From IMG/VR virus record IMGVR_UViG_3300029220_000012: 45,172 nucleotides of DNA. The stretch is one strand, 5' to 3'. Each line of letters opens with the position of its first letter. Positions within the stretch are counted from its first letter, which is position 1. A program made the translations under genes and the position numbers. Origin of the DNA: a virus. This document shows, one piece after another, positions 1 through 45,172 of this stretch. The notes beneath the pieces were generated by a model. The model was given only the letters and a program-made list of their open reading frames with translations. It did no database searches and was not told the origin of the DNA.

Positions 1-99
1 GGGGATTTATGCCTTTTGGGACTGCGGTCTAAAAATGGTCTTGAAAACTAGCGAAGGTGCAAGCCTTCCGTGGGTTCGAATCCCACCCTTTCCGCCATT
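1..99. repeat. Terminal direct repeat, copy 1 (att site or circular-genome overlap)
   Basis: Bases 1-99 are identical to the last 99 bases of the window (45074-45172). Confidence 0.95.
35..97 (+). tRNA. Partial tRNA: 3' two-thirds of a class-II tRNA-Ser(UGA)-like gene (likely att core)
   Basis: Anticodon arm ATGGT/CTTGAAA/ACTAG (UGA). Variable-arm hairpin GAAGG-TGCAAG-CCTTC. T arm GTGGG-TTCGAAT-CCCAC. 3' end CCTTTCC-G-CCA. Bases 1-34 cannot supply the D arm or the GGAAAGG 5' acceptor strand. Confidence 0.6.
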
Positions 100-128
100 T
101 TACGCGGGTTCCGGCAATCGCTGAAACC

Positions 129-173
129 TTGACCACTAAAAAACTAGCGACGTTTGACTACTAGTTGACCACT
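129..173 (+). promoter_or_regulatory. Three direct copies of TTGAC(C/T)ACT (129-137, 154-162, 165-173); candidate integrase arm-type sites
   Basis: 9-mers repeated in the same orientation between the tRNA-like core and int. Two more copies lie at 44974-44993. Confidence 0.4.
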
Positions 174-238
174 CATGTTTTTGGGTGGTCTTTTCTGTTG
201 TATCTATACAGTTTAAAAGTATTTATGCTAAAATCTGC

Positions 239-267
239 TTGCATAAATTACAAAATTGAGTTAACAT
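239..267 (+). promoter_or_regulatory. Promoter P1 (TTGCAT-17 bp-TAACAT, GAGT before the -10)
   Basis: Sigma-70/sigma-A type hexamers with 17-bp spacer, 28 nt upstream of ATG 295. Member of the six-copy promoter family. Confidence 0.6.
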
Positions 268-294
268 AGCTACAAAAAATAAGGAGGCTATGTT

Positions 295-564
295 ATGAAA
301 GCACATGTGAAGTATTTTTGCGGGCATGAAGCTGATGTTGATTTGGTTGGCAGTGCTGCTGTCCGCCAGCAGAAGCTGGCTGGCCTGAAGAAATCTCTTT
401 GCGCTGCATGTCTCGCCGAAGCATGGAACGCTTGCGTTGCTGGTTGCCTGCCACGTGAGATGTCCATTGATCAATGGGAACGCGAGTATCCTGATTGTCG
501 CCGGATGAAGGTGGATGCAGAAAAAGGTACCGTTATTGCCTGGGTACCGGAAAACAGAGCATAA
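295..564 (+). CDS. Hypothetical 89-aa Cys-containing protein between att core and int
   Basis: AAGGAGG at 281-287 before the ATG, own promoter, hairpin terminator directly after the stop. The antisense ORF 223..474 has no such signals. Confidence 0.7.
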   Translation: MKAHVKYFCGHEADVDLVGSAAVRQQKLAGLKKSLCAACLAEAWNACVAGCLPREMSIDQWEREYPDCRRMKVDAEKGTVIAWVPENRA

Positions 565-596
565 AAAATACCCCGCTGCAAGGCGGGGCTTTTTTA
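564..596. terminator. Bidirectional intrinsic terminator between the convergent 295..564 gene and int
   Basis: A-run, stem CCCCGC/GCGGGG (571-588), then T-run 590-595. Confidence 0.7.
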
Positions 597-599
597 TGC

Positions 600-1682
600 T
601 TATATGATGTTAGCCAGGGTTTCCGCTGCGCGCTCATCGTCACCAGGCATTACGTGGCTGTAGGTGTTGAGCGTCAGATTTGCAGTGCTGTGGCCGAGGC
701 GCTGCTGCACCGTCTTGTAGCTGGCACCGTGCTGCAGCAGGAGCGAGGCGCTGGTGTGACGCAGACTATTGAGGCAGAAGTCTTTCGGCATATCTGCGTT
801 TTTGCCGTAGCGCTTGACGAGCTTGCTTATTGCGTCAGGATTGAGCGGTCTGCCGTGCTCTCCCGGGAAAAGGAGGCCGTATGGCTGCCACAGCGCGTCG
901 CTCATGGCCTGCAGTCGGACGGTCCTTATCTGTGCCTTAATGAGCGGAAGAATCGCCTTAGGCAGGCTCACAGTGCGCCAGCTGTCCTCTGTCTTAGTGC
1001 TTGCGCCAATCTCACCGCCACCTTTGGTACGCAGGTTGGTCTGCCGGACGGTAAACGTGCACCGCTCCAGGTTTACGTCCTGATAGCGCAAACCAAGAAT
1101 TTCACTGCGTCGCATGCCGCTGGTAGCTGCCAGCTTGATGAGCAGCTGGTGCGCGGGATCAGTGATGACGGAGAGCAGCTTTGTTACCTGTGCCTGAGTA
1201 AGAGCCACCCACTCGCGCTTGCGGGTAACCTTTGGCTTTTTGATTTGTAGCATGGGATGCTTTGCAAGCACTCCGTCAATAACTGCTTGGGTAAGCAGAG
1301 CCTTGAGCGTTACATAGATATGCTCAACGGTGCGGCTGGCAAGCTTTGCTGACAGTGCGGCTATAAAGTCGCGGATATTGGCTGGCTGCAGATTGCAGAG
1401 CGGGAAGTCGCCGAGCTCCGGCTTGATGTGCACCCGGATGTGAGACTCAATCGTTGCCCAGGAATTTTTGCGTATGGCTGCGTGCTGGACGACCAGGTAA
1501 TGGTCGCACCAATCTTTGAGCAGCATGCCGCTGCTGTAGGTCCCGCTGCGTTTGGCAATCTTGAACTCCTGCACCTTGCGGTCAAGCTCTGCAGATGACT
1601 TTGCGGTGAAATAGTACTTTTTGCCGAGGTACGTCACTGTGGTGGCGTAGCGGCCGTCGGCGCGTTTCTTGTATTTTGCCAT
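600..1682 (-). CDS. int: Tyrosine recombinase (phage integrase)
   Basis: C-terminal catalytic signature LRHTSASLLLQHG...LGHSTANLTLNTYSHV (R, H-x-x-R, Y). GGAGGG RBS. Adjacent to the tRNA-like core. Confidence 0.95.
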   Translation of the reverse strand: MAKYKKRADGRYATTVTYLGKKYYFTAKSSAELDRKVQEFKIAKRSGTYSSGMLLKDWCDHYLVVQHAAIRKNSWATIESHIRVHIKPELGDFPLCNLQPANIRDFIAALSAKLASRTVEHIYVTLKALLTQAVIDGVLAKHPMLQIKKPKVTRKREWVALTQAQVTKLLSVITDPAHQLLIKLAATSGMRRSEILGLRYQDVNLERCTFTVRQTNLRTKGGGEIGASTKTEDSWRTVSLPKAILPLIKAQIRTVRLQAMSDALWQPYGLLFPGEHGRPLNPDAISKLVKRYGKNADMPKDFCLNSLRHTSASLLLQHGASYKTVQQRLGHSTANLTLNTYSHVMPGDDERAAETLANII

Positions 1683-1811
1683 TGTGTAAACCCTCCAATT
1701 TTGATATAATGGAGGTGCAATCGGTTGTGAACAAATTGCACCTTGCCGCTGCCATCGTGGTGGATGCTGCGGCGCGCCGCCTGTGCTGGTAACACGGGCG
1801 GCTTTTTTTAT

Positions 1812-2627
1812 TTATTTTTTATATTTAAATTTATGATCACTTAGGGGATGACCACAGGCGCAGCCAAGCTCCAAGATATCATTGTTATAAATGGGAAGAA
1901 GTTTGCACTTTTTTTCATCCTTACACAATTTATTACTAGCTCCACTAGTACCTATGCCAAAAATAGAACCTATGGCTCCTAATGTATTTATCTTAGTTCC
2001 GACAACAACACGACAATTATAATCTTTAATTTTTTCATTTTGCTCTTCAGCTTCTGCTAAAATTTTTTCTTCTTTGGCTTTGGCAAACGGAACTAGTATT
2101 TCATTTACATATTTATGTGTCATAGCATTAATAATTTTATCTTCGTCAAAGGTTGCTGTTTGCTTTTTGTTAATATAATCAAACCATAATTCTACTCTTT
2201 CTTCAAAAAGCGTAGCATGTTGTTCCAAAGCTGCAACTGATGTATGAAAACAACCTTCTTCAGTTCCTTGCAAAGCAAGCCAATGAATATAGCCACCAGC
2301 AGTTGGGAGGTAATTGTATGAGTTATTGCCGCCATAAGCATTCATTCTGGATACAATATTTGCCATTGCACGCTCTTGCTTATATTTTGCATTATATTTA
2401 TTCCAAGCTTCGTTCATGCTTGCATTGTTGGCATCAATTGCTGCCTGAACTGAGTCAAGCATTTTTTGTTTAGTAGAACTAAATGCTTCATTAGCAGTTT
2501 GTCCGTTTATAATAATATCATCAAATTGAGCAACAACTCCACTTGCGAGCGGCGTTTTAAACTCATGTGCTATTGCAATGTTTGGAACAAATGCTGCTAA
2601 AAGCAAAGCAAATAATATTTTCTTCAT
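1812..2627 (-). CDS. Secreted protein of unknown function (AT-rich moron)
   Basis: Signal peptide MKKILFALLLAAFVPNIAIA. Visibly AT-richer than its flanks. Cys cluster at the C-terminus. Sits between int and the repressor. Confidence 0.75.
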   Translation of the reverse strand: MKKILFALLLAAFVPNIAIAHEFKTPLASGVVAQFDDIIINGQTANEAFSSTKQKMLDSVQAAIDANNASMNEAWNKYNAKYKQERAMANIVSRMNAYGGNNSYNYLPTAGGYIHWLALQGTEEGCFHTSVAALEQHATLFEERVELWFDYINKKQTATFDEDKIINAMTHKYVNEILVPFAKAKEEKILAEAEEQNEKIKDYNCRVVVGTKINTLGAIGSIFGIGTSGASNKLCKDEKKCKLLPIYNNDILELGCACGHPLSDHKFKYKK

Positions 2628-2760
2628 GTTGCCATCCTCATTTCACACTTTCTTTACTTACTAAACTTCCCTTTATGATAGTTGTGTGATAAACTATTTA
2701 TAGATTAAAAATATTGTTGTCGTCACTTAGGTGGCGACTTTTTTTGTTTCTGGGGAAGTT

Positions 2761-2865
2761 TCAAGCGGTGGCGGCAGTTTCTTCTGCCGCCAGAATACCT
2801 AAGATAAAAAGATATAAATCCACCTGAGCGTCCTCGTTTAGTAACTCGAGTCGCTCACTGTCCAT
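2761..2865 (-). CDS. Possible 34-aa ORF (MDSERLELLNEDAQVDLYLFILGILAAEETAATA) just downstream of the repressor gene
   Basis: AGGAGG directly after the repressor stop, ATG about 12 nt later. Below the ORF-track size cutoff. No other support. Confidence 0.25.
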   Translation of the reverse strand: MDSERLELLNEDAQVDLYLFILGILAAEETAATA

Positions 2866-2883
2866 TAGATTAATACACCTCCT

Positions 2884-3225
2884 TTATTGGTTCCGCAGGT
2901 TTTTGGGATTTGAAAGTAAATCCTCAAAATATTCACGAGCGCGCTGTTGCGCTGCAGGACTAAGTTTGTTGTACAGTTCTTGAATATCATTTTTAGGCTT
3001 TTCTGGGGTATCCCATCCCATTAGTTGGGCAGGAGTAACGTTAAAAATTTCTGCCAAGAGTATAACCATATCATAGGGGATATTTTTAATATCCCCAGAT
3101 TCATACCTTTGCAAAGTTGCTTTATTTGGCAATTTACCTATTTTAGATTTAATTATTTGAGCTAAATCTGTAAGAGATAATCCGTGTTGTTCACGGTATT
3201 TTCTTATATTTTCTCCTATTTCCAT
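2884..3225 (-). CDS. XRE-family HTH repressor (CI-like, no peptidase domain)
   Basis: HTH IRKYREQHGLSLTDLAQII...LQRYESG. Divergent from a Cro-like gene across an operator-rich region. Confidence 0.85.
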   Translation of the reverse strand: MEIGENIRKYREQHGLSLTDLAQIIKSKIGKLPNKATLQRYESGDIKNIPYDMVILLAEIFNVTPAQLMGWDTPEKPKNDIQELYNKLSPAAQQRAREYFEDLLSNPKNLRNQ

Positions 3226-3266
3226 GGCTTGCCTCCCTATAATCTCCCTATAATTACGTTAACATC

Positions 3267-3295
3267 ATTATAAATTACTTTTGCGCAAAATGCAA
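3267..3295 (-). promoter_or_regulatory. Repressor-maintenance-type promoter (minus strand TTGCAT-17 bp-TATAAT)
   Basis: Hexamers read on the minus strand. Overlaps the operator copy at 3280-3296. GGGAGG RBS before ATG 3225. Confidence 0.55.
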
Positions 3296-3383
3296 CAAGG
3301 AATCGACTTTTTGCAAAAAAAGTTGCGCAATATGCGTTGACAAATAGCTTTAGTCATGGTATTATAGTTGCATAAAATGCAAC
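3280..3383. promoter_or_regulatory. Operator cluster of GTTGC-N7-GCAAC type dyads
   Basis: 3367-3383 is the perfect dyad GTTGCATAAAATGCAAC. 3280-3296 (TTTGCGCAAAATGCAAC) and 3322-3338 (GTTGCGCAATATGCGTT) are degenerate copies. All lie between the divergent cI-like and cro-like genes. Confidence 0.65.
3337..3365 (+). promoter_or_regulatory. Early rightward promoter (TTGACA-17 bp-TATTAT)
   Basis: Consensus -35, 17-bp spacer. The perfect operator 3367-3383 covers the expected transcription start. Confidence 0.7.
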
Positions 3384-3399
3384 GAAAGGTGGTGAGAAA

Positions 3400-3624
3400 A
3401 TGTATGGCATTAATGTAATGTTACTGCGTCAAAAAATGCTTGAAAATGGGTTTATAAATATTGTAGACCTTGCAAAAGCAGCGAATGTTAGCCGGGATAC
3501 TATTAGTAAAATGTTGGCTGGCAAAACTAAACCTCAAACCAATGTAATGTATGCAATTGCTAATGCTTTGAAGTTAACCTGCGAAGAAGCGGGGAAAATT
3601 TTTTTTGCACGTATCGTTGCATAA
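3400..3624 (+). CDS. Cro-like XRE-family HTH protein
   Basis: HTH IVDLAKAANVSRDTISKMLAG. First gene of the rightward operon. RBS AAAGGTGGTGAG. Confidence 0.8.
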   Translation: MYGINVMLLRQKMLENGFINIVDLAKAANVSRDTISKMLAGKTKPQTNVMYAIANALKLTCEEAGKIFFARIVA

Positions 3625-3632
3625 AACGCAAC
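3616..3632. promoter_or_regulatory. Fourth operator-type dyad (GTTGCATAAAACGCAAC) spanning the cro-like stop codon
   Basis: Same GTTGC-N7-GCAAC dyad as at 3367-3383, extended to CGTTGC/GCAACG. Confidence 0.5.
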
Positions 3633-3642
3633 GGAGGTAATT

Positions 3643-3831
3643 ATGGAACCTATCGCTGTAACTCTTGACAAGGCCTGTGAGTTAACGGCCATCGGTAAAG
3701 CGTCGATGGTGAAGCTCATGCAGGATCCAAAATTTCCGGTCTTTAAAATCGGGAACAAGTCGGTTATCCCAGTAGCTGGCTTGAGAAAGTATATTGAGAC
3801 TCTGGGTGCTGAGCACTATGGAGTCGTTTAG
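3643..3831 (+). CDS. Excisionase-type (MerR-like) HTH DNA-binding protein
   Basis: 62 aa. LDKACELTAIGKASMVKLMQDPKFPVFKIGNK resembles excisionase-family HTH domains. GGAGG RBS. Confidence 0.6.
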   Translation: MEPIAVTLDKACELTAIGKASMVKLMQDPKFPVFKIGNKSVIPVAGLRKYIETLGAEHYGVV

Positions 3832-3843
3832 GAGGCGGATGGT

Positions 3844-4116
3844 ATGAAAAAGCTGTTGACAATCCTGTTACTGGCCTGCTGTGTATGGCAGGCGTGGGAC
3901 TACACCCATCCTCAGCCTGTAGAACGCTACGTGGTCCGTGCTGTGGCTGCAGAGGGTGATACCCTTTGGCATTTAGTGGGTGACACCATGCAGCGCGAAG
4001 GAGATCGCCGCGATGTCCGCGAGGTCATCTTTTATACAAAGAAGATCAGTAACCTGAAGGGTGACCTGCAGGTGGGAGATGTAGTGCTCATTCCCATTGA
4101 GGCATCTACAAAATGA
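3844..4116 (+). CDS. Membrane-anchored LysM-like domain protein
   Basis: N-terminal hydrophobic anchor KKLLTILLLACCVW. LysM-like YVVRAVAAEGDTLWHL...LQVGDVVLIP. Confidence 0.6.
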   Translation: MKKLLTILLLACCVWQAWDYTHPQPVERYVVRAVAAEGDTLWHLVGDTMQREGDRRDVREVIFYTKKISNLKGDLQVGDVVLIPIEASTK

Positions 4117-4280
4117 GAACCGATGACCGTGGCGTCCATTACGTAGACTGCATGTTTTGCGGTACGGAATGGATAGTGAGCCGCTTTGTAAAAGAACCGT
4201 ATGCGTGCCCTTATTGCAGGGCTATGTATAAAAATTTCAATCCACCACAATCAAAAAAGAAAGGTAAGGTGCAAAAATGA
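4113..4280 (+). CDS. 55-aa zinc-ribbon protein (not in ORF track)
   Basis: ATGA start/stop overlaps at both ends (4113-4116 and 4277-4280). Two CxxC pairs (CMFC, CPYC). Confidence 0.6.
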   Translation: MRTDDRGVHYVDCMFCGTEWIVSRFVKEPYACPYCRAMYKNFNPPQSKKKGKVQK

Positions 4281-4591
4281 TTAGAACTAAAACCGAGATT
4301 TTCCTTCAGCGTTTGAACCTTGAAATGCAGAGCCTGAATAAATACGCAGACTTGCTGGAACGCTGGAATGAGGACGACAACCAAGATGAGGTCCTGCAGG
4401 AGGCGAAGCTTGATGTCATTGACCGTATCGGTTCAACGCTCAAAGAGATGCGTGAGCTGCAGTCTCATGAATGGTCTGTTATGTACAAGGCTCTGCAAGA
4501 TTCCGCAGAAAAGAATGCTGCTGATGGTTTCGGTATGCCAAAAGAAGGCTCCGGCATGCCGTCAGATGGCGCTTGCAAGGAGGCTGAGTAA
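4277..4591 (+). CDS. Hypothetical acidic helical protein
   Basis: ORF coupled to the upstream gene by ATGA. No recognisable motif. Confidence 0.65.
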   Translation: MIRTKTEIFLQRLNLEMQSLNKYADLLERWNEDDNQDEVLQEAKLDVIDRIGSTLKEMRELQSHEWSVMYKALQDSAEKNAADGFGMPKEGSGMPSDGACKEAE

Positions 4592-4592
4592 T

Positions 4593-5084
4593 ATGGCTAA
4601 CATCTATGAGCTTAAAGATCAAATCAAAGCCTGCATCCAACTGGATGAAGAGCACGTGGTTGACACCGATGACGGCGAAATCCTGAACCTGCAGCAATTC
4701 GAGGCTCTGCAGATGGAGCGCGATGCCAAGGTCGAAGGCCTGGCTTGTTACATCAAAAACAAGCTTGCCGATGCGGAGGCCATCTACGCTGAGATTGACG
4801 TCCTTAGTCAACGTGCAGCCATCATGAAGAAGGAAGCCGAGCGCTGCAAGGCTTATCTGGCCGGTGCATTGTACGGCGAGAAGTTTGAAACTCCCCGCTG
4901 CAAGATTAGCTGGCGCAAGTCGGAAATCTGCAACGTGCTGTCCTTGGAAGCAATTCCTGATGAATACAAGCGCACCAAGGTTACTGTTGATGCTGACAAG
5001 ACGGCAATCAAGAAGGCCATCAAGAGCGGCATGGAGATTCCGGGCGCTGAAGTAATCCAAAAACTGAACATGACTTTGAAGTAA
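4593..5084 (+). CDS. Gp157-like protein (siphovirus Gp157 family resemblance)
   Basis: AAGGAGG 8 nt upstream of ATG 4593, so the track start at 4368 is rejected. Coiled-coil protein upstream of the ATPase/SSB block, as in Gp157-type modules. Confidence 0.6.
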   Translation: MANIYELKDQIKACIQLDEEHVVDTDDGEILNLQQFEALQMERDAKVEGLACYIKNKLADAEAIYAEIDVLSQRAAIMKKEAERCKAYLAGALYGEKFETPRCKISWRKSEICNVLSLEAIPDEYKRTKVTVDADKTAIKKAIKSGMEIPGAEVIQKLNMTLK

Positions 5085-5100
5085 AGGAGGTGTATACAAG

Positions 5101-5991
5101 GTGAGCTTATTTAATAGAGCCGAACGTAAGAAAGCTTTTTTAAAAATTGCTATTACTGGCGTAAGCGGTAGCGGTAAAACGTACAGTGCTTTACAGCTTG
5201 CTCAAGGTCTGGGAGGTAAAATTGCTATGATTGACACCGAGAACGGCAGTGGCGAGCTTTATAGTAGCCTTTGTGATTACGATGTTGCTCCAATGAGTGC
5301 GCCATTTTCTCCCGAAAAATATATTGAATACATACACGAAGCGGAACAAGCAGGATATAGCGTATTGATTATTGATAGCTTGTCTCACGCTTGGGCAGGA
5401 GAAGGCGGTTTACTGGAATTTGTAGATAAAAAAGCTGCTGCTAGCCGAAGCGGAAATAGTTTTGCTGCGTGGAAAGACGCAACTCCGAAACAAAATCGTT
5501 TGATTGACGCCATTTTGCAATCTAAAATGGATATCATTGTATGCATGAGAAGCAAACAAGCATACGAAATAATTGAAAATGATCGTGGCAAGAAAATGCC
5601 GACGAAGATGGGGTTGGCACCTATACAGCGCGATGGCCTTGAGTATGAATTTACAATCATGTTTGATATTGGCATAGAGCGTCATATGGCAACCGCAACC
5701 AAAGATAGAACTGGAATGTTCAAGGACTGGTGCGATGTCATTTCGCCTCAAGTAGGAGAAATGATTAGAACGTGGTCTAACGGCGGCGCAGATGTTACTG
5801 AGGACGGTTACGTTAAAATTGAGCAAGAAAAAGTCATGGTTAGGACCAGAAATGGCCTGACTGATATTGTTACTCTGTCATATGAGCAGATGCAGCAATT
5901 GTTAGCATCATCTAAATACGCATTGGCTCATAAGGCAATAAGGGAACGTGTTGATAATATTGATGCTATGCAGGAAGAAGAAAGAAGGTAG
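5101..5991 (+). CDS. AAA-type ATPase, Sak4/AAA_24-like recombination protein
   Basis: Walker A GVSGSGKT, Walker B VLIIDS. GTG start after AAGGAGG. Next to ssb. Confidence 0.7.
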   Translation: MSLFNRAERKKAFLKIAITGVSGSGKTYSALQLAQGLGGKIAMIDTENGSGELYSSLCDYDVAPMSAPFSPEKYIEYIHEAEQAGYSVLIIDSLSHAWAGEGGLLEFVDKKAAASRSGNSFAAWKDATPKQNRLIDAILQSKMDIIVCMRSKQAYEIIENDRGKKMPTKMGLAPIQRDGLEYEFTIMFDIGIERHMATATKDRTGMFKDWCDVISPQVGEMIRTWSNGGADVTEDGYVKIEQEKVMVRTRNGLTDIVTLSYEQMQQLLASSKYALAHKAIRERVDNIDAMQEEERR

Positions 5992-5994
5992 AAT

Positions 5995-6420
5995 ATGAAT
6001 AAGATTATTCTTTTAGGCAGATTAACTCGTGATCCTGAAGTACGTTATACGTCTACAGGTAAAGTTGTTTGCCAGTTTACTCTTGCAGTAGACAGACCTT
6101 TTGCCAATCAGGAAGGCCAAAGAGAATCTGACTTTATCCCCGTAGTTATCTGGGGTAAACAGGGCGAAACCTGTGGCAACTATCTCACCAAAGGGCAGCG
6201 CGCGCTGGTTGAAGGCCGTCTGCAAATCCGCAGCTATAATGCTAAAGACGGCGGTAAACGCTGGATAACCGAAGTAATCGCTGATCACTTTGAGTTTATT
6301 GAGTGTAAAGCAACTAGCGATATAACTGAAGAAAAAGTATCGGATTCAGCAGCTCCTACCTCCAGCATGAGTTATGGTACTAACGTGCCGCTGCTCAGTG
6401 ATGAAGAGATCCCTTTCTAA
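5995..6420 (+). CDS. ssb: Single-stranded DNA-binding protein
   Basis: OB-fold N-terminus MNKIILLGRLTRDPEVRYT...W and acidic tail DEEIPF. Confidence 0.95.
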   Translation: MNKIILLGRLTRDPEVRYTSTGKVVCQFTLAVDRPFANQEGQRESDFIPVVIWGKQGETCGNYLTKGQRALVEGRLQIRSYNAKDGGKRWITEVIADHFEFIECKATSDITEEKVSDSAAPTSSMSYGTNVPLLSDEEIPF

Positions 6421-8983
6421 GTCCGAGCTGCACCTGGACGATATTCGCCCCTTTTTAACCGGTGTAAAAACAAAGCCGGGCGGACATATTACCGCTACCT
6501 GTCCCTTGTGCGGTAAGGCAGATCATCTGCACATAGACGAAAAGGGCGGCACACTTCTGGTATATTGCCAGAAGTGCAACGCTCCCGGCACGGACATTCT
6601 GAGAGAGTTCCGCCGTCTGGGAGCAAAGCCTGCCGAACCGGAGCCTGTAGATTGCAAGACGACAAAACCTATTGAAGATTACCGCCATGTCTACAGGAAC
6701 CCGGACGGCACTGAAGCTTATTACAAGCGCCGCCGCAAGTGGGCCGATGGGCACAAGGTTTTCAGCTTTGCATATGTCAATGCCGAAGGGCGCACGGTGT
6801 ACTCCAAACCCGAGAATTGTAATAACCTTTACAACTTAGATGCACTAGCAATGCATCAGAGCACAAGGTTATACATCGTCGAGGGTGAAAAGTGTGCCGA
6901 CGCCATGATGCAGCACGGGCTGCTGGCGACCACGAGCAATACCGGTGCACAGAAGGCGATTAAGCTCAGCACGACGGACAAGGCGCTGCTGGAATCATAT
7001 CCGGAGCGCATCGTCATTCCCGACAATGACGAGAAAGGCACCGATTATGCTGCAGCCTGGCAGGGCGCCAAGGTCATGGACATCACAAAGCTGTGGCCTG
7101 ACTGCCCGCCTAAAGGTGATATCGCAGATTACTTTGCTGCCGGTGGCACAGCCGAAGCAATCGAAGCCTACGAGTGGCCTGTGGTGCTCTCTCTGGACAG
7201 AGAATTCTTTGAAGGGTGCGACAGGTTCAGCCTTATCGATGAGGCGCTTCTGGAGGCGATAGCGGCGCTCACAGAGCCGTCCAAGCGTCAGCAGATGCTT
7301 TCCATGGCGAGGTTTCGCGCTGGGGAGCTGTGCTGCAAGAGGGAGTTTGAGAGCTGCTGGAAGGCGTACCTGCAGCAGCAGGCAGCTAAGGGTATAAGGT
7401 CAGATAATCTGACCAAATTTCCGCAGCAGCTGTTTGCCTTGCGGTGCGGTAACTGGAACACATCAATTAATGGCGTGTATCGAGCGGTACAGGTCGGGAC
7501 AGAATATAAAAACGAATACGCAAGTCCCATTCCCATTATGCCGACGGAGCTGCTGGTGAACGTGGAGGATGAAACCGAGAAGATTCGGCTTGCGTATTTT
7601 AAAAATGGCGGCTGGCAGAGCGTGGTGGTTCCGCGCTCCACGTTAGCCAATAAAAACAAAATAATCCTGCTGGCAGACAATGGCGTTGAAGTCAACAGCG
7701 ACAACGCCGGTCTGTTGGTGAAGTATCTGGCAGAGGTCATCGCTATGAACCCGGACATCCTGCCGCGGGTAAAGTCGATTGACCACATGGGCTGGTCCGA
7801 TGCAGGCTTTGTGCCGTACACGGACGAGGTCAAGCTGGACTGTGAGGACCAGTATAAATCTCTGGTACAGGCAGTCTCCAGCAAGGGCACGCTGGAAGAA
7901 TGGGCGGCCTATGTCGCACCGCTCCGGCAGAACCTCTATATGCGGCTGATCCTGGCTGCAAGCTTTGCGAGCGTGCTGGTCGAGCGTGTGTCTGCGCTGC
8001 CATTCGTTTTGCACCTTTGGGGCGGCACCGGCAGCGGCAAGACAGTGGCCATGATGGTGGCTGCGTCTGTTTGGGGTAATCCGGGCATGGGCAAGCTGGT
8101 GCGGACCATGAATATGACGGTCAACTCTATGATGAGTACGGCGTCTATCCTGCGTAACCTGCCGTTCTTTGGCGATGAGCTACAGACGATTAAAAGCCGC
8201 TTTGAAAATTATGATACGCTGATCATGCGCGTCACCGAAGGTCTTGACCGCGGACGCATGACCAATGCGACATTTCAGCGGCAGAAGTCTTGGCTGAACA
8301 GCTTTGTTTTTACCGGTGAAGAGCCATGCACGAAGTCTCAGTCTGGCGGCGGTGTAAAAAACCGTGTTATTGAGATTGAGTGCGACCAGCAAATAATCAG
8401 CAATGGCAACGCTGTTGTGAATTTTATCACGCAGCATTACGGCGGTGCTGGCAGGGCGTTTGTTGAAGCACTGGAAGGGAAGAACCTTGCGGCTGATTAC
8501 AATGAGATTATGCGTCTGGTGCTGGAAGTAACGGATACCACCGAGAAGCAGGCTATGGCTATGGCTCTCATGCTGCAGGCAGATGCTATTGCGAGTAAGG
8601 CTATCTTTGGTACTCCCGGCGATGTGCTGTCGCCCGAGGACATAGTTGGTTTCGTTAAGAGCAAGGCTGAAGTTGATGTTAGCGAGCGGGCGTTTAACCT
8701 TATTGTTGACGTCATCGGTGCCAATGCCGACAAATTCGATACTGAATTTCACGATTTTGCCGGATATGCTTACTGGGGCAGACGTAAGAATAATGGCGTA
8801 ATCCTAATTAATAAAACCGTTCTTGAGGAAGAATTAGAAAAGAAAGGTTTTGACTATGCTGCTCTAAAGAAAAAATGGGCTGAAGCAGGTCATCTGCTGA
8901 AAACGACGCAGGGAAGGTTTTACGGACTATATTCCCTGAATCATGTTAGAGCAAATTATGTTGCTCTTTATGTAAAAGGTTAG
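6401..8983 (+). CDS. DNA primase-helicase (zinc finger, Toprim and P-loop domains)
   Basis: CPLCGK...CQKCN. Toprim motifs YIVEGEKCADA and IVIPDNDEKG. P-loop GGTGSGKT. Start ambiguous (6374, 6398 or 6401); overlaps the ssb 3' end. Confidence 0.85.
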   Translation: MKRSLSKSELHLDDIRPFLTGVKTKPGGHITATCPLCGKADHLHIDEKGGTLLVYCQKCNAPGTDILREFRRLGAKPAEPEPVDCKTTKPIEDYRHVYRNPDGTEAYYKRRRKWADGHKVFSFAYVNAEGRTVYSKPENCNNLYNLDALAMHQSTRLYIVEGEKCADAMMQHGLLATTSNTGAQKAIKLSTTDKALLESYPERIVIPDNDEKGTDYAAAWQGAKVMDITKLWPDCPPKGDIADYFAAGGTAEAIEAYEWPVVLSLDREFFEGCDRFSLIDEALLEAIAALTEPSKRQQMLSMARFRAGELCCKREFESCWKAYLQQQAAKGIRSDNLTKFPQQLFALRCGNWNTSINGVYRAVQVGTEYKNEYASPIPIMPTELLVNVEDETEKIRLAYFKNGGWQSVVVPRSTLANKNKIILLADNGVEVNSDNAGLLVKYLAEVIAMNPDILPRVKSIDHMGWSDAGFVPYTDEVKLDCEDQYKSLVQAVSSKGTLEEWAAYVAPLRQNLYMRLILAASFASVLVERVSALPFVLHLWGGTGSGKTVAMMVAASVWGNPGMGKLVRTMNMTVNSMMSTASILRNLPFFGDELQTIKSRFENYDTLIMRVTEGLDRGRMTNATFQRQKSWLNSFVFTGEEPCTKSQSGGGVKNRVIEIECDQQIISNGNAVVNFITQHYGGAGRAFVEALEGKNLAADYNEIMRLVLEVTDTTEKQAMAMALMLQADAIASKAIFGTPGDVLSPEDIVGFVKSKAEVDVSERAFNLIVDVIGANADKFDTEFHDFAGYAYWGRRKNNGVILINKTVLEEELEKKGFDYAALKKKWAEAGHLLKTTQGRFYGLYSLNHVRANYVALYVKG

Positions 8984-9260
8984 CAATGTTAGCTAAAGGT
9001 TAGCTAAAAAATGGCTCAACCATGCGGCTTATAAACCTTTAGCTAACATAATAACATTAGCTAACATAATTAGATATATACGTATGGAGTTTTCTGCTTT
9101 AGACTAGGGCGGAAATAAAAATAATATATATCGATATTCTTTCAAAAATGACGTTAGCTTGTTAGCTAAAACTGAAAAACAGCTCAACCATGCGGTTTAT
9201 AGGGTTTTGAAAGGTTATCTTTAAGGTTAGCGAGCTAACCTTAAAAGGTCAGCTAAAGGA
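8979..9260. repeat. Putative replication origin: GTTAGC/TTAGCTAA(C) iterons flanking an AT-rich core
   Basis: About 9-10 copies (8979, 8988, 8998, 9039, 9057, 9153, 9161, dyad GGTTAGCGAGCTAACC at 9235-9250). 14-nt repeat GCTCAACCATGCGG at 9014 and 9182. AT-rich stretch about 9048-9150. Non-coding, directly after the primase-helicase gene. Confidence 0.65.
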
Positions 9261-9268
9261 GGGAAACG

Positions 9269-9433
9269 ATGTTATTTAAAATTTTGAGTACTATGTTACG
9301 TGACTTTATTGCAGGACTGGTTATGGCGGTGGGGTGCTGCTGTATGATGGTGGCACAGGCTTTTGTCAAAGCTGCTGTTTGCCTCGCCCGGTTTGCGTGC
9401 AAGGTCAATAGGGTGAAATGTGATGTTAAGTAA
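9269..9433 (+). CDS. 54-aa hydrophobic Cys-rich small protein (not in ORF track)
   Basis: AAAGGAGGG 6 nt upstream of the ATG. Predicted TM segment FIAGLVMAVGCCCMMVAQAF. Confidence 0.45.
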   Translation: MLFKILSTMLRDFIAGLVMAVGCCCMMVAQAFVKAAVCLARFACKVNRVKCDVK

Positions 9434-9542
9434 AATCTGTCTGGTGTTTGCAGTGCTGATCAGCATTGTGTGGATAGTGAGCCTGACGGTGTTAGTTGGT
9501 TGCGGTGCTATATGGGCGCTGCAGAAGTTAGGAGGAATGTAA
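9423..9542 (+). CDS. 39-aa single-TM small protein (not in ORF track)
   Basis: Overlaps the previous ORF by 11 nt. Its stop abuts ATG 9543. TM segment ICLVFAVLISIVWIVSLTVLVG. Confidence 0.35.
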   Translation: MLSKICLVFAVLISIVWIVSLTVLVGCGAIWALQKLGGM

Positions 9543-9995
9543 ATGTTCATTAAAACAAAAAACGGAGACTATGTGAACTCTAAGAATATCGGTACATTAA
9601 AAATCGTACGTTATGCTGGCAATTTTAACGTTATTGCAGACTGCACCGGCTATGGCAGCGAATATTGCTTCTACACAAGTGCCAAGAAGGAAGACGCACA
9701 AGCGTATATGACCTTGATGGTGAACCGCCTGGATGAGGTGGAAGCTGCAACCATGCAGTACCCGCGTTGCGCTATCCTCAAGGTGTCGGAGTCTACTGTT
9801 GATGCAATGCGTTATAGCTATCGCAATCGCCCGCTCCAAAGCGAGCCGCAGCATGCAGCCAGCAAGAACACTAAGCTGTCCGCAATGCTGAATGCGCTTG
9901 TTGATGACTTCGCCGCATCCGGCGACACAGACAATCTCCTGAAGATTAATGCATACATTCGCATGTATCTGCAAAAGGAGGCTAACCATGAATAA
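9543..9995 (+). CDS. Hypothetical protein
   Basis: AGGAGGAATGTAA precedes the ATG. 150-aa ORF, no motif recognised. Confidence 0.7.
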   Translation: MFIKTKNGDYVNSKNIGTLKIVRYAGNFNVIADCTGYGSEYCFYTSAKKEDAQAYMTLMVNRLDEVEAATMQYPRCAILKVSESTVDAMRYSYRNRPLQSEPQHAASKNTKLSAMLNALVDDFAASGDTDNLLKINAYIRMYLQKEANHE

Positions 9996-10503
9996 ACAAT
10001 ATCTGATGTTGAATCTGGAGTCTGACACCTTTAAGGGCATGAAGGCCGATTTTGATGAGCTGCTGCAGCAGCTTCTGGAGAAGCTCTTTGCTGGCCGTAT
10101 TGCTGATGGCTCTATCAGCATGAAGTTGTCCGTCAGCTTGACCGAAACCTATTCCGAAACAATGGGTAAGGACATTTCTGTACCGCTGTTCAAACATAAA
10201 ACTACCGCCAATTACACGGAGAAGCTGGAGAATGCCGGTGCTGTCTCCCTGCCTAACACGTATCTGGAATACGACGAAGACCTCGGGGAGTTCGTCCTGA
10301 AGCCTTGCGGCGGCGAGCAGGACATGTTCGCGGAGCAGGAAGCTGAGGTTGATGAAGTAACTGTTGACGTTAAAGCCATTCCGCAGGACTGCCACCGTCC
10401 CCTGCAGGTGCGTGATCCTATGTGCAATGACTGCGCTAATCGCGATACCAGCGCCTGCGACCATTGCGATGGCTGCGACAAGTGGGAGCCTACGGTAAAA
10501 TGA
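9988..10503 (+). CDS. Hypothetical protein with C-terminal Cys cluster
   Basis: AAAAGGAGG before ATG 9988, so the track start at 9949 is rejected. C-terminus CNDCANRDTSACDHCDGCDKW. Confidence 0.7.
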   Translation: MNKQYLMLNLESDTFKGMKADFDELLQQLLEKLFAGRIADGSISMKLSVSLTETYSETMGKDISVPLFKHKTTANYTEKLENAGAVSLPNTYLEYDEDLGEFVLKPCGGEQDMFAEQEAEVDEVTVDVKAIPQDCHRPLQVRDPMCNDCANRDTSACDHCDGCDKWEPTVK

Positions 10504-11906
10504 TTCCGCTGCGTCCCTACCAGCAGGAGCTGGTGGATAACATCCGCAGGGCAATCGGTCAGGGGCGGCACAGCGTGTGTGCAGTGTTGGGCTGTGGCGG
10601 TGGCAAGTCCGTTATTCAGGGCAACATCGCCGCCAGCGCCACGGCACGTGGCAATAGGGTGCTGTTTGTGGTCCATCGCAAGGAGTTATGCCAGCAGATT
10701 ACCAACACTTTCACGGCATGCGGCGTAGACTTCTCTCTTTGTACCGTAGGCATGGTGCAGACGGTCTGTCGCAGGCTGGCCAAAACGCCGGAACCGAAGT
10801 TGATTCTGGTCGACGAGGCGCACCACATCCTGTCGCAGAGTTATTTGTCTATCCTGCAGCATTTTCCTGGTGCCGTCGTCTTAGGCTTTACCGCCACGCC
10901 GCAAAGGATGAACGAGGGTGGCCTGGGTGCCGTCTTTGAAGAGCTCATCGAGTCAGTGAGCACCGAGTGGCTCATCCAGAACCATTATCTGGCACCGTAC
11001 AAATATTACGGTGTGCAGCTGGCGGATGCCAGCAAGCTGCATACCAAACGCGGCGATTACGACAAAGCCGAAGTTGAAGCGCTTATGAATAAGCGTGCCA
11101 TCTTTGGCAGTGCTGTTGAGAACTGGCTGCAGCTGGCCAAGGGTAAGCAGACCATCGTGTACTGCTCGTCTATCGCCACCAGCGAGGGCACAGCGGCCGC
11201 TTTCAGGGAGCAGGGGATAAATGCTATGCACCTTGACGGTACAACGCCGCAGGCGCAAAGACAGGCCGCCGTAGAGGGCTTCCGACGCGGTGAGATCACG
11301 GTCCTTTGCAACGTTGATTTGTTTGGCGAGGGCTTTGACGTACCTGACTGTGATTGCGTGGTGCTGATGCGGCCTACCAAGTCGCTCACGCTGCATATCC
11401 AGCAGTCGATGCGGTCGATGCGCACCAATCCCAACAATCCGGATAAGGTTGCGCTGATCCTGGACCATGTGGGCAATTTCACCCGGCACGGTCTGCCGGA
11501 TGACGTGCGAGAGTGGTCGCTGGAATCCAAAGCCAAGAAGAAAAAGCAGGAGCTCAGCGTCAAGCAGTGCCCGAATTGCTTTGCCGTGGTCAAGTCAGCG
11601 GTCACCGAGTGCCCTCTCTGTCATTACGTGTGGGAGAAAGAAGAGCGCGAAGGTCCGGAGGTCGTGGAGGACATCATCCTGCAGGAAGTCGCGCGCATGC
11701 CGTATAGTAAACACATCGAGTGTAAGTCATGGGCGCAGCTGGAGCTGTTCCGCTCGACGCACAAACGTGCTGATGGAAAGATTTTTAAGTTCGCCTGGTC
11801 GCTACACAAAGCGGTGCAGCTGGGGCTGGCAGTACCGGAACGGTACCGCAGTGCAGCTATCCGCCTGCTGCGTCAGGATGAATACAGGAGGTTAAAGTTT
11901 GAATAA
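10500..11906 (+). CDS. DEAD/DEAH-box (superfamily 2) helicase
   Basis: Walker A GCGGGKS, DEAH box LVDEAHH, GFTATP motif. ATGA overlap at 10500. Confidence 0.9.
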   Translation: MIPLRPYQQELVDNIRRAIGQGRHSVCAVLGCGGGKSVIQGNIAASATARGNRVLFVVHRKELCQQITNTFTACGVDFSLCTVGMVQTVCRRLAKTPEPKLILVDEAHHILSQSYLSILQHFPGAVVLGFTATPQRMNEGGLGAVFEELIESVSTEWLIQNHYLAPYKYYGVQLADASKLHTKRGDYDKAEVEALMNKRAIFGSAVENWLQLAKGKQTIVYCSSIATSEGTAAAFREQGINAMHLDGTTPQAQRQAAVEGFRRGEITVLCNVDLFGEGFDVPDCDCVVLMRPTKSLTLHIQQSMRSMRTNPNNPDKVALILDHVGNFTRHGLPDDVREWSLESKAKKKKQELSVKQCPNCFAVVKSAVTECPLCHYVWEKEEREGPEVVEDIILQEVARMPYSKHIECKSWAQLELFRSTHKRADGKIFKFAWSLHKAVQLGLAVPERYRSAAIRLLRQDEYRRLKFE

Positions 11907-12330
11907 ATCTGAAGCTCAAATCATGAAGGAGATTGAGGTCGCGGTGTCTGCTGCAGGGCACAAGATTTTCCGCGTCAATGTTGGCGAGGGCTATCTGTAC
12001 CGCACGCAGCCGACGCAGGCGACGCTTGACCTTGAGAACAAGCGCAGCCGCTGGTTTAAGAGCGGACCGCCGCAAGGCTACAGCGATTTGTCTGGTGTAG
12101 CGTATCCGTCGGGCAAGGCAATCTTTATCGAGTGCAAGACGGCAACCGGCAAGCCGACGCTGCAGCAGTGCGTGTTCCTACTGGCGATGCTAGCGGCAGG
12201 CGCCAATGCTGGTATCGCACGCAGCTCCGAGGAGGCGTTGGCGATTTGCGAGATGACGGACGACCTGCGTCAGAAGATGGGAGAGTATATCCATGGCTGG
12301 TTGGTTAAGCTTAGGCAGCGTGGTAAGTGA
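11899..12330 (+). CDS. VRR-NUC family nuclease
   Basis: PD-(D/E)xK-type core GYSDLSGV...IFIECK. TTG start 7 nt after AGGAGG. Typical partner of the upstream helicase. Confidence 0.75.
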   Translation: MNKSEAQIMKEIEVAVSAAGHKIFRVNVGEGYLYRTQPTQATLDLENKRSRWFKSGPPQGYSDLSGVAYPSGKAIFIECKTATGKPTLQQCVFLLAMLAAGANAGIARSSEEALAICEMTDDLRQKMGEYIHGWLVKLRQRGK

Positions 12331-12610
12331 TCCGTGGCCTGATTGTACCGACAGCGAGTTCTGGGGGCAGCTGCTACCAAGTGCTGCCCGCCATGACCAT
12401 AAGCTGTATGTTAAGCTCATCGGTCTGCGCTTTGCCGGAGCAGAGCTGTTGCCTAGTGCACGCTTCGGGCTGCGCCTGGTCATGGCTAACAAGGCGACGG
12501 TGACTCAGCAGGAGGCGAGGGAGCTGCTTGCTCCCCACTCTGAGCTGTTGCTTAATTTATTTTTACACATAGGAGGTGGCGCAGGTGGACAACAAAAAAC
12601 TGATCCATGA
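12293..12610 (+). CDS. Questionable ORF filling the gap before the regulator gene
   Basis: Only an open frame. Overlaps both neighbours, no clear RBS. ATG 12482 is an alternative start. Confidence 0.3.
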   Translation: MAGWLSLGSVVSDPWPDCTDSEFWGQLLPSAARHDHKLYVKLIGLRFAGAELLPSARFGLRLVMANKATVTQQEARELLAPHSELLLNLFLHIGGGAGGQQKTDP

Positions 12611-13094
12611 CACTGTTGTAGCGACGCTGGCTGCCTTAAATAGCCAGCCTAAGCCGCAGGATTGCTACAAGGCAACGGAAGCACGGCTGTATGCTTACTC
12701 GACGCTGCGCGCGAACATTGAGCAGTACAAGCTTGATATCCGTGACCTGAAGACGGAGCGTGTCACAGAAAAATCTAAAGACATTACCTGCTGGGGCGGC
12801 GCAAGTTCTCGCCTGACGCCCGAAGAGAAGCAGCAGGCACGCATTATGGCTGTAGAAGTTAAGCTGGCGCGTGATCAGGCGGAAGTTGATAAAATTGACC
12901 GCATCTTGAACAGGCTGGAAGCAAGCGAGGATGCGGTGGCGGTAGACCTTATCCGTCAGGCGTATTTTTTCTGCGTGCCTTTGGATGATATTGCGCTGCG
13001 TGCAGGTGTGTCGCTCTCGACCATCCAGCGCAGGCGTACGCGCCTGGTGCGGCAGCTAGCGTTGATGTTATATGGAGCGGAGGCGTTGATGTAA
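12585..13094 (+). CDS. Sigma-70 region-4-like transcriptional regulator (RinA/ArpU-type late activator candidate)
   Basis: C-terminal HTH DDIALRAGVSLSTIQRRRTRLVRQL. GTG 12585 lies 8 nt after AGGAGG. Confidence 0.6.
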   Translation: MDNKKLIHDTVVATLAALNSQPKPQDCYKATEARLYAYSTLRANIEQYKLDIRDLKTERVTEKSKDITCWGGASSRLTPEEKQQARIMAVEVKLARDQAEVDKIDRILNRLEASEDAVAVDLIRQAYFFCVPLDDIALRAGVSLSTIQRRRTRLVRQLALMLYGAEALM

Positions 13095-13333
13095 TGACAA
13101 TTCTTTCACGTGAACGTATCTTGAAGACGAAAGTCACTTGCAAGACTAGCCGCATCTGCCAGCGTCAGCGGCAGTGGGCAACTCTTAGAGTGGTACAAAA
13201 ATCCACGGCTATTGGACCTAGCTTTATTTCCCAATTAATCCGCAAGCACCGCGAAGTTGTATTACTTCGCAGCGCTCGTGGCTGCTGTCAAGTTTTTGCT
13301 TATTGCATAACGGAGGTGACACAAATATTATGA
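13094..13333 (+). CDS. Hypothetical basic 79-aa protein
   Basis: TAATG overlap at the start and ATGA overlap at the end suggest translational coupling. Composition is odd (Arg/Cys-rich). Confidence 0.45.
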   Translation: MTILSRERILKTKVTCKTSRICQRQRQWATLRVVQKSTAIGPSFISQLIRKHREVVLLRSARGCCQVFAYCITEVTQIL

Positions 13334-13563
13334 TTAGTTTGTATCCTGTGATTGCTGAAAAATTGCATATCCCTGTTGGCAAGGAGTTTAAGCTCAAGCC
13401 TAAGCGTGGCGGAGTATATCCGGCGCAGTACCGTTTCAGTGCTGATGATTTGGAGTACTGTCCAAGGCAGTGCTGCTATTGGGTAAGCATTGGTAATCAG
13501 CCCATGCAGATGCGTATTTTTCTGGCTTTACTGCGTGGCGGCGTGGAGGTAGTAAAGGAGTAA
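13330..13563 (+). CDS. Hypothetical 77-aa protein
   Basis: ATG 13330 coupled by ATGA. Shares the pattern IAEKL..VG.EFK...F with 13789..14214. Confidence 0.6.
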   Translation: MISLYPVIAEKLHIPVGKEFKLKPKRGGVYPAQYRFSADDLEYCPRQCCYWVSIGNQPMQMRIFLALLRGGVEVVKE

Positions 13564-13775
13564 TGAAAGAGAAAAAACTTTATACATGTGAAATCTGCCA
13601 TACTGATTACGCTGACAAAAATAGATGTCGTGAATGCGAGAAATCGCATAATATTGATTTGCAGATTAAGGCAATAGGTAAGTATAAACCTATTGGTGTT
13701 TGCAGTGATGGTTTCCCTTACAGCATTACTATTAGTACTGCTGACGGGAAAAGAGAATATACATACCATCGTTGA
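13563..13775 (+). CDS. 70-aa zinc-ribbon protein
   Basis: CEICH...CRECE pairs. TAATG overlap with the upstream ORF. Confidence 0.65.
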   Translation: MKEKKLYTCEICHTDYADKNRCRECEKSHNIDLQIKAIGKYKPIGVCSDGFPYSITISTADGKREYTYHR

Positions 13776-13788
13776 GAGGTGATTAAAG

Positions 13789-14214
13789 ATGAGTAAAAAT
13801 CTTCTCCCAGAAATCGCTAAGATGCTGGATGTAGAGATGTACGAAAAATTTAAAATCGAGGGCATGAGCTCTGACCTGGTTTTCCGAATCGGTGTAGACG
13901 GACTCGAAATGGAACGTTTTGACTATGCTGAGGATGACCGTATATGGGTGACTCTTGCTTCGTGCAATTTTGTTGATTTGTTGACTGGTAAGGCAAAAAT
14001 TGTTAAACTGCCGTGGAAGCCTGCTTATCGTCAGAAGTATTGGACTTTTGGCTTAAAAGATGGTATTTGGGTAGTTGTACCGAGAGAGTGGGAAGATTAT
14101 CCTGCTGAAATTCTTTTAGCAGACAAAGGATGGACATATCGCACACGTGAAGAAGCCTGCGCCGCTTTGCCTGGAGTGGCGAAAGAAATAGGTGTTGAGT
14201 TTATAGTTAAGTAG
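13789..14214 (+). CDS. Hypothetical protein
   Basis: RBS GAGAGGTG. 141-aa ORF. Confidence 0.7.
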   Translation: MSKNLLPEIAKMLDVEMYEKFKIEGMSSDLVFRIGVDGLEMERFDYAEDDRIWVTLASCNFVDLLTGKAKIVKLPWKPAYRQKYWTFGLKDGIWVVVPREWEDYPAEILLADKGWTYRTREEACAALPGVAKEIGVEFIVK

Positions 14215-14312
14215 GACTCTAAATTTATAAAGCAGGCACCTACTCAACGTTTCCTGATGAAATTCACGATGAAGTCGACATCATTTTTCCGGAAGGCTGC
14301 CACGAAGTAAAA

Positions 14313-14453
14313 ATGCGTGACGACACCGCCGCCATCGAGTGGCCGGACGGACACATTACATTGTCCACCGAAATTTTCACGGAACACCGCGGTGGTACGG
14401 CAGTGCCCTATGTGGTTGACTGCAGCGGTCAATTCCCTAAAAAATTTACTTGA
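14313..14453 (+). CDS. Possible short ORF or gene remnant (open frame from 14223 without a canonical start)
   Basis: The frame 14223-14453 reads protein-like (FPDEIHDEVDIIFPEGCHEVKMRDDTAAIEWPDGHITLSTEIF...). The only ATG is internal at 14313 and has a weak RBS. Confidence 0.3.
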   Translation: MRDDTAAIEWPDGHITLSTEIFTEHRGGTAVPYVVDCSGQFPKKFT

Positions 14454-14468
14454 AAGCTAAAAAATGAC

Positions 14469-14497
14469 TTGAAGCAGTGAAAAAAAAGCGGTATAAT
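14469..14497 (+). promoter_or_regulatory. Promoter P6 (TTGAAG-17 bp-TATAAT, preceded by AAAATGAC)
   Basis: Near-consensus hexamers. Shares the ATGACTTG motif of the promoter family. Confidence 0.7.
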
Positions 14498-14503
14498 ATA
14501 ACC

Positions 14504-14635
14504 ACGGAGAAGTGTCGATAAAAGCGGCATTCGCCTGCCACTTCTCGTTGCGAAGCGGTGCGTATTTTGACTGAATGCGCACCGCTTTACTATATTGTGT
14601 ATGTAGCGTCTGGCTTTTAGCCGGGCGCTTTTTTT
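14504..14635 (+). ncRNA. Candidate ~130-nt structured RNA or leader, class unknown
   Basis: No credible ORF or RBS. Hairpins at 14507-14546 (8 bp, GAGAAGTG/CACTTCTC) and 14553-14587 (12 bp). Terminator at the 3' end. Confidence 0.45.
14606..14635 (+). terminator. Intrinsic terminator
   Basis: Stem GCGTCTGGC/GCCGGGCGC (two G-U pairs), 5-nt loop, then T7 (14629-14635). Confidence 0.75.
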
Positions 14636-14719
14636 ATGCCCGGAAGCCGTAACCTAAGGGACGGAACATCCCTTATTATTCTCAAATCCTCAGCGGTAGT
14701 CCGGGCACCAATAAATGAC

Positions 14720-14748
14720 TTGCAATTATCGCGGGAGTGAGTTAACAT
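14720..14748 (+). promoter_or_regulatory. Promoter P2 (TTGCAA-17 bp-TAACAT)
   Basis: Family member with AAATGAC upstream and GAGT before the -10. The -10 overlaps ATG 14747. Confidence 0.55.
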
Positions 14749-15766
14749 GCTTATAAGACCTTTAATTATTGCTGCGAGAATTTTGGATGAAGATTATCCG
14801 AAAGACCCGAATCCTGAAAATTGGCGTACTATCAGTGGTGCAAAAGTGCATCTGAACGAAAAAGGTCAGATTGACGGTGGTGCTGGCAGTAAGTTTAATA
14901 AGAAAAAATTCGGCAGCAATTTTAGTGCTCAAGAAGGTTTTTCTGGAGAATATGCAGCGCCGAACTCTTCTGAGGAAAAATCGCCTATCAAAAAAGCAGC
15001 TTCTGTCTTTACTGAAGCATCTGTACAGCCATACAATGCCCAGGAGAGTAATTATCCGTTCCGTAAATCAAATTACACTAAGGCGCATAAGGATACTGCT
15101 GTGTGGTGCAAATCCATGGAAGAATCGAAGAAAAAATTTGATGCGCAAGCTCTTACTGTCTGGGAATCTGCAAATCATGAAGAACGTGAAGCTATTAAAA
15201 AATATACGGCCGAGTATGAGCAATTTAATGACCCTTTGCGCGGTTATGAATACGGGACTGGCCAATATAAAGGTGTAGGGAGTATTGACTTTGAGAATAT
15301 TGGCAATAATAGTTATGGTAAATTAAAACCTGGCGAAGCTAGAGACCTAATCACAAATATGACCAACTACATTGACCGTAGTGCTTTTGATGAGGATATC
15401 TGGCTGCAGCGTGGTTGCAGTTTTATAGGCATGGATAAATTTTTCAATCTCCGAAAGCCGATGCAAGACTACACTCTTGATGAGCTGAGAGCTGAAATTT
15501 TAGGTACTAAACCCACAGAACATGGTTTCATGTCTTGTGGCGCTGCCAAAGGTACAGGCTTTGATAAAAAACCAGTTATTCTTAATATTTATGCTCCAGC
15601 AGGAACTAAAATGGCTTATACTGCTAATTTTTCTATTTTCGAAGAAGAAAATGAAATGGTTTTGCAGCGCGGCACGCAGTTTCGCGTTGCAAAAGTAGAA
15701 GAAAAACCTGGCGAAGGCTTCTTTATTGACCTTGAGGTCGTTGGTTACAATATACAGAAAGTGTAG
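14747..15766 (+). CDS. Mono-ADP-ribosyltransferase, C3/VIP2-like (R-S-ExE class)
   Basis: Arg motif WLQRGCSF, STS-position FMSCG, ExE motif EENEMVLQRG. Start ambiguous: ATG 14747 (SD GGGAG 14733-14737) lies inside P2, and TTG 14783 is the first start reachable from a P2 transcript. Confidence 0.85.
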   Translation: MLIRPLIIAARILDEDYPKDPNPENWRTISGAKVHLNEKGQIDGGAGSKFNKKKFGSNFSAQEGFSGEYAAPNSSEEKSPIKKAASVFTEASVQPYNAQESNYPFRKSNYTKAHKDTAVWCKSMEESKKKFDAQALTVWESANHEEREAIKKYTAEYEQFNDPLRGYEYGTGQYKGVGSIDFENIGNNSYGKLKPGEARDLITNMTNYIDRSAFDEDIWLQRGCSFIGMDKFFNLRKPMQDYTLDELRAEILGTKPTEHGFMSCGAAKGTGFDKKPVILNIYAPAGTKMAYTANFSIFEEENEMVLQRGTQFRVAKVEEKPGEGFFIDLEVVGYNIQKV

Positions 15767-15775
15767 GTAAAAATC

Positions 15776-16006
15776 ATGGGATTATATGAACGTCATGCAG
15801 ACGAATTGTTGAGTGATAATACTCATAATGCCGGGTACGAGCAGTGTAAGGAGTGCGTTTATTCCGGTAAGCCGGGAACGGCTGCTTATAGCCGTTGCAT
15901 CTGTGACAAGTATCCATTGAGCGATGGTGATGATCAATGGGCAACCAGCAAGCCTGATGGTATTGAAGATGGCTCGTTAAGATGCAAATTTAGAAAAGAC
16001 CGTTAA
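15776..16006 (+). CDS. 76-aa Cys-rich (zinc-binding-like) protein
   Basis: CKEC...CICDKY...C pattern. 10 nt downstream of the ADPRT stop. Confidence 0.6.
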   Translation: MGLYERHADELLSDNTHNAGYEQCKECVYSGKPGTAAYSRCICDKYPLSDGDDQWATSKPDGIEDGSLRCKFRKDR

Positions 16007-16020
16007 TGTTAAATAAATGA

Positions 16021-16049
16021 CTTGAATGTTTTAAGTATTAGAGTTAACA
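16021..16049 (+). promoter_or_regulatory. Promoter P3 (TTGAAT-17 bp-TAACAT)
   Basis: AAATAAATGACTTG is identical to P4. GAGT before the -10. Confidence 0.55.
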
Positions 16050-16062
16050 TAACAACAATCAA

Positions 16063-16248
16063 GTGAAAGGTTGTGATTATGTTATGGAAAAACAGATTTA
16101 TTACGATTATTTAGAAGAGCTGCGTCAGTCTGGCGTAACGAATATGTTCGGTGCTGCTCCGTATCTCATGCGTGAATTTGATTTGAGTTATGATGAAGCA
16201 TCAAAAATACTTAGCGACTGGATGGGTAGCTACAAGCAACCAGAATAA
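16063..16248 (+). CDS. Hypothetical small protein (start GTG 16063 or ATG 16084)
   Basis: ORF between P3 and a terminator. Core sequence YLEELRQSGVTNMFGAAPYLMREF. Confidence 0.6.
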   Translation: MKGCDYVMEKQIYYDYLEELRQSGVTNMFGAAPYLMREFDLSYDEASKILSDWMGSYKQPE

Positions 16249-16275
16249 CTTACTATCAAAAAAATCACTAACGTA

Positions 16276-16310
16276 AACCTCGAGCTTAACGGCTCGGGGT
16301 TTTTCTGTTT
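16276..16310 (+). terminator. Intrinsic terminator
   Basis: Stem AACCTCGAGC/GCTCGGGGTT with a 6-nt loop, followed by TTTTTCTGTTT. Confidence 0.7.
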
Positions 16311-16322
16311 CCGGAGGTAATT

Positions 16323-17624
16323 ATGAAAATCATTGATATGCCCATCGGCGATGTGATCCCGTATAAAAACAATCCGCGGCGCAATGATGCAGCCGTGAAG
16401 CCGGTTATGGAATCTCTGAAGGAGTTCGGCTGGAAGCAGCCTATTGTTATCGACAAGAATAATGTTATCGTCTGTGGGCACACCCGCTTGCGTGCCGCTA
16501 AACGACTTAAGATGAAGACTGTGCCGTGCGTGATGGCGGATGACCTTACGCCGGAGCAGATTAAAGCGTTCCGGCTGGCGGATAATAAAACCGCCGAGTT
16601 TGCAAGCTGGGACATGGATATGCTCAACAGCGAGCTGCTCGACATCAAAGGTATAGACATGGGCGACTTTGGCTTCGACATGCCGGAGCCTGAACCGGAG
16701 GAGGATGCTTTTGATGTGGATACAGCGCATGAGGAAGCTGCTAAGAATCCTGTAACTACGCCGGGCACGCTGTACCAGCTCGGGAACCATCGCTTATTAT
16801 GTGGCGATTCAACAAATCGTACTGATGTAGCACGTTTATTGGGGGGGCAAATGGTTGACATGGTGTTTACCGATCCTCCCTATAATGTCGCTTACCAAGG
16901 CGGCACAAAAGACAAGCTCACCATTAAAAACGATTCCATGAGTGAGGCTGAATTCAAAAACTTTTTAGATGCAGTGTTTGATAATTATTTTGCGGCGATG
17001 AAGCCCGGCGCGTCCTTTTACGTGTGCTACGCTAGTCGCAGTGCAGTCGAGTTCCGACAGGCTATTGTTGATGCCGGTCTGCTGCTGAAGCAGGACCTTG
17101 TCTGGTGCAAGAACACGTTTACTCTGGGAAGGCAGGACTACCAATGGCAGCATGAGCCTATCCTTTACGGCTGGAAGCCTGGCGCGAAGCACCGCTTTTT
17201 TGGCGGTCGTAAGCTGTCAACAGTTATCCCAGACAACTATCCGGTGGAGGTTGGCTACGATGCCGATGGGCATCAGCTCATCCACATCAGCATCGGGCTT
17301 AAGACCGTCTGTCTGCGTGCCGATAACGTAGAGGCTGTGGACACAGAAGAGGTTAACAGCGTAATCCATGTTGACAAGCCCACGCGCAACGCCGAGCATC
17401 CCACCATGAAGCCGATTGCCCTCTGTGCTAAGTGCATCAAGAATAGCTGCCAGCAAGGTGATGCTGTGCTTGATTTGTTTGGCGGCTCTGGCTCCACGCT
17501 CATTGCCTGCGAGCAAATCAACCGCCAATGCTACAGCATGGAGCTTGATCCTGTGTACTGCGATGTCATCGTTAAGCGTTGGGAAGCTCTCACCGGCAGG
17601 AAGGCCGAGGTAATCGGTGGCTAA
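16323..17624 (+). CDS. DNA methyltransferase (N6-A/N4-C type) with N-terminal ParB-like nuclease domain
   Basis: ParB-like VCGHTRLRAAKRL. Catalytic FTDPPYNV. SAM-binding VLDLFGGSGST. Confidence 0.9.
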   Translation: MKIIDMPIGDVIPYKNNPRRNDAAVKPVMESLKEFGWKQPIVIDKNNVIVCGHTRLRAAKRLKMKTVPCVMADDLTPEQIKAFRLADNKTAEFASWDMDMLNSELLDIKGIDMGDFGFDMPEPEPEEDAFDVDTAHEEAAKNPVTTPGTLYQLGNHRLLCGDSTNRTDVARLLGGQMVDMVFTDPPYNVAYQGGTKDKLTIKNDSMSEAEFKNFLDAVFDNYFAAMKPGASFYVCYASRSAVEFRQAIVDAGLLLKQDLVWCKNTFTLGRQDYQWQHEPILYGWKPGAKHRFFGGRKLSTVIPDNYPVEVGYDADGHQLIHISIGLKTVCLRADNVEAVDTEEVNSVIHVDKPTRNAEHPTMKPIALCAKCIKNSCQQGDAVLDLFGGSGSTLIACEQINRQCYSMELDPVYCDVIVKRWEALTGRKAEVIGG

Positions 17625-18039
17625 TGAACAGAACCTCAATCCTTGCCGAAGCAAGAGCGAAGCAAGAGAAAGAGGTGCTGCTGGTGGTGTAAAATCTGGT
17701 GAAGCCCGGCGCCGCAAACGTGCTATGCGTGAGGTCCTTGATGACCTGCTGCAGATGCCGCTCAAACGTGGCGAGCTGAAGAATGTTGAGTGCCTGGGTG
17801 ACCTGATGGGGCCGAACGGTAAGATTAACCTGCTGAACGGTAAAATCAATGTAACCGTGGAGCAGGCTGTGTTGCTTGGTCAGGTCGTGCTTGCTATGCA
17901 GGGCAATACCAAGGCTGCGACATTCTTGCGTGACACGGCAGGGCAGAAAATTCTTAAGGATGCCGAAGAGCAGTCTCAATATGAGGACGATGGCTTTACC
18001 GACGCAATCAAGCGCAGTGCAAAGGATGTGTGGAAATAA
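17617..18039 (+). CDS. Terminase small subunit (putative)
   Basis: Basic N-terminus GGVKSGEARRRKR and the motif AMQGNTKAATFLRDTAGQK resemble small terminases. Immediately upstream of TerL. Confidence 0.65.
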   Translation: MANEQNLNPCRSKSEARERGAAGGVKSGEARRRKRAMREVLDDLLQMPLKRGELKNVECLGDLMGPNGKINLLNGKINVTVEQAVLLGQVVLAMQGNTKAATFLRDTAGQKILKDAEEQSQYEDDGFTDAIKRSAKDVWK

Positions 18040-19379
18040 TGGGCATCGTTGGCAGGCTGCGCAGTATTATCAAACCTGTTATCAAGTTCTATGAGTTTAG
18101 TAAAAAACAAATGCAAATCTTGACGTGGTGGTGTGAAGATTCTCCCTACCACGATTACAATGGCATCATAGCTGACGGCTCCATCCGTGCTGGTAAAACG
18201 GTAGCGATGGCCGTCTCTTTTGTCATTTGGGCTATGGACAGCTACGATGGCCAGAATTTTGCCATGTGCGGTAAAACCGTAGGCAGCTTCCGGCGTAACG
18301 TCTGGAAATGGCTCAAGCCTGTACTGCTGGTGCGTGGCTATCAGGTGGAAGAATCACGCACGGAAAACCTTATCGTGATAGCTCGCAAGCAAGGCAGCAC
18401 GATGAAGCTGAATTACTTCTACGTGTTCGGCGGCCGCGACGAATCCTCGCAGGACCTTATTCAAGGTATTACTTTGGCTGGTCTGTTTTGCGATGAGGTT
18501 GCGCTCATGCCTGAATCATTTGTAAATCAGGCATCCGGCCGCTGCTCTGTGCCGGGCGCTAAGCTGTGGTTTAACTGCAACCCGGACAGCCCGATGCACT
18601 GGTTCCTGTTGCGCTGGATTGAGAAGTGCGACGAGAAGCGCTTGCTGCATATCCATTTCCTGATGGACGACAATCCGTCGCTATCTGACGAGGTACGTGA
18701 ACGCTACCGGACGATGTATTCCGGTGTGTTCTACCGACGCTTTATTCTAGGCGAGTGGGTAATGGCGCAGGGCGCTATCTATCGTGATGCGTGGAGTGAT
18801 GAGCTGCTCTTTGGTGATGATCAGCTGGAGTACCTGCTTAAAAATCTGCACATCATGCGCCGCTCCATTACGATTGACTATGGCACCGTGAACCCGATGG
18901 TGTATCTGGACGTGCTCGATGATGGGCGCGACCTGTGGTTTATCCGCGAGTATTATTGGGACAGCCGTGCTGAAGAAAAGGAGAAGGACAACAGCCAGTA
19001 CGCCGACGACCTGCTTGAGTTCGTGCGTGGTGTGGAGCTGTGGCCGACAAATGTGGTCATAGATCCATCTGCAGCCAGCTTTAAGATTGAGCTGCGTAAC
19101 CGTGGCTTGCGTGCAAAGGAGACGGTGGAAACAATCAACGCCGACAATGATGTCATTGAGGGCATCCGCAAGGTGAACACGCTGCTAACCCGTCGCCGCA
19201 TCCATTTTTATTGTGGCTTAGTGCACACGCTGAAGGAGATGCAGTCCTATTGTTGGGACGACAAGGCTCTGCAGCAGTCTGGCAAGGAGAAGCCTATTAA
19301 AGTAGCTGACCATGCGCCTGATGCGGTGCGCTACTATGTATCAACAGTCATCAGGCCAAGGAGGATAGCAAATGTCTAA
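18039..19379 (+). CDS. terL: Terminase large subunit
   Basis: Walker A-like ADGSIRAGKT, Walker B-like LFCDEV. TAATG overlap start at 18039 (track start at 18030). Confidence 0.9.
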   Translation: MGIVGRLRSIIKPVIKFYEFSKKQMQILTWWCEDSPYHDYNGIIADGSIRAGKTVAMAVSFVIWAMDSYDGQNFAMCGKTVGSFRRNVWKWLKPVLLVRGYQVEESRTENLIVIARKQGSTMKLNYFYVFGGRDESSQDLIQGITLAGLFCDEVALMPESFVNQASGRCSVPGAKLWFNCNPDSPMHWFLLRWIEKCDEKRLLHIHFLMDDNPSLSDEVRERYRTMYSGVFYRRFILGEWVMAQGAIYRDAWSDELLFGDDQLEYLLKNLHIMRRSITIDYGTVNPMVYLDVLDDGRDLWFIREYYWDSRAEEKEKDNSQYADDLLEFVRGVELWPTNVVIDPSAASFKIELRNRGLRAKETVETINADNDVIEGIRKVNTLLTRRRIHFYCGLVHTLKEMQSYCWDDKALQQSGKEKPIKVADHAPDAVRYYVSTVIRPRRIANV

Positions 19380-20847
19380 AAGAAAACGCAGGCGCGCCCT
19401 TGACAAAGCTCCTGAGCCGCAGCCAATACGCAGCAGGGCGCTCGACGCGTTTAGTAACGTACTGGCTCGTTTGGGTGCTGGTACTCCGAATCTGTTGGAA
19501 GGCACGGAGTACAGTCTGCAGCGCATGTCGCGTGATTTCAACACTCTAAATGCTCTCTACCGTGAGAGCTGGATTGTCCGTCGTATCATCGACGTTATCC
19601 CGGCGGACATGCTTAAAAATTGGATAACGATTACGAGCGGTCTGGATCCCGATGTAGAGAAGCGGCTCAGTCTTACTTTGCGCCGTACTCAGCTCATTGA
19701 CAAGCTTAAGCGTGGCATGCAGTGGGGCAGGCTCTACGGTGGCGCGTTAGGCGTGATGCTGGTCAAACACCAAGGCTACGACCTTAGCCAACCGCTGCAG
19801 CTTGACTGGATAATGCCTGGCGATTTCGCAGGGCTGCTTATCTTCGACCGCTGGAACGGAGTTAACCCATCCAGCGAACTCATCGAAGATATTAGTGATC
19901 CTGATTACGGTTTTCCAAAATATTACACTGTGACTGATCCTGCCGGTGGTGGCTCCGTGAAGATTCATCATAGCAGGGTAGTTCGTTTTACTGGTAACGA
20001 ACTACCTTTTTGGGAGGAAATTGCCGAGATGCAGTGGGGTGCGTCGGTCGTTGAGTCTATTTTTGATGAGCTGCGTAAGCGTGACAATGTAAGCTGGAAC
20101 ATTGCGCAGTTGACCTTCATGGCGAACATCCGCGTGCTTAAAATGCAGGACTTAGGTCAGCTTCTGGCGGCAACGGACAACGAGTCGCAGGCTGAGCTGC
20201 TGCGAACGCTGGAAGCGCAGAACATGCTGCTGAACAATATGGGCATGCAGGTTATGGATGCTGCAGATGGTCTGGAAACACACCAGTATACTTTCGGCGG
20301 CCTTGCTGACTGCTATCAGCAGTTTATCATGGACATCAGCGGCGCTGCTGAAATTCCGGTGACGCGTCTGTTCGGGCGCTCTCCCTCTGGCCTTAATGCT
20401 ACAGGCGAGAGTGACCTACAGAACTACTACGACATGATAGCTGAGAAGCAGGAGTCTTATCTGCGTCCTATCTTGAACAAAGTGCTTCCGCCGTTCATCA
20501 TCTCGACACTAGGCAGCCTGCCTGATGACTTTGATTTTGAATTCGACCCGGTTGCAGAGCCTACCGACAAAGAGCGCGCCGACCTTGCCAAGTGTGGCAC
20601 AGACAATGTTGTGGCTGCCTACAATGCTGGTCTTATCTCTCAGCGCACTGCTCTGAAGGAGTTGAAGCAGCAGAGCGAGCGCACCGGTGTCTGGACGAAC
20701 ATCACCGATGAGGACATCGAGCGCGCATCTGACTCTGTGGAGCCGCCTGGCGAGATGGGAGGCATGTTTGGCGACATGGGCGGTGGCGAGGCTGCTGGTG
20801 CTGTTGGTGTTGAACCTCAGCAAAATAAACCGCCTGAATCTGAATAA
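19372..20847 (+). CDS. Portal protein
   Basis: 491 aa, overlaps the TerL stop by 8 nt. Position and size. Resembles DUF1073-type portals from memory. Confidence 0.8.
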   Translation: MSKRKRRRALDKAPEPQPIRSRALDAFSNVLARLGAGTPNLLEGTEYSLQRMSRDFNTLNALYRESWIVRRIIDVIPADMLKNWITITSGLDPDVEKRLSLTLRRTQLIDKLKRGMQWGRLYGGALGVMLVKHQGYDLSQPLQLDWIMPGDFAGLLIFDRWNGVNPSSELIEDISDPDYGFPKYYTVTDPAGGGSVKIHHSRVVRFTGNELPFWEEIAEMQWGASVVESIFDELRKRDNVSWNIAQLTFMANIRVLKMQDLGQLLAATDNESQAELLRTLEAQNMLLNNMGMQVMDAADGLETHQYTFGGLADCYQQFIMDISGAAEIPVTRLFGRSPSGLNATGESDLQNYYDMIAEKQESYLRPILNKVLPPFIISTLGSLPDDFDFEFDPVAEPTDKERADLAKCGTDNVVAAYNAGLISQRTALKELKQQSERTGVWTNITDEDIERASDSVEPPGEMGGMFGDMGGGEAAGAVGVEPQQNKPPESE

Positions 20848-20852
20848 ATGAC

Positions 20853-20881
20853 TTGCAATAATTATACATGAGAGTTAATAT
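20853..20881 (+). promoter_or_regulatory. Promoter P4 (TTGCAA-17 bp-TAATAT)
   Basis: Starts at the portal stop codon (TAAATGACTTGCAA). GAGT before the -10. GGAGG and ATG 20913 follow 32 nt later. Confidence 0.55.
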
Positions 20882-20912
20882 GTACACACTAAAAATTACG
20901 GAGGTTAGTGTC

Positions 20913-21710
20913 ATGGATAAAACTAAACTTAACCTGGAACGCTTGCGTGCTTATGATGCTGAATGGGAAGAAGATAAGCACCCGCGTGCTGAAAACGGAC
21001 AGTTCACTTCAGGTAGTGGCAGTGCTGGTGGCGGAACTGAAAGCGGTAGTAAGTACGGCTACAGTCGTTCTGAGCAGCATGTTGCCAGTAAAATGGAAGA
21101 ATGGGGCAATGAGCAAGGAAACATTGCTGCACTTGAAGCTGCCGATGCTTTCCGTGATGCGCGTGAAGATGAAAATGATATGCGTGAAGTCTTGAAATCT
21201 GTACGTCAGCATTTAGTAGAAAACGAAGATGACATTCGTGGTTATGATGAAAATCCCAAAAATTTTGACAAGGTTATGGAACAGCTGGATGATATGGAGT
21301 CTATGCTTAATGACCAAGATACTTATGAATTCAAGCACGGTGAAATTAAATCTCCGCTCCGTCAGGCTGCTGAGGCGGTGCAGGGCGGCGATGGCAGGCT
21401 TAAAGGTTACAAGGGCTTGAGCTTTACACAGGAAACCAGCGAGGCTGATTCTGGCACTCCTGCCGGCGAGGTACATAATTTCATTGTTGGCAACCTTAAA
21501 GGCAAGGAACCGACGAAGGAAAATGTAACGGCTGCGTGCAAGCAGGTAGTAAATATGCTGAATGACGATATTAAATATCTGAGTGAGCGCGCTGCCACAG
21601 CTAGACGTTATGGCAATGAACAGGCTGCTAAGGAAGGGGAAGCAAATATTGAAAAGCAGCAACAAAGAATACAAGCTGCTTATGAGGTTACAATGGGTTT
21701 TAGTAAATGA
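20913..21710 (+). CDS. Acidic hypothetical protein inserted between portal and MuF-like genes
   Basis: RBS ACGGAGG before ATG 20913, so the track start at 20868 lies inside the promoter. N-terminal EEDKHPRAENGQFTSG motif. ATGA coupling into the next gene. Confidence 0.75.
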   Translation: MDKTKLNLERLRAYDAEWEEDKHPRAENGQFTSGSGSAGGGTESGSKYGYSRSEQHVASKMEEWGNEQGNIAALEAADAFRDAREDENDMREVLKSVRQHLVENEDDIRGYDENPKNFDKVMEQLDDMESMLNDQDTYEFKHGEIKSPLRQAAEAVQGGDGRLKGYKGLSFTQETSEADSGTPAGEVHNFIVGNLKGKEPTKENVTAACKQVVNMLNDDIKYLSERAATARRYGNEQAAKEGEANIEKQQQRIQAAYEVTMGFSK

Positions 21711-22546
21711 AAAAATTTAAAATGCCGCGAGTCATTGAACGCTCTTATGCCAGCGCCATTGACCGCCTGATGCAAGGACTGAAGCGTGAGTTATCTCACG
21801 TTGCCAGTCCTTTTTTTATTGCTGACATAATGCGTCGGCTGGCTCGTTCTCCGACTTTTATCCAAGCCTGCGACCAAATCGCACGCTCGATGGCCACGCA
21901 TCTGTTCCGCGACGGGCATAAGACGTGGCGTGCCGCAGCAGCCGAGGGCAGCAAGGGGCGAATCATCCGCACCGCTCTACAGCGCGAGCTTGCCTCGCCA
22001 CGCGTCGCAAAAGTGTACGAGGGTATAATCAGTCGCAACGCTGAATTAATCCGCTCTATGCCGCTCACGCTGGCTGATAGGGTGGCTCATAAGGTTGCTA
22101 AAGGTTATGAGCAAGGCTTGCGACCGGAGGCGATGATAGACGATATCCTCAAGGAGTACCCGCACATGACCGAAGCTCATGCAAGGCTCATTGCCCGCAC
22201 GGAAACGTCTAAAGCCAGCACGGCTCTGACGCAGGTGCGGGCTGCTGAGGCAGGGCTTGAGTGGTATGTCTGGCGGACGAGCGAGGACTCTCGTGTGCGT
22301 TCTGCTCACGCTCATATGGATGGCGTGATTATCCCTTGGAGCGAGGCACCGGCGCCGGAACTGCTTAACCATGAGAAGTCGCAAGGGTACTACCATGCGG
22401 GGAACATTTATAATTGCCGCTGCTATCCTGAGCCGCTTATCAGGTTTGACCAGGTGGCGTGGCCAGCTAAGGTGTACCGCAACGGCAAAATCGAGCGCAT
22501 GGGCATAAAACAATTTAAGAAATTATTACCTGGAGGTGAGCTATGA
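21707..22546 (+). CDS. Head morphogenesis protein (SPP1 gp7 / Mu F-like)
   Basis: ARTETSKA...WRTSEDSRVRSAHAHMDG...YNCRCYPEP motif set. Confidence 0.85.
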   Translation: MKKFKMPRVIERSYASAIDRLMQGLKRELSHVASPFFIADIMRRLARSPTFIQACDQIARSMATHLFRDGHKTWRAAAAEGSKGRIIRTALQRELASPRVAKVYEGIISRNAELIRSMPLTLADRVAHKVAKGYEQGLRPEAMIDDILKEYPHMTEAHARLIARTETSKASTALTQVRAAEAGLEWYVWRTSEDSRVRSAHAHMDGVIIPWSEAPAPELLNHEKSQGYYHAGNIYNCRCYPEPLIRFDQVAWPAKVYRNGKIERMGIKQFKKLLPGGEL

Positions 22547-23829
22547 GCAAGGCATATTTTGGCTCACGAATCTCCGACCACATCCTCAAAACGCCGGAGG
22601 GCTTCTTGATCTGTAAGGATGTTCCGATTGCTCGTACCGGTACGCAGCAGTATAGAGGCTGCGAGTTTGGCGGTCCGGTCGCTGATGGCATTTATAATGT
22701 CCAGCGCCCTGAAGCCGAAGTCTTTGACCGTGCTGCCGTGGCAAGCTTTGAGGGGAAGCCTGTATGCGATGAGCATCCGGAGGAAGATGTAACCCCTGAT
22801 AATTATGGGCGGTACATGAAAGGCGTGTGCCGTGATGTGCGTCGGGGCGATGGCGACTTGAGTAATTGCCTGGTCGCTGATTTAGTTATTTACGATGCTG
22901 ACCTTATCAATAAGATTGAGGCTGGCAAACGCGAGATATCTTGCGGCTATGACTGCTTGTGGAATCCGACGAGTGACTCCAGCTATGACCAGCTGGAAAT
23001 CCGCGGTAACCATGTAGCGGTTGTTGATAGAGGCAGGGCGGGGCACAAGGTGGCAATCCGTGACACTGCCGACGATAAAAAAGGAGGTACAAAAATGTCT
23101 AAATCTTTGATTGGACGTATCCTGCGAGCGTTGGCTCGCGACGAATCTACTACACCTGAGGACATGGAGGCTGCTGCAAAGCTTGCAGGTAGCTCTGACG
23201 CTGAGCCGCGTCCTCAGCCTGCACCAGCTCCTGCTCCTGCAGCTCCCGCAGCTCCTGCAACACCTGCACCTGCTGCTGTGCCGCAGCCTGAAAATAAACC
23301 TGCAGCAATGGATGAGGCTACTGAGGCGCGTTTCAAGAAAATTGAGGACGCGCTGGAAGCTATCAGCTCTAAGCTGAATCCTGCGCAGCCTGCTACTGAA
23401 CCTAAAAAGGATGCTCTGGACGCGCTGGAGGAAGAGCTCCAAAACAAAGCGCCTGCTGCTGAAACAGCTCCTGCCGGTGATGAGGACGATGTAATCGAGC
23501 CGCCTGAAGATATCAATGCTCAGGATGCAGCGCCGGAAGAAGATGTTGAGGGCGAGTGTGTTCCCAATGCTAAAGAAGCACGTGACGCTGCTATGGCTTT
23601 AATCAAAAATTTGAAGCCTGCAGTAGCAGCCATTCCAAATGAGGCACAGCGCAAACGTGCGGCCGACTCTCTGGCTATCCTCATCAAAGGCTCTATGCAG
23701 CAGGATGCTCAATATGGCGAGCTGATGCAGATGCGTCGTCGTAAAGCTGCACAAGACAGCAAGCCTGATGATTACGCTCTGGGACGTGAAATTGCAAAAA
23801 AATATAATCCCCATTATAAAAATCGCTAA
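22543..23829 (+). CDS. Scaffold-like head protein with Pro/Ala-rich linker
   Basis: Lies between the MuF-like and capsid genes. The N-domain resembles DUF2213-type proteins from memory. Linker PAPAPAPAAPAAPATPAPAA, acidic helical C-terminal half. Confidence 0.65.
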   Translation: MSKAYFGSRISDHILKTPEGFLICKDVPIARTGTQQYRGCEFGGPVADGIYNVQRPEAEVFDRAAVASFEGKPVCDEHPEEDVTPDNYGRYMKGVCRDVRRGDGDLSNCLVADLVIYDADLINKIEAGKREISCGYDCLWNPTSDSSYDQLEIRGNHVAVVDRGRAGHKVAIRDTADDKKGGTKMSKSLIGRILRALARDESTTPEDMEAAAKLAGSSDAEPRPQPAPAPAPAAPAAPATPAPAAVPQPENKPAAMDEATEARFKKIEDALEAISSKLNPAQPATEPKKDALDALEEELQNKAPAAETAPAGDEDDVIEPPEDINAQDAAPEEDVEGECVPNAKEARDAAMALIKNLKPAVAAIPNEAQRKRAADSLAILIKGSMQQDAQYGELMQMRRRKAAQDSKPDDYALGREIAKKYNPHYKNR

Positions 23830-23843
23830 GGAGGCAAAATAAT

Positions 23844-24359
23844 ATGAGTGGTAAAGCAATTGGTATCTCTATGAATTTTGGCTATCCCGGTAACTACGCC
23901 CGCACTCCGGACGATATCGTGGCCAGCCGTCTGTTAAACGAGGAAAGCGAAGCTATCCCATTCGGTGCTGCTGTCTGCATTAAAGACGATAATACTTACA
24001 CTGCCGTTGGTGCAGAAACTACCGCTGCTGATGTTGCTGGCATTGCGCTGCGTGTTGTTAAGCAGGCAGTGTCTTATGCAGAGCAAAATAAAACCGAGTA
24101 TCAGCCTGGTCAGTATATGTCTGTCCTGGAACGCGGCGCTGCTACTGTTGTATGTAATGTTGGCACTCCGAAAGCTAACGGTAAAGTTTATGTGCGCGTT
24201 AAAGCTAATACTTCTATTGCTAACGGCGTTGTTGGCGGCTTTGAAGCTGCAGCTGACAGCACTAACACAATTGAAATTCCGAATATGCGCTGGACTAGCG
24301 GCGCAATGGATGCGAATCGTGTCTGCGAAGTTACTCTGCTGACTCGTGCTTCTGCGTAA
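23844..24359 (+). CDS. Capsid-associated protein (decoration/cement-like)
   Basis: 171 aa between the scaffold and major capsid genes. AAGGAGG RBS. Confidence 0.5.
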   Translation: MSGKAIGISMNFGYPGNYARTPDDIVASRLLNEESEAIPFGAAVCIKDDNTYTAVGAETTAADVAGIALRVVKQAVSYAEQNKTEYQPGQYMSVLERGAATVVCNVGTPKANGKVYVRVKANTSIANGVVGGFEAAADSTNTIEIPNMRWTSGAMDANRVCEVTLLTRASA

Positions 24360-24379
24360 TATAAGGAGGTATAAATAAT

Positions 24380-25429
24380 ATGGCAACTGGAAAATTTGGC
24401 TTTTATAGCCCGGACGCTGGTATGCGTAATCTGGGTAATTTTGCCATGCAGAATGGTGGTCGTAAAAGATTCCGCGGCTCTGCATGGGATGCTGCTGCCA
24501 GCTCTGGCATGGCGTATATTACAGGCGAACTTGAAAAGGTTGATCCTAAGCTGCGCGAACCACTGACCAGCGTAACCTGGCAGCGCGATATTGTCGCCAA
24601 GACTGGCGGCGGCTGGGTAGAATTCACTTCTACTTTTGATGTTGACTATGCTACTTCTGGCGCAAACGCTAACAGTATCACTGCTCCCGGTGCTACTACA
24701 ATCCCTGTAATGCAGGTCAACACCAGCAAGAACATGTTCAAGGTATCCACCTGGATGCACGCTATGCAGGTACCGTTTATTGACCAGGCGAAGATGAAGC
24801 AAATTGGCCGTAATCTGGAAGATTTGCTGGATAAGGGCGTTAAACTCAACTACAACAAAACTCTTGACCTCAATGTCTACAACGGCTTCAAAGAGGCAGG
24901 TACTACTGGCTTGCTGAATGACCCGAATGTTGTTACCTACACTGTGGGTAATGGTGCAAATGGCACTCCCGCATGGAACACTAAAACCGCGGATGAGATC
25001 CTGCACGACATCAATAATGCGCTGGTTGATGCATGGGCTGCGTCTGAATACGACATGAAGGGCATGCCGAATCATATCCTGATTCCGCCGAAGCAGTATG
25101 CTTACATCACCATGCAGAAGGTTTCCGACGCTGGCAACATCTCCATTATGGAGTATCTGATGCAGAACAATATTGCTAAAGAGCAGGGCGGCTCTATCAC
25201 CATTGAGCCTTGCCGTTGGTGCATCAAGGCCGGCACCGGTCAAAAAGACCTTATGATGGTTTATGTCAACGACGAGGACATGGTTAACTTCGACTTGACT
25301 GTGCCTATCACTCGCGCGTATACTCAACCGTCTGTTGAGCGTGCCGCTATCCTGACTTTGTTTGCAGCGCAAATCGGCCAGGTTAAATTCATGTATTACC
25401 AAGCTGTCGCATACCACATCGGTATCTGA
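24380..25429 (+). CDS. Major capsid protein
   Basis: 349 aa. AAGGAGG RBS, strong terminator after the stop, position in the head module. Confidence 0.8.
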   Translation: MATGKFGFYSPDAGMRNLGNFAMQNGGRKRFRGSAWDAAASSGMAYITGELEKVDPKLREPLTSVTWQRDIVAKTGGGWVEFTSTFDVDYATSGANANSITAPGATTIPVMQVNTSKNMFKVSTWMHAMQVPFIDQAKMKQIGRNLEDLLDKGVKLNYNKTLDLNVYNGFKEAGTTGLLNDPNVVTYTVGNGANGTPAWNTKTADEILHDINNALVDAWAASEYDMKGMPNHILIPPKQYAYITMQKVSDAGNISIMEYLMQNNIAKEQGGSITIEPCRWCIKAGTGQKDLMMVYVNDEDMVNFDLTVPITRAYTQPSVERAAILTLFAAQIGQVKFMYYQAVAYHIGI

Positions 25430-25443
25430 TTAGGCAATATTCT

Positions 25444-25473
25444 AGCCAGGCGTTTATCGTCTGGCTTTTTTTT
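25444..25473 (+). terminator. Intrinsic terminator after the capsid gene
   Basis: Stem AGCCAGGCG/CGTCTGGCT with a 5-nt loop, then T8. Confidence 0.8.
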
Positions 25474-25487
25474 GAGGAGGACAATCA

Positions 25488-25739
25488 ATGGTTATTTTAA
25501 CTAAAAAACGCTTTGGCTTTGTGAAGCAGGACGGTACTGAACGCATTGATGCGGAACGCTTTTTGACTAAGGGCGGAATGGAAATTGAGGATGCTCCCGA
25601 TTGGATTGCAACTGATCCGCTGTATGCGCTGGCTGTTGAGTCTGGCGACCTTGTGCCGGTCAATGGTAAAACTCCGAAGGCTGAGGCAGAAGCTGTTGCC
25701 AAAGCTAAGCAAAGCAAAGCGGAGGATAAAAGCGAATAA
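25488..25739 (+). CDS. Hypothetical 83-aa protein
   Basis: GAGGAGG RBS. Lys/Ala/Glu-rich tail. Confidence 0.65.
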   Translation: MVILTKKRFGFVKQDGTERIDAERFLTKGGMEIEDAPDWIATDPLYALAVESGDLVPVNGKTPKAEAEAVAKAKQSKAEDKSE

Positions 25740-25750
25740 GGAGGTGCATT

Positions 25751-26206
25751 ATGTACCATCCGCTGATTGCTCAGGCGAGCAATATCAAAACGCAGGAGAA
25801 TCCTTCCTACACCAAGGAGGACTTCCTGGCATTCTATCCACAGTTTGCTGAGCCGCTGCCGGAAATAGTGCTGGACAGCTTTGTAGAGCTTGGTCAGGCG
25901 TGTGTAAGCGAGCAGCGTTATGGCAAGATGTGGCGGATGGCCATCGGGCTGTTCATCGCCCATATGTGCACTCTTTACATGCAGTCTGCTGCAGACCTGG
26001 GGGCACCTGCTGCAGATATCCTTGCCGCAGCTCAGGCCGCTGGTGTTGTTACGAGTGAGTCTGCTGATGGCGTGTCCTACAGTATGGATACATCAGCCCT
26101 GTCACAGGACCTTGCAGGTTGGGCGGCGTTCCGGTTGACTGCGTTTGGCGTGCAGTTTGCCACTCTGGCGCGCTTTGCTGGCAAGGGAGGCATGTATGTA
26201 TGGTAA
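25751..26206 (+). CDS. Head-tail connector/adaptor (DUF4054-like from memory)
   Basis: AAGGAGG RBS. Position after the capsid gene. Confidence 0.55.
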   Translation: MYHPLIAQASNIKTQENPSYTKEDFLAFYPQFAEPLPEIVLDSFVELGQACVSEQRYGKMWRMAIGLFIAHMCTLYMQSAADLGAPAADILAAAQAAGVVTSESADGVSYSMDTSALSQDLAGWAAFRLTAFGVQFATLARFAGKGGMYVW

Positions 26207-26796
26207 GTGTAAAAACTTCCCACATGACGGTCAGCGGCGGCCTACAGGGGCTTATGGACAGAGTACAAGCTTTGAACCGTGTTAATAAGCTCTATGTGGG
26301 TATCCCGCAGGAGAAAACATCTCGTGGCGATGAGCCTATAAATAATGCGAGCCTGCTGTACATCCATACTCATGGCATCCGGCGTAAGTCCATGCGTGAG
26401 GAAATGCAGGGCTATATGGATCAGGGCATGGAGTACAGCCTGGCTTATCAGTTGTATGTCCAAACACATGGCTCGCCGCTCTGGCACGCTCCACCGCGTC
26501 CTGTAATTGAACCGGCCATTGCCAAGCATCACCGTGAGATTGCAGAAGAATATGCTAAGGCTGTAAAGGCTGCTATGACTGGCGATGGAAGCAGGGCTGA
26601 TGCTTTTATCAAACGCACAGGCCTGCTGGCGCAGAATTATTGCCGCAAATGGTTCACGGGTGCGGAGAATGGCTGGCCGCCAAACTCTCCAAAAACCGTA
26701 GAGATGAAGACTAAAGGCAAGGGCGGCAAAACCAATCCGCTTATTGATACCGGTGCCTTGCGTAAGGCTATTGTTTATGTGGTAAGGAGTGATTGA
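26200..26796 (+). CDS. Head-tail joining / virion protein
   Basis: ATG 26200 lies 9 nt after GGGAGG and overlaps the upstream stop, so the track start at 26119 is rejected. Confidence 0.6.
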   Translation: MVSVKTSHMTVSGGLQGLMDRVQALNRVNKLYVGIPQEKTSRGDEPINNASLLYIHTHGIRRKSMREEMQGYMDQGMEYSLAYQLYVQTHGSPLWHAPPRPVIEPAIAKHHREIAEEYAKAVKAAMTGDGSRADAFIKRTGLLAQNYCRKWFTGAENGWPPNSPKTVEMKTKGKGGKTNPLIDTGALRKAIVYVVRSD

Positions 26797-26797
26797 C

Positions 26798-27169
26798 GTG
26801 GTTAATGTTGGCAGAGTGGTGCGTAGCAAGCGTTTAGGCTGCCAGCGCATTACTGTCAAACGCTACGCTGCGAGCTGGCACGATGGAGCTTATGGCCGAG
26901 ATGAAGACAATCCTATTGTGCTGCAGGTGGCGGCGATTGTTACAGTTGCTCAGCCTAAAGATTTGCAGTTATTGCCCGAAGGTGACCGCATCACCGGGGC
27001 AATGAAGTTTTTGACGAATGTTGAGCTGCACGCGACCAATGGCGAAGCTATCAGCGATGAGCTGGAATGGCGCGGAGCACGTTACAAAATCCTCACCGTT
27101 ACCCCTGATATTGATTATGGCTTTTACCGCTCTATTGGGACGCGATTGGACGGTGATGGAGTTGGTTAA
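26798..27169 (+). CDS. Virion (neck/tail completion) protein
   Basis: GTG 26798 lies 8 nt after AAGGAG. GTG 26789 is too close to the RBS. Confidence 0.55.
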   Translation: MVNVGRVVRSKRLGCQRITVKRYAASWHDGAYGRDEDNPIVLQVAAIVTVAQPKDLQLLPEGDRITGAMKFLTNVELHATNGEAISDELEWRGARYKILTVTPDIDYGFYRSIGTRLDGDGVG

Positions 27170-27740
27170 AAATATTGCTGAATTTGAATCTTTAATGTGG
27201 GCAGAGCTGATGGACATCCTCGGGTATGATGTTAAGCAACTACCGCCGCCTGTACGCCGCTCCTGGCCAACGGACGGAGGCCCCGACTGGAAGCTTACAG
27301 ACAACGTGGTCTTTATGCAGTGCACCGAGGCAGCAGAGGACATCATGCAGCCGATTGATGAGCGTTGGCAGTCTGAAGGACGTGATTTTTTGCGTGAGAG
27401 TGCAAGCACACGTACCATCCAGCTACGCCTGAATGCTTACGGTCCTGCCTGCTATGAATCGCTGCTTAAGCTACGCCTTGAGCTGCTGCTTGGCCGACCG
27501 AAGCTCAAAAAACAAAAAATTTATATTATTCCCGGCAAGGATTCCATCCAATATGCGCCTGAACTGTTCCAAGGGCGATGGTGGAAGCGTGCCGATTTGA
27601 CTTTATATTTTAATGTACTAATCAGCGTTGAATCTATCGTGAAAGCGATTGAAGAAGTCAACGTTACGATTAAAGCAAACGAGCCTGGTACGAGTGATGT
27701 TATCCTTGAGCCAGGTGAAATTATTATTAAGAAAGGGTGA
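27156..27740 (+). CDS. Virion (tail completion/terminator) protein
   Basis: ATG 27156 overlaps the upstream 3' end, so the track start at 27018 is rejected. Confidence 0.55.
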   Translation: MELVKNIAEFESLMWAELMDILGYDVKQLPPPVRRSWPTDGGPDWKLTDNVVFMQCTEAAEDIMQPIDERWQSEGRDFLRESASTRTIQLRLNAYGPACYESLLKLRLELLLGRPKLKKQKIYIIPGKDSIQYAPELFQGRWWKRADLTLYFNVLISVESIVKAIEEVNVTIKANEPGTSDVILEPGEIIIKKG

Positions 27741-27745
27741 TTTAG

Positions 27746-28888
27746 TTGGCTTATAAATTGGACTTATCTCCGATTGTCGACGTGGTTATCAACCTGTCTG
27801 CTAAGGCTGCTGCTCGTAAGGGCTTTAACCTTGGCCTGATTATTGGCAAGTCTGAGGTTATTCCGGCGAATGAAAGGGTACGTATTTATACAAGCGCTGC
27901 TCAAATGCTGACTGACGGGTTTGTGGAAACGTCTGCAGAATATAAGGCTGCTCAGCTTTATTTTGCTGCTACGACCAGCCCTCGTAAGCTGGCGGTGGGT
28001 GTAAAGCTGGTAGAAGACGAGAATTTAACTGCTACGCTGGAGGCTTGCCGTGCTGCTAACTCTCAGTGGTGGCCGTTTACTTATCTGGGTGCAGAAGATG
28101 TTGATATCAAAGACTGTGCAGCTTGGTGCGAGAGCGCTGTACCTGACAGCATCTACATGTATACGACTGCTGATAAAAGCGTACTGGATGCGTCTGGTGA
28201 TGCAAAGAGCATTTTTAAGGCTTTGCAGGATAAAAACTATCGTCGCAGCTTTGGTCAGTATTGTGGTGACGCGGATACTCCCGATGCTGTTGCAGCTACT
28301 ATGGGCTACGCGATGGGCGCTAACCGTGGTCTTGCCGGTGATGCGTTTACGCTGGCGTATAAAACTCTGCCCGGCGTAAAAACAGACGACCTGTCTGAAT
28401 CTCAGGTAACCCATGTGTGTGGTAGCTCTGAATCTACAGGCCATAACGGTAACGTATATATTACCCGTGGCGAGGAATACGATGTTTTGCAGCAGGGCTA
28501 TATGGCTGATGGCACGAGCTTTGATGAAGTGCTGTATCTTGATATGCTGCGTAATGACATTACTCTTAATGTCATGGACCTGCTGTATCAGCGCCGCAAA
28601 TTGCCGCAGACTGAAGCTGGCGTTACCAGCATTATTAATGTTATCAATGATGCTTGCCGTAAGTATGTAAAGTTAGGCTTTATCGCTCCGGGCAAGTGGA
28701 ACGGTGCCGAGTGCCTAAATCTGCAGACAGGTGATTACCTGCCTGATGGCTATCTGGTGCAGAGCGAGCCTATTGACGAACAGTCTCAGGCTGACCGTGA
28801 CAAGCGCAAGGCTCCACCGATTTATGTATGTTGCAAGCTGGCTGGTGCAATCGAATTTGTTACCATCCAGGTTAATGTTAACCGCTGA
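27746..28888 (+). CDS. Tail sheath-like protein
   Basis: 380 aa directly upstream of the tube, chaperone and tape-measure genes. Resembles DUF3383-type sheath proteins from memory. TTG start. Confidence 0.6.
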   Translation: MAYKLDLSPIVDVVINLSAKAAARKGFNLGLIIGKSEVIPANERVRIYTSAAQMLTDGFVETSAEYKAAQLYFAATTSPRKLAVGVKLVEDENLTATLEACRAANSQWWPFTYLGAEDVDIKDCAAWCESAVPDSIYMYTTADKSVLDASGDAKSIFKALQDKNYRRSFGQYCGDADTPDAVAATMGYAMGANRGLAGDAFTLAYKTLPGVKTDDLSESQVTHVCGSSESTGHNGNVYITRGEEYDVLQQGYMADGTSFDEVLYLDMLRNDITLNVMDLLYQRRKLPQTEAGVTSIINVINDACRKYVKLGFIAPGKWNGAECLNLQTGDYLPDGYLVQSEPIDEQSQADRDKRKAPPIYVCCKLAGAIEFVTIQVNVNR

Positions 28889-28901
28889 GGAGGCTATCTG
28901 A

Positions 28902-29339
28902 ATGGAATTAACTACTTACAGTTTTGCTGATCTGGCTGGCTCTATTAACCATCCGACGTTTGGCTCTTACCTGTTTGATGGTACTGGCGTTGGTTCTGTA
29001 ACTGTTGCTAAAGCCACCGACCGCACTGCTCATGACATCGCCTCTGACGGTTCTGTCATGGTGTCTAAGATTGCGGGCAATAATGGCACCGTAACCATAG
29101 AATGTCAACAGACCTCTGCTATCCATAAATGGCTGAGCGCCTGGTTTAACGCGCTGTGGCAACTACCGACAAGCGAATGGGCAAGCACCAGTATGACGCT
29201 GCGTAATACCGCGACAGGTACACGCCATATTATCTCCGGCATCTCGCCGCAGAAGGAGCCGGACACTCCCTATCAGAGCCAAGGCCAGCGAGTGTCTTGG
29301 ACGCTGATGTGTGCTGAGATTACTAATCTGCCGATTTGA
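28902..29339 (+). CDS. Tail tube protein
   Basis: 145 aa between the sheath-like and chaperone genes. GAGGAGG RBS. Confidence 0.6.
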   Translation: MELTTYSFADLAGSINHPTFGSYLFDGTGVGSVTVAKATDRTAHDIASDGSVMVSKIAGNNGTVTIECQQTSAIHKWLSAWFNALWQLPTSEWASTSMTLRNTATGTRHIISGISPQKEPDTPYQSQGQRVSWTLMCAEITNLPI

Positions 29340-29356
29340 CGATGGAGGTCTGAATC

Positions 29357-29776
29357 ATGCTTAAACAAAAAACACAAGTTGTGGAGGTGGCTGGTAAATC
29401 CTACCAGCTCACTAAGATGGATGCTCGCACAGGTAGCTATGTCGCTTTTAAAGTTGCGGGCGTGCTGGCGCCGTCTGGAGGCAAAACAGCCGAGATGGCT
29501 GCTGCTCTCATGGGTATGCCACGTAAGGATTTTGATGAGCTGCAATCCCTGCTGCTGCGCACTGTTAATCGTTTGATTGATAACGGTAATGGCCAGCAGT
29601 TGCCCGAACCTGTCTTGACGGCTAAGGGAGATTTTGTTGATGATGCTCTGGCGTATGATGCTGCCAGCGTTATCCAGCTGACTGTTCATGCGCTGATTTT
29701 TAACGTCGGAGGTTTTTTCGCCGCAGCCGGGTTGAATCTCCCGGCAGAATTGACGGGACAACCTACGAGCCGATGA
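29357..29776 (+). CDS. Tail assembly chaperone (G-like)
   Basis: Position before the tape measure. Contains the slippery TTTTTTC at 29713-29719. Confidence 0.7.
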   Translation: MLKQKTQVVEVAGKSYQLTKMDARTGSYVAFKVAGVLAPSGGKTAEMAAALMGMPRKDFDELQSLLLRTVNRLIDNGNGQQLPEPVLTAKGDFVDDALAYDAASVIQLTVHALIFNVGGFFAAAGLNLPAELTGQPTSR

Positions 29777-29949
29777 GTTATCCGACGCTTGATGCTTTCG
29801 CCTTTGCTCCTGTTGTTGCAGGGCTTTGGCGGCAGCACGAGCTGAGTGATGGCACGTATGATTTTGATGATTTGCTGGACGCTCACGAACTGTTGGCGGT
29901 CAAGGCAGAAAATGCACGGCGGATGCAGGACGCCATGAGAAAGGAGTAG
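29357..29949 (+). CDS. Tail assembly chaperone -1 frameshift fusion (GT-like), or separate 58-aa ORF 29773..29949
   Basis: The -1 frame is open from 29719 into the ORF starting ATG 29773 (ATGA overlap) and ending TAG 29947-29949. Confidence 0.55.
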
Positions 29950-29953
29950 GCTG

Positions 29954-31906
29954 ATGAGCAATATCTTAGAAGAATATCTTGTCCGCATCGGTGCAGAAGT
30001 CGACAAGGATGCCTTTGCCGGTGCTGCGAAAGCTATCAATAATCTATCCGGTATGCTCGGGAAATTAGGCTCTATCCTTAAATATGGCGCTATCTTTGCA
30101 GGGCTGGCAAAAGTTACGGAAGCTGTCATTGATAACATTAAGGCTGTGGCCAGCGCTGATTTAGAATACCAGAAGCTGGCGCAGTCCATGTGGGTGACAA
30201 AGGACACAGCTAAAACCTTGAGTGTGGTCCTGAAAACCATGGGCGCGTCACAGGAAGATGTGGCGTGGGTGCCGGAGCTGCGTGAGCAGTTTTTCCGCCT
30301 GCGTCAAGAGATGGCAGAGCTGTCTACTCCTGCAGATGCTGACGGACAATTAGCTTGGATCCGTGAGATTGGTTATGACGTGCAAAGTCTGCAGCTCAAA
30401 TTAAAAATGTTTAAGGAATGGGTGGTCTATTACCTTATCAAAGAGCTGCAGCCCTACATCAAAGAATTTCAGGAATTTATCCGCTGGCTCAATGATAAAT
30501 TTGGCAAGAGCTTGCCTGCGCTGGCACGTAAGGTAGCCAGCGTGCTGGCGAGTGTTGTGCGTGTAGCAATGTCGCTGGTTAAGGCTCTCAAATGGGTATT
30601 TGAAGGCATTTATAATTTTATTGACGCGCTGCCAAGTAAAACAAAGGCTTTAGTAGCTGTATTTGCCGTTGTCGGTGCTGCCATCATGGCAGGGCCGTTT
30701 GGCCTGATGATGATGGCCATCGGCACTGCACTCATCATGCTGGAGGACTTCTTTGGTTATCTTGAGGGGCGCGAGAGTAGCAATACCTTAAAGCCGCTCT
30801 GGAAATGGCTTACTGATGAGAACAATCCGCTGCGTCGTCTTATTGAGAAGCTTAAGGAAGGCATTGCCTTTATCCTTGAGAAGCTTACGGAGCTGTTTGA
30901 GAAAGTCTTTACCGAAGAACGTCAGGAGAAGCTCAAAAAGACGGTAGCTAATATTGCTAAGGGCGTTGCTGAAATTGCCGAAGGTCTGGCCACGATTGTT
31001 GAGAGTATTTTTGGCAAAAAGTATCCTGTTGTGAAGAAATTCTGGGACTTCTTCCTGACAGCCGTTGGTAAGGTTGTAGATAAGGTGCTCACATTGACAA
31101 ATAGTATGGGACATCTTATGCGTGCTTTGGGTAAGGCTATGCAGGGCGATTTTAAGGGAGCGCGTGAGGAATTCATCAATGCGGCCGCTGATGAAAATGC
31201 AACAGGCGAGCGGTCTAAATATATCCAGCAAAAGCTTATGTCGATGGGCTTTACTGCTTCTGCCGCCGCTGGCGTTGTAGGAAACCTTGTCCAGGAATCT
31301 GGCTTGCGCACGGATGCTATCGGTGATAATGGCACATCCGGTGGTTTGGCTCAATGGCACAATGAACGCTTAGATGCTCTTAAGCGTTTTGCTGCTGCGC
31401 GTGGTAAAAAGTGGACTGACCTTGACACGCAGATTGAATTTTTGGCAGAAGAAATGCGCACGTCCTACGCTGATACTTACGCTAAAATGCAAAGCGCTGA
31501 ATTGCCGGAGATAGCTGGCCAGATTATGACGGACGAATATGAAAAGCCTGATTCAGCGTCTGCTAATTATGCTCAACGTCAAGCTAATGCTCGTGCTGCC
31601 TATGAAGCTATGCGGTCTGGCAATAAACAAGCGGATGATTATCACGGCGGCGGTGGAGGCGGGTATGACAGCCTTGTGGCTCCTACGAGCTATGCTGCAG
31701 GTTTTGCTGCAGGTGGTACTGCCGGTCTTATGCCAATGGCGAACAGTACGGCAAATTATAACGGTGGAGTTGTAAATGTTGGCGGTATTGTGGTTAATTG
31801 TGGGAACGTAAGCGATCCGCAGGGCGTGGCTAAGGCTGTGGAAGGAACAATGGAAGATTTTGCCCAGCGTCTTGCAGCGCATAACGGAGGGACGGTGTTT
31901 GTATGA
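29954..31906 (+). CDS. Tape measure protein with C-terminal lysozyme-like domain
   Basis: 650 aa, helical and hydrophobic segments. QESGLRTDAIGDNGTSGGLAQWHNERL glycosidase-like motif. Confidence 0.85.
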   Translation: MSNILEEYLVRIGAEVDKDAFAGAAKAINNLSGMLGKLGSILKYGAIFAGLAKVTEAVIDNIKAVASADLEYQKLAQSMWVTKDTAKTLSVVLKTMGASQEDVAWVPELREQFFRLRQEMAELSTPADADGQLAWIREIGYDVQSLQLKLKMFKEWVVYYLIKELQPYIKEFQEFIRWLNDKFGKSLPALARKVASVLASVVRVAMSLVKALKWVFEGIYNFIDALPSKTKALVAVFAVVGAAIMAGPFGLMMMAIGTALIMLEDFFGYLEGRESSNTLKPLWKWLTDENNPLRRLIEKLKEGIAFILEKLTELFEKVFTEERQEKLKKTVANIAKGVAEIAEGLATIVESIFGKKYPVVKKFWDFFLTAVGKVVDKVLTLTNSMGHLMRALGKAMQGDFKGAREEFINAAADENATGERSKYIQQKLMSMGFTASAAAGVVGNLVQESGLRTDAIGDNGTSGGLAQWHNERLDALKRFAAARGKKWTDLDTQIEFLAEEMRTSYADTYAKMQSAELPEIAGQIMTDEYEKPDSASANYAQRQANARAAYEAMRSGNKQADDYHGGGGGGYDSLVAPTSYAAGFAAGGTAGLMPMANSTANYNGGVVNVGGIVVNCGNVSDPQGVAKAVEGTMEDFAQRLAAHNGGTVFV

Positions 31907-32589
31907 GCTTAATGGGTACAATGAACACTTTAAATGGTATCTGGGGCGCTAATAATCTGGTTGCTAAGCTCACGGGCAATAAATCATTTAAGACTAATGA
32001 TGGTTATAGTCCATCTGTTTGGGGCAGTGGCCTAGGAGCACAACAGGTGCTTATGGTCAAAACGAACATTGGCGGCTATTTTTTTGATGCTGTTTTTAGC
32101 GTTGATACTGAACATAGCCTGACGGTTACCCAGCATCCTGTGCAGACTGGCGCAAATATCAGCGACCATGCTTTTGTAAATCCTATCCGTATGACGATGC
32201 AGATTGGCGTATCTGATGCCATGGCTTATCGTACTGGTGCTGATTATGGTGGTGATGGCGGCACAAAATCTGTACAGGCCTATCGCTTACTCTGCAAGCT
32301 GCAGGAACTGCGTATACCCATGCAGGTTGTTACACGTCTGAACACGTACCAGAATATGCTTATTGAGAGCATTGATGTGAGCGATGATGTGTCGACGCTA
32401 TGCGCGCTCAAAGCTACTGTGAATCTTGTGCAGGTGCTGGTGGTTAATGTTGGAACCGAAAAGGTTTCCGCGCGTCAGTGGACTACAGGTGCACAGCGCA
32501 AATCGCAGGAAGTGCAGCCTAAAGGCGACAACAGTACGATTTTGCGCAAAGTAGAAAAGGGCACAGGTCTGGAGGTGAAGTGGGGATGA
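31903..32589 (+). CDS. Tail/baseplate protein
   Basis: ATGA-type overlap with the tape measure gene. Position only. Confidence 0.55.
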   Translation: MSLMGTMNTLNGIWGANNLVAKLTGNKSFKTNDGYSPSVWGSGLGAQQVLMVKTNIGGYFFDAVFSVDTEHSLTVTQHPVQTGANISDHAFVNPIRMTMQIGVSDAMAYRTGADYGGDGGTKSVQAYRLLCKLQELRIPMQVVTRLNTYQNMLIESIDVSDDVSTLCALKATVNLVQVLVVNVGTEKVSARQWTTGAQRKSQEVQPKGDNSTILRKVEKGTGLEVKWG

Positions 32590-32918
32590 GCTATTATGAA
32601 ATACCATTAACTACCACGCCTTTTGATCAGAAGACCTTTAAGCTGACGCTGGATGGCGAGCGCAACATCAATATTCTGCTTAAGTTACGCTATTATGATT
32701 TGTATGAGTTATGGGTGGCTGATGTCTGCGACAATAGCACAGGCGAAGAGTTGATTACAGGCATGCCATTGGTGCCTGGTATTGATTTGCTGGGGCAGTA
32801 CGCGTACTTAAACATTGGCAGTGCCCAAATCGTAGCTGTTGGTCCTACCACGCAGGAGCAGCCTGATAATGAGACACTAGGCTCAGCCTGGGTGCTCCTG
32901 TGGGGTGATGGCTCATGA
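32586..32918 (+). CDS. Tail/baseplate protein (small)
   Basis: ATG 32586 lies 8 nt after GGAGGTG, with an ATGA overlap. Confidence 0.55.
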   Translation: MSYYEIPLTTTPFDQKTFKLTLDGERNINILLKLRYYDLYELWVADVCDNSTGEELITGMPLVPGIDLLGQYAYLNIGSAQIVAVGPTTQEQPDNETLGSAWVLLWGDGS

Positions 32919-33907
32919 GTAGTTATCTGTGGATGAGAAAGTGGAAAATCCTTGTTGTGGATGATCAGGACAAGGAGGCCCTGAATGTTTCTGACCTGCA
33001 TGTGAAGTTTACGGTCAAAAAATCTCGTGAAATAAATAATTACTCCACCGTGGAAATTTACAATCTTACTGCTGCAACAGAGCAGAAAATCCTTAAGGAA
33101 GGTGACCGCATCATTATTGAGGCCGGTTATGAAGGCTACTTGACTACATCTGCAGATGGCTCCGTTCAGGAAGCGAAGAATCCTGAAGGGCATACACAGG
33201 AGAAACAATACGGAGTTATCTTTGACGGAAAAATTATTTATCCGTCCCGCCGCAAGGAAAATAATACGGACTACGTGCTGTCGCTCTTATGCGTAGACGG
33301 AGCTAATGTCCTTGGGAAAAATTTTATTGCCAAAACCTTAAACAAGGGTGTTAATCAACGTCAGATTTTGGATGCGGTCTGTGAAAAGTCAAAAACCAAA
33401 ATACCTACGAATAGTATCACGCAGGGCCTGTCCGGGCAAAAGCTGCCGCGGGGTAAGGTTATTTTTGGCGAACCCAAAGATTATATATCCGATATTGCCC
33501 GCGGCAACGGGGCCAGTTATTGGGTGAATGATGGCAAGCTGAACATGATAAAGCTTGCCGACGCTGCCAAGGATGAAGCCATCGTGCAAACGCCTACGAC
33601 CGGTCTTGTCGGGATGCCGACGCAGACGCAGTATGGCGCAAATTTTAAGCTGCTGCTGAATCCTGCTGTACAGATGTGGTCCTTGGTGCAGCTTAAAAAT
33701 AGCGAGATTGCGGAAGCGCAGGTTACTTCAGGTCAGGCGCAGATGCCGCTTGATGAAGAGTGGATCTATCAAGTTATTGAGCTGACGCACACAGGTGATA
33801 CGACAGGTAATGATTGGTATACATCATGTACGGCTGTATCGCGCTATGGTAAGGGCGTTCTGCCTGCTCTCATGGCCAACAATGCGCAGAATCCGAACGG
33901 AGTGTGA
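32915..33907 (+). CDS. Baseplate hub protein (late-control-D/XkdQ-like)
   Basis: 330 aa. Position upstream of the spike and PAAR genes. Resemblance from memory. Confidence 0.55.
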   Translation: MSSYLWMRKWKILVVDDQDKEALNVSDLHVKFTVKKSREINNYSTVEIYNLTAATEQKILKEGDRIIIEAGYEGYLTTSADGSVQEAKNPEGHTQEKQYGVIFDGKIIYPSRRKENNTDYVLSLLCVDGANVLGKNFIAKTLNKGVNQRQILDAVCEKSKTKIPTNSITQGLSGQKLPRGKVIFGEPKDYISDIARGNGASYWVNDGKLNMIKLADAAKDEAIVQTPTTGLVGMPTQTQYGANFKLLLNPAVQMWSLVQLKNSEIAEAQVTSGQAQMPLDEEWIYQVIELTHTGDTTGNDWYTSCTAVSRYGKGVLPALMANNAQNPNGV

Positions 33908-33911
33908 TTTT

Positions 33912-34460
33912 ATGATTGATTTAAATTTGCGTACGCCGAACGTCGAACGTCAGGGCGAACTTGACGCTCGTGCCGCTGCAATCAAGACGCGCGTGTGCAT
34001 GCCTGGCATTATCCAAAGCTTTGACGCGGCCGCTCAGACTGTTACTGTGCAGCCAGCATTGCGAGAAAAAATGCTTGCAGACGGTGATGAATCATGGATA
34101 GATATTCCTTTGCTGGTCGACGTGCCTATTGTCGTGCCACGCGCCGGAGGTTATGCGCTGACGCTGCCGATACAGGCAGGTGATGAGTGTTTGGTGGTCT
34201 TTGGCGATATGTGCATGGATGGCTGGTGGCAGAGCGGCGGCGTGCAGAACCAAGTAGAGTGTCGCAGGCATGACCTGTCTGATGGCTTTGCTATTATCGG
34301 CGTGTGGTCGCAGCCTAGAGTAATCCCCGGCTACAGCACAGGCTCTGCTCAGTTGCGTAATGATGCAGGCAGTGCTTACGTAGAGCTTGCCGGAGATACG
34401 ATTAACATCGTAGGCGGTACGGTAAACATTAAAGCAGGGCGGGTGAACATCAATGAGTAG
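33912..34460 (+). CDS. Baseplate central spike (Gp138 N-terminal / gpV-like)
   Basis: OB-fold-like CMPGIIQSFDAAAQTVTVQP...VPIVVPRAGGYALTLPIQAGDECLVVF. ATG 33912, so the track start at 33795 is rejected. Confidence 0.65.
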   Translation: MIDLNLRTPNVERQGELDARAAAIKTRVCMPGIIQSFDAAAQTVTVQPALREKMLADGDESWIDIPLLVDVPIVVPRAGGYALTLPIQAGDECLVVFGDMCMDGWWQSGGVQNQVECRRHDLSDGFAIIGVWSQPRVIPGYSTGSAQLRNDAGSAYVELAGDTINIVGGTVNIKAGRVNINE

Positions 34461-34743
34461 TGCAACACGTTTAGGCGATTTGGATACTGGTCATGATGCC
34501 TGTGCTCCGACAGTTCTTGCGACTGGAAGTCCGAATGTGTTTATTAACGGCCGCGCTGCAGGACGCGTGGGCGATAGCTATGCACCTCATGGCTGCATTA
34601 ACCACCCGACGCATAGCGGCGTCATCGCCAGCGGCAGCAGCTCCGTATACATCAACGGCAAGGCTGCAGGGCGCATTGGTGATCCCGTGAGCTGTGGCGG
34701 CACTGTGGCCGAAGGCAGCAGTAATGTGTTTATTGGAGGCTGA
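34453..34743 (+). CDS. PAAR-repeat spike-tip protein
   Basis: Repeats SPNVFINGRAAGRVGD, SSSVYINGKAAGRIGD and SSNVFIGG. Confidence 0.85.
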   Translation: MSSATRLGDLDTGHDACAPTVLATGSPNVFINGRAAGRVGDSYAPHGCINHPTHSGVIASGSSSVYINGKAAGRIGDPVSCGGTVAEGSSNVFIGG

Positions 34744-34744
34744 T

Positions 34745-35110
34745 ATGCAGGTTAGACGTTTAGACGATAATTGGGATTACTGCTTTGGTCGTGGCTCTCA
34801 AAATTACATCAGCGGCGTTGAAGCTGTCGGGCAGGCGATAAAGCAACGCCTGCTCTTGCTTTATGCTGAATGGTGGGAAGATTTAAAAGATGGGCTGCCG
34901 TTGTGGGAGCAGATTTTAGGCACATCTGGCAATGATGAAAACAGGCAGGCCGTTGACATTATTATCCGTGACCGTATAAGTGGCACGGAAGGCGTGCAGT
35001 CTGTCACGTCTTTTGAATCAAGCTACGAACGCAGACATTATAAATTTACGGCAACTGTAGAGACTATCTATGGCTCGTTGACTATTAGTAGTGAGGAGGT
35101 GCAGATGTGA
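34745..35110 (+). CDS. Baseplate wedge protein (gpW/gp25-like)
   Basis: ATG 34745 after GGAGG. Size and position before the baseplate-J-like gene. Confidence 0.55.
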   Translation: MQVRRLDDNWDYCFGRGSQNYISGVEAVGQAIKQRLLLLYAEWWEDLKDGLPLWEQILGTSGNDENRQAVDIIIRDRISGTEGVQSVTSFESSYERRHYKFTATVETIYGSLTISSEEVQM

Positions 35111-36297
35111 CGTATTTTAAACCTTATGTTGATAGTACGGGACTGCATATCCCTACCTACAACGATATTTTAGAGGATATGATTGCTGCAATGAAGCAAA
35201 TCTATGGCGATGATATCTATCTGGACAACAGCTCGCCTGATTATCAGCTGTTGTCCATTTTTGCTCTCAAGCAAAGCGATACGCTGCAGGCTATGGCGTA
35301 TGCCTACAACGCACGCTCTCCTGAGACTGCTATCGGCACGTCACTTGACAGCGTGGTAAAGCTGAACGGTATTAAGCGTAAGGCTGCCAGTCAGAGCACG
35401 TGTCAGGTAAAAATCACCGGCACGCCATTTACACAAATCGTTAACGGTGCTGTGCGTGACCGCGCTGGCCTGACGTGGGATTTGCCATCTAGCGTGGTTA
35501 TTGACTCTAGCGGAACGACTTACACTGTTGCGACCTGCCGCACGGCCGGAGCTGTGAGCGCTCTGGCTGGCGATATTAGCCAGATTGAAACGCCGACTTA
35601 CGGCTGGGTGTCTGTAACGAATGAAGTTGCTGCTGTGCTGGGTAATGCGCAGGAGACCGATGCGCAGCTGCGTGAACGCCAGACTATCAGCACTGCGAAT
35701 CCGTCGCAGACTATGCTGGACGGAACGAAGGGCGCGATTGCTGCTCTAAAAAATGTTTCCCGCTACGCTGTGTACGAGAACGATACCAACGTTAGCTCTG
35801 TAACGGATGATAATCCGTATGGACTGCCAGCTCACTCCGTGACCTGTGTGGTCGAGGGAGGGACGGATGAGGATGTGGCGGAAGCAATTTTTTTACACAA
35901 GGGCATAGGGTGTTATACCAATGGTGATGTAGTTGTAGAATATACGGATCAGAACGATTATATAAATCGTGTGCGATTTTTCCGCCCTGTCTACAAAGAT
36001 ATTTTTGTTAAGGTCGTAATCAAAAAATATACAGGCTATATATCCACTATGACTGTCAAAGTCCGTGAAGCTGTTTATAATTATCTGGCCGCGTTGACGA
36101 TTGGCAGTGACGTGTCTGCGTCGGTGCTGAGCAACATCATTACTGATTGTAATCCCTCACTCACCAAGCCTATCTTTGGCATTAAAGAACTGAAGCTGGG
36201 GCTTAGCAAATCGTCTATGGCAGCGCAGGACATTGATATCGGCTTTAAGGAAATTCCGAATCCTGCGTATGCGAACATTGAGGTGACACTGGAATGA
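35107..36297 (+). CDS. Baseplate J-like protein
   Basis: 396 aa. GTGA overlap. Position and resemblance to the gpJ/gp47 family. Confidence 0.7.
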   Translation: MTYFKPYVDSTGLHIPTYNDILEDMIAAMKQIYGDDIYLDNSSPDYQLLSIFALKQSDTLQAMAYAYNARSPETAIGTSLDSVVKLNGIKRKAASQSTCQVKITGTPFTQIVNGAVRDRAGLTWDLPSSVVIDSSGTTYTVATCRTAGAVSALAGDISQIETPTYGWVSVTNEVAAVLGNAQETDAQLRERQTISTANPSQTMLDGTKGAIAALKNVSRYAVYENDTNVSSVTDDNPYGLPAHSVTCVVEGGTDEDVAEAIFLHKGIGCYTNGDVVVEYTDQNDYINRVRFFRPVYKDIFVKVVIKKYTGYISTMTVKVREAVYNYLAALTIGSDVSASVLSNIITDCNPSLTKPIFGIKELKLGLSKSSMAAQDIDIGFKEIPNPAYANIEVTLE

Positions 36298-37025
36298 TGC
36301 AGGATCTTGATTATTATAAGCGCCTGGTTACGAGCGAATATCGCCACAGCCCACGCTTTACGGCGATGGTACAGAAGCTGCTTAGCTATGGTCTGGGAAT
36401 TGACGACAGCATAAATAATATGATTGTGGCGTTTGAGGTGGACAATGCTAGTACAGCGCAGCTGGATATTTTAGGGCAGATTGTTGGCGTAAGCCGCCAA
36501 CTGAAATTCGAGCCGTCTGCTGCTGCCATTGGTGAGGTTGTTTGTCCATCGCCTGCCGAAATAGCAAGCGGTGAGGTCTATCCGATAATATACACGCCTG
36601 CGCCTGACAAACTGGAAAGCACTCCCATGCTCACAGGTTATCCACCGGCAGAAATGGGCGAGGGTAATCTGCTGGATGACGAAGTTTTCCGGTTGATGAT
36701 TAAGGCCCGCATTATCCAGAATACCTGGAAAGGCACCATCGGTGAGCTGTACGATTTGTGGGACGCTGTCATGGGCGCTAATAAAAAACTGTCCATTGAG
36801 GACTTGCAGGATATGAGCTACAACATTGTGCTGCAGGGTGACTACACGCAACTTGAGGAAGAACTCATCATCCATGCTTATGTTATCCCAAAGCCGGAAG
36901 GCGTGCGTATCAATGTGCTGACGTTTGTATCGACAGACGGCTTGCCTTTGTTTAGTTATGATTATAATACTATGCGTTACAGTGGCTATGAGAGCCATTG
37001 GGCGGAAGCAGAAAAGGGGAATTGA
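36294..37025 (+). CDS. Baseplate/tail-fibre adaptor protein (gpI/DUF2612-like)
   Basis: ATGA overlap with the J-like gene. Position only. Confidence 0.55.
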   Translation: MMQDLDYYKRLVTSEYRHSPRFTAMVQKLLSYGLGIDDSINNMIVAFEVDNASTAQLDILGQIVGVSRQLKFEPSAAAIGEVVCPSPAEIASGEVYPIIYTPAPDKLESTPMLTGYPPAEMGEGNLLDDEVFRLMIKARIIQNTWKGTIGELYDLWDAVMGANKKLSIEDLQDMSYNIVLQGDYTQLEEELIIHAYVIPKPEGVRINVLTFVSTDGLPLFSYDYNTMRYSGYESHWAEAEKGN

Positions 37026-37028
37026 TAA

Positions 37029-37835
37029 ATGGCTAGTAGTAATTTTAAGGTTTTCGCGGAATCTGTGGCAGCGCTGAATGTTGTGAGCGACGCTGAATAT
37101 GCCACTGACACGCAGCGCATTAACGGCGTTGTGCCCGGTCTTGCTTCGGCTGCGTTGCACAACAAATTATACAAGCAGGCCACGATTATGGCGGCTGCGC
37201 TGGCACAGGTGCTCGTGGAGCAGGGGCAGGACGCTTTGGATAGCGATTACGCTGCGCTTGTGGCGTCGCTTAAAAAATCGCTGGTGCTGTCATTGAATGG
37301 TGAGAAGCCAGATAGAAACGGCAATATCCAGAAAAATTTTGTCTATAGCGTTGAGGGCAAAAAGCCTGACAGCAAGGGAAATGTTGCTCTGGATATTGAT
37401 TATCTGAACGCGATGAGTTTTGTTGGCTCCGTGGTCATCACGAAGGAGAACATCAATCCCGGTACGAAGATTGGTGGTACGTGGCAGCTTCTGCAGAGCG
37501 GTCGATATATCCGCACTGCTGGTGATGGTTATGCCGGCGGTGCTTTGGGCGGCAGTGATGGCTTTGTGCTCACGCAGAAGCAACTGCCTGCACATAGCCA
37601 TGAAGCTACAATTTATGGTGCTGGTAATCATAAGCATGACATTTACGTCAGCAATTGGCAAACTCACGGCGGCAGTGGTGGTGCAGGATATCAAGCTCAC
37701 GAACGCCGATGGGGTTCGACTGAAGAGGCTGGCAACCATACGCATCCAATAACCATCAAATCTACCGGCAACGGAGAAAAAGTAACGTTTGAACCGTCTT
37801 ATCTGTGTTTATATTTTTGGCTGCGTACTGCGTGA
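37029..37835 (+). CDS. Tail fibre protein with C-terminal tail-collar domain
   Basis: LTQKQLPAHSHEA...GNHKHD...GNHTHP His-rich collar motif. Confidence 0.75.
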   Translation: MASSNFKVFAESVAALNVVSDAEYATDTQRINGVVPGLASAALHNKLYKQATIMAAALAQVLVEQGQDALDSDYAALVASLKKSLVLSLNGEKPDRNGNIQKNFVYSVEGKKPDSKGNVALDIDYLNAMSFVGSVVITKENINPGTKIGGTWQLLQSGRYIRTAGDGYAGGALGGSDGFVLTQKQLPAHSHEATIYGAGNHKHDIYVSNWQTHGGSGGAGYQAHERRWGSTEEAGNHTHPITIKSTGNGEKVTFEPSYLCLYFWLRTA

Positions 37836-37845
37836 GGTGAAGTAA

Positions 37846-40062
37846 ATGAGTAATGCAAGAATACAGTTTAGCCTGGCAAGTGAGGAAGTGTGGAACGCAT
37901 ATAATCCTTTGCTCAAAGAAGGCGAAATCGTCACTGTCTTAAAGGCTAATAAAAAAGTTAAATTGGTACAGGGCAAGCTCGGCGGCGCAACATACAGTGA
38001 GAGCACTGTGATTTGGGACGAGGATGAGGCGCAGGCTATTATGAGCCGTACAGAGGCTGCTGCTGTCACTGCGACGGCACAGGCAACTGCTGCAAGTGAT
38101 AGTGCGTCAAATGCTGCTGCATCTCAATCTGCCGCTGCAATGTCTGCAACGAATGCTAAGGCAAGCGAGAGTGCTGCTAAAAACAGTGCCACGTCTGCTG
38201 CGTCCTCTGCGTCAACGGCAAGCACGCAGGCGGGCAAAGCTGCTGAAAACGCAAGGTTAGCAGAGGGTTACAAAACAGCAGCAGAAACTGCTAAGAGCAA
38301 TGCGTCCCTTTATGCTGCCAACGCTAAGGCTGATTCTGAAAAGGCAACGGCTAGCAAAGAAGCTGCACAATCTGCTGCTACTACTGCTAGTAACTTTGCA
38401 AACGCTTCAAGAAGTAGTGCAAACGAAGCAAAGACCTACAGGGATAATGCAAAAACCTACATGGACAATGCTAAGAATTATAGTGAGAACGTCAATGTGT
38501 TTACGCCTAGTGTGTCTACTAGTGGTGTCTTATCATGGACTAATAAGGCAGGACTTGCGAACCCTCCCTCTGTGAATATTAAGGGTGAGAAAGGCGACCA
38601 AGGTTTGCAGGGCATACAGGGCGTACAGGGTGTCAAAGGTGATACAGGTGCAAAGGGTGACCGGGGTGCAACAGGTGCTGCTGCTACCATTAGAATCGGT
38701 ACAGTGACAACAGGTGCTTCGGGTAGTGAGGCTGTTGTTACTAATGTTGGTACTGCTAATGATGCTGTGTTTAACTTTACGTTGCCGAGGGGCGAAAAGG
38801 GTGCTGATGGTGGTATTGATATTGATACCGCGCTGTCTGACACTAGCACTAACCCTGTGCAGAATAAGGTTATCAAGGCGGAGCTGGATAAAAAGATGGC
38901 CAAAACCGATAAAATATACGAGGCTAACCTTGCGTGGGGTGGACGTAACATTGCTGATGGTTTTAGTCCTATTGATGCAGCTGTGGCGGCACAGTTAAGT
39001 GCTAATCATTTTATGTTTGGTAAGGTTGAAGGTTTTACGATTGAATACAGTGAGGATGCTGGTGCAACATGGCATGAATATCCTGCGTCTGATACAAAAA
39101 ATAGCTTATTTTCAACAGGAAATTATTATTTTTATGCTGGTGCTGAAAAGAGCCGTCAACCCTCTGTAAATGATATGTTACGAGTTACCATAGACCCTGA
39201 TGCTTTTGGTGTATATACTACTTTAAATAAGTTTATTATTGAAATATCAACAGGTGGAGCGAGTGGCTGTTATTGTACAATCGACGCTTCTTTAGAAAAC
39301 TCTCCAAATACATTTGAGGTGTTTACAGATAGAGCACCGCTTGCTGGTTGGAGTGGTTATAATGTTATTAATACATCACCGATTGAAACTTATAGTAATC
39401 AGCCGACAAGACAATACGGCACTGTTAGGTTCACTTTTGGTTGTACTACTGTTTCCACTAATCCAGACTACAAAGGCCTTGCTCTTCTTCAAATTATGGG
39501 TTTTGGTGGTGCTGGATGGGGGAGTCCTAGTAACATGGCTAAACATGGACACTTGTATGATTTCAATGCTTGGCAGCAAGCTATATTCCCCGATTCCGTT
39601 ACCGCTACTAATTTTATCGGCAAGGTCAACGGCTTTGATGTAAAAGCATCCGTCCCTGCCAATGCTAAATTTATAAACAATGAAGAAAGCAATGTGTGGA
39701 CTGCATTGCAGAATTTCCATGACCTTATGCTTAACCGAGAGAAGTACACTACTTATGTTGTCAATGGTACGTCCGATACACCTATAACCTCTACAATGGT
39801 TTATGCTGTAACAGGTGCATTTACACTTAACCTTGCTACTTTGGCTGGGGTATTAAGTGCTAGTCAATCATCCGTATTTACTGCATATTTTGCTGCATCA
39901 GCAGACTATGCACTGACTATTACTAATGCAGGAACACTTAAATATGTTGGCAGTGCTAGTGACGTAGCTATTACAAGTGCAGGATTGCTCCTTAACATAT
40001 GGATGAGCAAAGATGGCGGTGGTACGCTAACTAGCATTGTACAAGCTAGTAAGTTATCGTAG
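37846..40062 (+). CDS. Long tail fibre protein (Ala/Ser-rich rod, collagen-like triplets, AT-rich distal domain)
   Basis: 738 aa. The rod carries Ala/Ser-rich repeats (e.g. SAAKNSATSAASSASTAS). 11 G-X-Y triplets. Confidence 0.85.
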   Translation: MSNARIQFSLASEEVWNAYNPLLKEGEIVTVLKANKKVKLVQGKLGGATYSESTVIWDEDEAQAIMSRTEAAAVTATAQATAASDSASNAAASQSAAAMSATNAKASESAAKNSATSAASSASTASTQAGKAAENARLAEGYKTAAETAKSNASLYAANAKADSEKATASKEAAQSAATTASNFANASRSSANEAKTYRDNAKTYMDNAKNYSENVNVFTPSVSTSGVLSWTNKAGLANPPSVNIKGEKGDQGLQGIQGVQGVKGDTGAKGDRGATGAAATIRIGTVTTGASGSEAVVTNVGTANDAVFNFTLPRGEKGADGGIDIDTALSDTSTNPVQNKVIKAELDKKMAKTDKIYEANLAWGGRNIADGFSPIDAAVAAQLSANHFMFGKVEGFTIEYSEDAGATWHEYPASDTKNSLFSTGNYYFYAGAEKSRQPSVNDMLRVTIDPDAFGVYTTLNKFIIEISTGGASGCYCTIDASLENSPNTFEVFTDRAPLAGWSGYNVINTSPIETYSNQPTRQYGTVRFTFGCTTVSTNPDYKGLALLQIMGFGGAGWGSPSNMAKHGHLYDFNAWQQAIFPDSVTATNFIGKVNGFDVKASVPANAKFINNEESNVWTALQNFHDLMLNREKYTTYVVNGTSDTPITSTMVYAVTGAFTLNLATLAGVLSASQSSVFTAYFAASADYALTITNAGTLKYVGSASDVAITSAGLLLNIWMSKDGGGTLTSIVQASKLS
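38584..38682 (+). repeat. Collagen-like G-X-Y repeat (11 triplets) inside the fibre gene
   Basis: GEKGDQGLQGIQGVQGVKGDTGAKGDRGATGAA. Confidence 0.9.
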
Positions 40063-40072
40063 AGGTGGTAAT

Positions 40073-40477
40073 ATGGGCTTAAACAGAATGATGATGAAAA
40101 ATGGTGAGGTAAAGGTTGAAGATGGTAGAAAGTATTGGACTTGGAATGACGCAAATAATAAAACAATTTCTTTTACTGTTCCACCGGGGATTAAGAGAAT
40201 CAAAGTAACATCGTCTATTGATGGGGGTGAGGGTGACCCCGATTTATCCAACTATGCTAACATAAAGAATACATCAACCAATAAAGTTTGGGGTGAGGGT
40301 TGGTTTTATACTACCCCTGATGGTGAAGTCGACGATGCCGCAGATATTGATTCCATTGTAGGTGTAACACCCAATAAAACTTATAGATTGCTGTTTAATT
40401 GCTATTATACAAGTGGTGTGACTTTTTCATGGGGTAAAGCAATAAATGCGATGACACCCACAGTTGAAGATTATTAA
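40073..40477 (+). CDS. Hypothetical fibre-associated protein (AT-rich)
   Basis: ATG 40073 after GAGGTGG, so the track start at 40037 is rejected. Confidence 0.6.
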   Translation: MGLNRMMMKNGEVKVEDGRKYWTWNDANNKTISFTVPPGIKRIKVTSSIDGGEGDPDLSNYANIKNTSTNKVWGEGWFYTTPDGEVDDAADIDSIVGVTPNKTYRLLFNCYYTSGVTFSWGKAINAMTPTVEDY

Positions 40478-40493
40478 GCAAGGAGGCTAACGC

Positions 40494-40991
40494 ATGAATA
40501 CAACCTATAAATACAAAGACAAACAATACAATAACATTTACGAGCTTTCGGAAGCCTTAGGGCAGGAAGGTATCTTTATTCCTCTCTCCATCTCCGAAGA
40601 AACCCTTTGCAAGTTGGGTGTCGAAGTGACGCATGAGGAAGAACCGATTGAGTATTTTAAAAATCGCAGAATCGAAATTTTAAAGATGCAACGTGACAAA
40701 GCAGAAGTAGAACCGATTGAATACAAGGGTAATCTCTATGATTACGATGAGAAAGCACGTGATAGAATCAATGCAGCTATCATTGCGCTCGATTTGCAGG
40801 GAGAAGGCGCAAGCCTTGACTGGACTACGGCAGACAATCAAGATGTTAAAGTTACTGCTGACGATTTGCGTATGGTTATCGCCGCTGTTGCTGTGCGTAG
40901 TAATGCTTTGCACACAGCGTATAGAGCCGCCAAGGCGAAGGTTGAAGCTGCAGTTACTGCGGATGAAGTAAGAGCTGTTTGCATGGAATAA
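40494..40991 (+). CDS. Tail-fibre assembly/chaperone-like protein
   Basis: AAGGAGG RBS. Position after the fibre genes. Resembles DUF4376-type proteins from memory. Confidence 0.5.
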   Translation: MNTTYKYKDKQYNNIYELSEALGQEGIFIPLSISEETLCKLGVEVTHEEEPIEYFKNRRIEILKMQRDKAEVEPIEYKGNLYDYDEKARDRINAAIIALDLQGEGASLDWTTADNQDVKVTADDLRMVIAAVAVRSNALHTAYRAAKAKVEAAVTADEVRAVCME

Positions 40992-41006
40992 TTAGGAGGT
41001 TGAGAA

Positions 41007-41516
41007 ATGGATTTTTTAGCTTTGCGCTACGCCGTATATAACGCGGCACACACTTTGACTAATGGTTTTACTTACAAATCAGTTATCGGCGCGATTTTGG
41101 CATTCCTGCTGCACAAACACGCGGTATTGTTTATGGTTTTTACCGCATTGGTATTTTTGGACTGCTTCACTCGCTGGATGTCTTTGAGTTACAAACGTCT
41201 GCAGGGCATGGGGCAGACTCCGTCCGTGACGCAAATTATCGGCGGCATTGAGGCAGCTCGCGCAGAAGGCCTTATCTCCAGCGAAGTCATGAAGCATCGC
41301 TTTGTTGGCAAGATTATCGTTTATATCCTCTGCGTGCTGGCTGCCGTATTGGTAGATTTGGCCATGATCACGCTGCAGCAACCTGTGTGGGCTGTCCCGC
41401 TGGTGGCAGGTTATCTGGTCATCACAGAGTTGCTGTCTATTTGCGAGAACCTCAACGACGCTGGTATTGAGGCAGTTCAAGGTCTTGTTAATGTTATCAA
41501 AAAGAGAAGAGGTTGA
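41007..41516 (+). CDS. Holin
   Basis: Several hydrophobic helices and the ITELLSICENLNDAGIE motif. Immediately upstream of the endolysin. Confidence 0.75.
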   Translation: MDFLALRYAVYNAAHTLTNGFTYKSVIGAILAFLLHKHAVLFMVFTALVFLDCFTRWMSLSYKRLQGMGQTPSVTQIIGGIEAARAEGLISSEVMKHRFVGKIIVYILCVLAAVLVDLAMITLQQPVWAVPLVAGYLVITELLSICENLNDAGIEAVQGLVNVIKKRRG

Positions 41517-41521
41517 TTATT

Positions 41522-41896
41522 ATGACTATGTTATCTGCTCATTTTTCTGAGTCCGAATTTGCTTGCAAACATTGCGGAACGCTGCCGACATATGGCATTA
41601 GCTCTGCATTACTGACCGGTCTGGAACGCTTGCGTGCACGTTTAGGTCGCCCGATAATTATTACTAGCGGCTATCGTTGCCCGGTACACAATGCTGCTGT
41701 TGGTGGCGTTAGTAATTCTCAGCATGTCGCAGGTACCGCCGCTGATATCTACGTCGACGGCGTATCTACGCGTGAGTTGGCCCGCATCTGCAAGCAGATT
41801 TTTGACGGTGTGGGTACTTATGTATCGCAGGGCTTTGTCCATGTCGACATGCGTGCTGGTGGCTCCGTGCCGGGCTATTATCTGTGGGAGGGCTAA
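41522..41896 (+). CDS. Endolysin, peptidase M15 (zinc D-Ala-D-Ala carboxypeptidase-like)
   Basis: SGYRCPVHN...SQHVAGTAADI...FVHVD metal-binding motif. Start at 41513 (TTG), 41522 or 41528. Confidence 0.85.
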   Translation: MTMLSAHFSESEFACKHCGTLPTYGISSALLTGLERLRARLGRPIIITSGYRCPVHNAAVGGVSNSQHVAGTAADIYVDGVSTRELARICKQIFDGVGTYVSQGFVHVDMRAGGSVPGYYLWEG

Positions 41897-41897
41897 G

Positions 41898-42314
41898 ATG
41901 TGGAAAAAATATTTCGCAGTTACTGCAGCTACATTGTGCTTGCTGTTGCCTGCCTCTGCATCGGAGGCATCATCGGCTACAACCTACACAACCTACACGA
42001 TGACGGCGGCGGAAATGTCAGCACTCGACAGCAGGTTGAGTCTGCTGCTGCAGCAAACCAAAGTCACCAGGCAAGCGCTGGCAGAATCACAAGCAGCGCT
42101 GAACGAGTCGAGAGCAGAATTGAGCAAGCTCAAGACGGAATCAATAAAGCTGCAGATAGAGCTGCAAGCTCAGAACAGCTTATTGGAGAGTGCCAACAAA
42201 TCCTTGCAGGCATCCGCCAAAGAGGAAGTATGCACTCGCCGCAGAATTAAAGCGCAGCGCAATGCTGCTATCGTTGCGGCCGTTGGTCTGCTTGCCTATG
42301 CTATTAATAAATGA
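41898..42314 (+). CDS. Spanin-like lysis protein, frame A (signal-like N-terminus, coiled coil, C-terminal TM)
   Basis: GGGAGGG RBS. MWKKYFAVTAATLCLLLPASA..., then Leu/Gln heptads, then AAIVAAVGLLAYAI. Confidence 0.55.
   Translation: MWKKYFAVTAATLCLLLPASASEASSATTYTTYTMTAAEMSALDSRLSLLLQQTKVTRQALAESQAALNESRAELSKLKTESIKLQIELQAQNSLLESANKSLQASAKEEVCTRRRIKAQRNAAIVAAVGLLAYAINK
41900..42250 (+). CDS. Alternative or embedded lysis ORF, frame B (N-terminal TM plus helical domain)
   Basis: GTG 41900. SYCSYIVLAVACLCIGGIIGY, then an Ala/Ser/Gln/Glu-rich region. Almost co-extensive with frame A. Confidence 0.35.
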   Translation: MEKIFRSYCSYIVLAVACLCIGGIIGYNLHNLHDDGGGNVSTRQQVESAAAANQSHQASAGRITSSAERVESRIEQAQDGINKAADRAASSEQLIGECQQILAGIRQRGSMHSPQN

Positions 42315-42355
42315 TGATTGATTGGAAGGTAGTGATATCTTAGGAGGTCTTGTGT

Positions 42356-42589
42356 ATGGATGTCACTCGTAAGCGAGCGCGTGCGTGGCTGCGTATGTGC
42401 TCACGAATCGAACTTGACCGTGCCATGGAAGAAGCACGGCTTACGGAGCAGCAGCGGGAAGTCATCGAGTTAATGTTTACCCGAGGATTGTCCGTGGTTG
42501 CCATCAAATTACGCTGTAATATGGACGAGAGTACAGTAAAACGTATCCTTGCCCGCTCTTACGACAAAATCTACAATGTCATCATGTAA
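42356..42589 (+). CDS. Small sigma-70 region-4-like HTH regulator
   Basis: AGGAGG 7 nt before ATG 42356. LTEQQREVIELMFTRGLSVVAIKLRCNMDESTVKRILARS. Confidence 0.6.
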   Translation: MDVTRKRARAWLRMCSRIELDRAMEEARLTEQQREVIELMFTRGLSVVAIKLRCNMDESTVKRILARSYDKIYNVIM

Positions 42590-42592
42590 CCT

Positions 42593-42622
42593 GCACCCCA
42601 GTTAACCTGGGGTGCTTTTTTT
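42593..42622 (+). terminator. Intrinsic terminator
   Basis: Stem GCACCCCA/TGGGGTGC with a 7-nt loop, then T7. Confidence 0.85.
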
Positions 42623-42690
42623 ATGCCCTTTTATTGCGCTTTTGCACATCGCTTTTACCTATACAATGTAAACAGAAATGAGGTGAGCTT

Positions 42691-43101
42691 ATGAATTTTG
42701 CAAATATGCCTAACCAGCCGAATCTGCCGCCTATGCCGCAGCTCTTTGGTCAGCCAGCACAGCAGATGGCTCCAGCTGGTGAGATTGTATGGGTGCAGAG
42801 CGTCGACCAGCTCAATGCTTTAACTCTCCCACCTAATGCGTCAAGAATCTACATGAATTCTGCTGAAGCTGAATTTTACATCGTAACTACGGACAAAATC
42901 GGCATGAAATCTGTGGTAGCGTATACGTTTATGGAGAAGCCTAAGCCGCAGCCTGTAGAGTATGTTACCAAGGCGGAGTTTGCAGAGCTTATCGCTCTGC
43001 TGAAAGGAGCGCAAAATGAATCCAATTTACCAAAGGCAGAATCAGCAGCAGCGTCAACCTCAGGCGGGCGACCTGCAGGTCATCAAGCAAAATCTCAATG
43101 A
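42691..43101 (+). CDS. Hypothetical protein with Pro/Gln-rich N-terminus
   Basis: GAGGTG RBS. The 3' end overlaps the next ORF by 86 nt, so the true C-terminus is uncertain. Confidence 0.6.
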   Translation: MNFANMPNQPNLPPMPQLFGQPAQQMAPAGEIVWVQSVDQLNALTLPPNASRIYMNSAEAEFYIVTTDKIGMKSVVAYTFMEKPKPQPVEYVTKAEFAELIALLKGAQNESNLPKAESAAASTSGGRPAGHQAKSQ

Positions 43102-43195
43102 TAAAATGCTGCAACAATTTATAGCCCAAGCTAAGCAGCAGGGAATCTCTGACAATGATATCAATGCTGGCTTGCGAATGCTCGGGTACAAGTAG
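43016..43195 (+). CDS. 59-aa Gln-rich small protein (not in ORF track)
   Basis: AAAGGAG 7 nt before ATG 43016. Clean ORF to TAG 43193-43195. Confidence 0.5.
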   Translation: MNPIYQRQNQQQRQPQAGDLQVIKQNLNDKMLQQFIAQAKQQGISDNDINAGLRMLGYK

Positions 43196-43239
43196 GCATC
43201 ACGCGCGATGTGCATTATTATAATAAGGAGGGATATCTT

Positions 43240-43893
43240 ATGGATATCGGCGAAGCAATGGCGTTGACCAATAGCAACAATAACTGGATGAACAATCCGT
43301 TTATGTATCTTATCTGGTTGGCGTTTTTCGGCGGCGACGGTTTTGGCTTTGGCCGTCGTGGTAATGCCTTGACTCAGTCAGAATTACAGGAAGGTTTCAA
43401 TAATCAGAATGTAATGCGTGCCCTGGAAGGCATTAAAAACGGCGTTTGTGATGGTTTTTACGCTATGAACACAAATTCTCTGCAAGGTCAGAATCAGCTG
43501 CAACGTGATATGTGTCGAGGCTTTGATGCAGTCACTGCTGGTGTTACTAATACTGGCTATCAGCTGGGTAACCAAATCACGGAGAACCGTTTTGCGGCTC
43601 AGCAGTGCTGCTGCGAGACTAATCGCAATATTGACAGCGTTAAAGCCGAGAATTATAAAAACACCTGTGAAATCACTACTGCTATCCACAGCGAAGGTGA
43701 AGCTACTCGTGCTCTTATCACTGCGAACACAATGCAGGAACTTCGTGATAAACTGGCAGACCGTGACCGTGAATTGCAAGCTGAACGCTATCAAGTTAGC
43801 CAGCTCACTCAAAGCGCTACTATCATCGAGGCAGTGCGTCAGCTGTTAGGTCAGCGTGGTTGCGCTGGCTGCCAATATCTGACTGCTGCTTGA
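43240..43893 (+). CDS. Hypothetical Cys-rich protein with hydrophobic Gly/Phe N-terminus and C-terminal coiled coil
   Basis: AAGGAGGG before ATG 43240, so the track start at 43210 is rejected. NNPFMYLIWLAFFGGDGFGFG, QQCCCE, and a helical tail. Confidence 0.7.
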   Translation: MDIGEAMALTNSNNNWMNNPFMYLIWLAFFGGDGFGFGRRGNALTQSELQEGFNNQNVMRALEGIKNGVCDGFYAMNTNSLQGQNQLQRDMCRGFDAVTAGVTNTGYQLGNQITENRFAAQQCCCETNRNIDSVKAENYKNTCEITTAIHSEGEATRALITANTMQELRDKLADRDRELQAERYQVSQLTQSATIIEAVRQLLGQRGCAGCQYLTAA

Positions 43894-43909
43894 TTGGCGG
43901 TGAGAGGTA

Positions 43910-44332
43910 ATGGCTTATCTGAATAGTTATAATCTTGCTAGTCAGGCTCTGGAGGTTGGTAATGTTATTGCACTGGGGGCTAACGACGTGCAGTTTAGTG
44001 GGTGCTGCAATGGTTTGAGCCATGCAGCGGGCACTGGCATTATCAATGTCAAGGCTCCGGGCGTGTACGAAATCAATGCTACGGTGACTGTTACTGCTAC
44101 GGCAGCTGGTGCAATCGGCATACAGCTCTATAATGGTGCTGATGCTGTACCGGGTGCTGCTGCCAGTCAAACTGCTACTGCCGCTGGTGTGGTGACGCTA
44201 CCCATCAGCAAACTGATCCGCGTGCGTCCGTCCTGCGCTGCTGTAGGTAATGCGGCAAATCTCAGTCTGCAGCTGACAGGTGGTGCCGGAACGGTTACCA
44301 GCGTCAATGTAGCAATACATCAAATCGCTTAA
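43910..44332 (+). CDS. Beta-sandwich protein resembling BclA C-terminal / C1q-TNF-like domains
   Basis: Pattern APGVYEINATVTVTATAAGAIGIQLYNGADAVPGAAAS...LSLQLTGG...VNVAIHQI, as remembered from that family. No collagen stalk. Confidence 0.45.
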   Translation: MAYLNSYNLASQALEVGNVIALGANDVQFSGCCNGLSHAAGTGIINVKAPGVYEINATVTVTATAAGAIGIQLYNGADAVPGAAASQTATAAGVVTLPISKLIRVRPSCAAVGNAANLSLQLTGGAGTVTSVNVAIHQIA

Positions 44333-44334
44333 TT

Positions 44335-44378
44335 TTATGCGGTATAGTCTTTAATGATTATACCGCATAATTTTATTT
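44335..44378 (+). terminator. Intrinsic terminator
   Basis: 12-bp stem TTATGCGGTATA/TATACCGCATAA, then TTTTATTT. Confidence 0.75.
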
Positions 44379-44396
44379 AAAATTTAAATTTATGAC

Positions 44397-44425
44397 TTGC
44401 AATAATCAAAAAGTAGAGTTAATAT
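44397..44425 (+). promoter_or_regulatory. Promoter P5 (TTGCAA-17 bp-TAATAT)
   Basis: TTTATGACTTGCAAT upstream and GAGT before the -10. 34 nt upstream of ATG 44459. Confidence 0.55.
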
Positions 44426-44458
44426 ACATATAATGAAGATGAAAGGTGGTTATGAACC

Positions 44459-44707
44459 ATGAAAATTATTGATGTTATGCAACAATGGAATGATGATTGC
44501 AATGATTCTTTTCAAATGCTGGCTGGTGAATATTTTTTTGAACAACTCGAATACGATTGCAGCGAAATTGAAGCTTTGAAAGCTACAAAATCGTATCTGG
44601 AAAAATTCACTGAGGCCGATTTTGCCGAGCTCATCGGTGGAAAAGATGCTTGGCTGGAAGCGCTAAGAACAATAGAAATACTTTTAGGGGGCGAGAACCA
44701 TGACTAA
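44459..44707 (+). CDS. Hypothetical acidic 82-aa protein
   Basis: RBS GAAAGGTGG. First gene of a two-gene unit. Confidence 0.65.
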   Translation: MKIIDVMQQWNDDCNDSFQMLAGEYFFEQLEYDCSEIEALKATKSYLEKFTEADFAELIGGKDAWLEALRTIEILLGGENHD

Positions 44708-44933
44708 ACGTGAAATCGAAACTTTGAAGAAAGGTTATCAAAGAAAATGCATGATAGCAAGAGGACGCAGAAATGCTAATCCTGAAGGTGAAGCTTACGC
44801 TGAGGCTGAATCCGAACGCATCGGCTATCTGCATGCAGCTATGGAACTGATGGAAGTCGGAAAACGTCAAGGCAGCTCCCGCCACATCATCGATGAATGG
44901 GAAAAGGAAATAAGTTTTGACAGCAGATCCTGA
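44700..44933 (+). CDS. Hypothetical 77-aa protein
   Basis: 8-nt overlap with the upstream ORF. A terminator follows. Confidence 0.6.
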   Translation: MTKREIETLKKGYQRKCMIARGRRNANPEGEAYAEAESERIGYLHAAMELMEVGKRQGSSRHIIDEWEKEISFDSRS

Positions 44934-44940
44934 ATCCCTC

Positions 44941-44975
44941 ACCGCTAACTAAAATTTAGTTAGCGGTTTTATTTT
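44941..44975 (+). terminator. Intrinsic terminator
   Basis: 12-bp stem ACCGCTAACTAA/TTAGTTAGCGGT with a 3-nt loop, then TTTTATTTT. Confidence 0.8.
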
Positions 44976-44993
44976 GACCACTTTTTGACTGCT
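44974..44993 (+). promoter_or_regulatory. Two more copies of the TTGAC(C/T)(A/G)CT arm-type motif (44974-44982, 44985-44993)
   Basis: Same 9-mer and orientation as at 129-173, on the other side of the core. Confidence 0.4.
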
Positions 44994-45073
44994 ACATCTA
45001 GACAGATATACAAAGATATAGTAAAATATAGCATAGTGTGAATGTTGTCTACCTGCGTAGACATGCGGAAAAT

Positions 45074-45172
45074 GGGGATTTATGCCTTTTGGGACTGCGG
45101 TCTAAAAATGGTCTTGAAAACTAGCGAAGGTGCAAGCCTTCCGTGGGTTCGAATCCCACCCTTTCCGCCATT
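45074..45172. repeat. Terminal direct repeat, copy 2 (tRNA-Ser-like fragment at 45108-45170)
   Basis: Identical to 1-99. Confidence 0.95.

Follow-up and report, generated by a model that had tools for sequence, protein, structure and literature searches.

A candidate terminated late-operon leader with an exchangeable small-RNA slot in phages of Phascolarctobacterium

Introduction

In the PR'-tR' unit of lambdoid phages, a strong sigma-70 promoter heads the late genes and is followed within about 50-260 nt by at least one intrinsic terminator, which yields a short non-coding RNA, and a toxin moron is found between the unit and the late structural or lysis genes (PMC7547250). StxS is the precedent for a terminated late leader that acts as a small RNA (sRNA) upstream of a phage toxin (PMC7547250). 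For IsrK of the Salmonella prophage Gifsy-1, a leaky terminator gives rise to a short isoform and a read-through mRNA isoform, and translation of the long isoform is unlocked through trans pairing with the short one (PMC4825925). [quoted passage not shown]

We analysed a locus in a viral DNA of 45,172 nucleotides (IMG/VR record IMGVR_UViG_3300029220_000012; the whole stretch is called the window hereafter). The locus, which precedes an ADP-ribosyltransferase (ART) gene, has the three features of PR'-tR' given above. It differs from PR'-tR' in that neither a Q-family antiterminator nor a recognisable Q-binding site was detected and the upstream regulator is sigma-70/ECF-like, in that the host is a Negativicute rather than an enterobacterium, in its exchangeable cargo and conserved post-terminator stem-loop, and in that the late operon of the window also has family promoters of its own. 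Like IsrK, it is proposed here to specify a prophage sRNA with a leaky terminator and short and read-through isoforms; unlike for IsrK, no pairing of the short RNA to downstream ribosome-binding regions was found, and the downstream genes vary between phages. It shares the listed properties of morons, but its cargo is RNA instead of protein, only the insert changes within a constant frame, and the empty frame persists.

Two further systems are comparable in part. According to work by Plunkett and colleagues in 1999, phage 933W reportedly carries tRNA genes between PR'/tR' and stx. Class-B sister phages of the window likewise have a tRNA gene in the putative late leader next to a toxin gene; unlike in 933W, this gene does not supply rare-codon tRNAs, and the window itself is without a tRNA. 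The put RNA of phage HK022 and other processive antitermination RNAs are cis-acting stem-loops. As with put, stem-loops here directly follow a phage promoter and precede terminators, but the second stem-loop can be missing or have a tRNA in its place, and the first is itself followed by a U-run in most classes. No sequence or Rfam similarity to HK022 put and similar RNAs was found at the locus.

Results

Features of the locus are listed in Table 1.

Table 1. Positions of the locus elements and neighbouring genes in the window
Feature	Position	Strand	Details
Sigma-70/ECF-like regulator, 172 aa	12576-13094	+	phrog_36, E = 2e-13; TIGR02937 below cut-off, E = 6e-6
Promoter P1	14464-14497	+	family motif ATGACTTG at 14464-14471 overlapping -35
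P1 -35 element	14469-14474	+	TTGAAG, followed by 17-nt spacer
P1 -10 element	14492-14497	+	TATAAT; predicted start near A14504
Predicted primary transcript, ~130 nt	14504-14635	+	ends at T1; both ends placed by promoter/terminator geometry
Hairpin 1, long form	14507-14546	+	14507-14514 with 14539-14546; GAGAAGUG/CACUUCUC
Conserved 5' stem-loop (hairpin 1 core)	14511-14531	+	14511-14517 pairs with 14525-14531; loop AUAAAAG
Hairpin 2 (exchangeable cargo)	14552-14588	+	16-bp stem; apical loop UGACU/UUGACUG
Single-stranded linker	14589-14604	+	3' block UGUKUAUGU (14596-14604) conserved in all cassette classes
Intrinsic terminator T1	14605-14635	+	11-bp stem (14605-14629), 3-nt loop, U7
Domain 2	14636-14710	+	closing stem 14638-14644/14700-14706; 5' UTR of next gene
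Domain 2, inner hairpin	14655-14675	+	
Domain 2, hypervariable hexamer	14675-14680	+	
Domain 2, tail	14707-14710	+	ACCA
P2, member of the phage promoter family	14715-14749	+	TTGCAA-17-TAACAT; GAGT before -10 (14743-14748)
ART gene	14747-15766	+	PF03496, E = 1.4e-20; PHROG moron ARTs
ParB-methylase/small terminase/large terminase/portal operon	16323-20847	+	

Searching human-gut viromes and metagenomes for the promoter/terminator frame, we recovered about 100 related loci in 65 distinct versions; as all were found through this frame, the observation that it is never absent is biased. Collecting such regions had been suggested in the sequence-only reading of the window, and in them the promoter, the 5' hairpin, the terminator and the downstream domain are conserved. 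The host of the phage family is Phascolarctobacterium, a human-gut Negativicute, and the phages are temperate and occur as prophages. The labels "E. coli" and "Bacteroidaceae" attached to two metagenome-assembled genomes (L022 and L001, respectively) are binning artefacts, for the att core and a protein name pointed to Phascolarctobacterium. No match was found in INPHARED phages or complete E. coli genomes, and the locus motifs were absent from Negativicutes prophages with 66-75% terL identity. One more distant relative (L059) has a strong terminator immediately before terS. Divergence among the versions is low, with a mean column identity of about 92-95% (92-93% for the class-A transcript and 95% for domain 2), and covariation is sparse for this reason.

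P1 has the TTGAAG-17-TATAAT architecture and the family motif that were originally described for it. It had also been called the best promoter in the window, which does not hold: P1 scores 10/12, and an early promoter at 3337 (TTGACA-17-TATTAT, with TG) scores 11/12. The -10 box of P1 is perfect, and this box and the early transcribed region are conserved across all cassette classes. In sister phages, the upstream half of P1 is a different one, composed of TTCACAAAG direct repeats and an extended -10 element, TGGTATAAT; because this version lacks a -35 element and carries the repeats, it may be activator-dependent rather than constitutive. The TTCACAAAG repeats are not enriched within this window. 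As to the family motif ATGACTTG, its recurrence was borne out in part: it occurs 5 times versus 1.8 expected, but 4 of 100 shuffles reach 5, and the really recurrent element is the extended motif ATGACTTGnAAT...GAGTTAAYAT.

The 133-nt RNA folds with -59.7 kcal/mol (z = -6.4), and 0 of 200 shuffled sequences folded as well. G-U pairs together with wobble-compatible or compensatory changes place the structures in the + strand RNA. Covariation, raised earlier as a check on the helices, was seen sparsely, and in domain 2 it does not exceed shuffle controls. Taken with the conservation in about 100 related loci, the comparison supports the reading of the locus as a genuine non-coding transcription unit on the + strand.

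A perfect 8-bp hairpin had been noted at 14507-14546. It is perfect in this window only; across 18 class-A versions, 81.5% of cells are paired, and two of nine pairs fail to form in 11 and 17 of these versions. What the relatives have in common is instead a short local helix, AAGUGUCG/CGGCAUUU (94.4% of cells paired). Its core of 8 pairs, 7 of them in this window, is paired in 12-14 of 14 representative versions and shows changes from U-A to U-G and from G-U to G-C to A-U; one G-C to U-A change lies in the extension just outside the core. In classes B and C and in cargo-less loci, a U-run follows the 5' stem-loop and makes it terminator-like.

Hairpin 2, previously described as a 12-bp hairpin at 14553-14587, is present with 16 pairs including G-U (dG -25 kcal/mol, z = -7.6), and 98.4% of its cells are paired. 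Its stem shows one compensatory change (G-C to U-A) in addition to changes from U-G to C-G, U-G to U-A and G-C to G-U, and its tip occurs in four versions (UUUUGACUGAA, UUGACUGAA, UAAGACUAAGG and UCUUUCCUGGA). The hairpin is deleted in L175, and in sister phages a tRNA or another RNA takes its place. Over all versions, the cassette between the 5' stem-loop and T1 is swapped between hairpin 2, a tRNA, another small-RNA-like element, a tandem of two cargos, or nothing. The tRNA cargo of class B matches RF00005 (38 bits), and there is also a tRNA-like gene with a 6-nt loop. The tRNA cargo goes back to a host-like tRNA-Ser(GCU) but has a new acceptor stem and the anticodon UCA or CCA. Recoding of TGA was rejected as the reason for the tRNA(UCA), since no in-frame TGA occurs in nine gene families; the two in-frame stops encountered were TAG, in stretches that are non-coding or frame-shifted.

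The flanking genes are 97-100% identical between phages that carry the cargo, lack it or have another in its place. The cargo-less versions L001 and L145 are made up of the promoter, two tandem terminator hairpins and domain 2; because they keep this frame, the constant core looks regulatory rather than like a cargo gene. Exchange breakpoints lie in the conserved flanks, and deletions occurred between short direct repeats (L190), positions that indicate homologous or illegitimate recombination and not a dedicated site.

No known RNA class had been recognized in the region, and the Rfam scan agreed: no family matched at its gathering score in the whole window or in six related loci. Relaxing the threshold to E up to 10 brought up just generic sub-threshold look-alikes, namely trpB (30 bits, cut-off 59), the L20 leader (21 bits, cut-off 59), the S15 leader (26 bits, cut-off 39.5), PrrF and Hfq sRNAs, and no match to an NAD+ riboswitch. 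The S15 leader look-alike falls on the A-rich promoter. When the phage genome was searched for antisense targets of the RNA, the best matches were 10-11 nt long (E at least 1.7) and none was above chance. A processed antisense immunity RNA of the P1 c4 or P4 CI type, whose loops would be complementary to the co-transcribed downstream mRNA, was rejected on these matches. Nor was there co-variation among the tip of hairpin 2, the hexamer of domain 2 and the gene downstream.

These properties bear on a reading in which the locus is a stand-alone "RNA moron": the P1-cargo-T1 product would work in trans, either in the lysogen or in the course of infection, and be an sRNA, sponge or decoy (for example, a mimic of an anticodon stem-loop), T1 would merely insulate, and the late genes would be transcribed independently. 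The locus does have its own promoter and terminator, by which a moron is defined (PMC3594210). Polymorphism of the cargo in presence and identity is likewise in keeping with this reading, and so are the tRNA at the same place in sister phages, the downstream promoters of this window and the maintained stem with a hypervariable tip in hairpin 2, a pattern expected for a specificity loop. Against it, no complementary target in the phage genome exceeds 11 nt or chance, hairpin 2 can be deleted altogether, cargo-less versions keep promoter, double terminator and domain 2 whole, and the packaging operon of ART-less phages has no other promoter (see below). We regard this reading as possible, though not what we would expect; it is partly compatible with the late-leader explanation developed below and does not exclude it.

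T1 was confirmed as a strong predicted terminator with a run of seven T (14629-14635) and a dG of -17.8 kcal/mol; its stem is paired in all 52 distinct versions, among which the 3' arm has four variants. The sequence-only reading had further proposed mutually exclusive helices, with GCCCGG downstream of T1 pairing with CCGGGC (14621-14626) in its 3' arm. This pairing is feasible (dG -10.8 kcal/mol) and forms in 41 of the 52 versions, but is broken in the other 11; the 3'-arm variants CTAGGC and CCAGGC keep or improve T1 pairing and break the alternative helix. The minimum-free-energy fold of the read-through RNA retains T1 and domain 2. Given the established mechanism of intrinsic termination, the competitor strand (14638-14643), which lies 3' of the U-tract, is untranscribed when termination is decided and cannot influence it.

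The alternative pairing was thus at odds with the attenuator or riboswitch logic built on it, in which a leader, perhaps responsive to NAD+ or ADP-ribose, would control ART, or the RNA would be a partner of the enzyme. Besides the pairing itself, that model could draw on the ART start codon within P2, by which ART translation probably needs an upstream transcript. It has to contend with the position of the competitor, with T1 remaining intact where the alternative helix is broken, with the predicted fold, with the empty Rfam result at E up to 10 and with the independent assortment of RNA cassette and ART, 12 distinct versions being without ART. A ligand-binding domain was rejected as well, since Rfam gave no match and what the phages swap is the part upstream of T1. 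Comparative sequence data have largely refuted this model already, and we consider it extremely unlikely.

Immediately downstream of T1, the domain closed by GCCCGGA and TCCGGGC is present as first described and is conserved in relatives. It folds with z = -3.5, and 97% of its cells are paired, with little variation. A second type (L001, L022, L145 and L180) retains GCCC...GGGC-ACCA and has an inner stem with compensatory changes from U-A to G-C. The 7-bp closing stem followed by unpaired ACCA resembles an acceptor stem; the CCA is not strictly kept, for L030 has ACA as its tail and L145 has CCC. Domain 2 was rejected as a tRNA, since neither a covariance-model search (14200-15000, E up to 10) nor ARAGORN in the window gave a hit, and as a relic of a host tRNA, since no convincing alignment to host tRNAs was obtained.

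The claim that the P1 unit has no credible ORF or ribosome-binding site was upheld, no small ORF being conserved among relatives. We therefore give practically no credence to a small protein as the product of the region. Two frames are open in this window, a 25-aa hydrophobic ORF (14575-14652) and a 34-aa ORF (14636-14740), the latter open throughout the main domain-2 type, but neither has a Shine-Dalgarno (SD) sequence. The former runs through T1, loses its ATG in the tips of L016, L027 and L032 and is shifted by variants in T-run length. In the latter, variable sites number 7/10/8 at codon positions 1/2/3 and thus show no excess at the third; the ORF does not stay in a fixed frame with respect to the next gene, and its length differs in the second domain type.

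A DNA-level element, such as protein-binding or recombination palindromes of a pac/cos site before the terminase genes or a site for cassette exchange built around a variable hexamer, is very unlikely in our estimate. The locus does lie just upstream of the packaging genes and contains inverted repeats, the hypervariable hexamer of domain 2 adjoins a 6-bp inverted repeat (AAGGGA/TCCCTT), and cassette exchange clearly occurs there. Several helices, however, contain G-U pairs, which are A-C mismatches on the other strand, the wobble-compatible changes are those expected for + strand RNA, and T1 has a canonical U7 tail; the breakpoints in conserved flanks and the L190 deletions speak against a dedicated site.

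ART is an inserted moron that separates the RNA locus from the packaging operon, and only its N-terminal 119 residues are common to other downstream genes. The SD sequence GGGAG (14733-14737) and the start codon ATG 14747 are embedded in P2, with the ATG overlapping the -10 element, in agreement with the sequence-only reading; N-terminal conservation across homologues confirmed the start. It is plausible that this ATG can be translated only from transcripts starting upstream of P2. P2 is missing in phages in which the methylase directly follows domain 2.

The supposed functional tie between the RNA and ART or NAD+ was not sustained, because cassette type and downstream gene assort independently and 12 versions have no ART. 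In L003, ART is 99.7-100% identical, but a tRNA replaces hairpin 2. Conversely, class-A hairpin RNAs precede a gene with the common N-terminal domain in 14 versions and the ParB-methylase directly in 6.

In ART-less relatives, the packaging operon begins 12-16 nt after domain 2. Three such loci had enough downstream sequence for analysis (L040, L054 and L153). In each, the SD sequence and ATG of the ParB-methylase directly follow domain 2. The stretch from T1 to the methylase is free of sites of at least 10/12, and the first family promoter farther along is 5.4-5.7 kb away, beyond the portal gene. As this layout offers no other promoter, transcription of the packaging genes must cross T1. The packaging operon of the present window does have a family promoter of its own, at 16017, and read-through of T1 is therefore not obligatory there.

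Upstream of the RNA locus, the sigma-70/ECF-like regulator is the conserved gene in nearly all relatives. It ends about 100 nt before P1 in L164, and in L194 a conserved 86-aa ORF adjoining it ends just before P1. The gene immediately upstream of P1 differs between phages. The commonest encodes a 141-aa protein, for which a confident structural model (pLDDT 89.5) had no fold match in the PDB. Employing Pfam, PHROG and NCBIfam, we found no Q-family or other known antiterminator among the early ORFs.

Discussion

On balance, we think it probable that segment 14464-14712 is a terminated leader of the late (packaging) operon that also serves as a small-RNA expression slot. In such a leader, the sigma-70-type promoter P1 would fire into the 5' stem-loop, the exchangeable cargo, T1 and then domain 2. 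Most P1 transcripts would stop at T1 and yield the RNA of about 130 nt, and the genes beyond would be transcribed by read-through only, through leakage or a putative antitermination factor. The ancestral layout beyond T1 would be methylase, terminase and portal, which in this window the inserted ART precedes. The unit would thereby work like PR'-tR' of lambda and Stx phages, with 6S RNA or StxS as the by-product, and in sister phages this by-product position may have been turned into a slot for different small RNAs, including a tRNA. Several results count against this explanation: the early ORFs gave no antiterminator hit, the gene next to P1 is variable, the promoter at 16017 makes T1 read-through dispensable in this window, P1 of sister phages may depend on an activator, and covariation is sparse.

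If so, the locus is a candidate outside the enterobacteria for a terminated late leader used as a small RNA, in phages of an abundant gut Negativicute and again beside a toxin gene. A constant frame carries different RNA cargos in near-identical phages, among them a tRNA(UCA) without TGA recoding. Promoter, terminator and cargo are modules with clear boundaries, which could find further use as expression parts in Phascolarctobacterium. The analysis also removes a misleading lead, in that the RNA is not an NAD+-related regulator of ART.

More speculatively, the slot could be dedicated to the expression of RNA "weapons" imitating portions of tRNAs, which we consider unlikely. The cargos would then be decoys or substitutes directed against anticodon nucleases of the host or rivals, or would serve in UGA decoding, and the acceptor-stem mimic in domain 2 could direct RNase P to free the small RNA from the late mRNA. 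The 7-nt tips UUGACUG and UUUCCUG of hairpin 2 are anticodon-like. Anticodon loops in the tRNA-Ser-derived cargos are unusual, with UCA or CCA and a pyrimidine at position 37, or with 6 nt.

Conserved helices of the RNA locus

Searches with the ADP-ribosyltransferase (ART), hairpin 2, T1 and the 5' module recovered relatives from IMG/VR, human-gut metagenomes and two MAGs. The approximately 100 loci bearing T1 represent 65 distinct versions with 51 distinct cassettes. Two blocks are constant among them: the -10 box with the first ~25 nt of the transcript, and the stretch that begins ~9 nt 5' of T1 and takes in T1 and all of domain 2. The segment between these blocks is swapped as a cassette (see the table for classes). 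Deletion variants lack hairpin 2 (L175) or the 3' arm of hairpin 1 (L190), and in the cargo-less versions only a promoter, a tandem pair of terminator hairpins and domain 2 are present.

Features of the RNA locus, its cassettes and associated phage elements
Feature	Position	Strand	Description
P1	-35 14469-14474; -10 14492-14497	+	TTGAAG, 17-nt spacer, TATAAT; overlaps ATGACTTG (14464-14471)
Hairpin 1, as first drawn	14507-14514/14539-14546		8-bp helix
Hairpin 2	14552-14588		-25 kcal/mol alone
Terminator T1	stem 14605-14629, T7 to 14635		canonical; -17.8 kcal/mol
Domain 2, closing stem	14638-14644/14700-14706		GCCCGGA/TCCGGGC
Family promoter sites	231-268, 14715-14748, 16017-16050, 20848-20881, 44392-44425		(A)TGACTTGcAAT-N-GAGTTAAYAT
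Integrase	600-1682	minus	beside 99-nt terminal repeat
Sigma-70/ECF-like regulator	12576-13094		172 aa; upstream of RNA locus
141-aa protein	13789-14214		most frequent upstream-encoded protein
Class A cassette			hairpin 2; type of the window
Class B cassette			92-nt type-II tRNA, anticodon UCA (CCA in one case); ARAGORN: tRNA-SeC; RF00005 38 bits with permissive filters
Class B' cassette			class-B tRNA body with 6-nt loop
Class C cassette			different element, ~115 nt
L022 cassette			C and B' in tandem
L001 and L145			empty slot, no cargo

All features listed by the sequence-only reading of the locus were found where it had placed them. P1 was not the best promoter in the window, as had been proposed: it scored 10/12, and the early promoter at position 3337 reached 11/12 with TG. 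For the predicted 133-nt RNA, the folding energy is -59.7 kcal/mol (z = -6.4). A phage-specific promoter family (TTGnAn-17-TAAYAT) precedes five operons in the window, and P1 has only its -35 half in common with this family. Candidate readers of the family promoters are two sigma-70/ECF-like proteins, the 172-aa regulator and a 77-aa protein (42356-42589).

Hairpin 1 as originally drawn is perfect in the window but only there; 2 of 9 pairs are mostly unpaired in other class-A versions, and 81.5% of cells are paired overall in this class. The conserved helix is a local one, AAGUGUCG/CGGCAUUU, with 94.4% of class-A cells paired. It is homologous to an 11-12-bp hairpin in the other classes, and shows wobble-compatible changes and one G-C to U-A exchange. 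A U-run comes after hairpin 1 in classes B and C and in cargo-less loci, giving it the look of a terminator. Hairpin 2 consists of 16 pairs rather than the 12 counted before; 98.4% of cells are paired, the tip exists in four versions, and the changes comprise one compensatory G-C to U-A as well as U-G to C-G, U-G to U-A and G-C to G-U. T1 is paired in 52/52 versions despite four different 3' arms. Because G-U pairs are numerous, all helices can be assigned to the plus-strand RNA. Mean column identity is ~92-95% (class-A transcript, 92-93%; domain 2, 95%), so evidence from covariation is thin. At the gathering score Rfam gave no match; with E values up to 10, the only hits were generic look-alikes below threshold.

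In the main type of domain 2, 97% of cells are paired, with variation too small to exceed shuffle controls. A second type (L001, L022, L145 and L180) retains the GCCC...GGGC closure, the AUUCUCA loop motif and the ACCA tail; its inner stem differs from that of the main type and shows U-A to G-C exchanges. Within the otherwise ~95% conserved domain lies a hypervariable hexamer (14675-14680; ATTATT, TCTGAC, TCTGTT, GCTATT, GTCAAT, GTTAAT, GCCAAT and others) free of insertions and deletions, for which we looked for a partner and found none. At 42590-42628, a terminator behind the small sigma-like gene is followed by a 15-mer, GCTTTTTTTATGCCC, identical to the T1/domain 2 junction (E = 0.007); a domain-2-like closure was not found after it.

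Neither small ORF accounts for the region. The 25-aa ORF (14575-14652) has no SD and crosses T1; its ATG is lost in one variant of the tip, and variants of the T-run shift its frame. The 34-aa ORF, which overlies domain 2, likewise has no SD, and its variable sites number 7, 10 and 8 at codon positions 1, 2 and 3.

T1 is not an attenuator, and the locus is not tied to ART

CCGGGC (14621-14626) in the 3' arm of T1 is the alternative partner strand for domain 2 (alternative helix, -10.8 kcal/mol), from which an attenuator or riboswitch had been proposed. Intrinsic termination is decided, by its established mechanism, before sequence 3' of the U-tract has been synthesized; the competitor strand of T1 lies in that sequence and therefore does not exist yet at that moment. 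Natural 3'-arm variants, CTAGGC and CCAGGC, improve T1 and break the alternative helix, which is fully paired in only 41/52 versions, and the minimum-free-energy fold of the read-through RNA retains T1 and domain 2 together. Taken together, these results do not support the proposal.

The link to ART did not hold either. The ART of L003, a related phage locus, is 99.7-100% identical to that of the window, but its slot contains a tRNA instead of hairpin 2. Counted over distinct versions, the next gene is an N-domain gene in 14 class-A versions and directly ParB-methylase in 6; for B and B' combined the numbers are 16 and 2, and for C they are 17 and 4. ART and many alternative downstream genes have in common only the first ~119 residues. 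This independent assortment and N-terminal sharing indicate that ART, with its promoter P2, has been inserted between the RNA locus and the packaging operon. Residues 1-119 (14747-15103) show 40-51% identity to downstream genes of other phages that differ in their C-terminal parts, an arrangement that looks like polymorphic-effector architecture. Since ATG 14747 lies within the -10 of P2, translation of ART probably still needs a transcript begun upstream, as reasonably suggested before.

RNA cargo in the exchangeable slot

The slot, equivalent to 14524-14596 of the window, contains a tRNA in L003 (5255-5347), L008, L013, L045, L169, L007 and L011. In sister phages the D- and T-arms of this tRNA agree with those of host tRNA-Ser(GCU), with a new acceptor stem and discriminator A; the anticodon loops are UUUCAUA, UAUCAUA and UUUCAGA (UCA), UUCCAUA (CCA), or 6-nt loops. 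Nine phage gene families were free of in-frame TGA, so the tRNA has no part in genome-wide recoding. Class C cargo (L004, L018, L033, L053 and others) is an extended hairpin 1 with a second terminator-like hairpin and contains an SD-bearing mini-ORF (GAGAGGA-N7-ATG CGG TAG); no Rfam match was found for it.

A proposed terminated leader of the packaging operon

The downstream layout was read in the three ART-less loci whose sequence extends far enough (L040, L054 and L153). The SD and ATG of ParB-methylase lie 12-16 nt past domain 2. Before the tightly packed methylase-terS-terL-portal operon there is no family promoter and no site scoring at least 10/12, and the next family promoter is 5.4-5.7 kb downstream. 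It follows that transcripts reach the packaging genes only by crossing T1 and, in most classes, the terminator-like hairpin 1 as well. Dependence on T1 read-through is lower in the window because of its family promoters at 14715 and 16017. We propose that the RNA locus would serve both as a terminated leader of the late operon and as a slot in which small RNAs are swapped; T1 might be passed by leakage, with some further factor or with the sigma-like protein. The earlier interpretation is partly supported: the unit is real and non-coding, but neither an attenuator nor ART-linked.

The main rival, which may also be complementary to the leader role, is that hairpin-2 RNA acts in trans as an sRNA, sponge or decoy. 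A search of the phage genome turned up no target complementary to this RNA, and the hairpin tip did not co-vary with the domain-2 hexamer or the downstream gene.

As a leader, the locus follows the logic of lambdoid PR'-tR': a promoter heads the late genes, a terminator lies a short way beyond it, and the short by-product RNA can come to have its own function, as demonstrated for StxS upstream of Shiga toxin (PMC7547250). We found no Q-family or other known antiterminator and do not claim membership in the lambdoid family. A second precedent for the layout is IsrK of Gifsy-1, an sRNA whose read-through isoform is the mRNA for downstream genes (PMC4825925). Unlike in both systems, the by-product position here is occupied by RNA cargo that can be exchanged, much as a moron would be (PMC3594210). 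L059, a Selenomonadaceae prophage that is more distant (terL 75% identical), lacks the motifs of the RNA locus but has a strong intrinsic terminator (9519-9552) directly upstream of the small-terminase gene.

The phage and the genes upstream of the locus

Positions 1-99 and 45074-45172 form an identical 99-nt terminal direct repeat that contains the 3' half of a tRNA and adjoins the integrase. In genomes of Phascolarctobacterium succinatutens, the 3' end of tRNA-Ser(UGA) is identical to the 39-nt core of this repeat. The repeat is the att site, and the window comprises a complete phage or prophage. The closest well-binned terminase relatives are from Negativicutes, and one homologue of an upstream protein carries a name from P. 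succinatutens. The repeat, the tRNA match and the terminase relatives together indicate that the window is a temperate phage, complete and ~45 kb long, from a human-gut Negativicute.

The gene order starts with integrase and repressor (minus strand), the early replication operon, the 172-aa regulator and small ORFs, and continues from the RNA locus with ART, ParB-methylase, terminases, portal and structural genes. The nearest conserved genes 5' of the locus encode the sigma-like regulator, which stops ~100 nt 5' of P1 in L164, and an 86-aa ORF, which stops directly 5' of P1 in L194. The 141-aa protein has no Pfam or PHROG assignment, and its confident AlphaFold model (pLDDT 89.5) resembles the fold of no solved structure. 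Its family has more than 200 members; the protein itself is usually encoded 0.4-2.9 kb upstream of T1.

Follow-up and report, generated by a model that had tools for sequence, protein, structure and literature searches.

A recurrent phage leader precedes an ADP-ribosyltransferase in a cassette that may be a split form of MuF-type polymorphic toxins

An ADP-ribosyltransferase (ART) gene with a small cysteine-rich open reading frame (ORF) directly behind it stands ahead of the terminase genes in IMG/VR virus record IMGVR_UViG_3300029220_000012, and the question that it raises is what purpose such an enzyme serves in a phage that encodes it apart from its head proteins. Earlier catalogues list phage ARTs encoded beside terminase and portal genes, and packaging in the head has been proposed for them (PMC9503650). 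Bxa is an antibacterial ART fused to a MuF domain and neutralised by an ADP-ribosylhydrolase (ARH) and a small binder, Bsi; it was first reported to act on gut epithelium, and its products are N-linked (PMC11699363). We analysed the whole stretch of 45,172 nucleotides, here called the window, with features listed in Table 1, and we judge it reasonably probable that the ART, its leader and its small partner constitute a split form of the MuF-type phage polymorphic toxin.

Table 1. Features of the window that bear on the ART cassette.
Feature	Position	Strand	Remarks
ArpU/RinA-like late-gene transcription regulator	12576..13094	+	phrog_36 'transcriptional regulator', E=2e-13
Promoter-like element, copy 1	14469..14497	+	TTGAAG, 17-nt spacer, TATAAT; AAAAATGAC ahead
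Structured untranslated unit, three hairpins	14504..14640	+	last two hairpins terminator-like
Terminator-like hairpins	14552-14588; 14605-14629 (then T7)	+	terminator scan
Promoter-like element, copy 2	14714..14748	+	AATGACTTGCAA ... GAGTTAACAT
Leader-ART gene	14747..15766	+	ATG start, 339 aa
N-terminal leader	14747..14917	+	residues 1-57; local HMM domain at 3-57
Low-complexity spacer, predicted disordered	14918..15058	+	residues ~58-104
ADP-ribosyltransferase catalytic domain	15059..15751	+	residues ~105-335
Catalytic R222	15410-15412	+	WLQRG, begins residue 219
Catalytic S263	15533-15535	+	FMSCG, begins residue 261 (S-C-G)
Catalytic E301-N-E303	15647-15655	+	EENEM, begins residue 300
76-aa Cys-rich ORF	15776..16006	+	10 nt 3' of ART gene, same frame
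Promoter-like element, copy 3	16016..16050	+	closes cassette; ahead of 54-aa gene 16084..16248
Terminator-like hairpin	16275..16302	+	right edge of swapped segment, where similarity to L023 resumes
Promoter-like element, copy 4	20847..20881	+	between portal gene and next gene
Second leader-plus-variable-body gene, sister type	20913..21710	+	helix, then AEWEEDKHPRAENGQFTSGSGS
Stand-alone MuF (gp7-like) head protein, no toxin domain	21707..22546	+	phrog_324 'head morphogenesis', 7e-54

In the product of the ART gene a leader of ~55 residues comes first and a disordered spacer second; the remainder is an ADP-ribosyltransferase domain of the C3/VIP2/Bxa/Lmo0066 kind whose R-S-ExE signature is intact. 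The sole Pfam match of the protein is PF03496 (residues 129–319, E=1.4e-20; 73.9 bits, where the cut-off is 23.4), and R222, S263, E301 and E303 are unchanged in an alignment of 24 homologues with identities down to 30%, which bears out the catalytic signature read by the initial annotation. Matches to PDB sequences comprise Lmo0066, C3larvin, C3, Certhrax and VIP2; the R, S and ExE residues align with their counterparts in Lmo0066, C3larvin and C3bot2, E301 standing opposite the Q of the C3larvin QxE. The AF2 model of the domain has a pLDDT of ~90, and Foldseek assigns it to the ART fold with probability 1.00 (TM 0.77–0.83 normalised to the C3 and Lmo0066 chains; E=4.9e-14 and TM 0.82 to 8za7_B, E of ~1e-13 to C3); the structure prediction originally proposed as a check agrees with the motifs. 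By sequence and predicted structure, 14747..15766 encodes a genuine C3/VIP2-type R-S-ExE ADP-ribosyltransferase. The best PHROG match is 16625, 'Bxa ADP-ribosyl transferase' (5e-25). A match to phrog_115, 'minor head protein', is confined to the ART part (residues 95–337 against profile positions 472–664) and neither Pfam nor PHROG finds a MuF domain (PF04233) within the polypeptide, in keeping with the stand-alone C3/VIP2-like enzyme first described. The spacer region is modelled with pLDDT below 50 (residues 46–102), and at this site relatives carry an insertion of 71–100 aa that produces forms of 410–453 aa. The cassette is also AT-richer than its surroundings, as had been remarked, GC being 0.41–0.44 over ~13,000–16,500 against 0.51–0.57 on either flank.

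The top PDB match both by sequence (E=1.6e-8) and by structure is Lmo0066, the ART of a Listeria monocytogenes ART–ARH pair (PDB 8za7), which has the same ExE arrangement; yet identity is just 27% over ~130–210 residues and, unlike the window ART, Lmo0066 has an ARH-type immunity protein and no phage leader. The 'VIP2' protein of Myoviridae sp. ctCop38 (UniProt A0A8S5MY36) belongs to the same family (66% identity, E=1e-50, BFVD) and phrog_3895, 'ADP-ribosyltransferase exoenzyme toxin', aligns over residues 36–334 of 339; hence, such an architecture has already been deposited and named by homology. These are domain-level names only, and the leader, the partner ORF and the behaviour of the cassette are absent from the database names and from the papers that we consulted. 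The enzyme itself is ordinary; the leader is the interesting part.

The leader begins with an amphipathic helix (~residues 4–16) and continues as DYPKDPNPENW-RTISGAKVHL-NEKGQIDGGAG, which is predicted to form a three-stranded mini-sheet; the family pattern is a helix followed by DYxKDPNPxNW-RTIxGxKVHL-xxxGxIDGGAGGKF. A profile search recovered at least 398 protein clusters at E<=1e-3, counted at 50% identity, and 171 at E<=1e-10, with nearly all matches inside the first ~75 residues of the proteins. Among 140 representatives the cargo behind the leader is ART in 12, Gln_amidase in six, DUF3626 in four, and PBECR1, ATLF-like and DUF3560 in one each, while Pfam recognises no domain in ~110. Copies of the leader number two to six in each of seven larger proteins, of which five are giants; those of P0114, at residues 72, 447 and 875, flank an ART domain (653–857) and an ATLF-like domain (1096–1175), and such motifs at the head of modules in giant multi-domain proteins recall the polyvalent proteins (Iyer et al. 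2017, PMC5512222). Judged by these alignments, the leader is a constant module ahead of many unrelated C-terminal domains in phages, which is the arrangement of constant N-terminus and varied C-terminus expected of polymorphic toxins (Zhang et al. 2012). Pfam, NCBIfam and PADLOC contain no model for it, even for the giant proteins with six copies, and our literature search on the leader, Lmo0066 and virion-packaged MuF toxins found no description of it. AF2, with 46 sequences, models residues 21–50 at pLDDT 74–80 and the leader overall with moderate confidence (56–80), and Foldseek returned no significant PDB analogue of the 60-residue leader model (best E=0.8). Overlaps with choline- and glucan-binding repeats extend over an 18-residue beta-hairpin and were not taken as evidence.

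The N-terminus had been likened at first to a linker that precedes toxin modules in MuF fusions. Its recurrence as a module header, in at least 398 clusters and repeatedly in the seven larger proteins, upholds one half of that comparison; the other half fails, in that the motif is missing between MuF and toxin in the one MuF–ART fusion examined, P0025. Outside the family, this protein is the closest relative whose N-terminus differs, and it is 40% identical to the ART over the domain. P0025 has no leader and leader proteins have no MuF, so the two look like alternatives, and the role of a linker within MuF fusions does not fit the leader.

The leader gene directly follows MuF in 22 of 41 IMG/VR loci (which are not independent, many being near-identical), the order being TerL, portal, MuF, leader gene, Pa193_gp24, cement and MCP; it lies between portal and MuF in two of the 41, and just upstream of the terminase genes in the window lineage, L008 and L009. 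Ten MuF–leader junctions were read, and in most the leader GTG is found 1–2 nt past the MuF stop, with its GGAGG inside the 3' end of MuF. The window ART gene has the orientation of the late operon and lies between the late regulator, which marks the start of the late region and is kept upstream of the cassette in L012–L026, and the terminase genes; TerL, portal, MuF, protease/scaffold-like, cement and MCP genes follow downstream, the portal gene occupying 19372..20847 and the gene of the Pa193_gp24-like protein 22543..23829. A tyrosine-recombinase-like ORF at 600..1682, read from its translation, accords with a temperate phage, so that the cassette is situated, like MuF toxins, near the head module of such a phage. 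The MuF-like gene placed about 6 kb downstream by the initial annotation is confirmed as such, at a distance of 5.9 kb, by its PHROG match; PF04233 is found on its equivalent in L001, a 99%-identical locus. Between portal and MuF, overlapping the MuF start by 4 nt, the window has a second leader gene, whose leader is of an HPR-motif type; its phrog_30637 match is confined to residues 24–55 and it has no Pfam match. The same slot holds 130+188 aa in L001, 256 in L004 and 380 in L005. Both leader types stand in tandem after MuF in L035, and L042 has a hybrid.

Comparison with a sister phage, L023, reveals how the cassette varies. Similarity (blastn) covers window positions 14596–14897 at 83%, is then absent until 16254 and resumes over 16254–16304 at 94%. 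L023 keeps the leader, and its cargo (papain/Gln-deamidase-like) and small ORF differ, the break falling just after ~residue 50. The alignment indicates that recombination exchanges all of the protein past ~residue 50 and, along with it, the small ORF behind the gene, which is the displacement at the end of a constant module known from polymorphic toxins.

The small ORF is itself conserved. It occurs in L001, L004–L007 and L012–L021, in every case either 10 nt past the end of the ART gene or within a longer 79-aa call; its identity is 80% in a comparison where that of the ART is 68%, and its cysteine columns (C24-x2-C27 ... C41-x-C43 ... C70) are unchanged. Just three close clusters, and no distant homologues, were found among 5.8e9 proteins, and Pfam, PHROG, NCBIfam and PADLOC gave no match. 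ART-A cargo pairs with this Cys76 ORF, ART-B cargo with a 'WYYKV' ORF of 74–90 aa, and Gln-deamidase-like cargo has one family of 73–79-aa ORFs beside it at three different genomic positions; a 75-aa ORF that follows the leader-Gln_amidase gene in L009 bears no relation to the 76-aa ORF. There is no small ORF after zincin (L031) or DUF3560 (L008) cargo, nor after the leader genes of L028, L032, L033, L042 and L050, where the cargo is untyped. Since the type of small ORF tracks the type of cargo across loci, the 76-aa ORF is probably the cognate inhibitor, that is, the immunity protein, of the ART; its position directly downstream is that of candidate immunity genes in MuF toxins. Immunity factor, cofactor and unrelated gene had been offered as its possible roles, and the retention of the ORF with the ART across relatives speaks for a conserved partner and against the last of these. 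Enzymatic immunity was sought as well: the window yielded neither an ADP-ribosylhydrolase nor a macro-domain gene, tblastn with the ARH and with the 132-aa ORF in the Bsi position of the MuF–ART locus L010 matched nothing there, the 76-aa ORF included, and Pfam analysis of ten window ORFs of 220–330 aa returned replication and tail/baseplate families only.

Expression of the ART may be tied to the head genes. Five same-strand intergenic copies of a promoter-like element occur in the window, against 1.6 +/- 1.3 in shuffles, and the element before the ART is common to the head-gene units at 16016 and 20847. Copy 2 has a -35 TTGCAA (14720–14725), a 17-nt spacer that holds the Shine-Dalgarno (SD) sequence GGGAG (14733–14737), and a -10 TAACAT (14743–14748) that covers the first two bases of ATG 14747. 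An own promoter overlapping both SD and ATG had been proposed; the overlap of this promoter-like element is real and is kept in L001, L004, L005 and L023. A dual start had been proposed with it, by which transcripts from this element would use TTG 14783 and read-through transcripts ATG 14747, to give two putative forms of the protein. From the -10 to TTG 14783, which is codon 13 and has no good SD, there are 35 nt, against 32–34 nt to the start codons at three sister promoters. Codons 5–12 show five synonymous changes and one non-synonymous change relative to L023, by which measure they are under purifying selection. The SD ahead of ATG 14747 is maintained through three different sequences, which suggests, on comparative grounds, that the long form is made. 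Upstream, the structured unit folds with an MFE of -61.7 kcal/mol (z = -6.7), and its slot holds a tRNA gene in L001 and L004 (38.2 bits against a gathering score of 29 in L001, ARAGORN anticodon tca); no tRNA was found in the window. A lone Rfam match, to the S15-leader RNA, scored 26 bits against a threshold of 39.5 and was taken as chance.

The leader is common to hundreds of phage proteins and its genes usually lie beside MuF, and for this reason the ART is probably cargo loaded into the phage head. The comparison of sequences supports the ART as a detached counterpart of the MuF-fused toxins. Bxa, from a Bacteroides stercoris prophage, and the MuF toxins (Jamet 2017, PMC5576092; Alexei 2024, PMC11699363) belong to the same ART clade and to temperate phages, and they likewise have a constant N-terminal module before a variable toxin, ART and glutamine deamidase cargo, and a small ORF after the toxin; they differ in having MuF in the same polypeptide, where the window ART has a leader of ~55 aa and MuF is a separate gene. 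Under this explanation, the leader-ART protein would be expressed together with the late head genes, and its leader would dock to MuF or portal inside the procapsid, the stand-alone MuF being the presumed partner, so that a non-covalent contact stands in for the covalent MuF–toxin fusion. Because the leader is modelled with moderate confidence and has no significant PDB analogue, it is gene order that suggests this docking. A few copies would be taken into the head and, along with the DNA, injected into the next host. There the enzyme would consume NAD+ and ADP-ribosylate bacterial proteins, with arginine as the probable acceptor, as suggested by the ExE motif and by the N-linked modifications of its relative Bxa. 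The modification might help the phage to take over the host, to counter defences or to harm cells that lack immunity, and in the producer or lysogen the zinc-knuckle-like 76-aa protein would bind and block the ART. Head packaging, injection and immunity are thus steps that we infer. The proposed logic is like that of T4 Alt, a capsid-packaged and injected ART, although the match of the window ART to the Alt-like PHROG 802 is weak and partial (E=0.003, residues 288–320). Alt bears a capsid-targeting sequence and is processed by gp21 cleavage.

Several observations count against this explanation. An ARH (BAH-like) or macro-domain gene was not found in the window, unlike Bxa and the P0025 locus. 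The ART gene is not adjacent to MuF here. A strong terminator 90 nt upstream and a local -10 that covers the ATG make production of the full-length mRNA hard to explain, and the explanation does not account for a need of immunity in a gene expressed late.

Alternatively, the ART could be an unpackaged late-phase enzyme that modifies the host in the producing cell, like T4 ModA/ModB, in which case the leader would regulate or localise the enzyme or couple its activation to assembly, and the 76-aa protein would act as a cofactor or as an inhibitor that sets the timing. The late-gene context, the promoter type shared with head genes and the separation of the window gene from MuF would all suit such an enzyme, and packaging is something that we infer. 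Nevertheless, we consider it unlikely, since it leaves unexplained the frequent abutment of leader genes to MuF or portal, the covalent MuF fusions that are the nearest relatives lacking a leader, and the motif heading each module of the giant polyvalent-type proteins.

An exotoxin of lysogenic conversion, produced by lysogens or on induction, freed by lysis and directed at eukaryotic cells, with a leader that has no part in virion loading, appears even less likely. C3, VIP2 and Certhrax are exotoxins acting on eukaryotic cells, and the window ART matches them in fold and motifs; C3 exoenzymes, C3larvin, Plx2A, Certhrax, VIP2, iota Ia and CDTa all share the fold, the NAD-binding R and S motifs and the ARTT-loop glutamate; the window ART differs in having ExE and not the C3 QxE, and in being phage-encoded behind a leader. 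The best PHROG is named for Bxa, a protein tied to modification of host epithelial proteins (PMC11699363), the gene, with terminators on its flanks and a promoter-like element to itself, lies in a moron-like island of low GC, and the samples appear to be gut metagenomes, reading from MAG labels. Against this, the window ART shows in its sequence no Sec-type signal peptide; Pfam and AF2 find a single ART domain without the duplicated ART-like N-terminal adaptor of binary toxins, and no gene resembling a B (pore, translocation) component was seen among the annotated neighbours. Furthermore, the leader also heads RNase, deamidase and zincin domains encoded beside MuF or portal, which an exotoxin role leaves unexplained, the closest solved relative, 8za7, is the effector of an effector–immunity pair, and the co-variation of the small ORF with the cargo implies a target inside bacteria.

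Least likely is a prophage defence, abortive-infection or addiction module in which superinfection releases the ART from a 76-aa antitoxin, as in DarTG or CmdTAC: the tight two-gene layout of toxin and small partner, the low-GC island in a temperate phage and the use of ART toxins by known defence systems (PMC11618068) speak for it, but neither the ART, the 76-aa ORF nor their small neighbours match PADLOC at E<=0.01, the gene is oriented with the late operon, its family is embedded in the head-assembly module, and a constant leader with variable cargo follows the logic of polymorphic effectors and not of toxin–antitoxin pairs, so that defence, initially held to be equally possible with an injected effector, becomes the lesser prospect.

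If the split MuF-type explanation is right, then this toxin type also exists in a form whose toxin has a gene of its own, headed by a short leader that lacks annotation, and the MuF-to-leader junction offers a concrete hypothesis for the recruitment of proteins into phage heads. A wider proposal, which we put forward tentatively and hold to be somewhat doubtful, is that the leader is a portable head-loading tag docking on MuF or portal and defines a trafficking class, so far without a name, of polymorphic effectors that phages inject; cargo types would number in the hundreds, and every toxic one would come with its cognate immunity gene. The gene 20913..21710, with its HPR-motif leader, would then bear a sister tag, and the leader-like repeats of giant polyvalent-type proteins would show the tag itself at work, once for each module. 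Were this true, any protein could be loaded into phage heads by means of one short peptide. If validated, a tag of ~55 aa would help to explain what temperate gut phages inject, and could serve the engineering of phages that deliver protein cargo. The leader is widespread and the domains behind it are unknown in ~80% of cases, so it can guide the search for new phage effectors and their immunity proteins.

Megablast of positions 13500–17700 against 50,697 phage records gave no match, and the best tblastn phage match is to Bacteroides phage Versailles, at 32%. The MCP has a 99% match on a MAG contig labelled E. coli; no match was found in 5,426 complete E. coli genomes, so this label was treated as mis-binning and an E. 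coli phage rejected. Bin labels comprise Ruminococcus, Selenomonadaceae, Acidaminococcaceae and a Bacteroidaceae bin.

The first gene of the cassette encodes an intact ADP-ribosyltransferase (ART), and the initial annotation was accurate both on its R-S-ExE signature and on the limits of the two reading frames. Pfam ADPrib_exo_Tox matches residues 129-319 of the product at 73.9 bits (cut-off 23.4, E=1.4e-20); among PHROGs the top match is 16625 'Bxa ADP-ribosyl transferase' (5e-25) and the next is phrog_3895 'ADP-ribosyltransferase exoenzyme toxin', whose alignment spans residues 36-334; and the sequence matches in PDB are Lmo0066 (8za7), C3larvin, C3bot2, Certhrax and VIP2. The motifs WLQRG, FMSCG and EENEM begin at residues 219, 261 and 300, and R222, S263, E301 and E303 are unchanged in all 24 homologues, at identities down to 30%. 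Since the HMMER alignment places E301 and E303 on the Q and E of the C3larvin QxE, the ARTT motif is ExE, a likeness to Lmo0066 and a difference from C3larvin. The structure prediction that had been recommended agrees: the AlphaFold2 model (24 homologues as input; pLDDT ~90 for residues 105-335) falls among C3/VIP2-type ARTs, with 8za7_B, Certhrax, Plx2A, C3 and VIP2 as Foldseek neighbours (E ~1e-13; TM ~0.8, normalised to single-domain targets). The window ART is a further case of a known enzyme type, because the 'VIP2' of Myoviridae sp. ctCop38 (UniProt/BFVD) is 66% identical to it, PHROG 3895 spans the whole architecture, and stand-alone phage ARTs adjoining packaging genes have already been described (PMC9503650).

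Coordinates of the cassette and associated features in the window
Feature	Position	Strand	Remarks
ArpU-like regulator	12576..13094		
Promoter-like element copies	14463, 14714, 16016, 20847, 44391	+	intergenic
Leader-ART gene	14747..15766	+	ATG start, 339 aa
Cys-rich partner ORF	15776..16006	+	76 aa, 10 nt after ART gene, same frame as ART
ParB-N-domain/N6-N4 DNA methyltransferase fusion	16323-17624		phrog_498 at 3.5e-155, directly upstream of terminase genes
Sister-leader gene	20913-21710		between portal and MuF; 3' end overlaps MuF start by 4 nt
MuF-like gene	21707..22546		phrog_324 at 7e-54

The first ~55 residues of the protein, here called the leader, are a constant module with polymorphic cargo. 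Homologues of the whole protein comprise a close family (53-99% identical, some members reaching 410-453 aa by an insertion that follows residue ~73), a group of more distantly related ARTs, and proteins that have only the leader in common, at 68-82% identity, followed by other C-terminal domains, namely DUF3560 (P0039, P0042, P0043) and Gln_amidase (P0041). A 75-position leader profile, searched against 1.84 billion representative proteins, matched 398 clusters with E<=1e-3, of which 171 reached E<=1e-10, in almost all cases within the first ~75 residues of proteins of 59-1000 aa. Pfam domains in 140 leader-bearing representatives were ADPrib_exo_Tox (12), Gln_amidase (6), DUF3626 (4), and DUF3560, PBECR1 and ATLF-like (one each); about 110 carried none. 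Seven larger proteins have 2-6 leader-like copies each, those of P0114 (residues 72, 447 and 875) flanking an ART at 653-857 and an ATLF-like domain at 1096-1175. The giant proteins P0044 (2042 aa), P0057, P0114, P0168 and P0174 have 3-6 such motifs (WITTENGHKVHL, WVTIKGTHVLL) spaced by 300-400 residues, and, mostly without Pfam domains, resemble polyvalent proteins. Modelled alone from 46 sequences, the leader forms a helix (4-16) and a three-stranded mini-sheet (26-29, 32-36, 41-45; pLDDT 74-80), with no significant structural analogue in PDB; no model for it exists in Pfam, NCBIfam or PADLOC. P0025, one of the distant ARTs, bears a MuF/head-morphogenesis domain at its N-terminus (phrog_7625 at 4e-41, phrog_115) and no leader, and leader proteins have no MuF domain. 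We found neither the leader as a defined module and its breadth, nor its alternation with MuF fusion, its gene junction with MuF, or the co-variation of cargo and partner behind it, in Pfam, NCBIfam or the literature searched. In the viral contig L021 (2344-3577) the leader ORF ends after 59 aa and the ART goes on in another frame, the result of either misassembly or a frameshift that made the gene a pseudogene.

The leader gene family is linked to MuF, the gp7-like head protein, and to the portal. The annotation of the window MuF-like gene held, with PF04233 found on the equivalent gene of L001, a 99%-identical locus. The close relatives (L001, L004-L007, L012-L021) share the gene order of the window: ArpU-like regulator, small ORFs, leader-ART, 76-aa ORF, ParB-methyltransferase, small terminase-like gene, TerL, portal, variable gene and MuF; the leader-DUF3560 (L008) and leader-Gln_amidase (L009) genes also lie just upstream of terminase genes, in a related head module. 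Of 41 leader-bearing IMG/VR loci, annotated by local phmmer against the head proteins of the window and L008, 22 show TerL-portal-MuF-[leader gene]-Pa193_gp24-like-cement-MCP, and two (L030, L040) have the leader gene between portal and MuF. At seven of ten junctions inspected at sequence level, MuF ends ...RKRFEGGF-TGA and the leader GTG follows 2 nt on, with GGAGG within the MuF 3' end; the genes overlap in L027, and L035 and L042 have other spacing, a TAG stop being followed by the start codon after several nucleotides. The simple reading would be re-initiation at the GTG, and a prfB-like +1 shift may alternatively yield some MuF-leader-cargo fusion protein. Behind MuF, the loci L027, L035, L038, L039, L043-L047, L049 and L051 carry as cargo another ART type, more distant and sharing 26-28% identity with the window ART. 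The L031 cargo is zincin-like, judging by a HEIGH motif in translation, and L032, L033, L042 and L050 have short ORFs.

Several details of these regions were also recorded. The junction reads GAAGGAGGATTC-TGA-TG-TGG in L031, L032, L037, L038, L043, L044 and L050, at about 5895-5920 (2300-2320 in L043); its SD-like GGAGG stands 1 nt ahead of the last sense codon plus stop, and the leader frame, +1 relative to MuF, is open upstream. The ParB/methyltransferase gene keeps its position in most related loci. The sister-leader gene follows the same plan as the leader-ART gene: its helix leads into AEWEEDKHPRAENGQFTSGSGS, a G/S linker and a variable body, and its slot is hypervariable in relatives (130+188, 256 or 380 aa); both leader types stand in tandem after MuF in L035, and L042 has a hybrid N-terminus.

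Cargo is exchanged at the end of the leader, which is where recombination breaks. The sister phage L023 matches the window over 12006-13863 and, at 83%, over 14596-14897 (terminator, promoter-like element and leader codons 1-50), has no further match until 16254-16304, and matches again from 17971 onward; the segment between the breaks encodes a papain/Gln-deamidase-like protein as cargo, together with an unrelated ORF of 79 aa. Small-ORF type follows cargo type across loci. Window-type ARTs are followed by the Cys-rich 76-aa ORF, post-MuF ARTs by a 74-90 aa 'WYYKV...RRKAELY' family (112 aa in L038, L039 and L049), and Gln-deamidase-like cargo, whichever of three genomic positions it occupies (L023, L030, L040), by a single family of 73-79 aa. 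The zincin (L031) and DUF3560 (L008) cargoes have no small ORF, the following gene beginning 55-67 nt later, and none follows the untyped cargoes of L028, L032, L033, L042 and L050 either (gap of 55-98 nt). Where ART sequences are 68% identical, the 76-aa proteins share 80% of their residues. The 76-aa protein has five invariant Cys (C24, C27, C41, C43, C70); it is restricted to the window ART subfamily, because it has just three close clusters among 5.8 billion proteins. Such pairing is what would be expected of cognate toxin-immunity pairs and matches published MuF toxins. Hence, of the roles first offered for this ORF (immunity factor, cofactor or unrelated), restriction to the ART subfamily and covariation with cargo point towards immunity. 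Bxa is neutralised by a small binder, Bsi, and also by the ADP-ribosylhydrolase (ARH) BAH (PMC11699363), and in the MuF-ART locus L010 the toxin is likewise followed by two genes, a 132-aa ORF and ADP_ribosyl_GH; there (9668-10827, minus strand) the 132-aa ORF after P0025 is divergently oriented, and the two genes mirror the Bsi and BAH pair. In contrast to Bxa, no ARH was detected in the window by tblastn with the L010 ARH and 132-aa ORF or by Pfam on ten 220-330 aa ORFs.

We suggest that the ART would be expressed late together with the head genes, dock through its leader onto MuF or the portal, be packaged in the head and injected along with the DNA, and there modify arginine of bacterial targets, the 76-aa protein acting as its inhibitor. 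The cassette would be a split form, with toxin and MuF in separate genes, of the MuF polymorphic-toxin model (PMC5576092) and of the head-packaged ART model (PMC5512222, PMC9503650). Two rival readings are that the ART is a late host-modifying enzyme that is not packaged, or an exotoxin freed by lysis whose targets are eukaryotic cells. A third has the ART and 76-aa genes form a defence or TA module; PADLOC has no match, and the embedding of the gene family in the head module speaks against it.

A ~45-nt element, A(A/T)T(A/T)ATGACTTG(C/A)A-N-(A/G)GAGTTAA(C/T)AT, or in short form AATAAATGACTTG[CA]A ... GAGTTAA[CT]AT, occurs five times in the window, compared with 1.6 +/- 1.3 matches in shuffles. 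It reads as a sigma-70-type promoter (TTG(C/A)A(A/T/G), 17-nt spacer, TA(A/T)(C/A)AT; in copy 1 a perfect TATAAT stands in register with the other copies), and probably represents a class of promoter specific to the phage, which may be late and may be served by the ArpU-like regulator. Copies 14714 and 16016 exactly bracket the ART and 76-aa genes. In three copies a start codon follows the -10 by 32-34 nt; in the ART copy the SD is inside the spacer and the -10 (14743-14748) overlaps ATG 14747, an overlap already described and kept in L001, L004, L005 and L023, so transcripts from this copy would begin near 14755, without the ATG. The long form is nonetheless clearly functional, since its SD is maintained by three different sequences (GGGAG, GAGGTG, AAGGAG) and codons 5-12 change mostly synonymously (five synonymous and one non-synonymous relative to L023, three and none relative to L005). 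To yield full-length mRNA, transcription would need to start at the upstream promoter (14469-14497) and read through the structured unit at 14504-14640 together with its terminators. A short form from TTG 14783 (codon 13, 35 nt past the -10, no good SD) would not be absurd, because the family members P0151 and P0176 have the DY-KDPNP core at their very start.

L001 (9757-9849) and L004 (7758-7849) carry a class-II tRNA immediately ahead of the ART gene, in the interval that separates promoter copy 1 from the terminator. Its anticodon, UCA, is that of a UGA reader, in a phage with standard-code ORFs; ARAGORN calls it tRNA-SeC (Rfam tRNA 38.2 bits), with an odd 4-base anticodon call in L004. In the window this slot (14504-14640) contains no tRNA; another RNA, of three hairpins and very high stability (z = -6.7), takes its place. 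A ribosomal S15 leader match over promoter copy 1 (14412-14511; 26.3 bits, below the Rfam gathering threshold of 39.5; E=0.0034) was taken as chance. L053 (CAVCLW010000033.1, 30.9 kb) carries a 99%-identical major capsid gene and is binned as 'Escherichia coli'; since no match to the head region turned up in 5,426 complete E. coli genomes, mis-binning of a phage contig is the likely explanation. The cassette is AT-richer than its surroundings, as originally noted, with GC of 0.41-0.44 over about 13,000-16,500 vs 0.51-0.57 on both flanks. Other low-GC islands (0.36-0.43) lie at 1500-3500, 8500-9500 and 38500-40500, the first encoding a 271-aa protein (1812..2627, minus strand) with a signal-peptide-like N-terminus, beside an integrase-like ORF.

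Follow-up and report, generated by a model that had tools for sequence, protein, structure and literature searches.

The six promoter-like sites of a 45-kb Phascolarctobacterium prophage appear, on balance, to be copies of one portable promoter module set in a primary-sigma register, for which host RNA polymerase would be sufficient. This reading draws on the sequence of the sites and of the same motif elsewhere, and the module would most likely serve add-on genes as a portable 'expression plug', and is less likely to be a private phage regulon.

The window, meaning the whole stretch of 45,172 nucleotides analysed, is bounded by 99-bp att repeats at both ends of the prophage. All six sites are co-directional on the + strand and share the pattern TTGnnn-17-TAnnAT:

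P1, 239..267, + strand: predicted promoter TTGCAT-17-TAACAT (-35 at 239-244, -10 at 262-267)
P6, 14440..14497, + strand: predicted hybrid promoter TTGAAG-17-TATAAT (-35 at 14469-14474, -10 at 14492-14497)
P2, 14713..14748, + strand: promoter-like site AAATGAC-TTGCAA-17-(GAGT)TAACAT (-35 at 14720-14725, -10 at 14743-14748)
P3, 16015..16050, + strand: predicted promoter AAATGAC-TTGAAT-17-(GAGT)TAACAT (-35 at 16022-16027, -10 at 16045-16050)
P4, 20846..20881, + strand: predicted promoter AAATGAC-TTGCAA-17-(AGAGT)TAATAT (-35 at 20853-20858, -10 at 20876-20881)
P5, 44390..44425, + strand: predicted promoter TTATGAC-TTGCAA-17-(AGAGT)TAATAT (-35 at 44397-44402, -10 at 44420-44425)

The hexamers and 17-bp spacers given in the initial annotation are present in the sequence, as are ATGAC directly 5' of five -35 boxes and GAGT directly 5' of five -10 boxes; its coordinates hold for five sites, those of P3 being one base too low, and the identical run that it reported for P3 and P4 exists, extends to P2 and measures 13 nt (AATAAATGACTTG) instead of 14. 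Four of the six sites carry the full composite ATGACTTG-N16-GAGTTAAYAT. P1 departs from it in the upstream block only, where TCTGC replaces ATGAC ahead of a complete -10 block (tGAGTTAACAT), a variant also kept in two relatives. P6 lacks only the -10 block, and pairs the canonical -10 TATAAT with two copies of the upstream block (AAAAATTTACTTGAA and AAAAAATGACTTGAA, 19 nt apart), a duplication unique to P6 among the six sites. Across the window, ATGACTTG and GAGTTAAYAT each occur five times, every copy on the + strand and in register. The composite was found four times compared to 0.10 ± 0.30 times per shuffle (n = 100 dinucleotide-preserving shuffles), even at ≤3 mismatches, and is thus far more frequent than in shuffled sequence. 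TTG at -35, A-11 and T-7 at -10, and a spacer of 17 ± 1 bp are present at 6/6 sites. The same phage also has a canonical early promoter, TTGACA-17-TGnTATTAT.

The promoter-like motif, at a frequency far above chance, stands 5' of all six downstream units, which were correctly annotated as AT-rich: cargo has 39–46% GC vs 52–56% for the core genes (integrase, methylase, terL, portal and MuF). The cargo genes and predicted terminators are as follows:

167..190, + strand: intrinsic terminator 5' of P1, a 9-bp stem then a T-tract
295..564, + strand: P1 cargo, an 89-aa Cys-rich protein
570-589, bidirectional: terminator 3' of the P1 cargo
14747-15766, + strand: P2-adjacent cargo, an ADP-ribosyltransferase (PF03496, E 1.4e-20)
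15776-16006, + strand: P2-adjacent cargo, a 76-aa Cys-rich protein
16084-16248, + strand: P3 cargo, a 55-aa protein starting at ATG 16084
16275-16302, + strand: terminator of the P3 unit
20913..21710, + strand: P4 cargo, a 265-aa protein with the N-terminal motif W-E-E-D-KHPR-A-E-NGQF
44335..44370, + strand: terminator 5' of P5, closing the preceding post-lysis gene cluster
44459-44707, + strand: P5 cargo gene 1, a small acidic protein
44700-44933, + strand: P5 cargo gene 2, a small acidic protein
44941-44967, + strand: terminator of the P5 unit, adjoining attR

Intrinsic terminators end the P1, P3, P5 and P6 units (the P2 and P4 units have none), and the P1 and P5 units also begin directly 3' of one; the predicted terminator at 167..190 insulates the P1 unit from the att side. 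The methylase gene starts at 16323, 20 nt past the terminator of the P3 unit. P4 starts on the portal stop codon (20845-20847), with a T-tract terminator immediately 5' of it in relatives, and its cargo gene overlaps the MuF start (21707) with no terminator. The annotated distance from the -10 to the start codon is correct for P1, P3, P4 and P5, at about 27–33 nt. The P1 cargo protein had no family match. Among close relatives the same promoter is followed by different or diverged genes, with the flanking core 95–100% identical: cargo behind P2, P4 and P5 is 63–100% identical, truncated or replaced, while core genes are 95–100% identical. The P4 cargo is hypervariable (68–100% identity, or replaced), some relatives have a KHPR..NGQF-motif protein in place of the P2-adjacent cargo, and P5, kept in >15 relatives, precedes different cargo in L226–L228. 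Because the cargo is AT-rich and variable or replaced, and the P1, P3, P5 and P6 units are terminator-bounded, these units resemble morons, and the earlier suggestion of a portable promoter-plus-cargo format is well supported, given also the same design in unrelated elements. Our guess is that the P2 and P4 products, with their KHPR..NGQF-type N-terminus, may travel in the virion as packaged cargo instead of acting in lysogenic conversion.

Two of the six units fit this picture less simply. P6 heads a predicted RNA:

14504..14636, + strand: predicted structured leader or small RNA from P6, ending at terminators 14552-14588 and 14605-14629

This leader RNA had been counted among the inserts; it is conserved in all close relatives and is therefore not one. 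In relatives it is preceded by either a P6-type promoter or a different extended -10 promoter, and its first bases bear a suggestive resemblance to those of a distant relative (L222). A search of the window against Rfam returned no family at threshold, the P6 RNA having only weak, chance-level matches. At P2 the spacer contains a GGAG Shine-Dalgarno sequence and the -10 overlaps the start codon ATG 14747, as annotated. Since the -10 box already contains the start of this conserved frame, P2 cannot serve it as a promoter, which counts against a simple-promoter reading of this site and against the role first proposed for it. A leaderless start at P2 was considered and rejected, as no -10 lies at the proper distance from ATG 14747.

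We assessed how widely the motif is distributed. The exact composite was present in 99 IMG/VR stretches (116 matches), vs 5 for the reversed pattern, 5 with N15 and 1 with N17. A scan of genomes for exact matches returned it in at least 120 genome stretches, almost all from Bacillota among the matches listed. These loci form 49 sequence families, or 40 after removal of chance-looking matches, and positions on which the search did not select are conserved too: the A before GAGT (37/40 families), the AA before ATGAC and a G-poor leader. The spacing is invariant and the spacer sequence unconstrained. The motif stands 5' of transposases (IS110 and DDE), integrases (serine and tyrosine), phage accessory genes and terminase operons. 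As judged from these contexts, the predicted promoter design is not phage-specific. In searches for known phage or plasmid relatives, 10 kb of the window (by megablast) and a Paenibacillus-type motif copy each had no match in INPHARED, and one other motif copy matched only a terminase gene in PLSDB; a literature search on the motif strings returned only unrelated primers.

The same distribution bears on whether the sites are promoters at all. They could instead be operators, recombination or packaging sites, or a repeat relic, with an incidental promoter look: P2 overlaps a Shine-Dalgarno sequence and start codon, both blocks contain GA[C/G]TT[G/A] 22 bp apart, and the spacer of a few families (such as L019 and L036) contains the inverted repeat TGACTTG..CAAGTCA. 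We consider this highly improbable, as the motif is always oriented with the downstream gene, is usually intergenic and often directly follows a terminator, and lies 20–50 nt 5' of a Shine-Dalgarno sequence and start codon or of the 5' stem of a structured RNA. Conservation falls precisely on TTG, A-11 and T-7, with unconstrained spacers between them, and elements with unrelated recombinases and packaging systems carry the same motif.

In Clostridia and Bacilli, the motif is internal to IS110 elements from several subfamilies and genera, directly 5' of a structured non-coding RNA of ~170–190 nt and the DEDD transposase. These elements lie outside the window, in other hosts. Their non-coding RNA had no Rfam family at threshold. 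Insertion of IS110 into a promoter with a target-supplied -35 was rejected as an origin of these copies, because the 60–260 nt 5' of the motif are conserved among copies and across genera. Separately, the bridge-RNA loop segments AAATAACTTG and GAGTTAACGC resemble the two motif blocks.

The consensus of the ~40 independent families comprises an A-rich stretch and ATGAC at -44 to -36, a -35 of TTG(C/A)(A/T)(A/T), an invariant 17-bp spacer, AGAGT at -17 to -13, a -10 of TAAYAT, and a G-poor, CA-rich leader with a strong Shine-Dalgarno sequence 20–35 nt downstream. The upstream block is also paired with canonical TATAAT or TGgTACAAT (in P6 and in L023, L038 and L076), the -10 block (AGAGTTAAYAT) with canonical TTGACA or TTGACT at 17 bp (L207 and L120), and variant -10 blocks retain A-11 and T-7. 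These pairings of either block with a canonical sigma-A hexamer fix the sigma-A register. Host RNA polymerase with its primary sigma would then read TTG and TAAYAT (through A-11 and T-7), the G at -14 within AGAGT would act as a partial extended -10, and the AAAA-ATG stretch would approximate a proximal UP-element subsite for the alpha subunit, while the unstructured leader would allow efficient translation in any host. Such a module would require nothing from its carrier and could therefore travel with cassettes; in this prophage it would head the att-proximal morons of P1 and P5, the small P3 cassette and the post-portal virion-cargo gene of P4, with half of it grafted onto the late leader-RNA promoter of P6. 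The presence of the motif in IS110, DDE transposase and recombinase or integrase contexts without a regulator of their own argues that host polymerase would be enough.

Some observations count against reading by host polymerase alone. The information content and spacing strictness of the motif are far above those of ordinary primary-sigma promoters, and are typical of alternative sigmas or activator-dependent promoters. In several unrelated phages (e.g., L120) the motif is the last promoter-like element before terminase, with no terminator between, and a constitutive promoter in that position would lead to late-gene expression in lysogens; P4, by position, likewise reads into MuF and the head genes. 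Weak evidence on the same side is that the readable downstream contexts, among the exact matches listed, belong to mobile elements or phages and not to housekeeping genes. An alternative host sigma or conserved host regulator, by which mobile elements would sense host state (e.g., stress or stationary phase), would account for the strict spacing, the high conservation, these contexts confined to mobile elements among the matches listed, and the many host families with no common element-encoded regulator. We nevertheless regard it as improbable: we know of no Bacillota sigma consensus (sigma-B, D, E, F, G, H, K, L or ECF types) that the motif fits, its hosts include non-sporulating Negativicutes and Elusimicrobia, and the hybrids, in which a canonical hexamer stands at the usual 17-bp distance, argue for primary-sigma geometry. 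An ECF-style register (GAC ... GTT) was rejected on account of these hybrids and because GAC/AAC and GTT are 21 nt apart in every copy, vs the usual 16–18.

Another possibility is an element-encoded factor, for which the prophage has two candidates:

12576..13094, + strand: gp12576, Ltr-type late activator with a helical hairpin and sigma-4 domain (structure model), candidate trans-factor
42350..42589, + strand: gp42350, 79 aa with a sigma-70 region-4 domain only, second candidate trans-factor

Host sigma-A would then contact the -10 and one of these sigma-4-like proteins the upstream block (AAATGACTTG), recruiting or remodelling polymerase such that the six units fire together, most likely late, with the insertion sequence and integrase copies using basal activity or exploiting factors when a phage or ICE is active. 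In the structure model the C-terminus of gp12576 superposes on ECF sigma-4/-35-binding domains, and by our own comparison AT[G/A]ACTT resembles GGAACTT, the -35 of ECF promoters. The invariant spacing and high information content, the duplicated upstream block of P6 and the location of P6, P2 and P3 between the ltr-like gene and terS all favour such a factor, as do copies just 5' of terminase in five unrelated phages (L024, L067, L094, L120 and L130; L024 carries a DUF1492/LtrB gene) and region-4-like HTH genes directly 5' of the motif in three serine-recombinase contexts (L009, L014 and L019). gp42350 heads the post-lysis cluster 1.8 kb 5' of P5.

We consider this possibility rather unlikely, and the dedicated phage regulon or specific factor that the initial annotation entertained is unsupported, since the identical motif is internal to IS110 and DDE insertion sequences and integrase elements that encode no regulator and since each block also occurs with a canonical sigma-A hexamer. 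Neither candidate combines sigma-2 and sigma-4: gp12576 has the hairpin and sigma-4 and is not a complete sigma, and gp42350 has region 4 only. In a Pfam scan of 24 unrelated loci, sigma region 4 was present in 3/142 neighbouring small ORFs. An Ltr of only 71% identity goes with an unchanged motif, so that sites and Ltr C-termini did not co-vary, and co-variation of Ltr specificity with the P6 upstream repeats was rejected because identical C-termini accompany both P6 versions. An HMM of the gp12576 family detected window-type phages only, plus a weak match in L024/L045, and phmmer with gp42350 recovered close relatives only, distant homologues being few; L224 keeps a gp42350 homologue, yet has no motif within 10 kb downstream. 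Phages with 37–49% identical gp12576 homologues lack the motif; there the gene is directly followed by four (T/G)TGTCC direct repeats, the published pattern for Ltr sites (PMC3753634).

An unlikely but broader proposal is a mobile-element transcription programme across Bacillota, in which small sigma-4-only or Ltr-like proteins would read ATGACTTG instead of, or beside, host sigma region 4 and co-switch phage, integrase and IS110 units. If true, one regulon would extend over different elements, and co-resident ones would trans-activate each other; any need for a shared sigma-4-like factor would imply that unrelated mobile elements in the same cell are linked in their regulation. If host polymerase alone suffices, the module would be a ready-made, Bacillota-wide expression cassette (promoter, unstructured leader and strong ribosome-binding site), which would explain why add-on genes (e.g., for toxins, anti-defence enzymes, integrases and transposases) can still be expressed once they have moved between distant hosts. 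Its ~21 specified bases at fixed spacing would then also provide a sequence tag for cargo genes and the edges of cassettes in the genomes of gut phages and ICEs, and for IS110 bridge-RNA promoters in Gram-positive bacteria.

Temperate-phage morons are said to be autonomous promoter-gene-terminator cassettes. Like lambdoid and other temperate-phage morons, the extra genes of this prophage lie between conserved modules or beside att, have deviant base composition and a presence that varies among close relatives, and at P1, P3 and P5 end in a terminator of their own; each is preceded by a predicted promoter. Unlike morons, however, all cassettes are under one highly specified promoter that also occurs in unrelated phages, insertion sequences and integrase genes of other hosts, and P2 and P4 lack a terminator and sit within the late region. 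The motif shares TTG at -35, the 17-bp spacer, A-11, T-7 and G at -14 with the UP-element and -16 or extended -10 primary-sigma promoters that have reportedly been described, its A-rich -46 to -40 fits the proximal UP subsite AAAAAARNR, and it forms hybrids with canonical hexamers. It differs from Bacillota extended -10 promoters (TRTG) in its flanks ATGAC and AGAGT, from primary-sigma promoters in that AGAGT is followed by TAAYAT and never TATAAT, and from ordinary promoter sets in its much stricter conservation and spacing. As with Ltr-dependent late promoters (RinA, ArpU, LtrA-C; PMC3753634, PMC3152322), several copies lie between gp12576 and terS, and L024, an unrelated phage with the motif, encodes a DUF1492/LtrB protein. 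In contrast to Ltr sites, the motif is bipartite and ≥1.4 kb from the gene (the nearest copy, P6, is 1.4 kb downstream of gp12576), does not co-vary with Ltr, occurs in elements without Ltr, and has another sequence than the post-gene repeats of distant gp12576 homologues. Finally, as in IS110-family bridge-RNA promoters, the motif can lie just 5' of a structured non-coding RNA and transposase; in IS621, however, the sigma-70 promoter forms anew when the element is excised, spanning the RE-LE junction of the circle (Durrant et al. 2024, PMC11208160), whereas here both blocks are found together within the integrated element.

The six-site design proposed in the initial annotation was confirmed as an observation: all six promoter-like sites (P1-P6, TTGnnn-17-TAnnAT) were found on the plus strand with the hexamers and 17-bp spacers described. 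Two details need adjusting: the start of P3 is 16022, shifted one base downstream of the coordinate given, and P2, P3 and P4 share an uninterrupted 13 nt (AATAAATGACTTG) rather than 14. The upstream block ATGACTTG (ATGAC plus the TTG of the -35) and the -10 block GAGTTAAYAT each occur five times in the window, all on the plus strand and all in one register. They combine into the composite ATGACTTG-N16-GAGTTAAYAT at four sites (P2, P3, P4 and P5), versus 0.10 ± 0.30 expected in shuffles even with three mismatches tolerated; P1 retains the -10 block only and P6 the upstream block only.

The window is a complete prophage with a perfect 99-bp direct repeat at its ends, presumably attL and attR. 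The repeat end resembles the 3' end or arm of a tRNA or tmRNA (GGTTCGAATCCCACCCTTTCCGCCA), and ARAGORN, run on the window, called no gene there. Close homologues of the 172-aa regulator are named as Phascolarctobacterium succinatutens proteins in the sources, which places the host among the gut Negativicutes. The main features are:

1-99 and 45074-45172, the 99-bp direct repeat
600-1682, minus strand, tyrosine integrase
2884-3225, minus strand, CI-like repressor
3337-3365, canonical early promoter, TTGACA-17-TGnTATTAT
12576-13094, 172-aa regulator (gp12576)
42350-42589, 79-aa protein with sigma region 4 only (gp42350)
Further features: replication genes, an ADP-ribosyltransferase (PF03496, E 1.4e-20), methylase, terS, terL, portal and MuF

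This phage is not the only carrier of the design. In IMG/VR, 99 stretches contain the exact composite (116 matches); among species-representative genomes, at least 120 stretches do. The hosts are Lachnospiraceae, Oscillospiraceae, Paenibacillus, Tepidibacillus, Erysipelotrichales, Negativicutes and a few Elusimicrobia. Against these 99 stretches, three IMG/VR controls were at chance level: the reversed pattern (5 stretches), N15 spacing (5 stretches, four being one coding-looking sequence and one a P5 copy that has lost 1 nt) and N17 spacing (1 stretch). Clustering on positions unselected by the search gave 49 families, or 40 once chance-looking hits in non-Bacillota coding sequence were removed. 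Conservation extended to positions left unspecified: an A precedes GAGT in 37/40 families, two As precede ATGAC (29/40 and 33/40), TTG is followed by C or A and then A/T A/T, and the downstream leader is G-poor and CA-rich across families. When only the -10 half was fixed, ATGAC was recovered at 132 of 151 distinct sites (variants were mostly ATAAC); when only the upstream half was fixed, GAGT was recovered at 132 of 138. No description of the motif was found in the literature searched.

Natural hybrids set the register. At canonical spacing, the upstream block is joined to TATAAT (P6) or to TGgTACAAT (three other stretches, L023, L038 and L076), and TTGACA or TTGACT is joined to AGAGTTAAYAT (L207, L120); A-11 and T-7 are kept in the variant -10 blocks. 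The -35 is therefore TTGnnn and the -10 TAAYAT, which argues, at the level of sequence, that the core would be read by the host primary sigma. The proximal UP-subsite has the consensus AAAAAARNR; in a sigma-A register the A-rich stretch and ATG would fit this subsite, and AGAGT would provide a G at -14. An ECF-style reading (GAC ... GTT) fails, with a spacing of 21 nt. We lean slightly towards a highly specified, portable module: a promoter in the sigma-A register that host polymerase reads and that mobile elements of Bacillota use widely.

Motif activity may also depend on a factor, as suggested by the invariant spacing and high information content, the late-promoter position of the motif in several phages, region-4-like HTH genes directly upstream of it in three serine-recombinase contexts, and its confinement to mobile elements (weak evidence, among the matches listed where the downstream context was readable). 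One candidate is gp12576, an Ltr-type protein. In its AlphaFold model (mean pLDDT 83), a long helical hairpin precedes a domain superposing on ECF sigma region-4 or -35-binding domains (TM 0.6-0.77), and no sigma-2 domain is present; in the unrelated phage L024, which also bears the motif, a DUF1492/LtrB protein occupies the equivalent position. That gp12576 reads the motif is argued against by phages with 37-49% identical homologues, encoded right before terS, that have no motif copy, by the two different promoters driving the P6 RNA in the window's own group while the Ltr C-terminus is identical, and by the rarity of sigma region 4 among small ORFs neighbouring the motif (only 3 of 142, in 24 unrelated loci). 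With no sigma-2 domain, motif-free homologue phages and few region-4 neighbours, a dedicated phage sigma regulon is not supported. Immediately after the genes for distant gp12576 homologues (L220, 10528-10600; L222, 10528-10610) lie four (T/G)TGTCC direct repeats at ~11-13 bp spacing and then an extended -10, the published Ltr binding-site layout (PMC3753634). The gp12576 coding sequence itself closes (13059-13095) with two copies, 24 nt apart, of the 13-nt direct repeat GCGTTGATGT(T/A)AT, after which comes ATGACA-17-TATCTT; the repeat may be this phage's own Ltr site, or no more than a repeated ALM peptide.

In other elements, the motif precedes genes of several kinds:

L139, L141, L202: IS110-family transposases, with a structured non-coding RNA ahead
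L149: DDE_5 transposase
L009, L019, L036: large serine recombinases
L152: tyrosine integrase
Phages: amidoligase, Nmad4, DUF6809 and other small proteins

Several unrelated phages have the motif ahead of the terminase operon itself; L120, for example, has it at 4413, then a 64-aa gene and TerL (4723), uninterrupted by a terminator. The 60-260 nt upstream of the promoter in IS110 elements are conserved among copies and across genera, and the promoter is internal to these elements. Same-orientation arrays of IS110-family units, with 3.1-3.5 kb from unit to unit, were seen at L139, L146, L160 and L192 (Lacrimispora xylanisolvens CP070896, 3.976-4.008 Mb) and at other Lacrimispora/Anaerocolumna loci. 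Within the upstream non-coding RNA of these units, two internal segments (AAATAACTTG, GAGTTAACGC) resemble the two blocks of the promoter driving it. One Clostridia phage group (L094, L120, L130, L067, L009, L107) conserves GTGTAGTATAT ~20 nt upstream of the motif and GTGTACAC at the leader start, flanking elements that might be operator-like sites regulating the core promoter; the P4 leader of the window begins with GTACACAC.

The initial annotation had every copy heading an insert, which does not hold for P6. Its RNA is kept in all close relatives (window 14440-14720; L015-L099), and we take it to be the late leader of the phage rather than an insert; similarity of its first ~20 nt in a distant relative (L222) is suggestive only. 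It is driven either by the upstream block with TATAAT or by two TTCACAAAG repeats with TGgTATAAT. Its terminators number two or three, and between them and the first late gene lies a long-range pairing (GCCCGGA...TCCGGGC), a layout reminiscent of late leaders controlled by read-through or antitermination. A 46-aa ORF (14312-14452), below the size cut-off of the ORF list, occupies the 'non-coding' gap ahead of P6; it seems to derive from partial duplication of the preceding gene (repeat 14100-14113/14252-14265), and its stop codon falls within the duplicated upstream block (first copy). P2 does not fit a simple promoter-heads-gene picture either. ATG 14747, with which the ADP-ribosyltransferase frame opens, lies within the -10 box, and the spacer contains GGAG (region 14739-14790). 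The first 14 residues of this frame are conserved, via synonymous changes, in an unrelated cargo protein in the same slot of relatives (N-terminal peptide M-L-I-R/K-P/Y-L-I/L-I/L-A-A-R across the two cargo families). The P2-slot protein must therefore be translated from a longer transcript, which presumably starts at P6 and reads through two terminators.

The sites and their cargo are organized as follows; no downstream terminator was found for the P2 and P4 units:

P1 unit: terminator 167-190, promoter, 89-aa gene, bidirectional terminator 570-589
P3 unit: promoter, 55-aa gene, terminator 16275-16302
P5 unit: terminator 44335-44370, promoter, two small genes, terminator 44941-44967
P6 unit: promoter, ~130-nt RNA, terminators 14552-14588 and 14605-14629

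P4 cargo (in its N-terminal region, 20913-21100) and the alternative P2-slot cargo (L015/L031/L038) have a common N-terminal motif, W-(D/E)-E-x-KHPR-x-x-NGQF-x-x-G-G, to which an ADP-ribosyltransferase segment (NPENWRTISGAKVHL) is related; our guess is that such N-termini are capsid-targeting or belong to packaged effectors. L185 (CAVCLW010000033.1), a contig binned with an Escherichia coli isolate, carries a P2-type promoter and cargo typical of the Phascolarctobacterium phage group and is probably mis-binned.

Cargo GC is 39-46%, versus 52-56% for adjoining core genes. Dozens of close relatives in IMG/VR have terL, portal and MuF 95-100% identical to those of the window; their P4 gene either ranges in identity from 68 to 100% or is truncated or replaced, their P2 slot holds the ADP-ribosyltransferase or another protein, and other genes stand behind the same promoter at the P5 and P1 positions. 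Cassette structure, AT-rich and swapped cargo, and spread beyond this phage support the portable promoter-plus-cargo reading, and the cassette structure and cargo variability of the window match the classical moron pattern, reportedly that of Juhala 2000 and Hendrix 2000.
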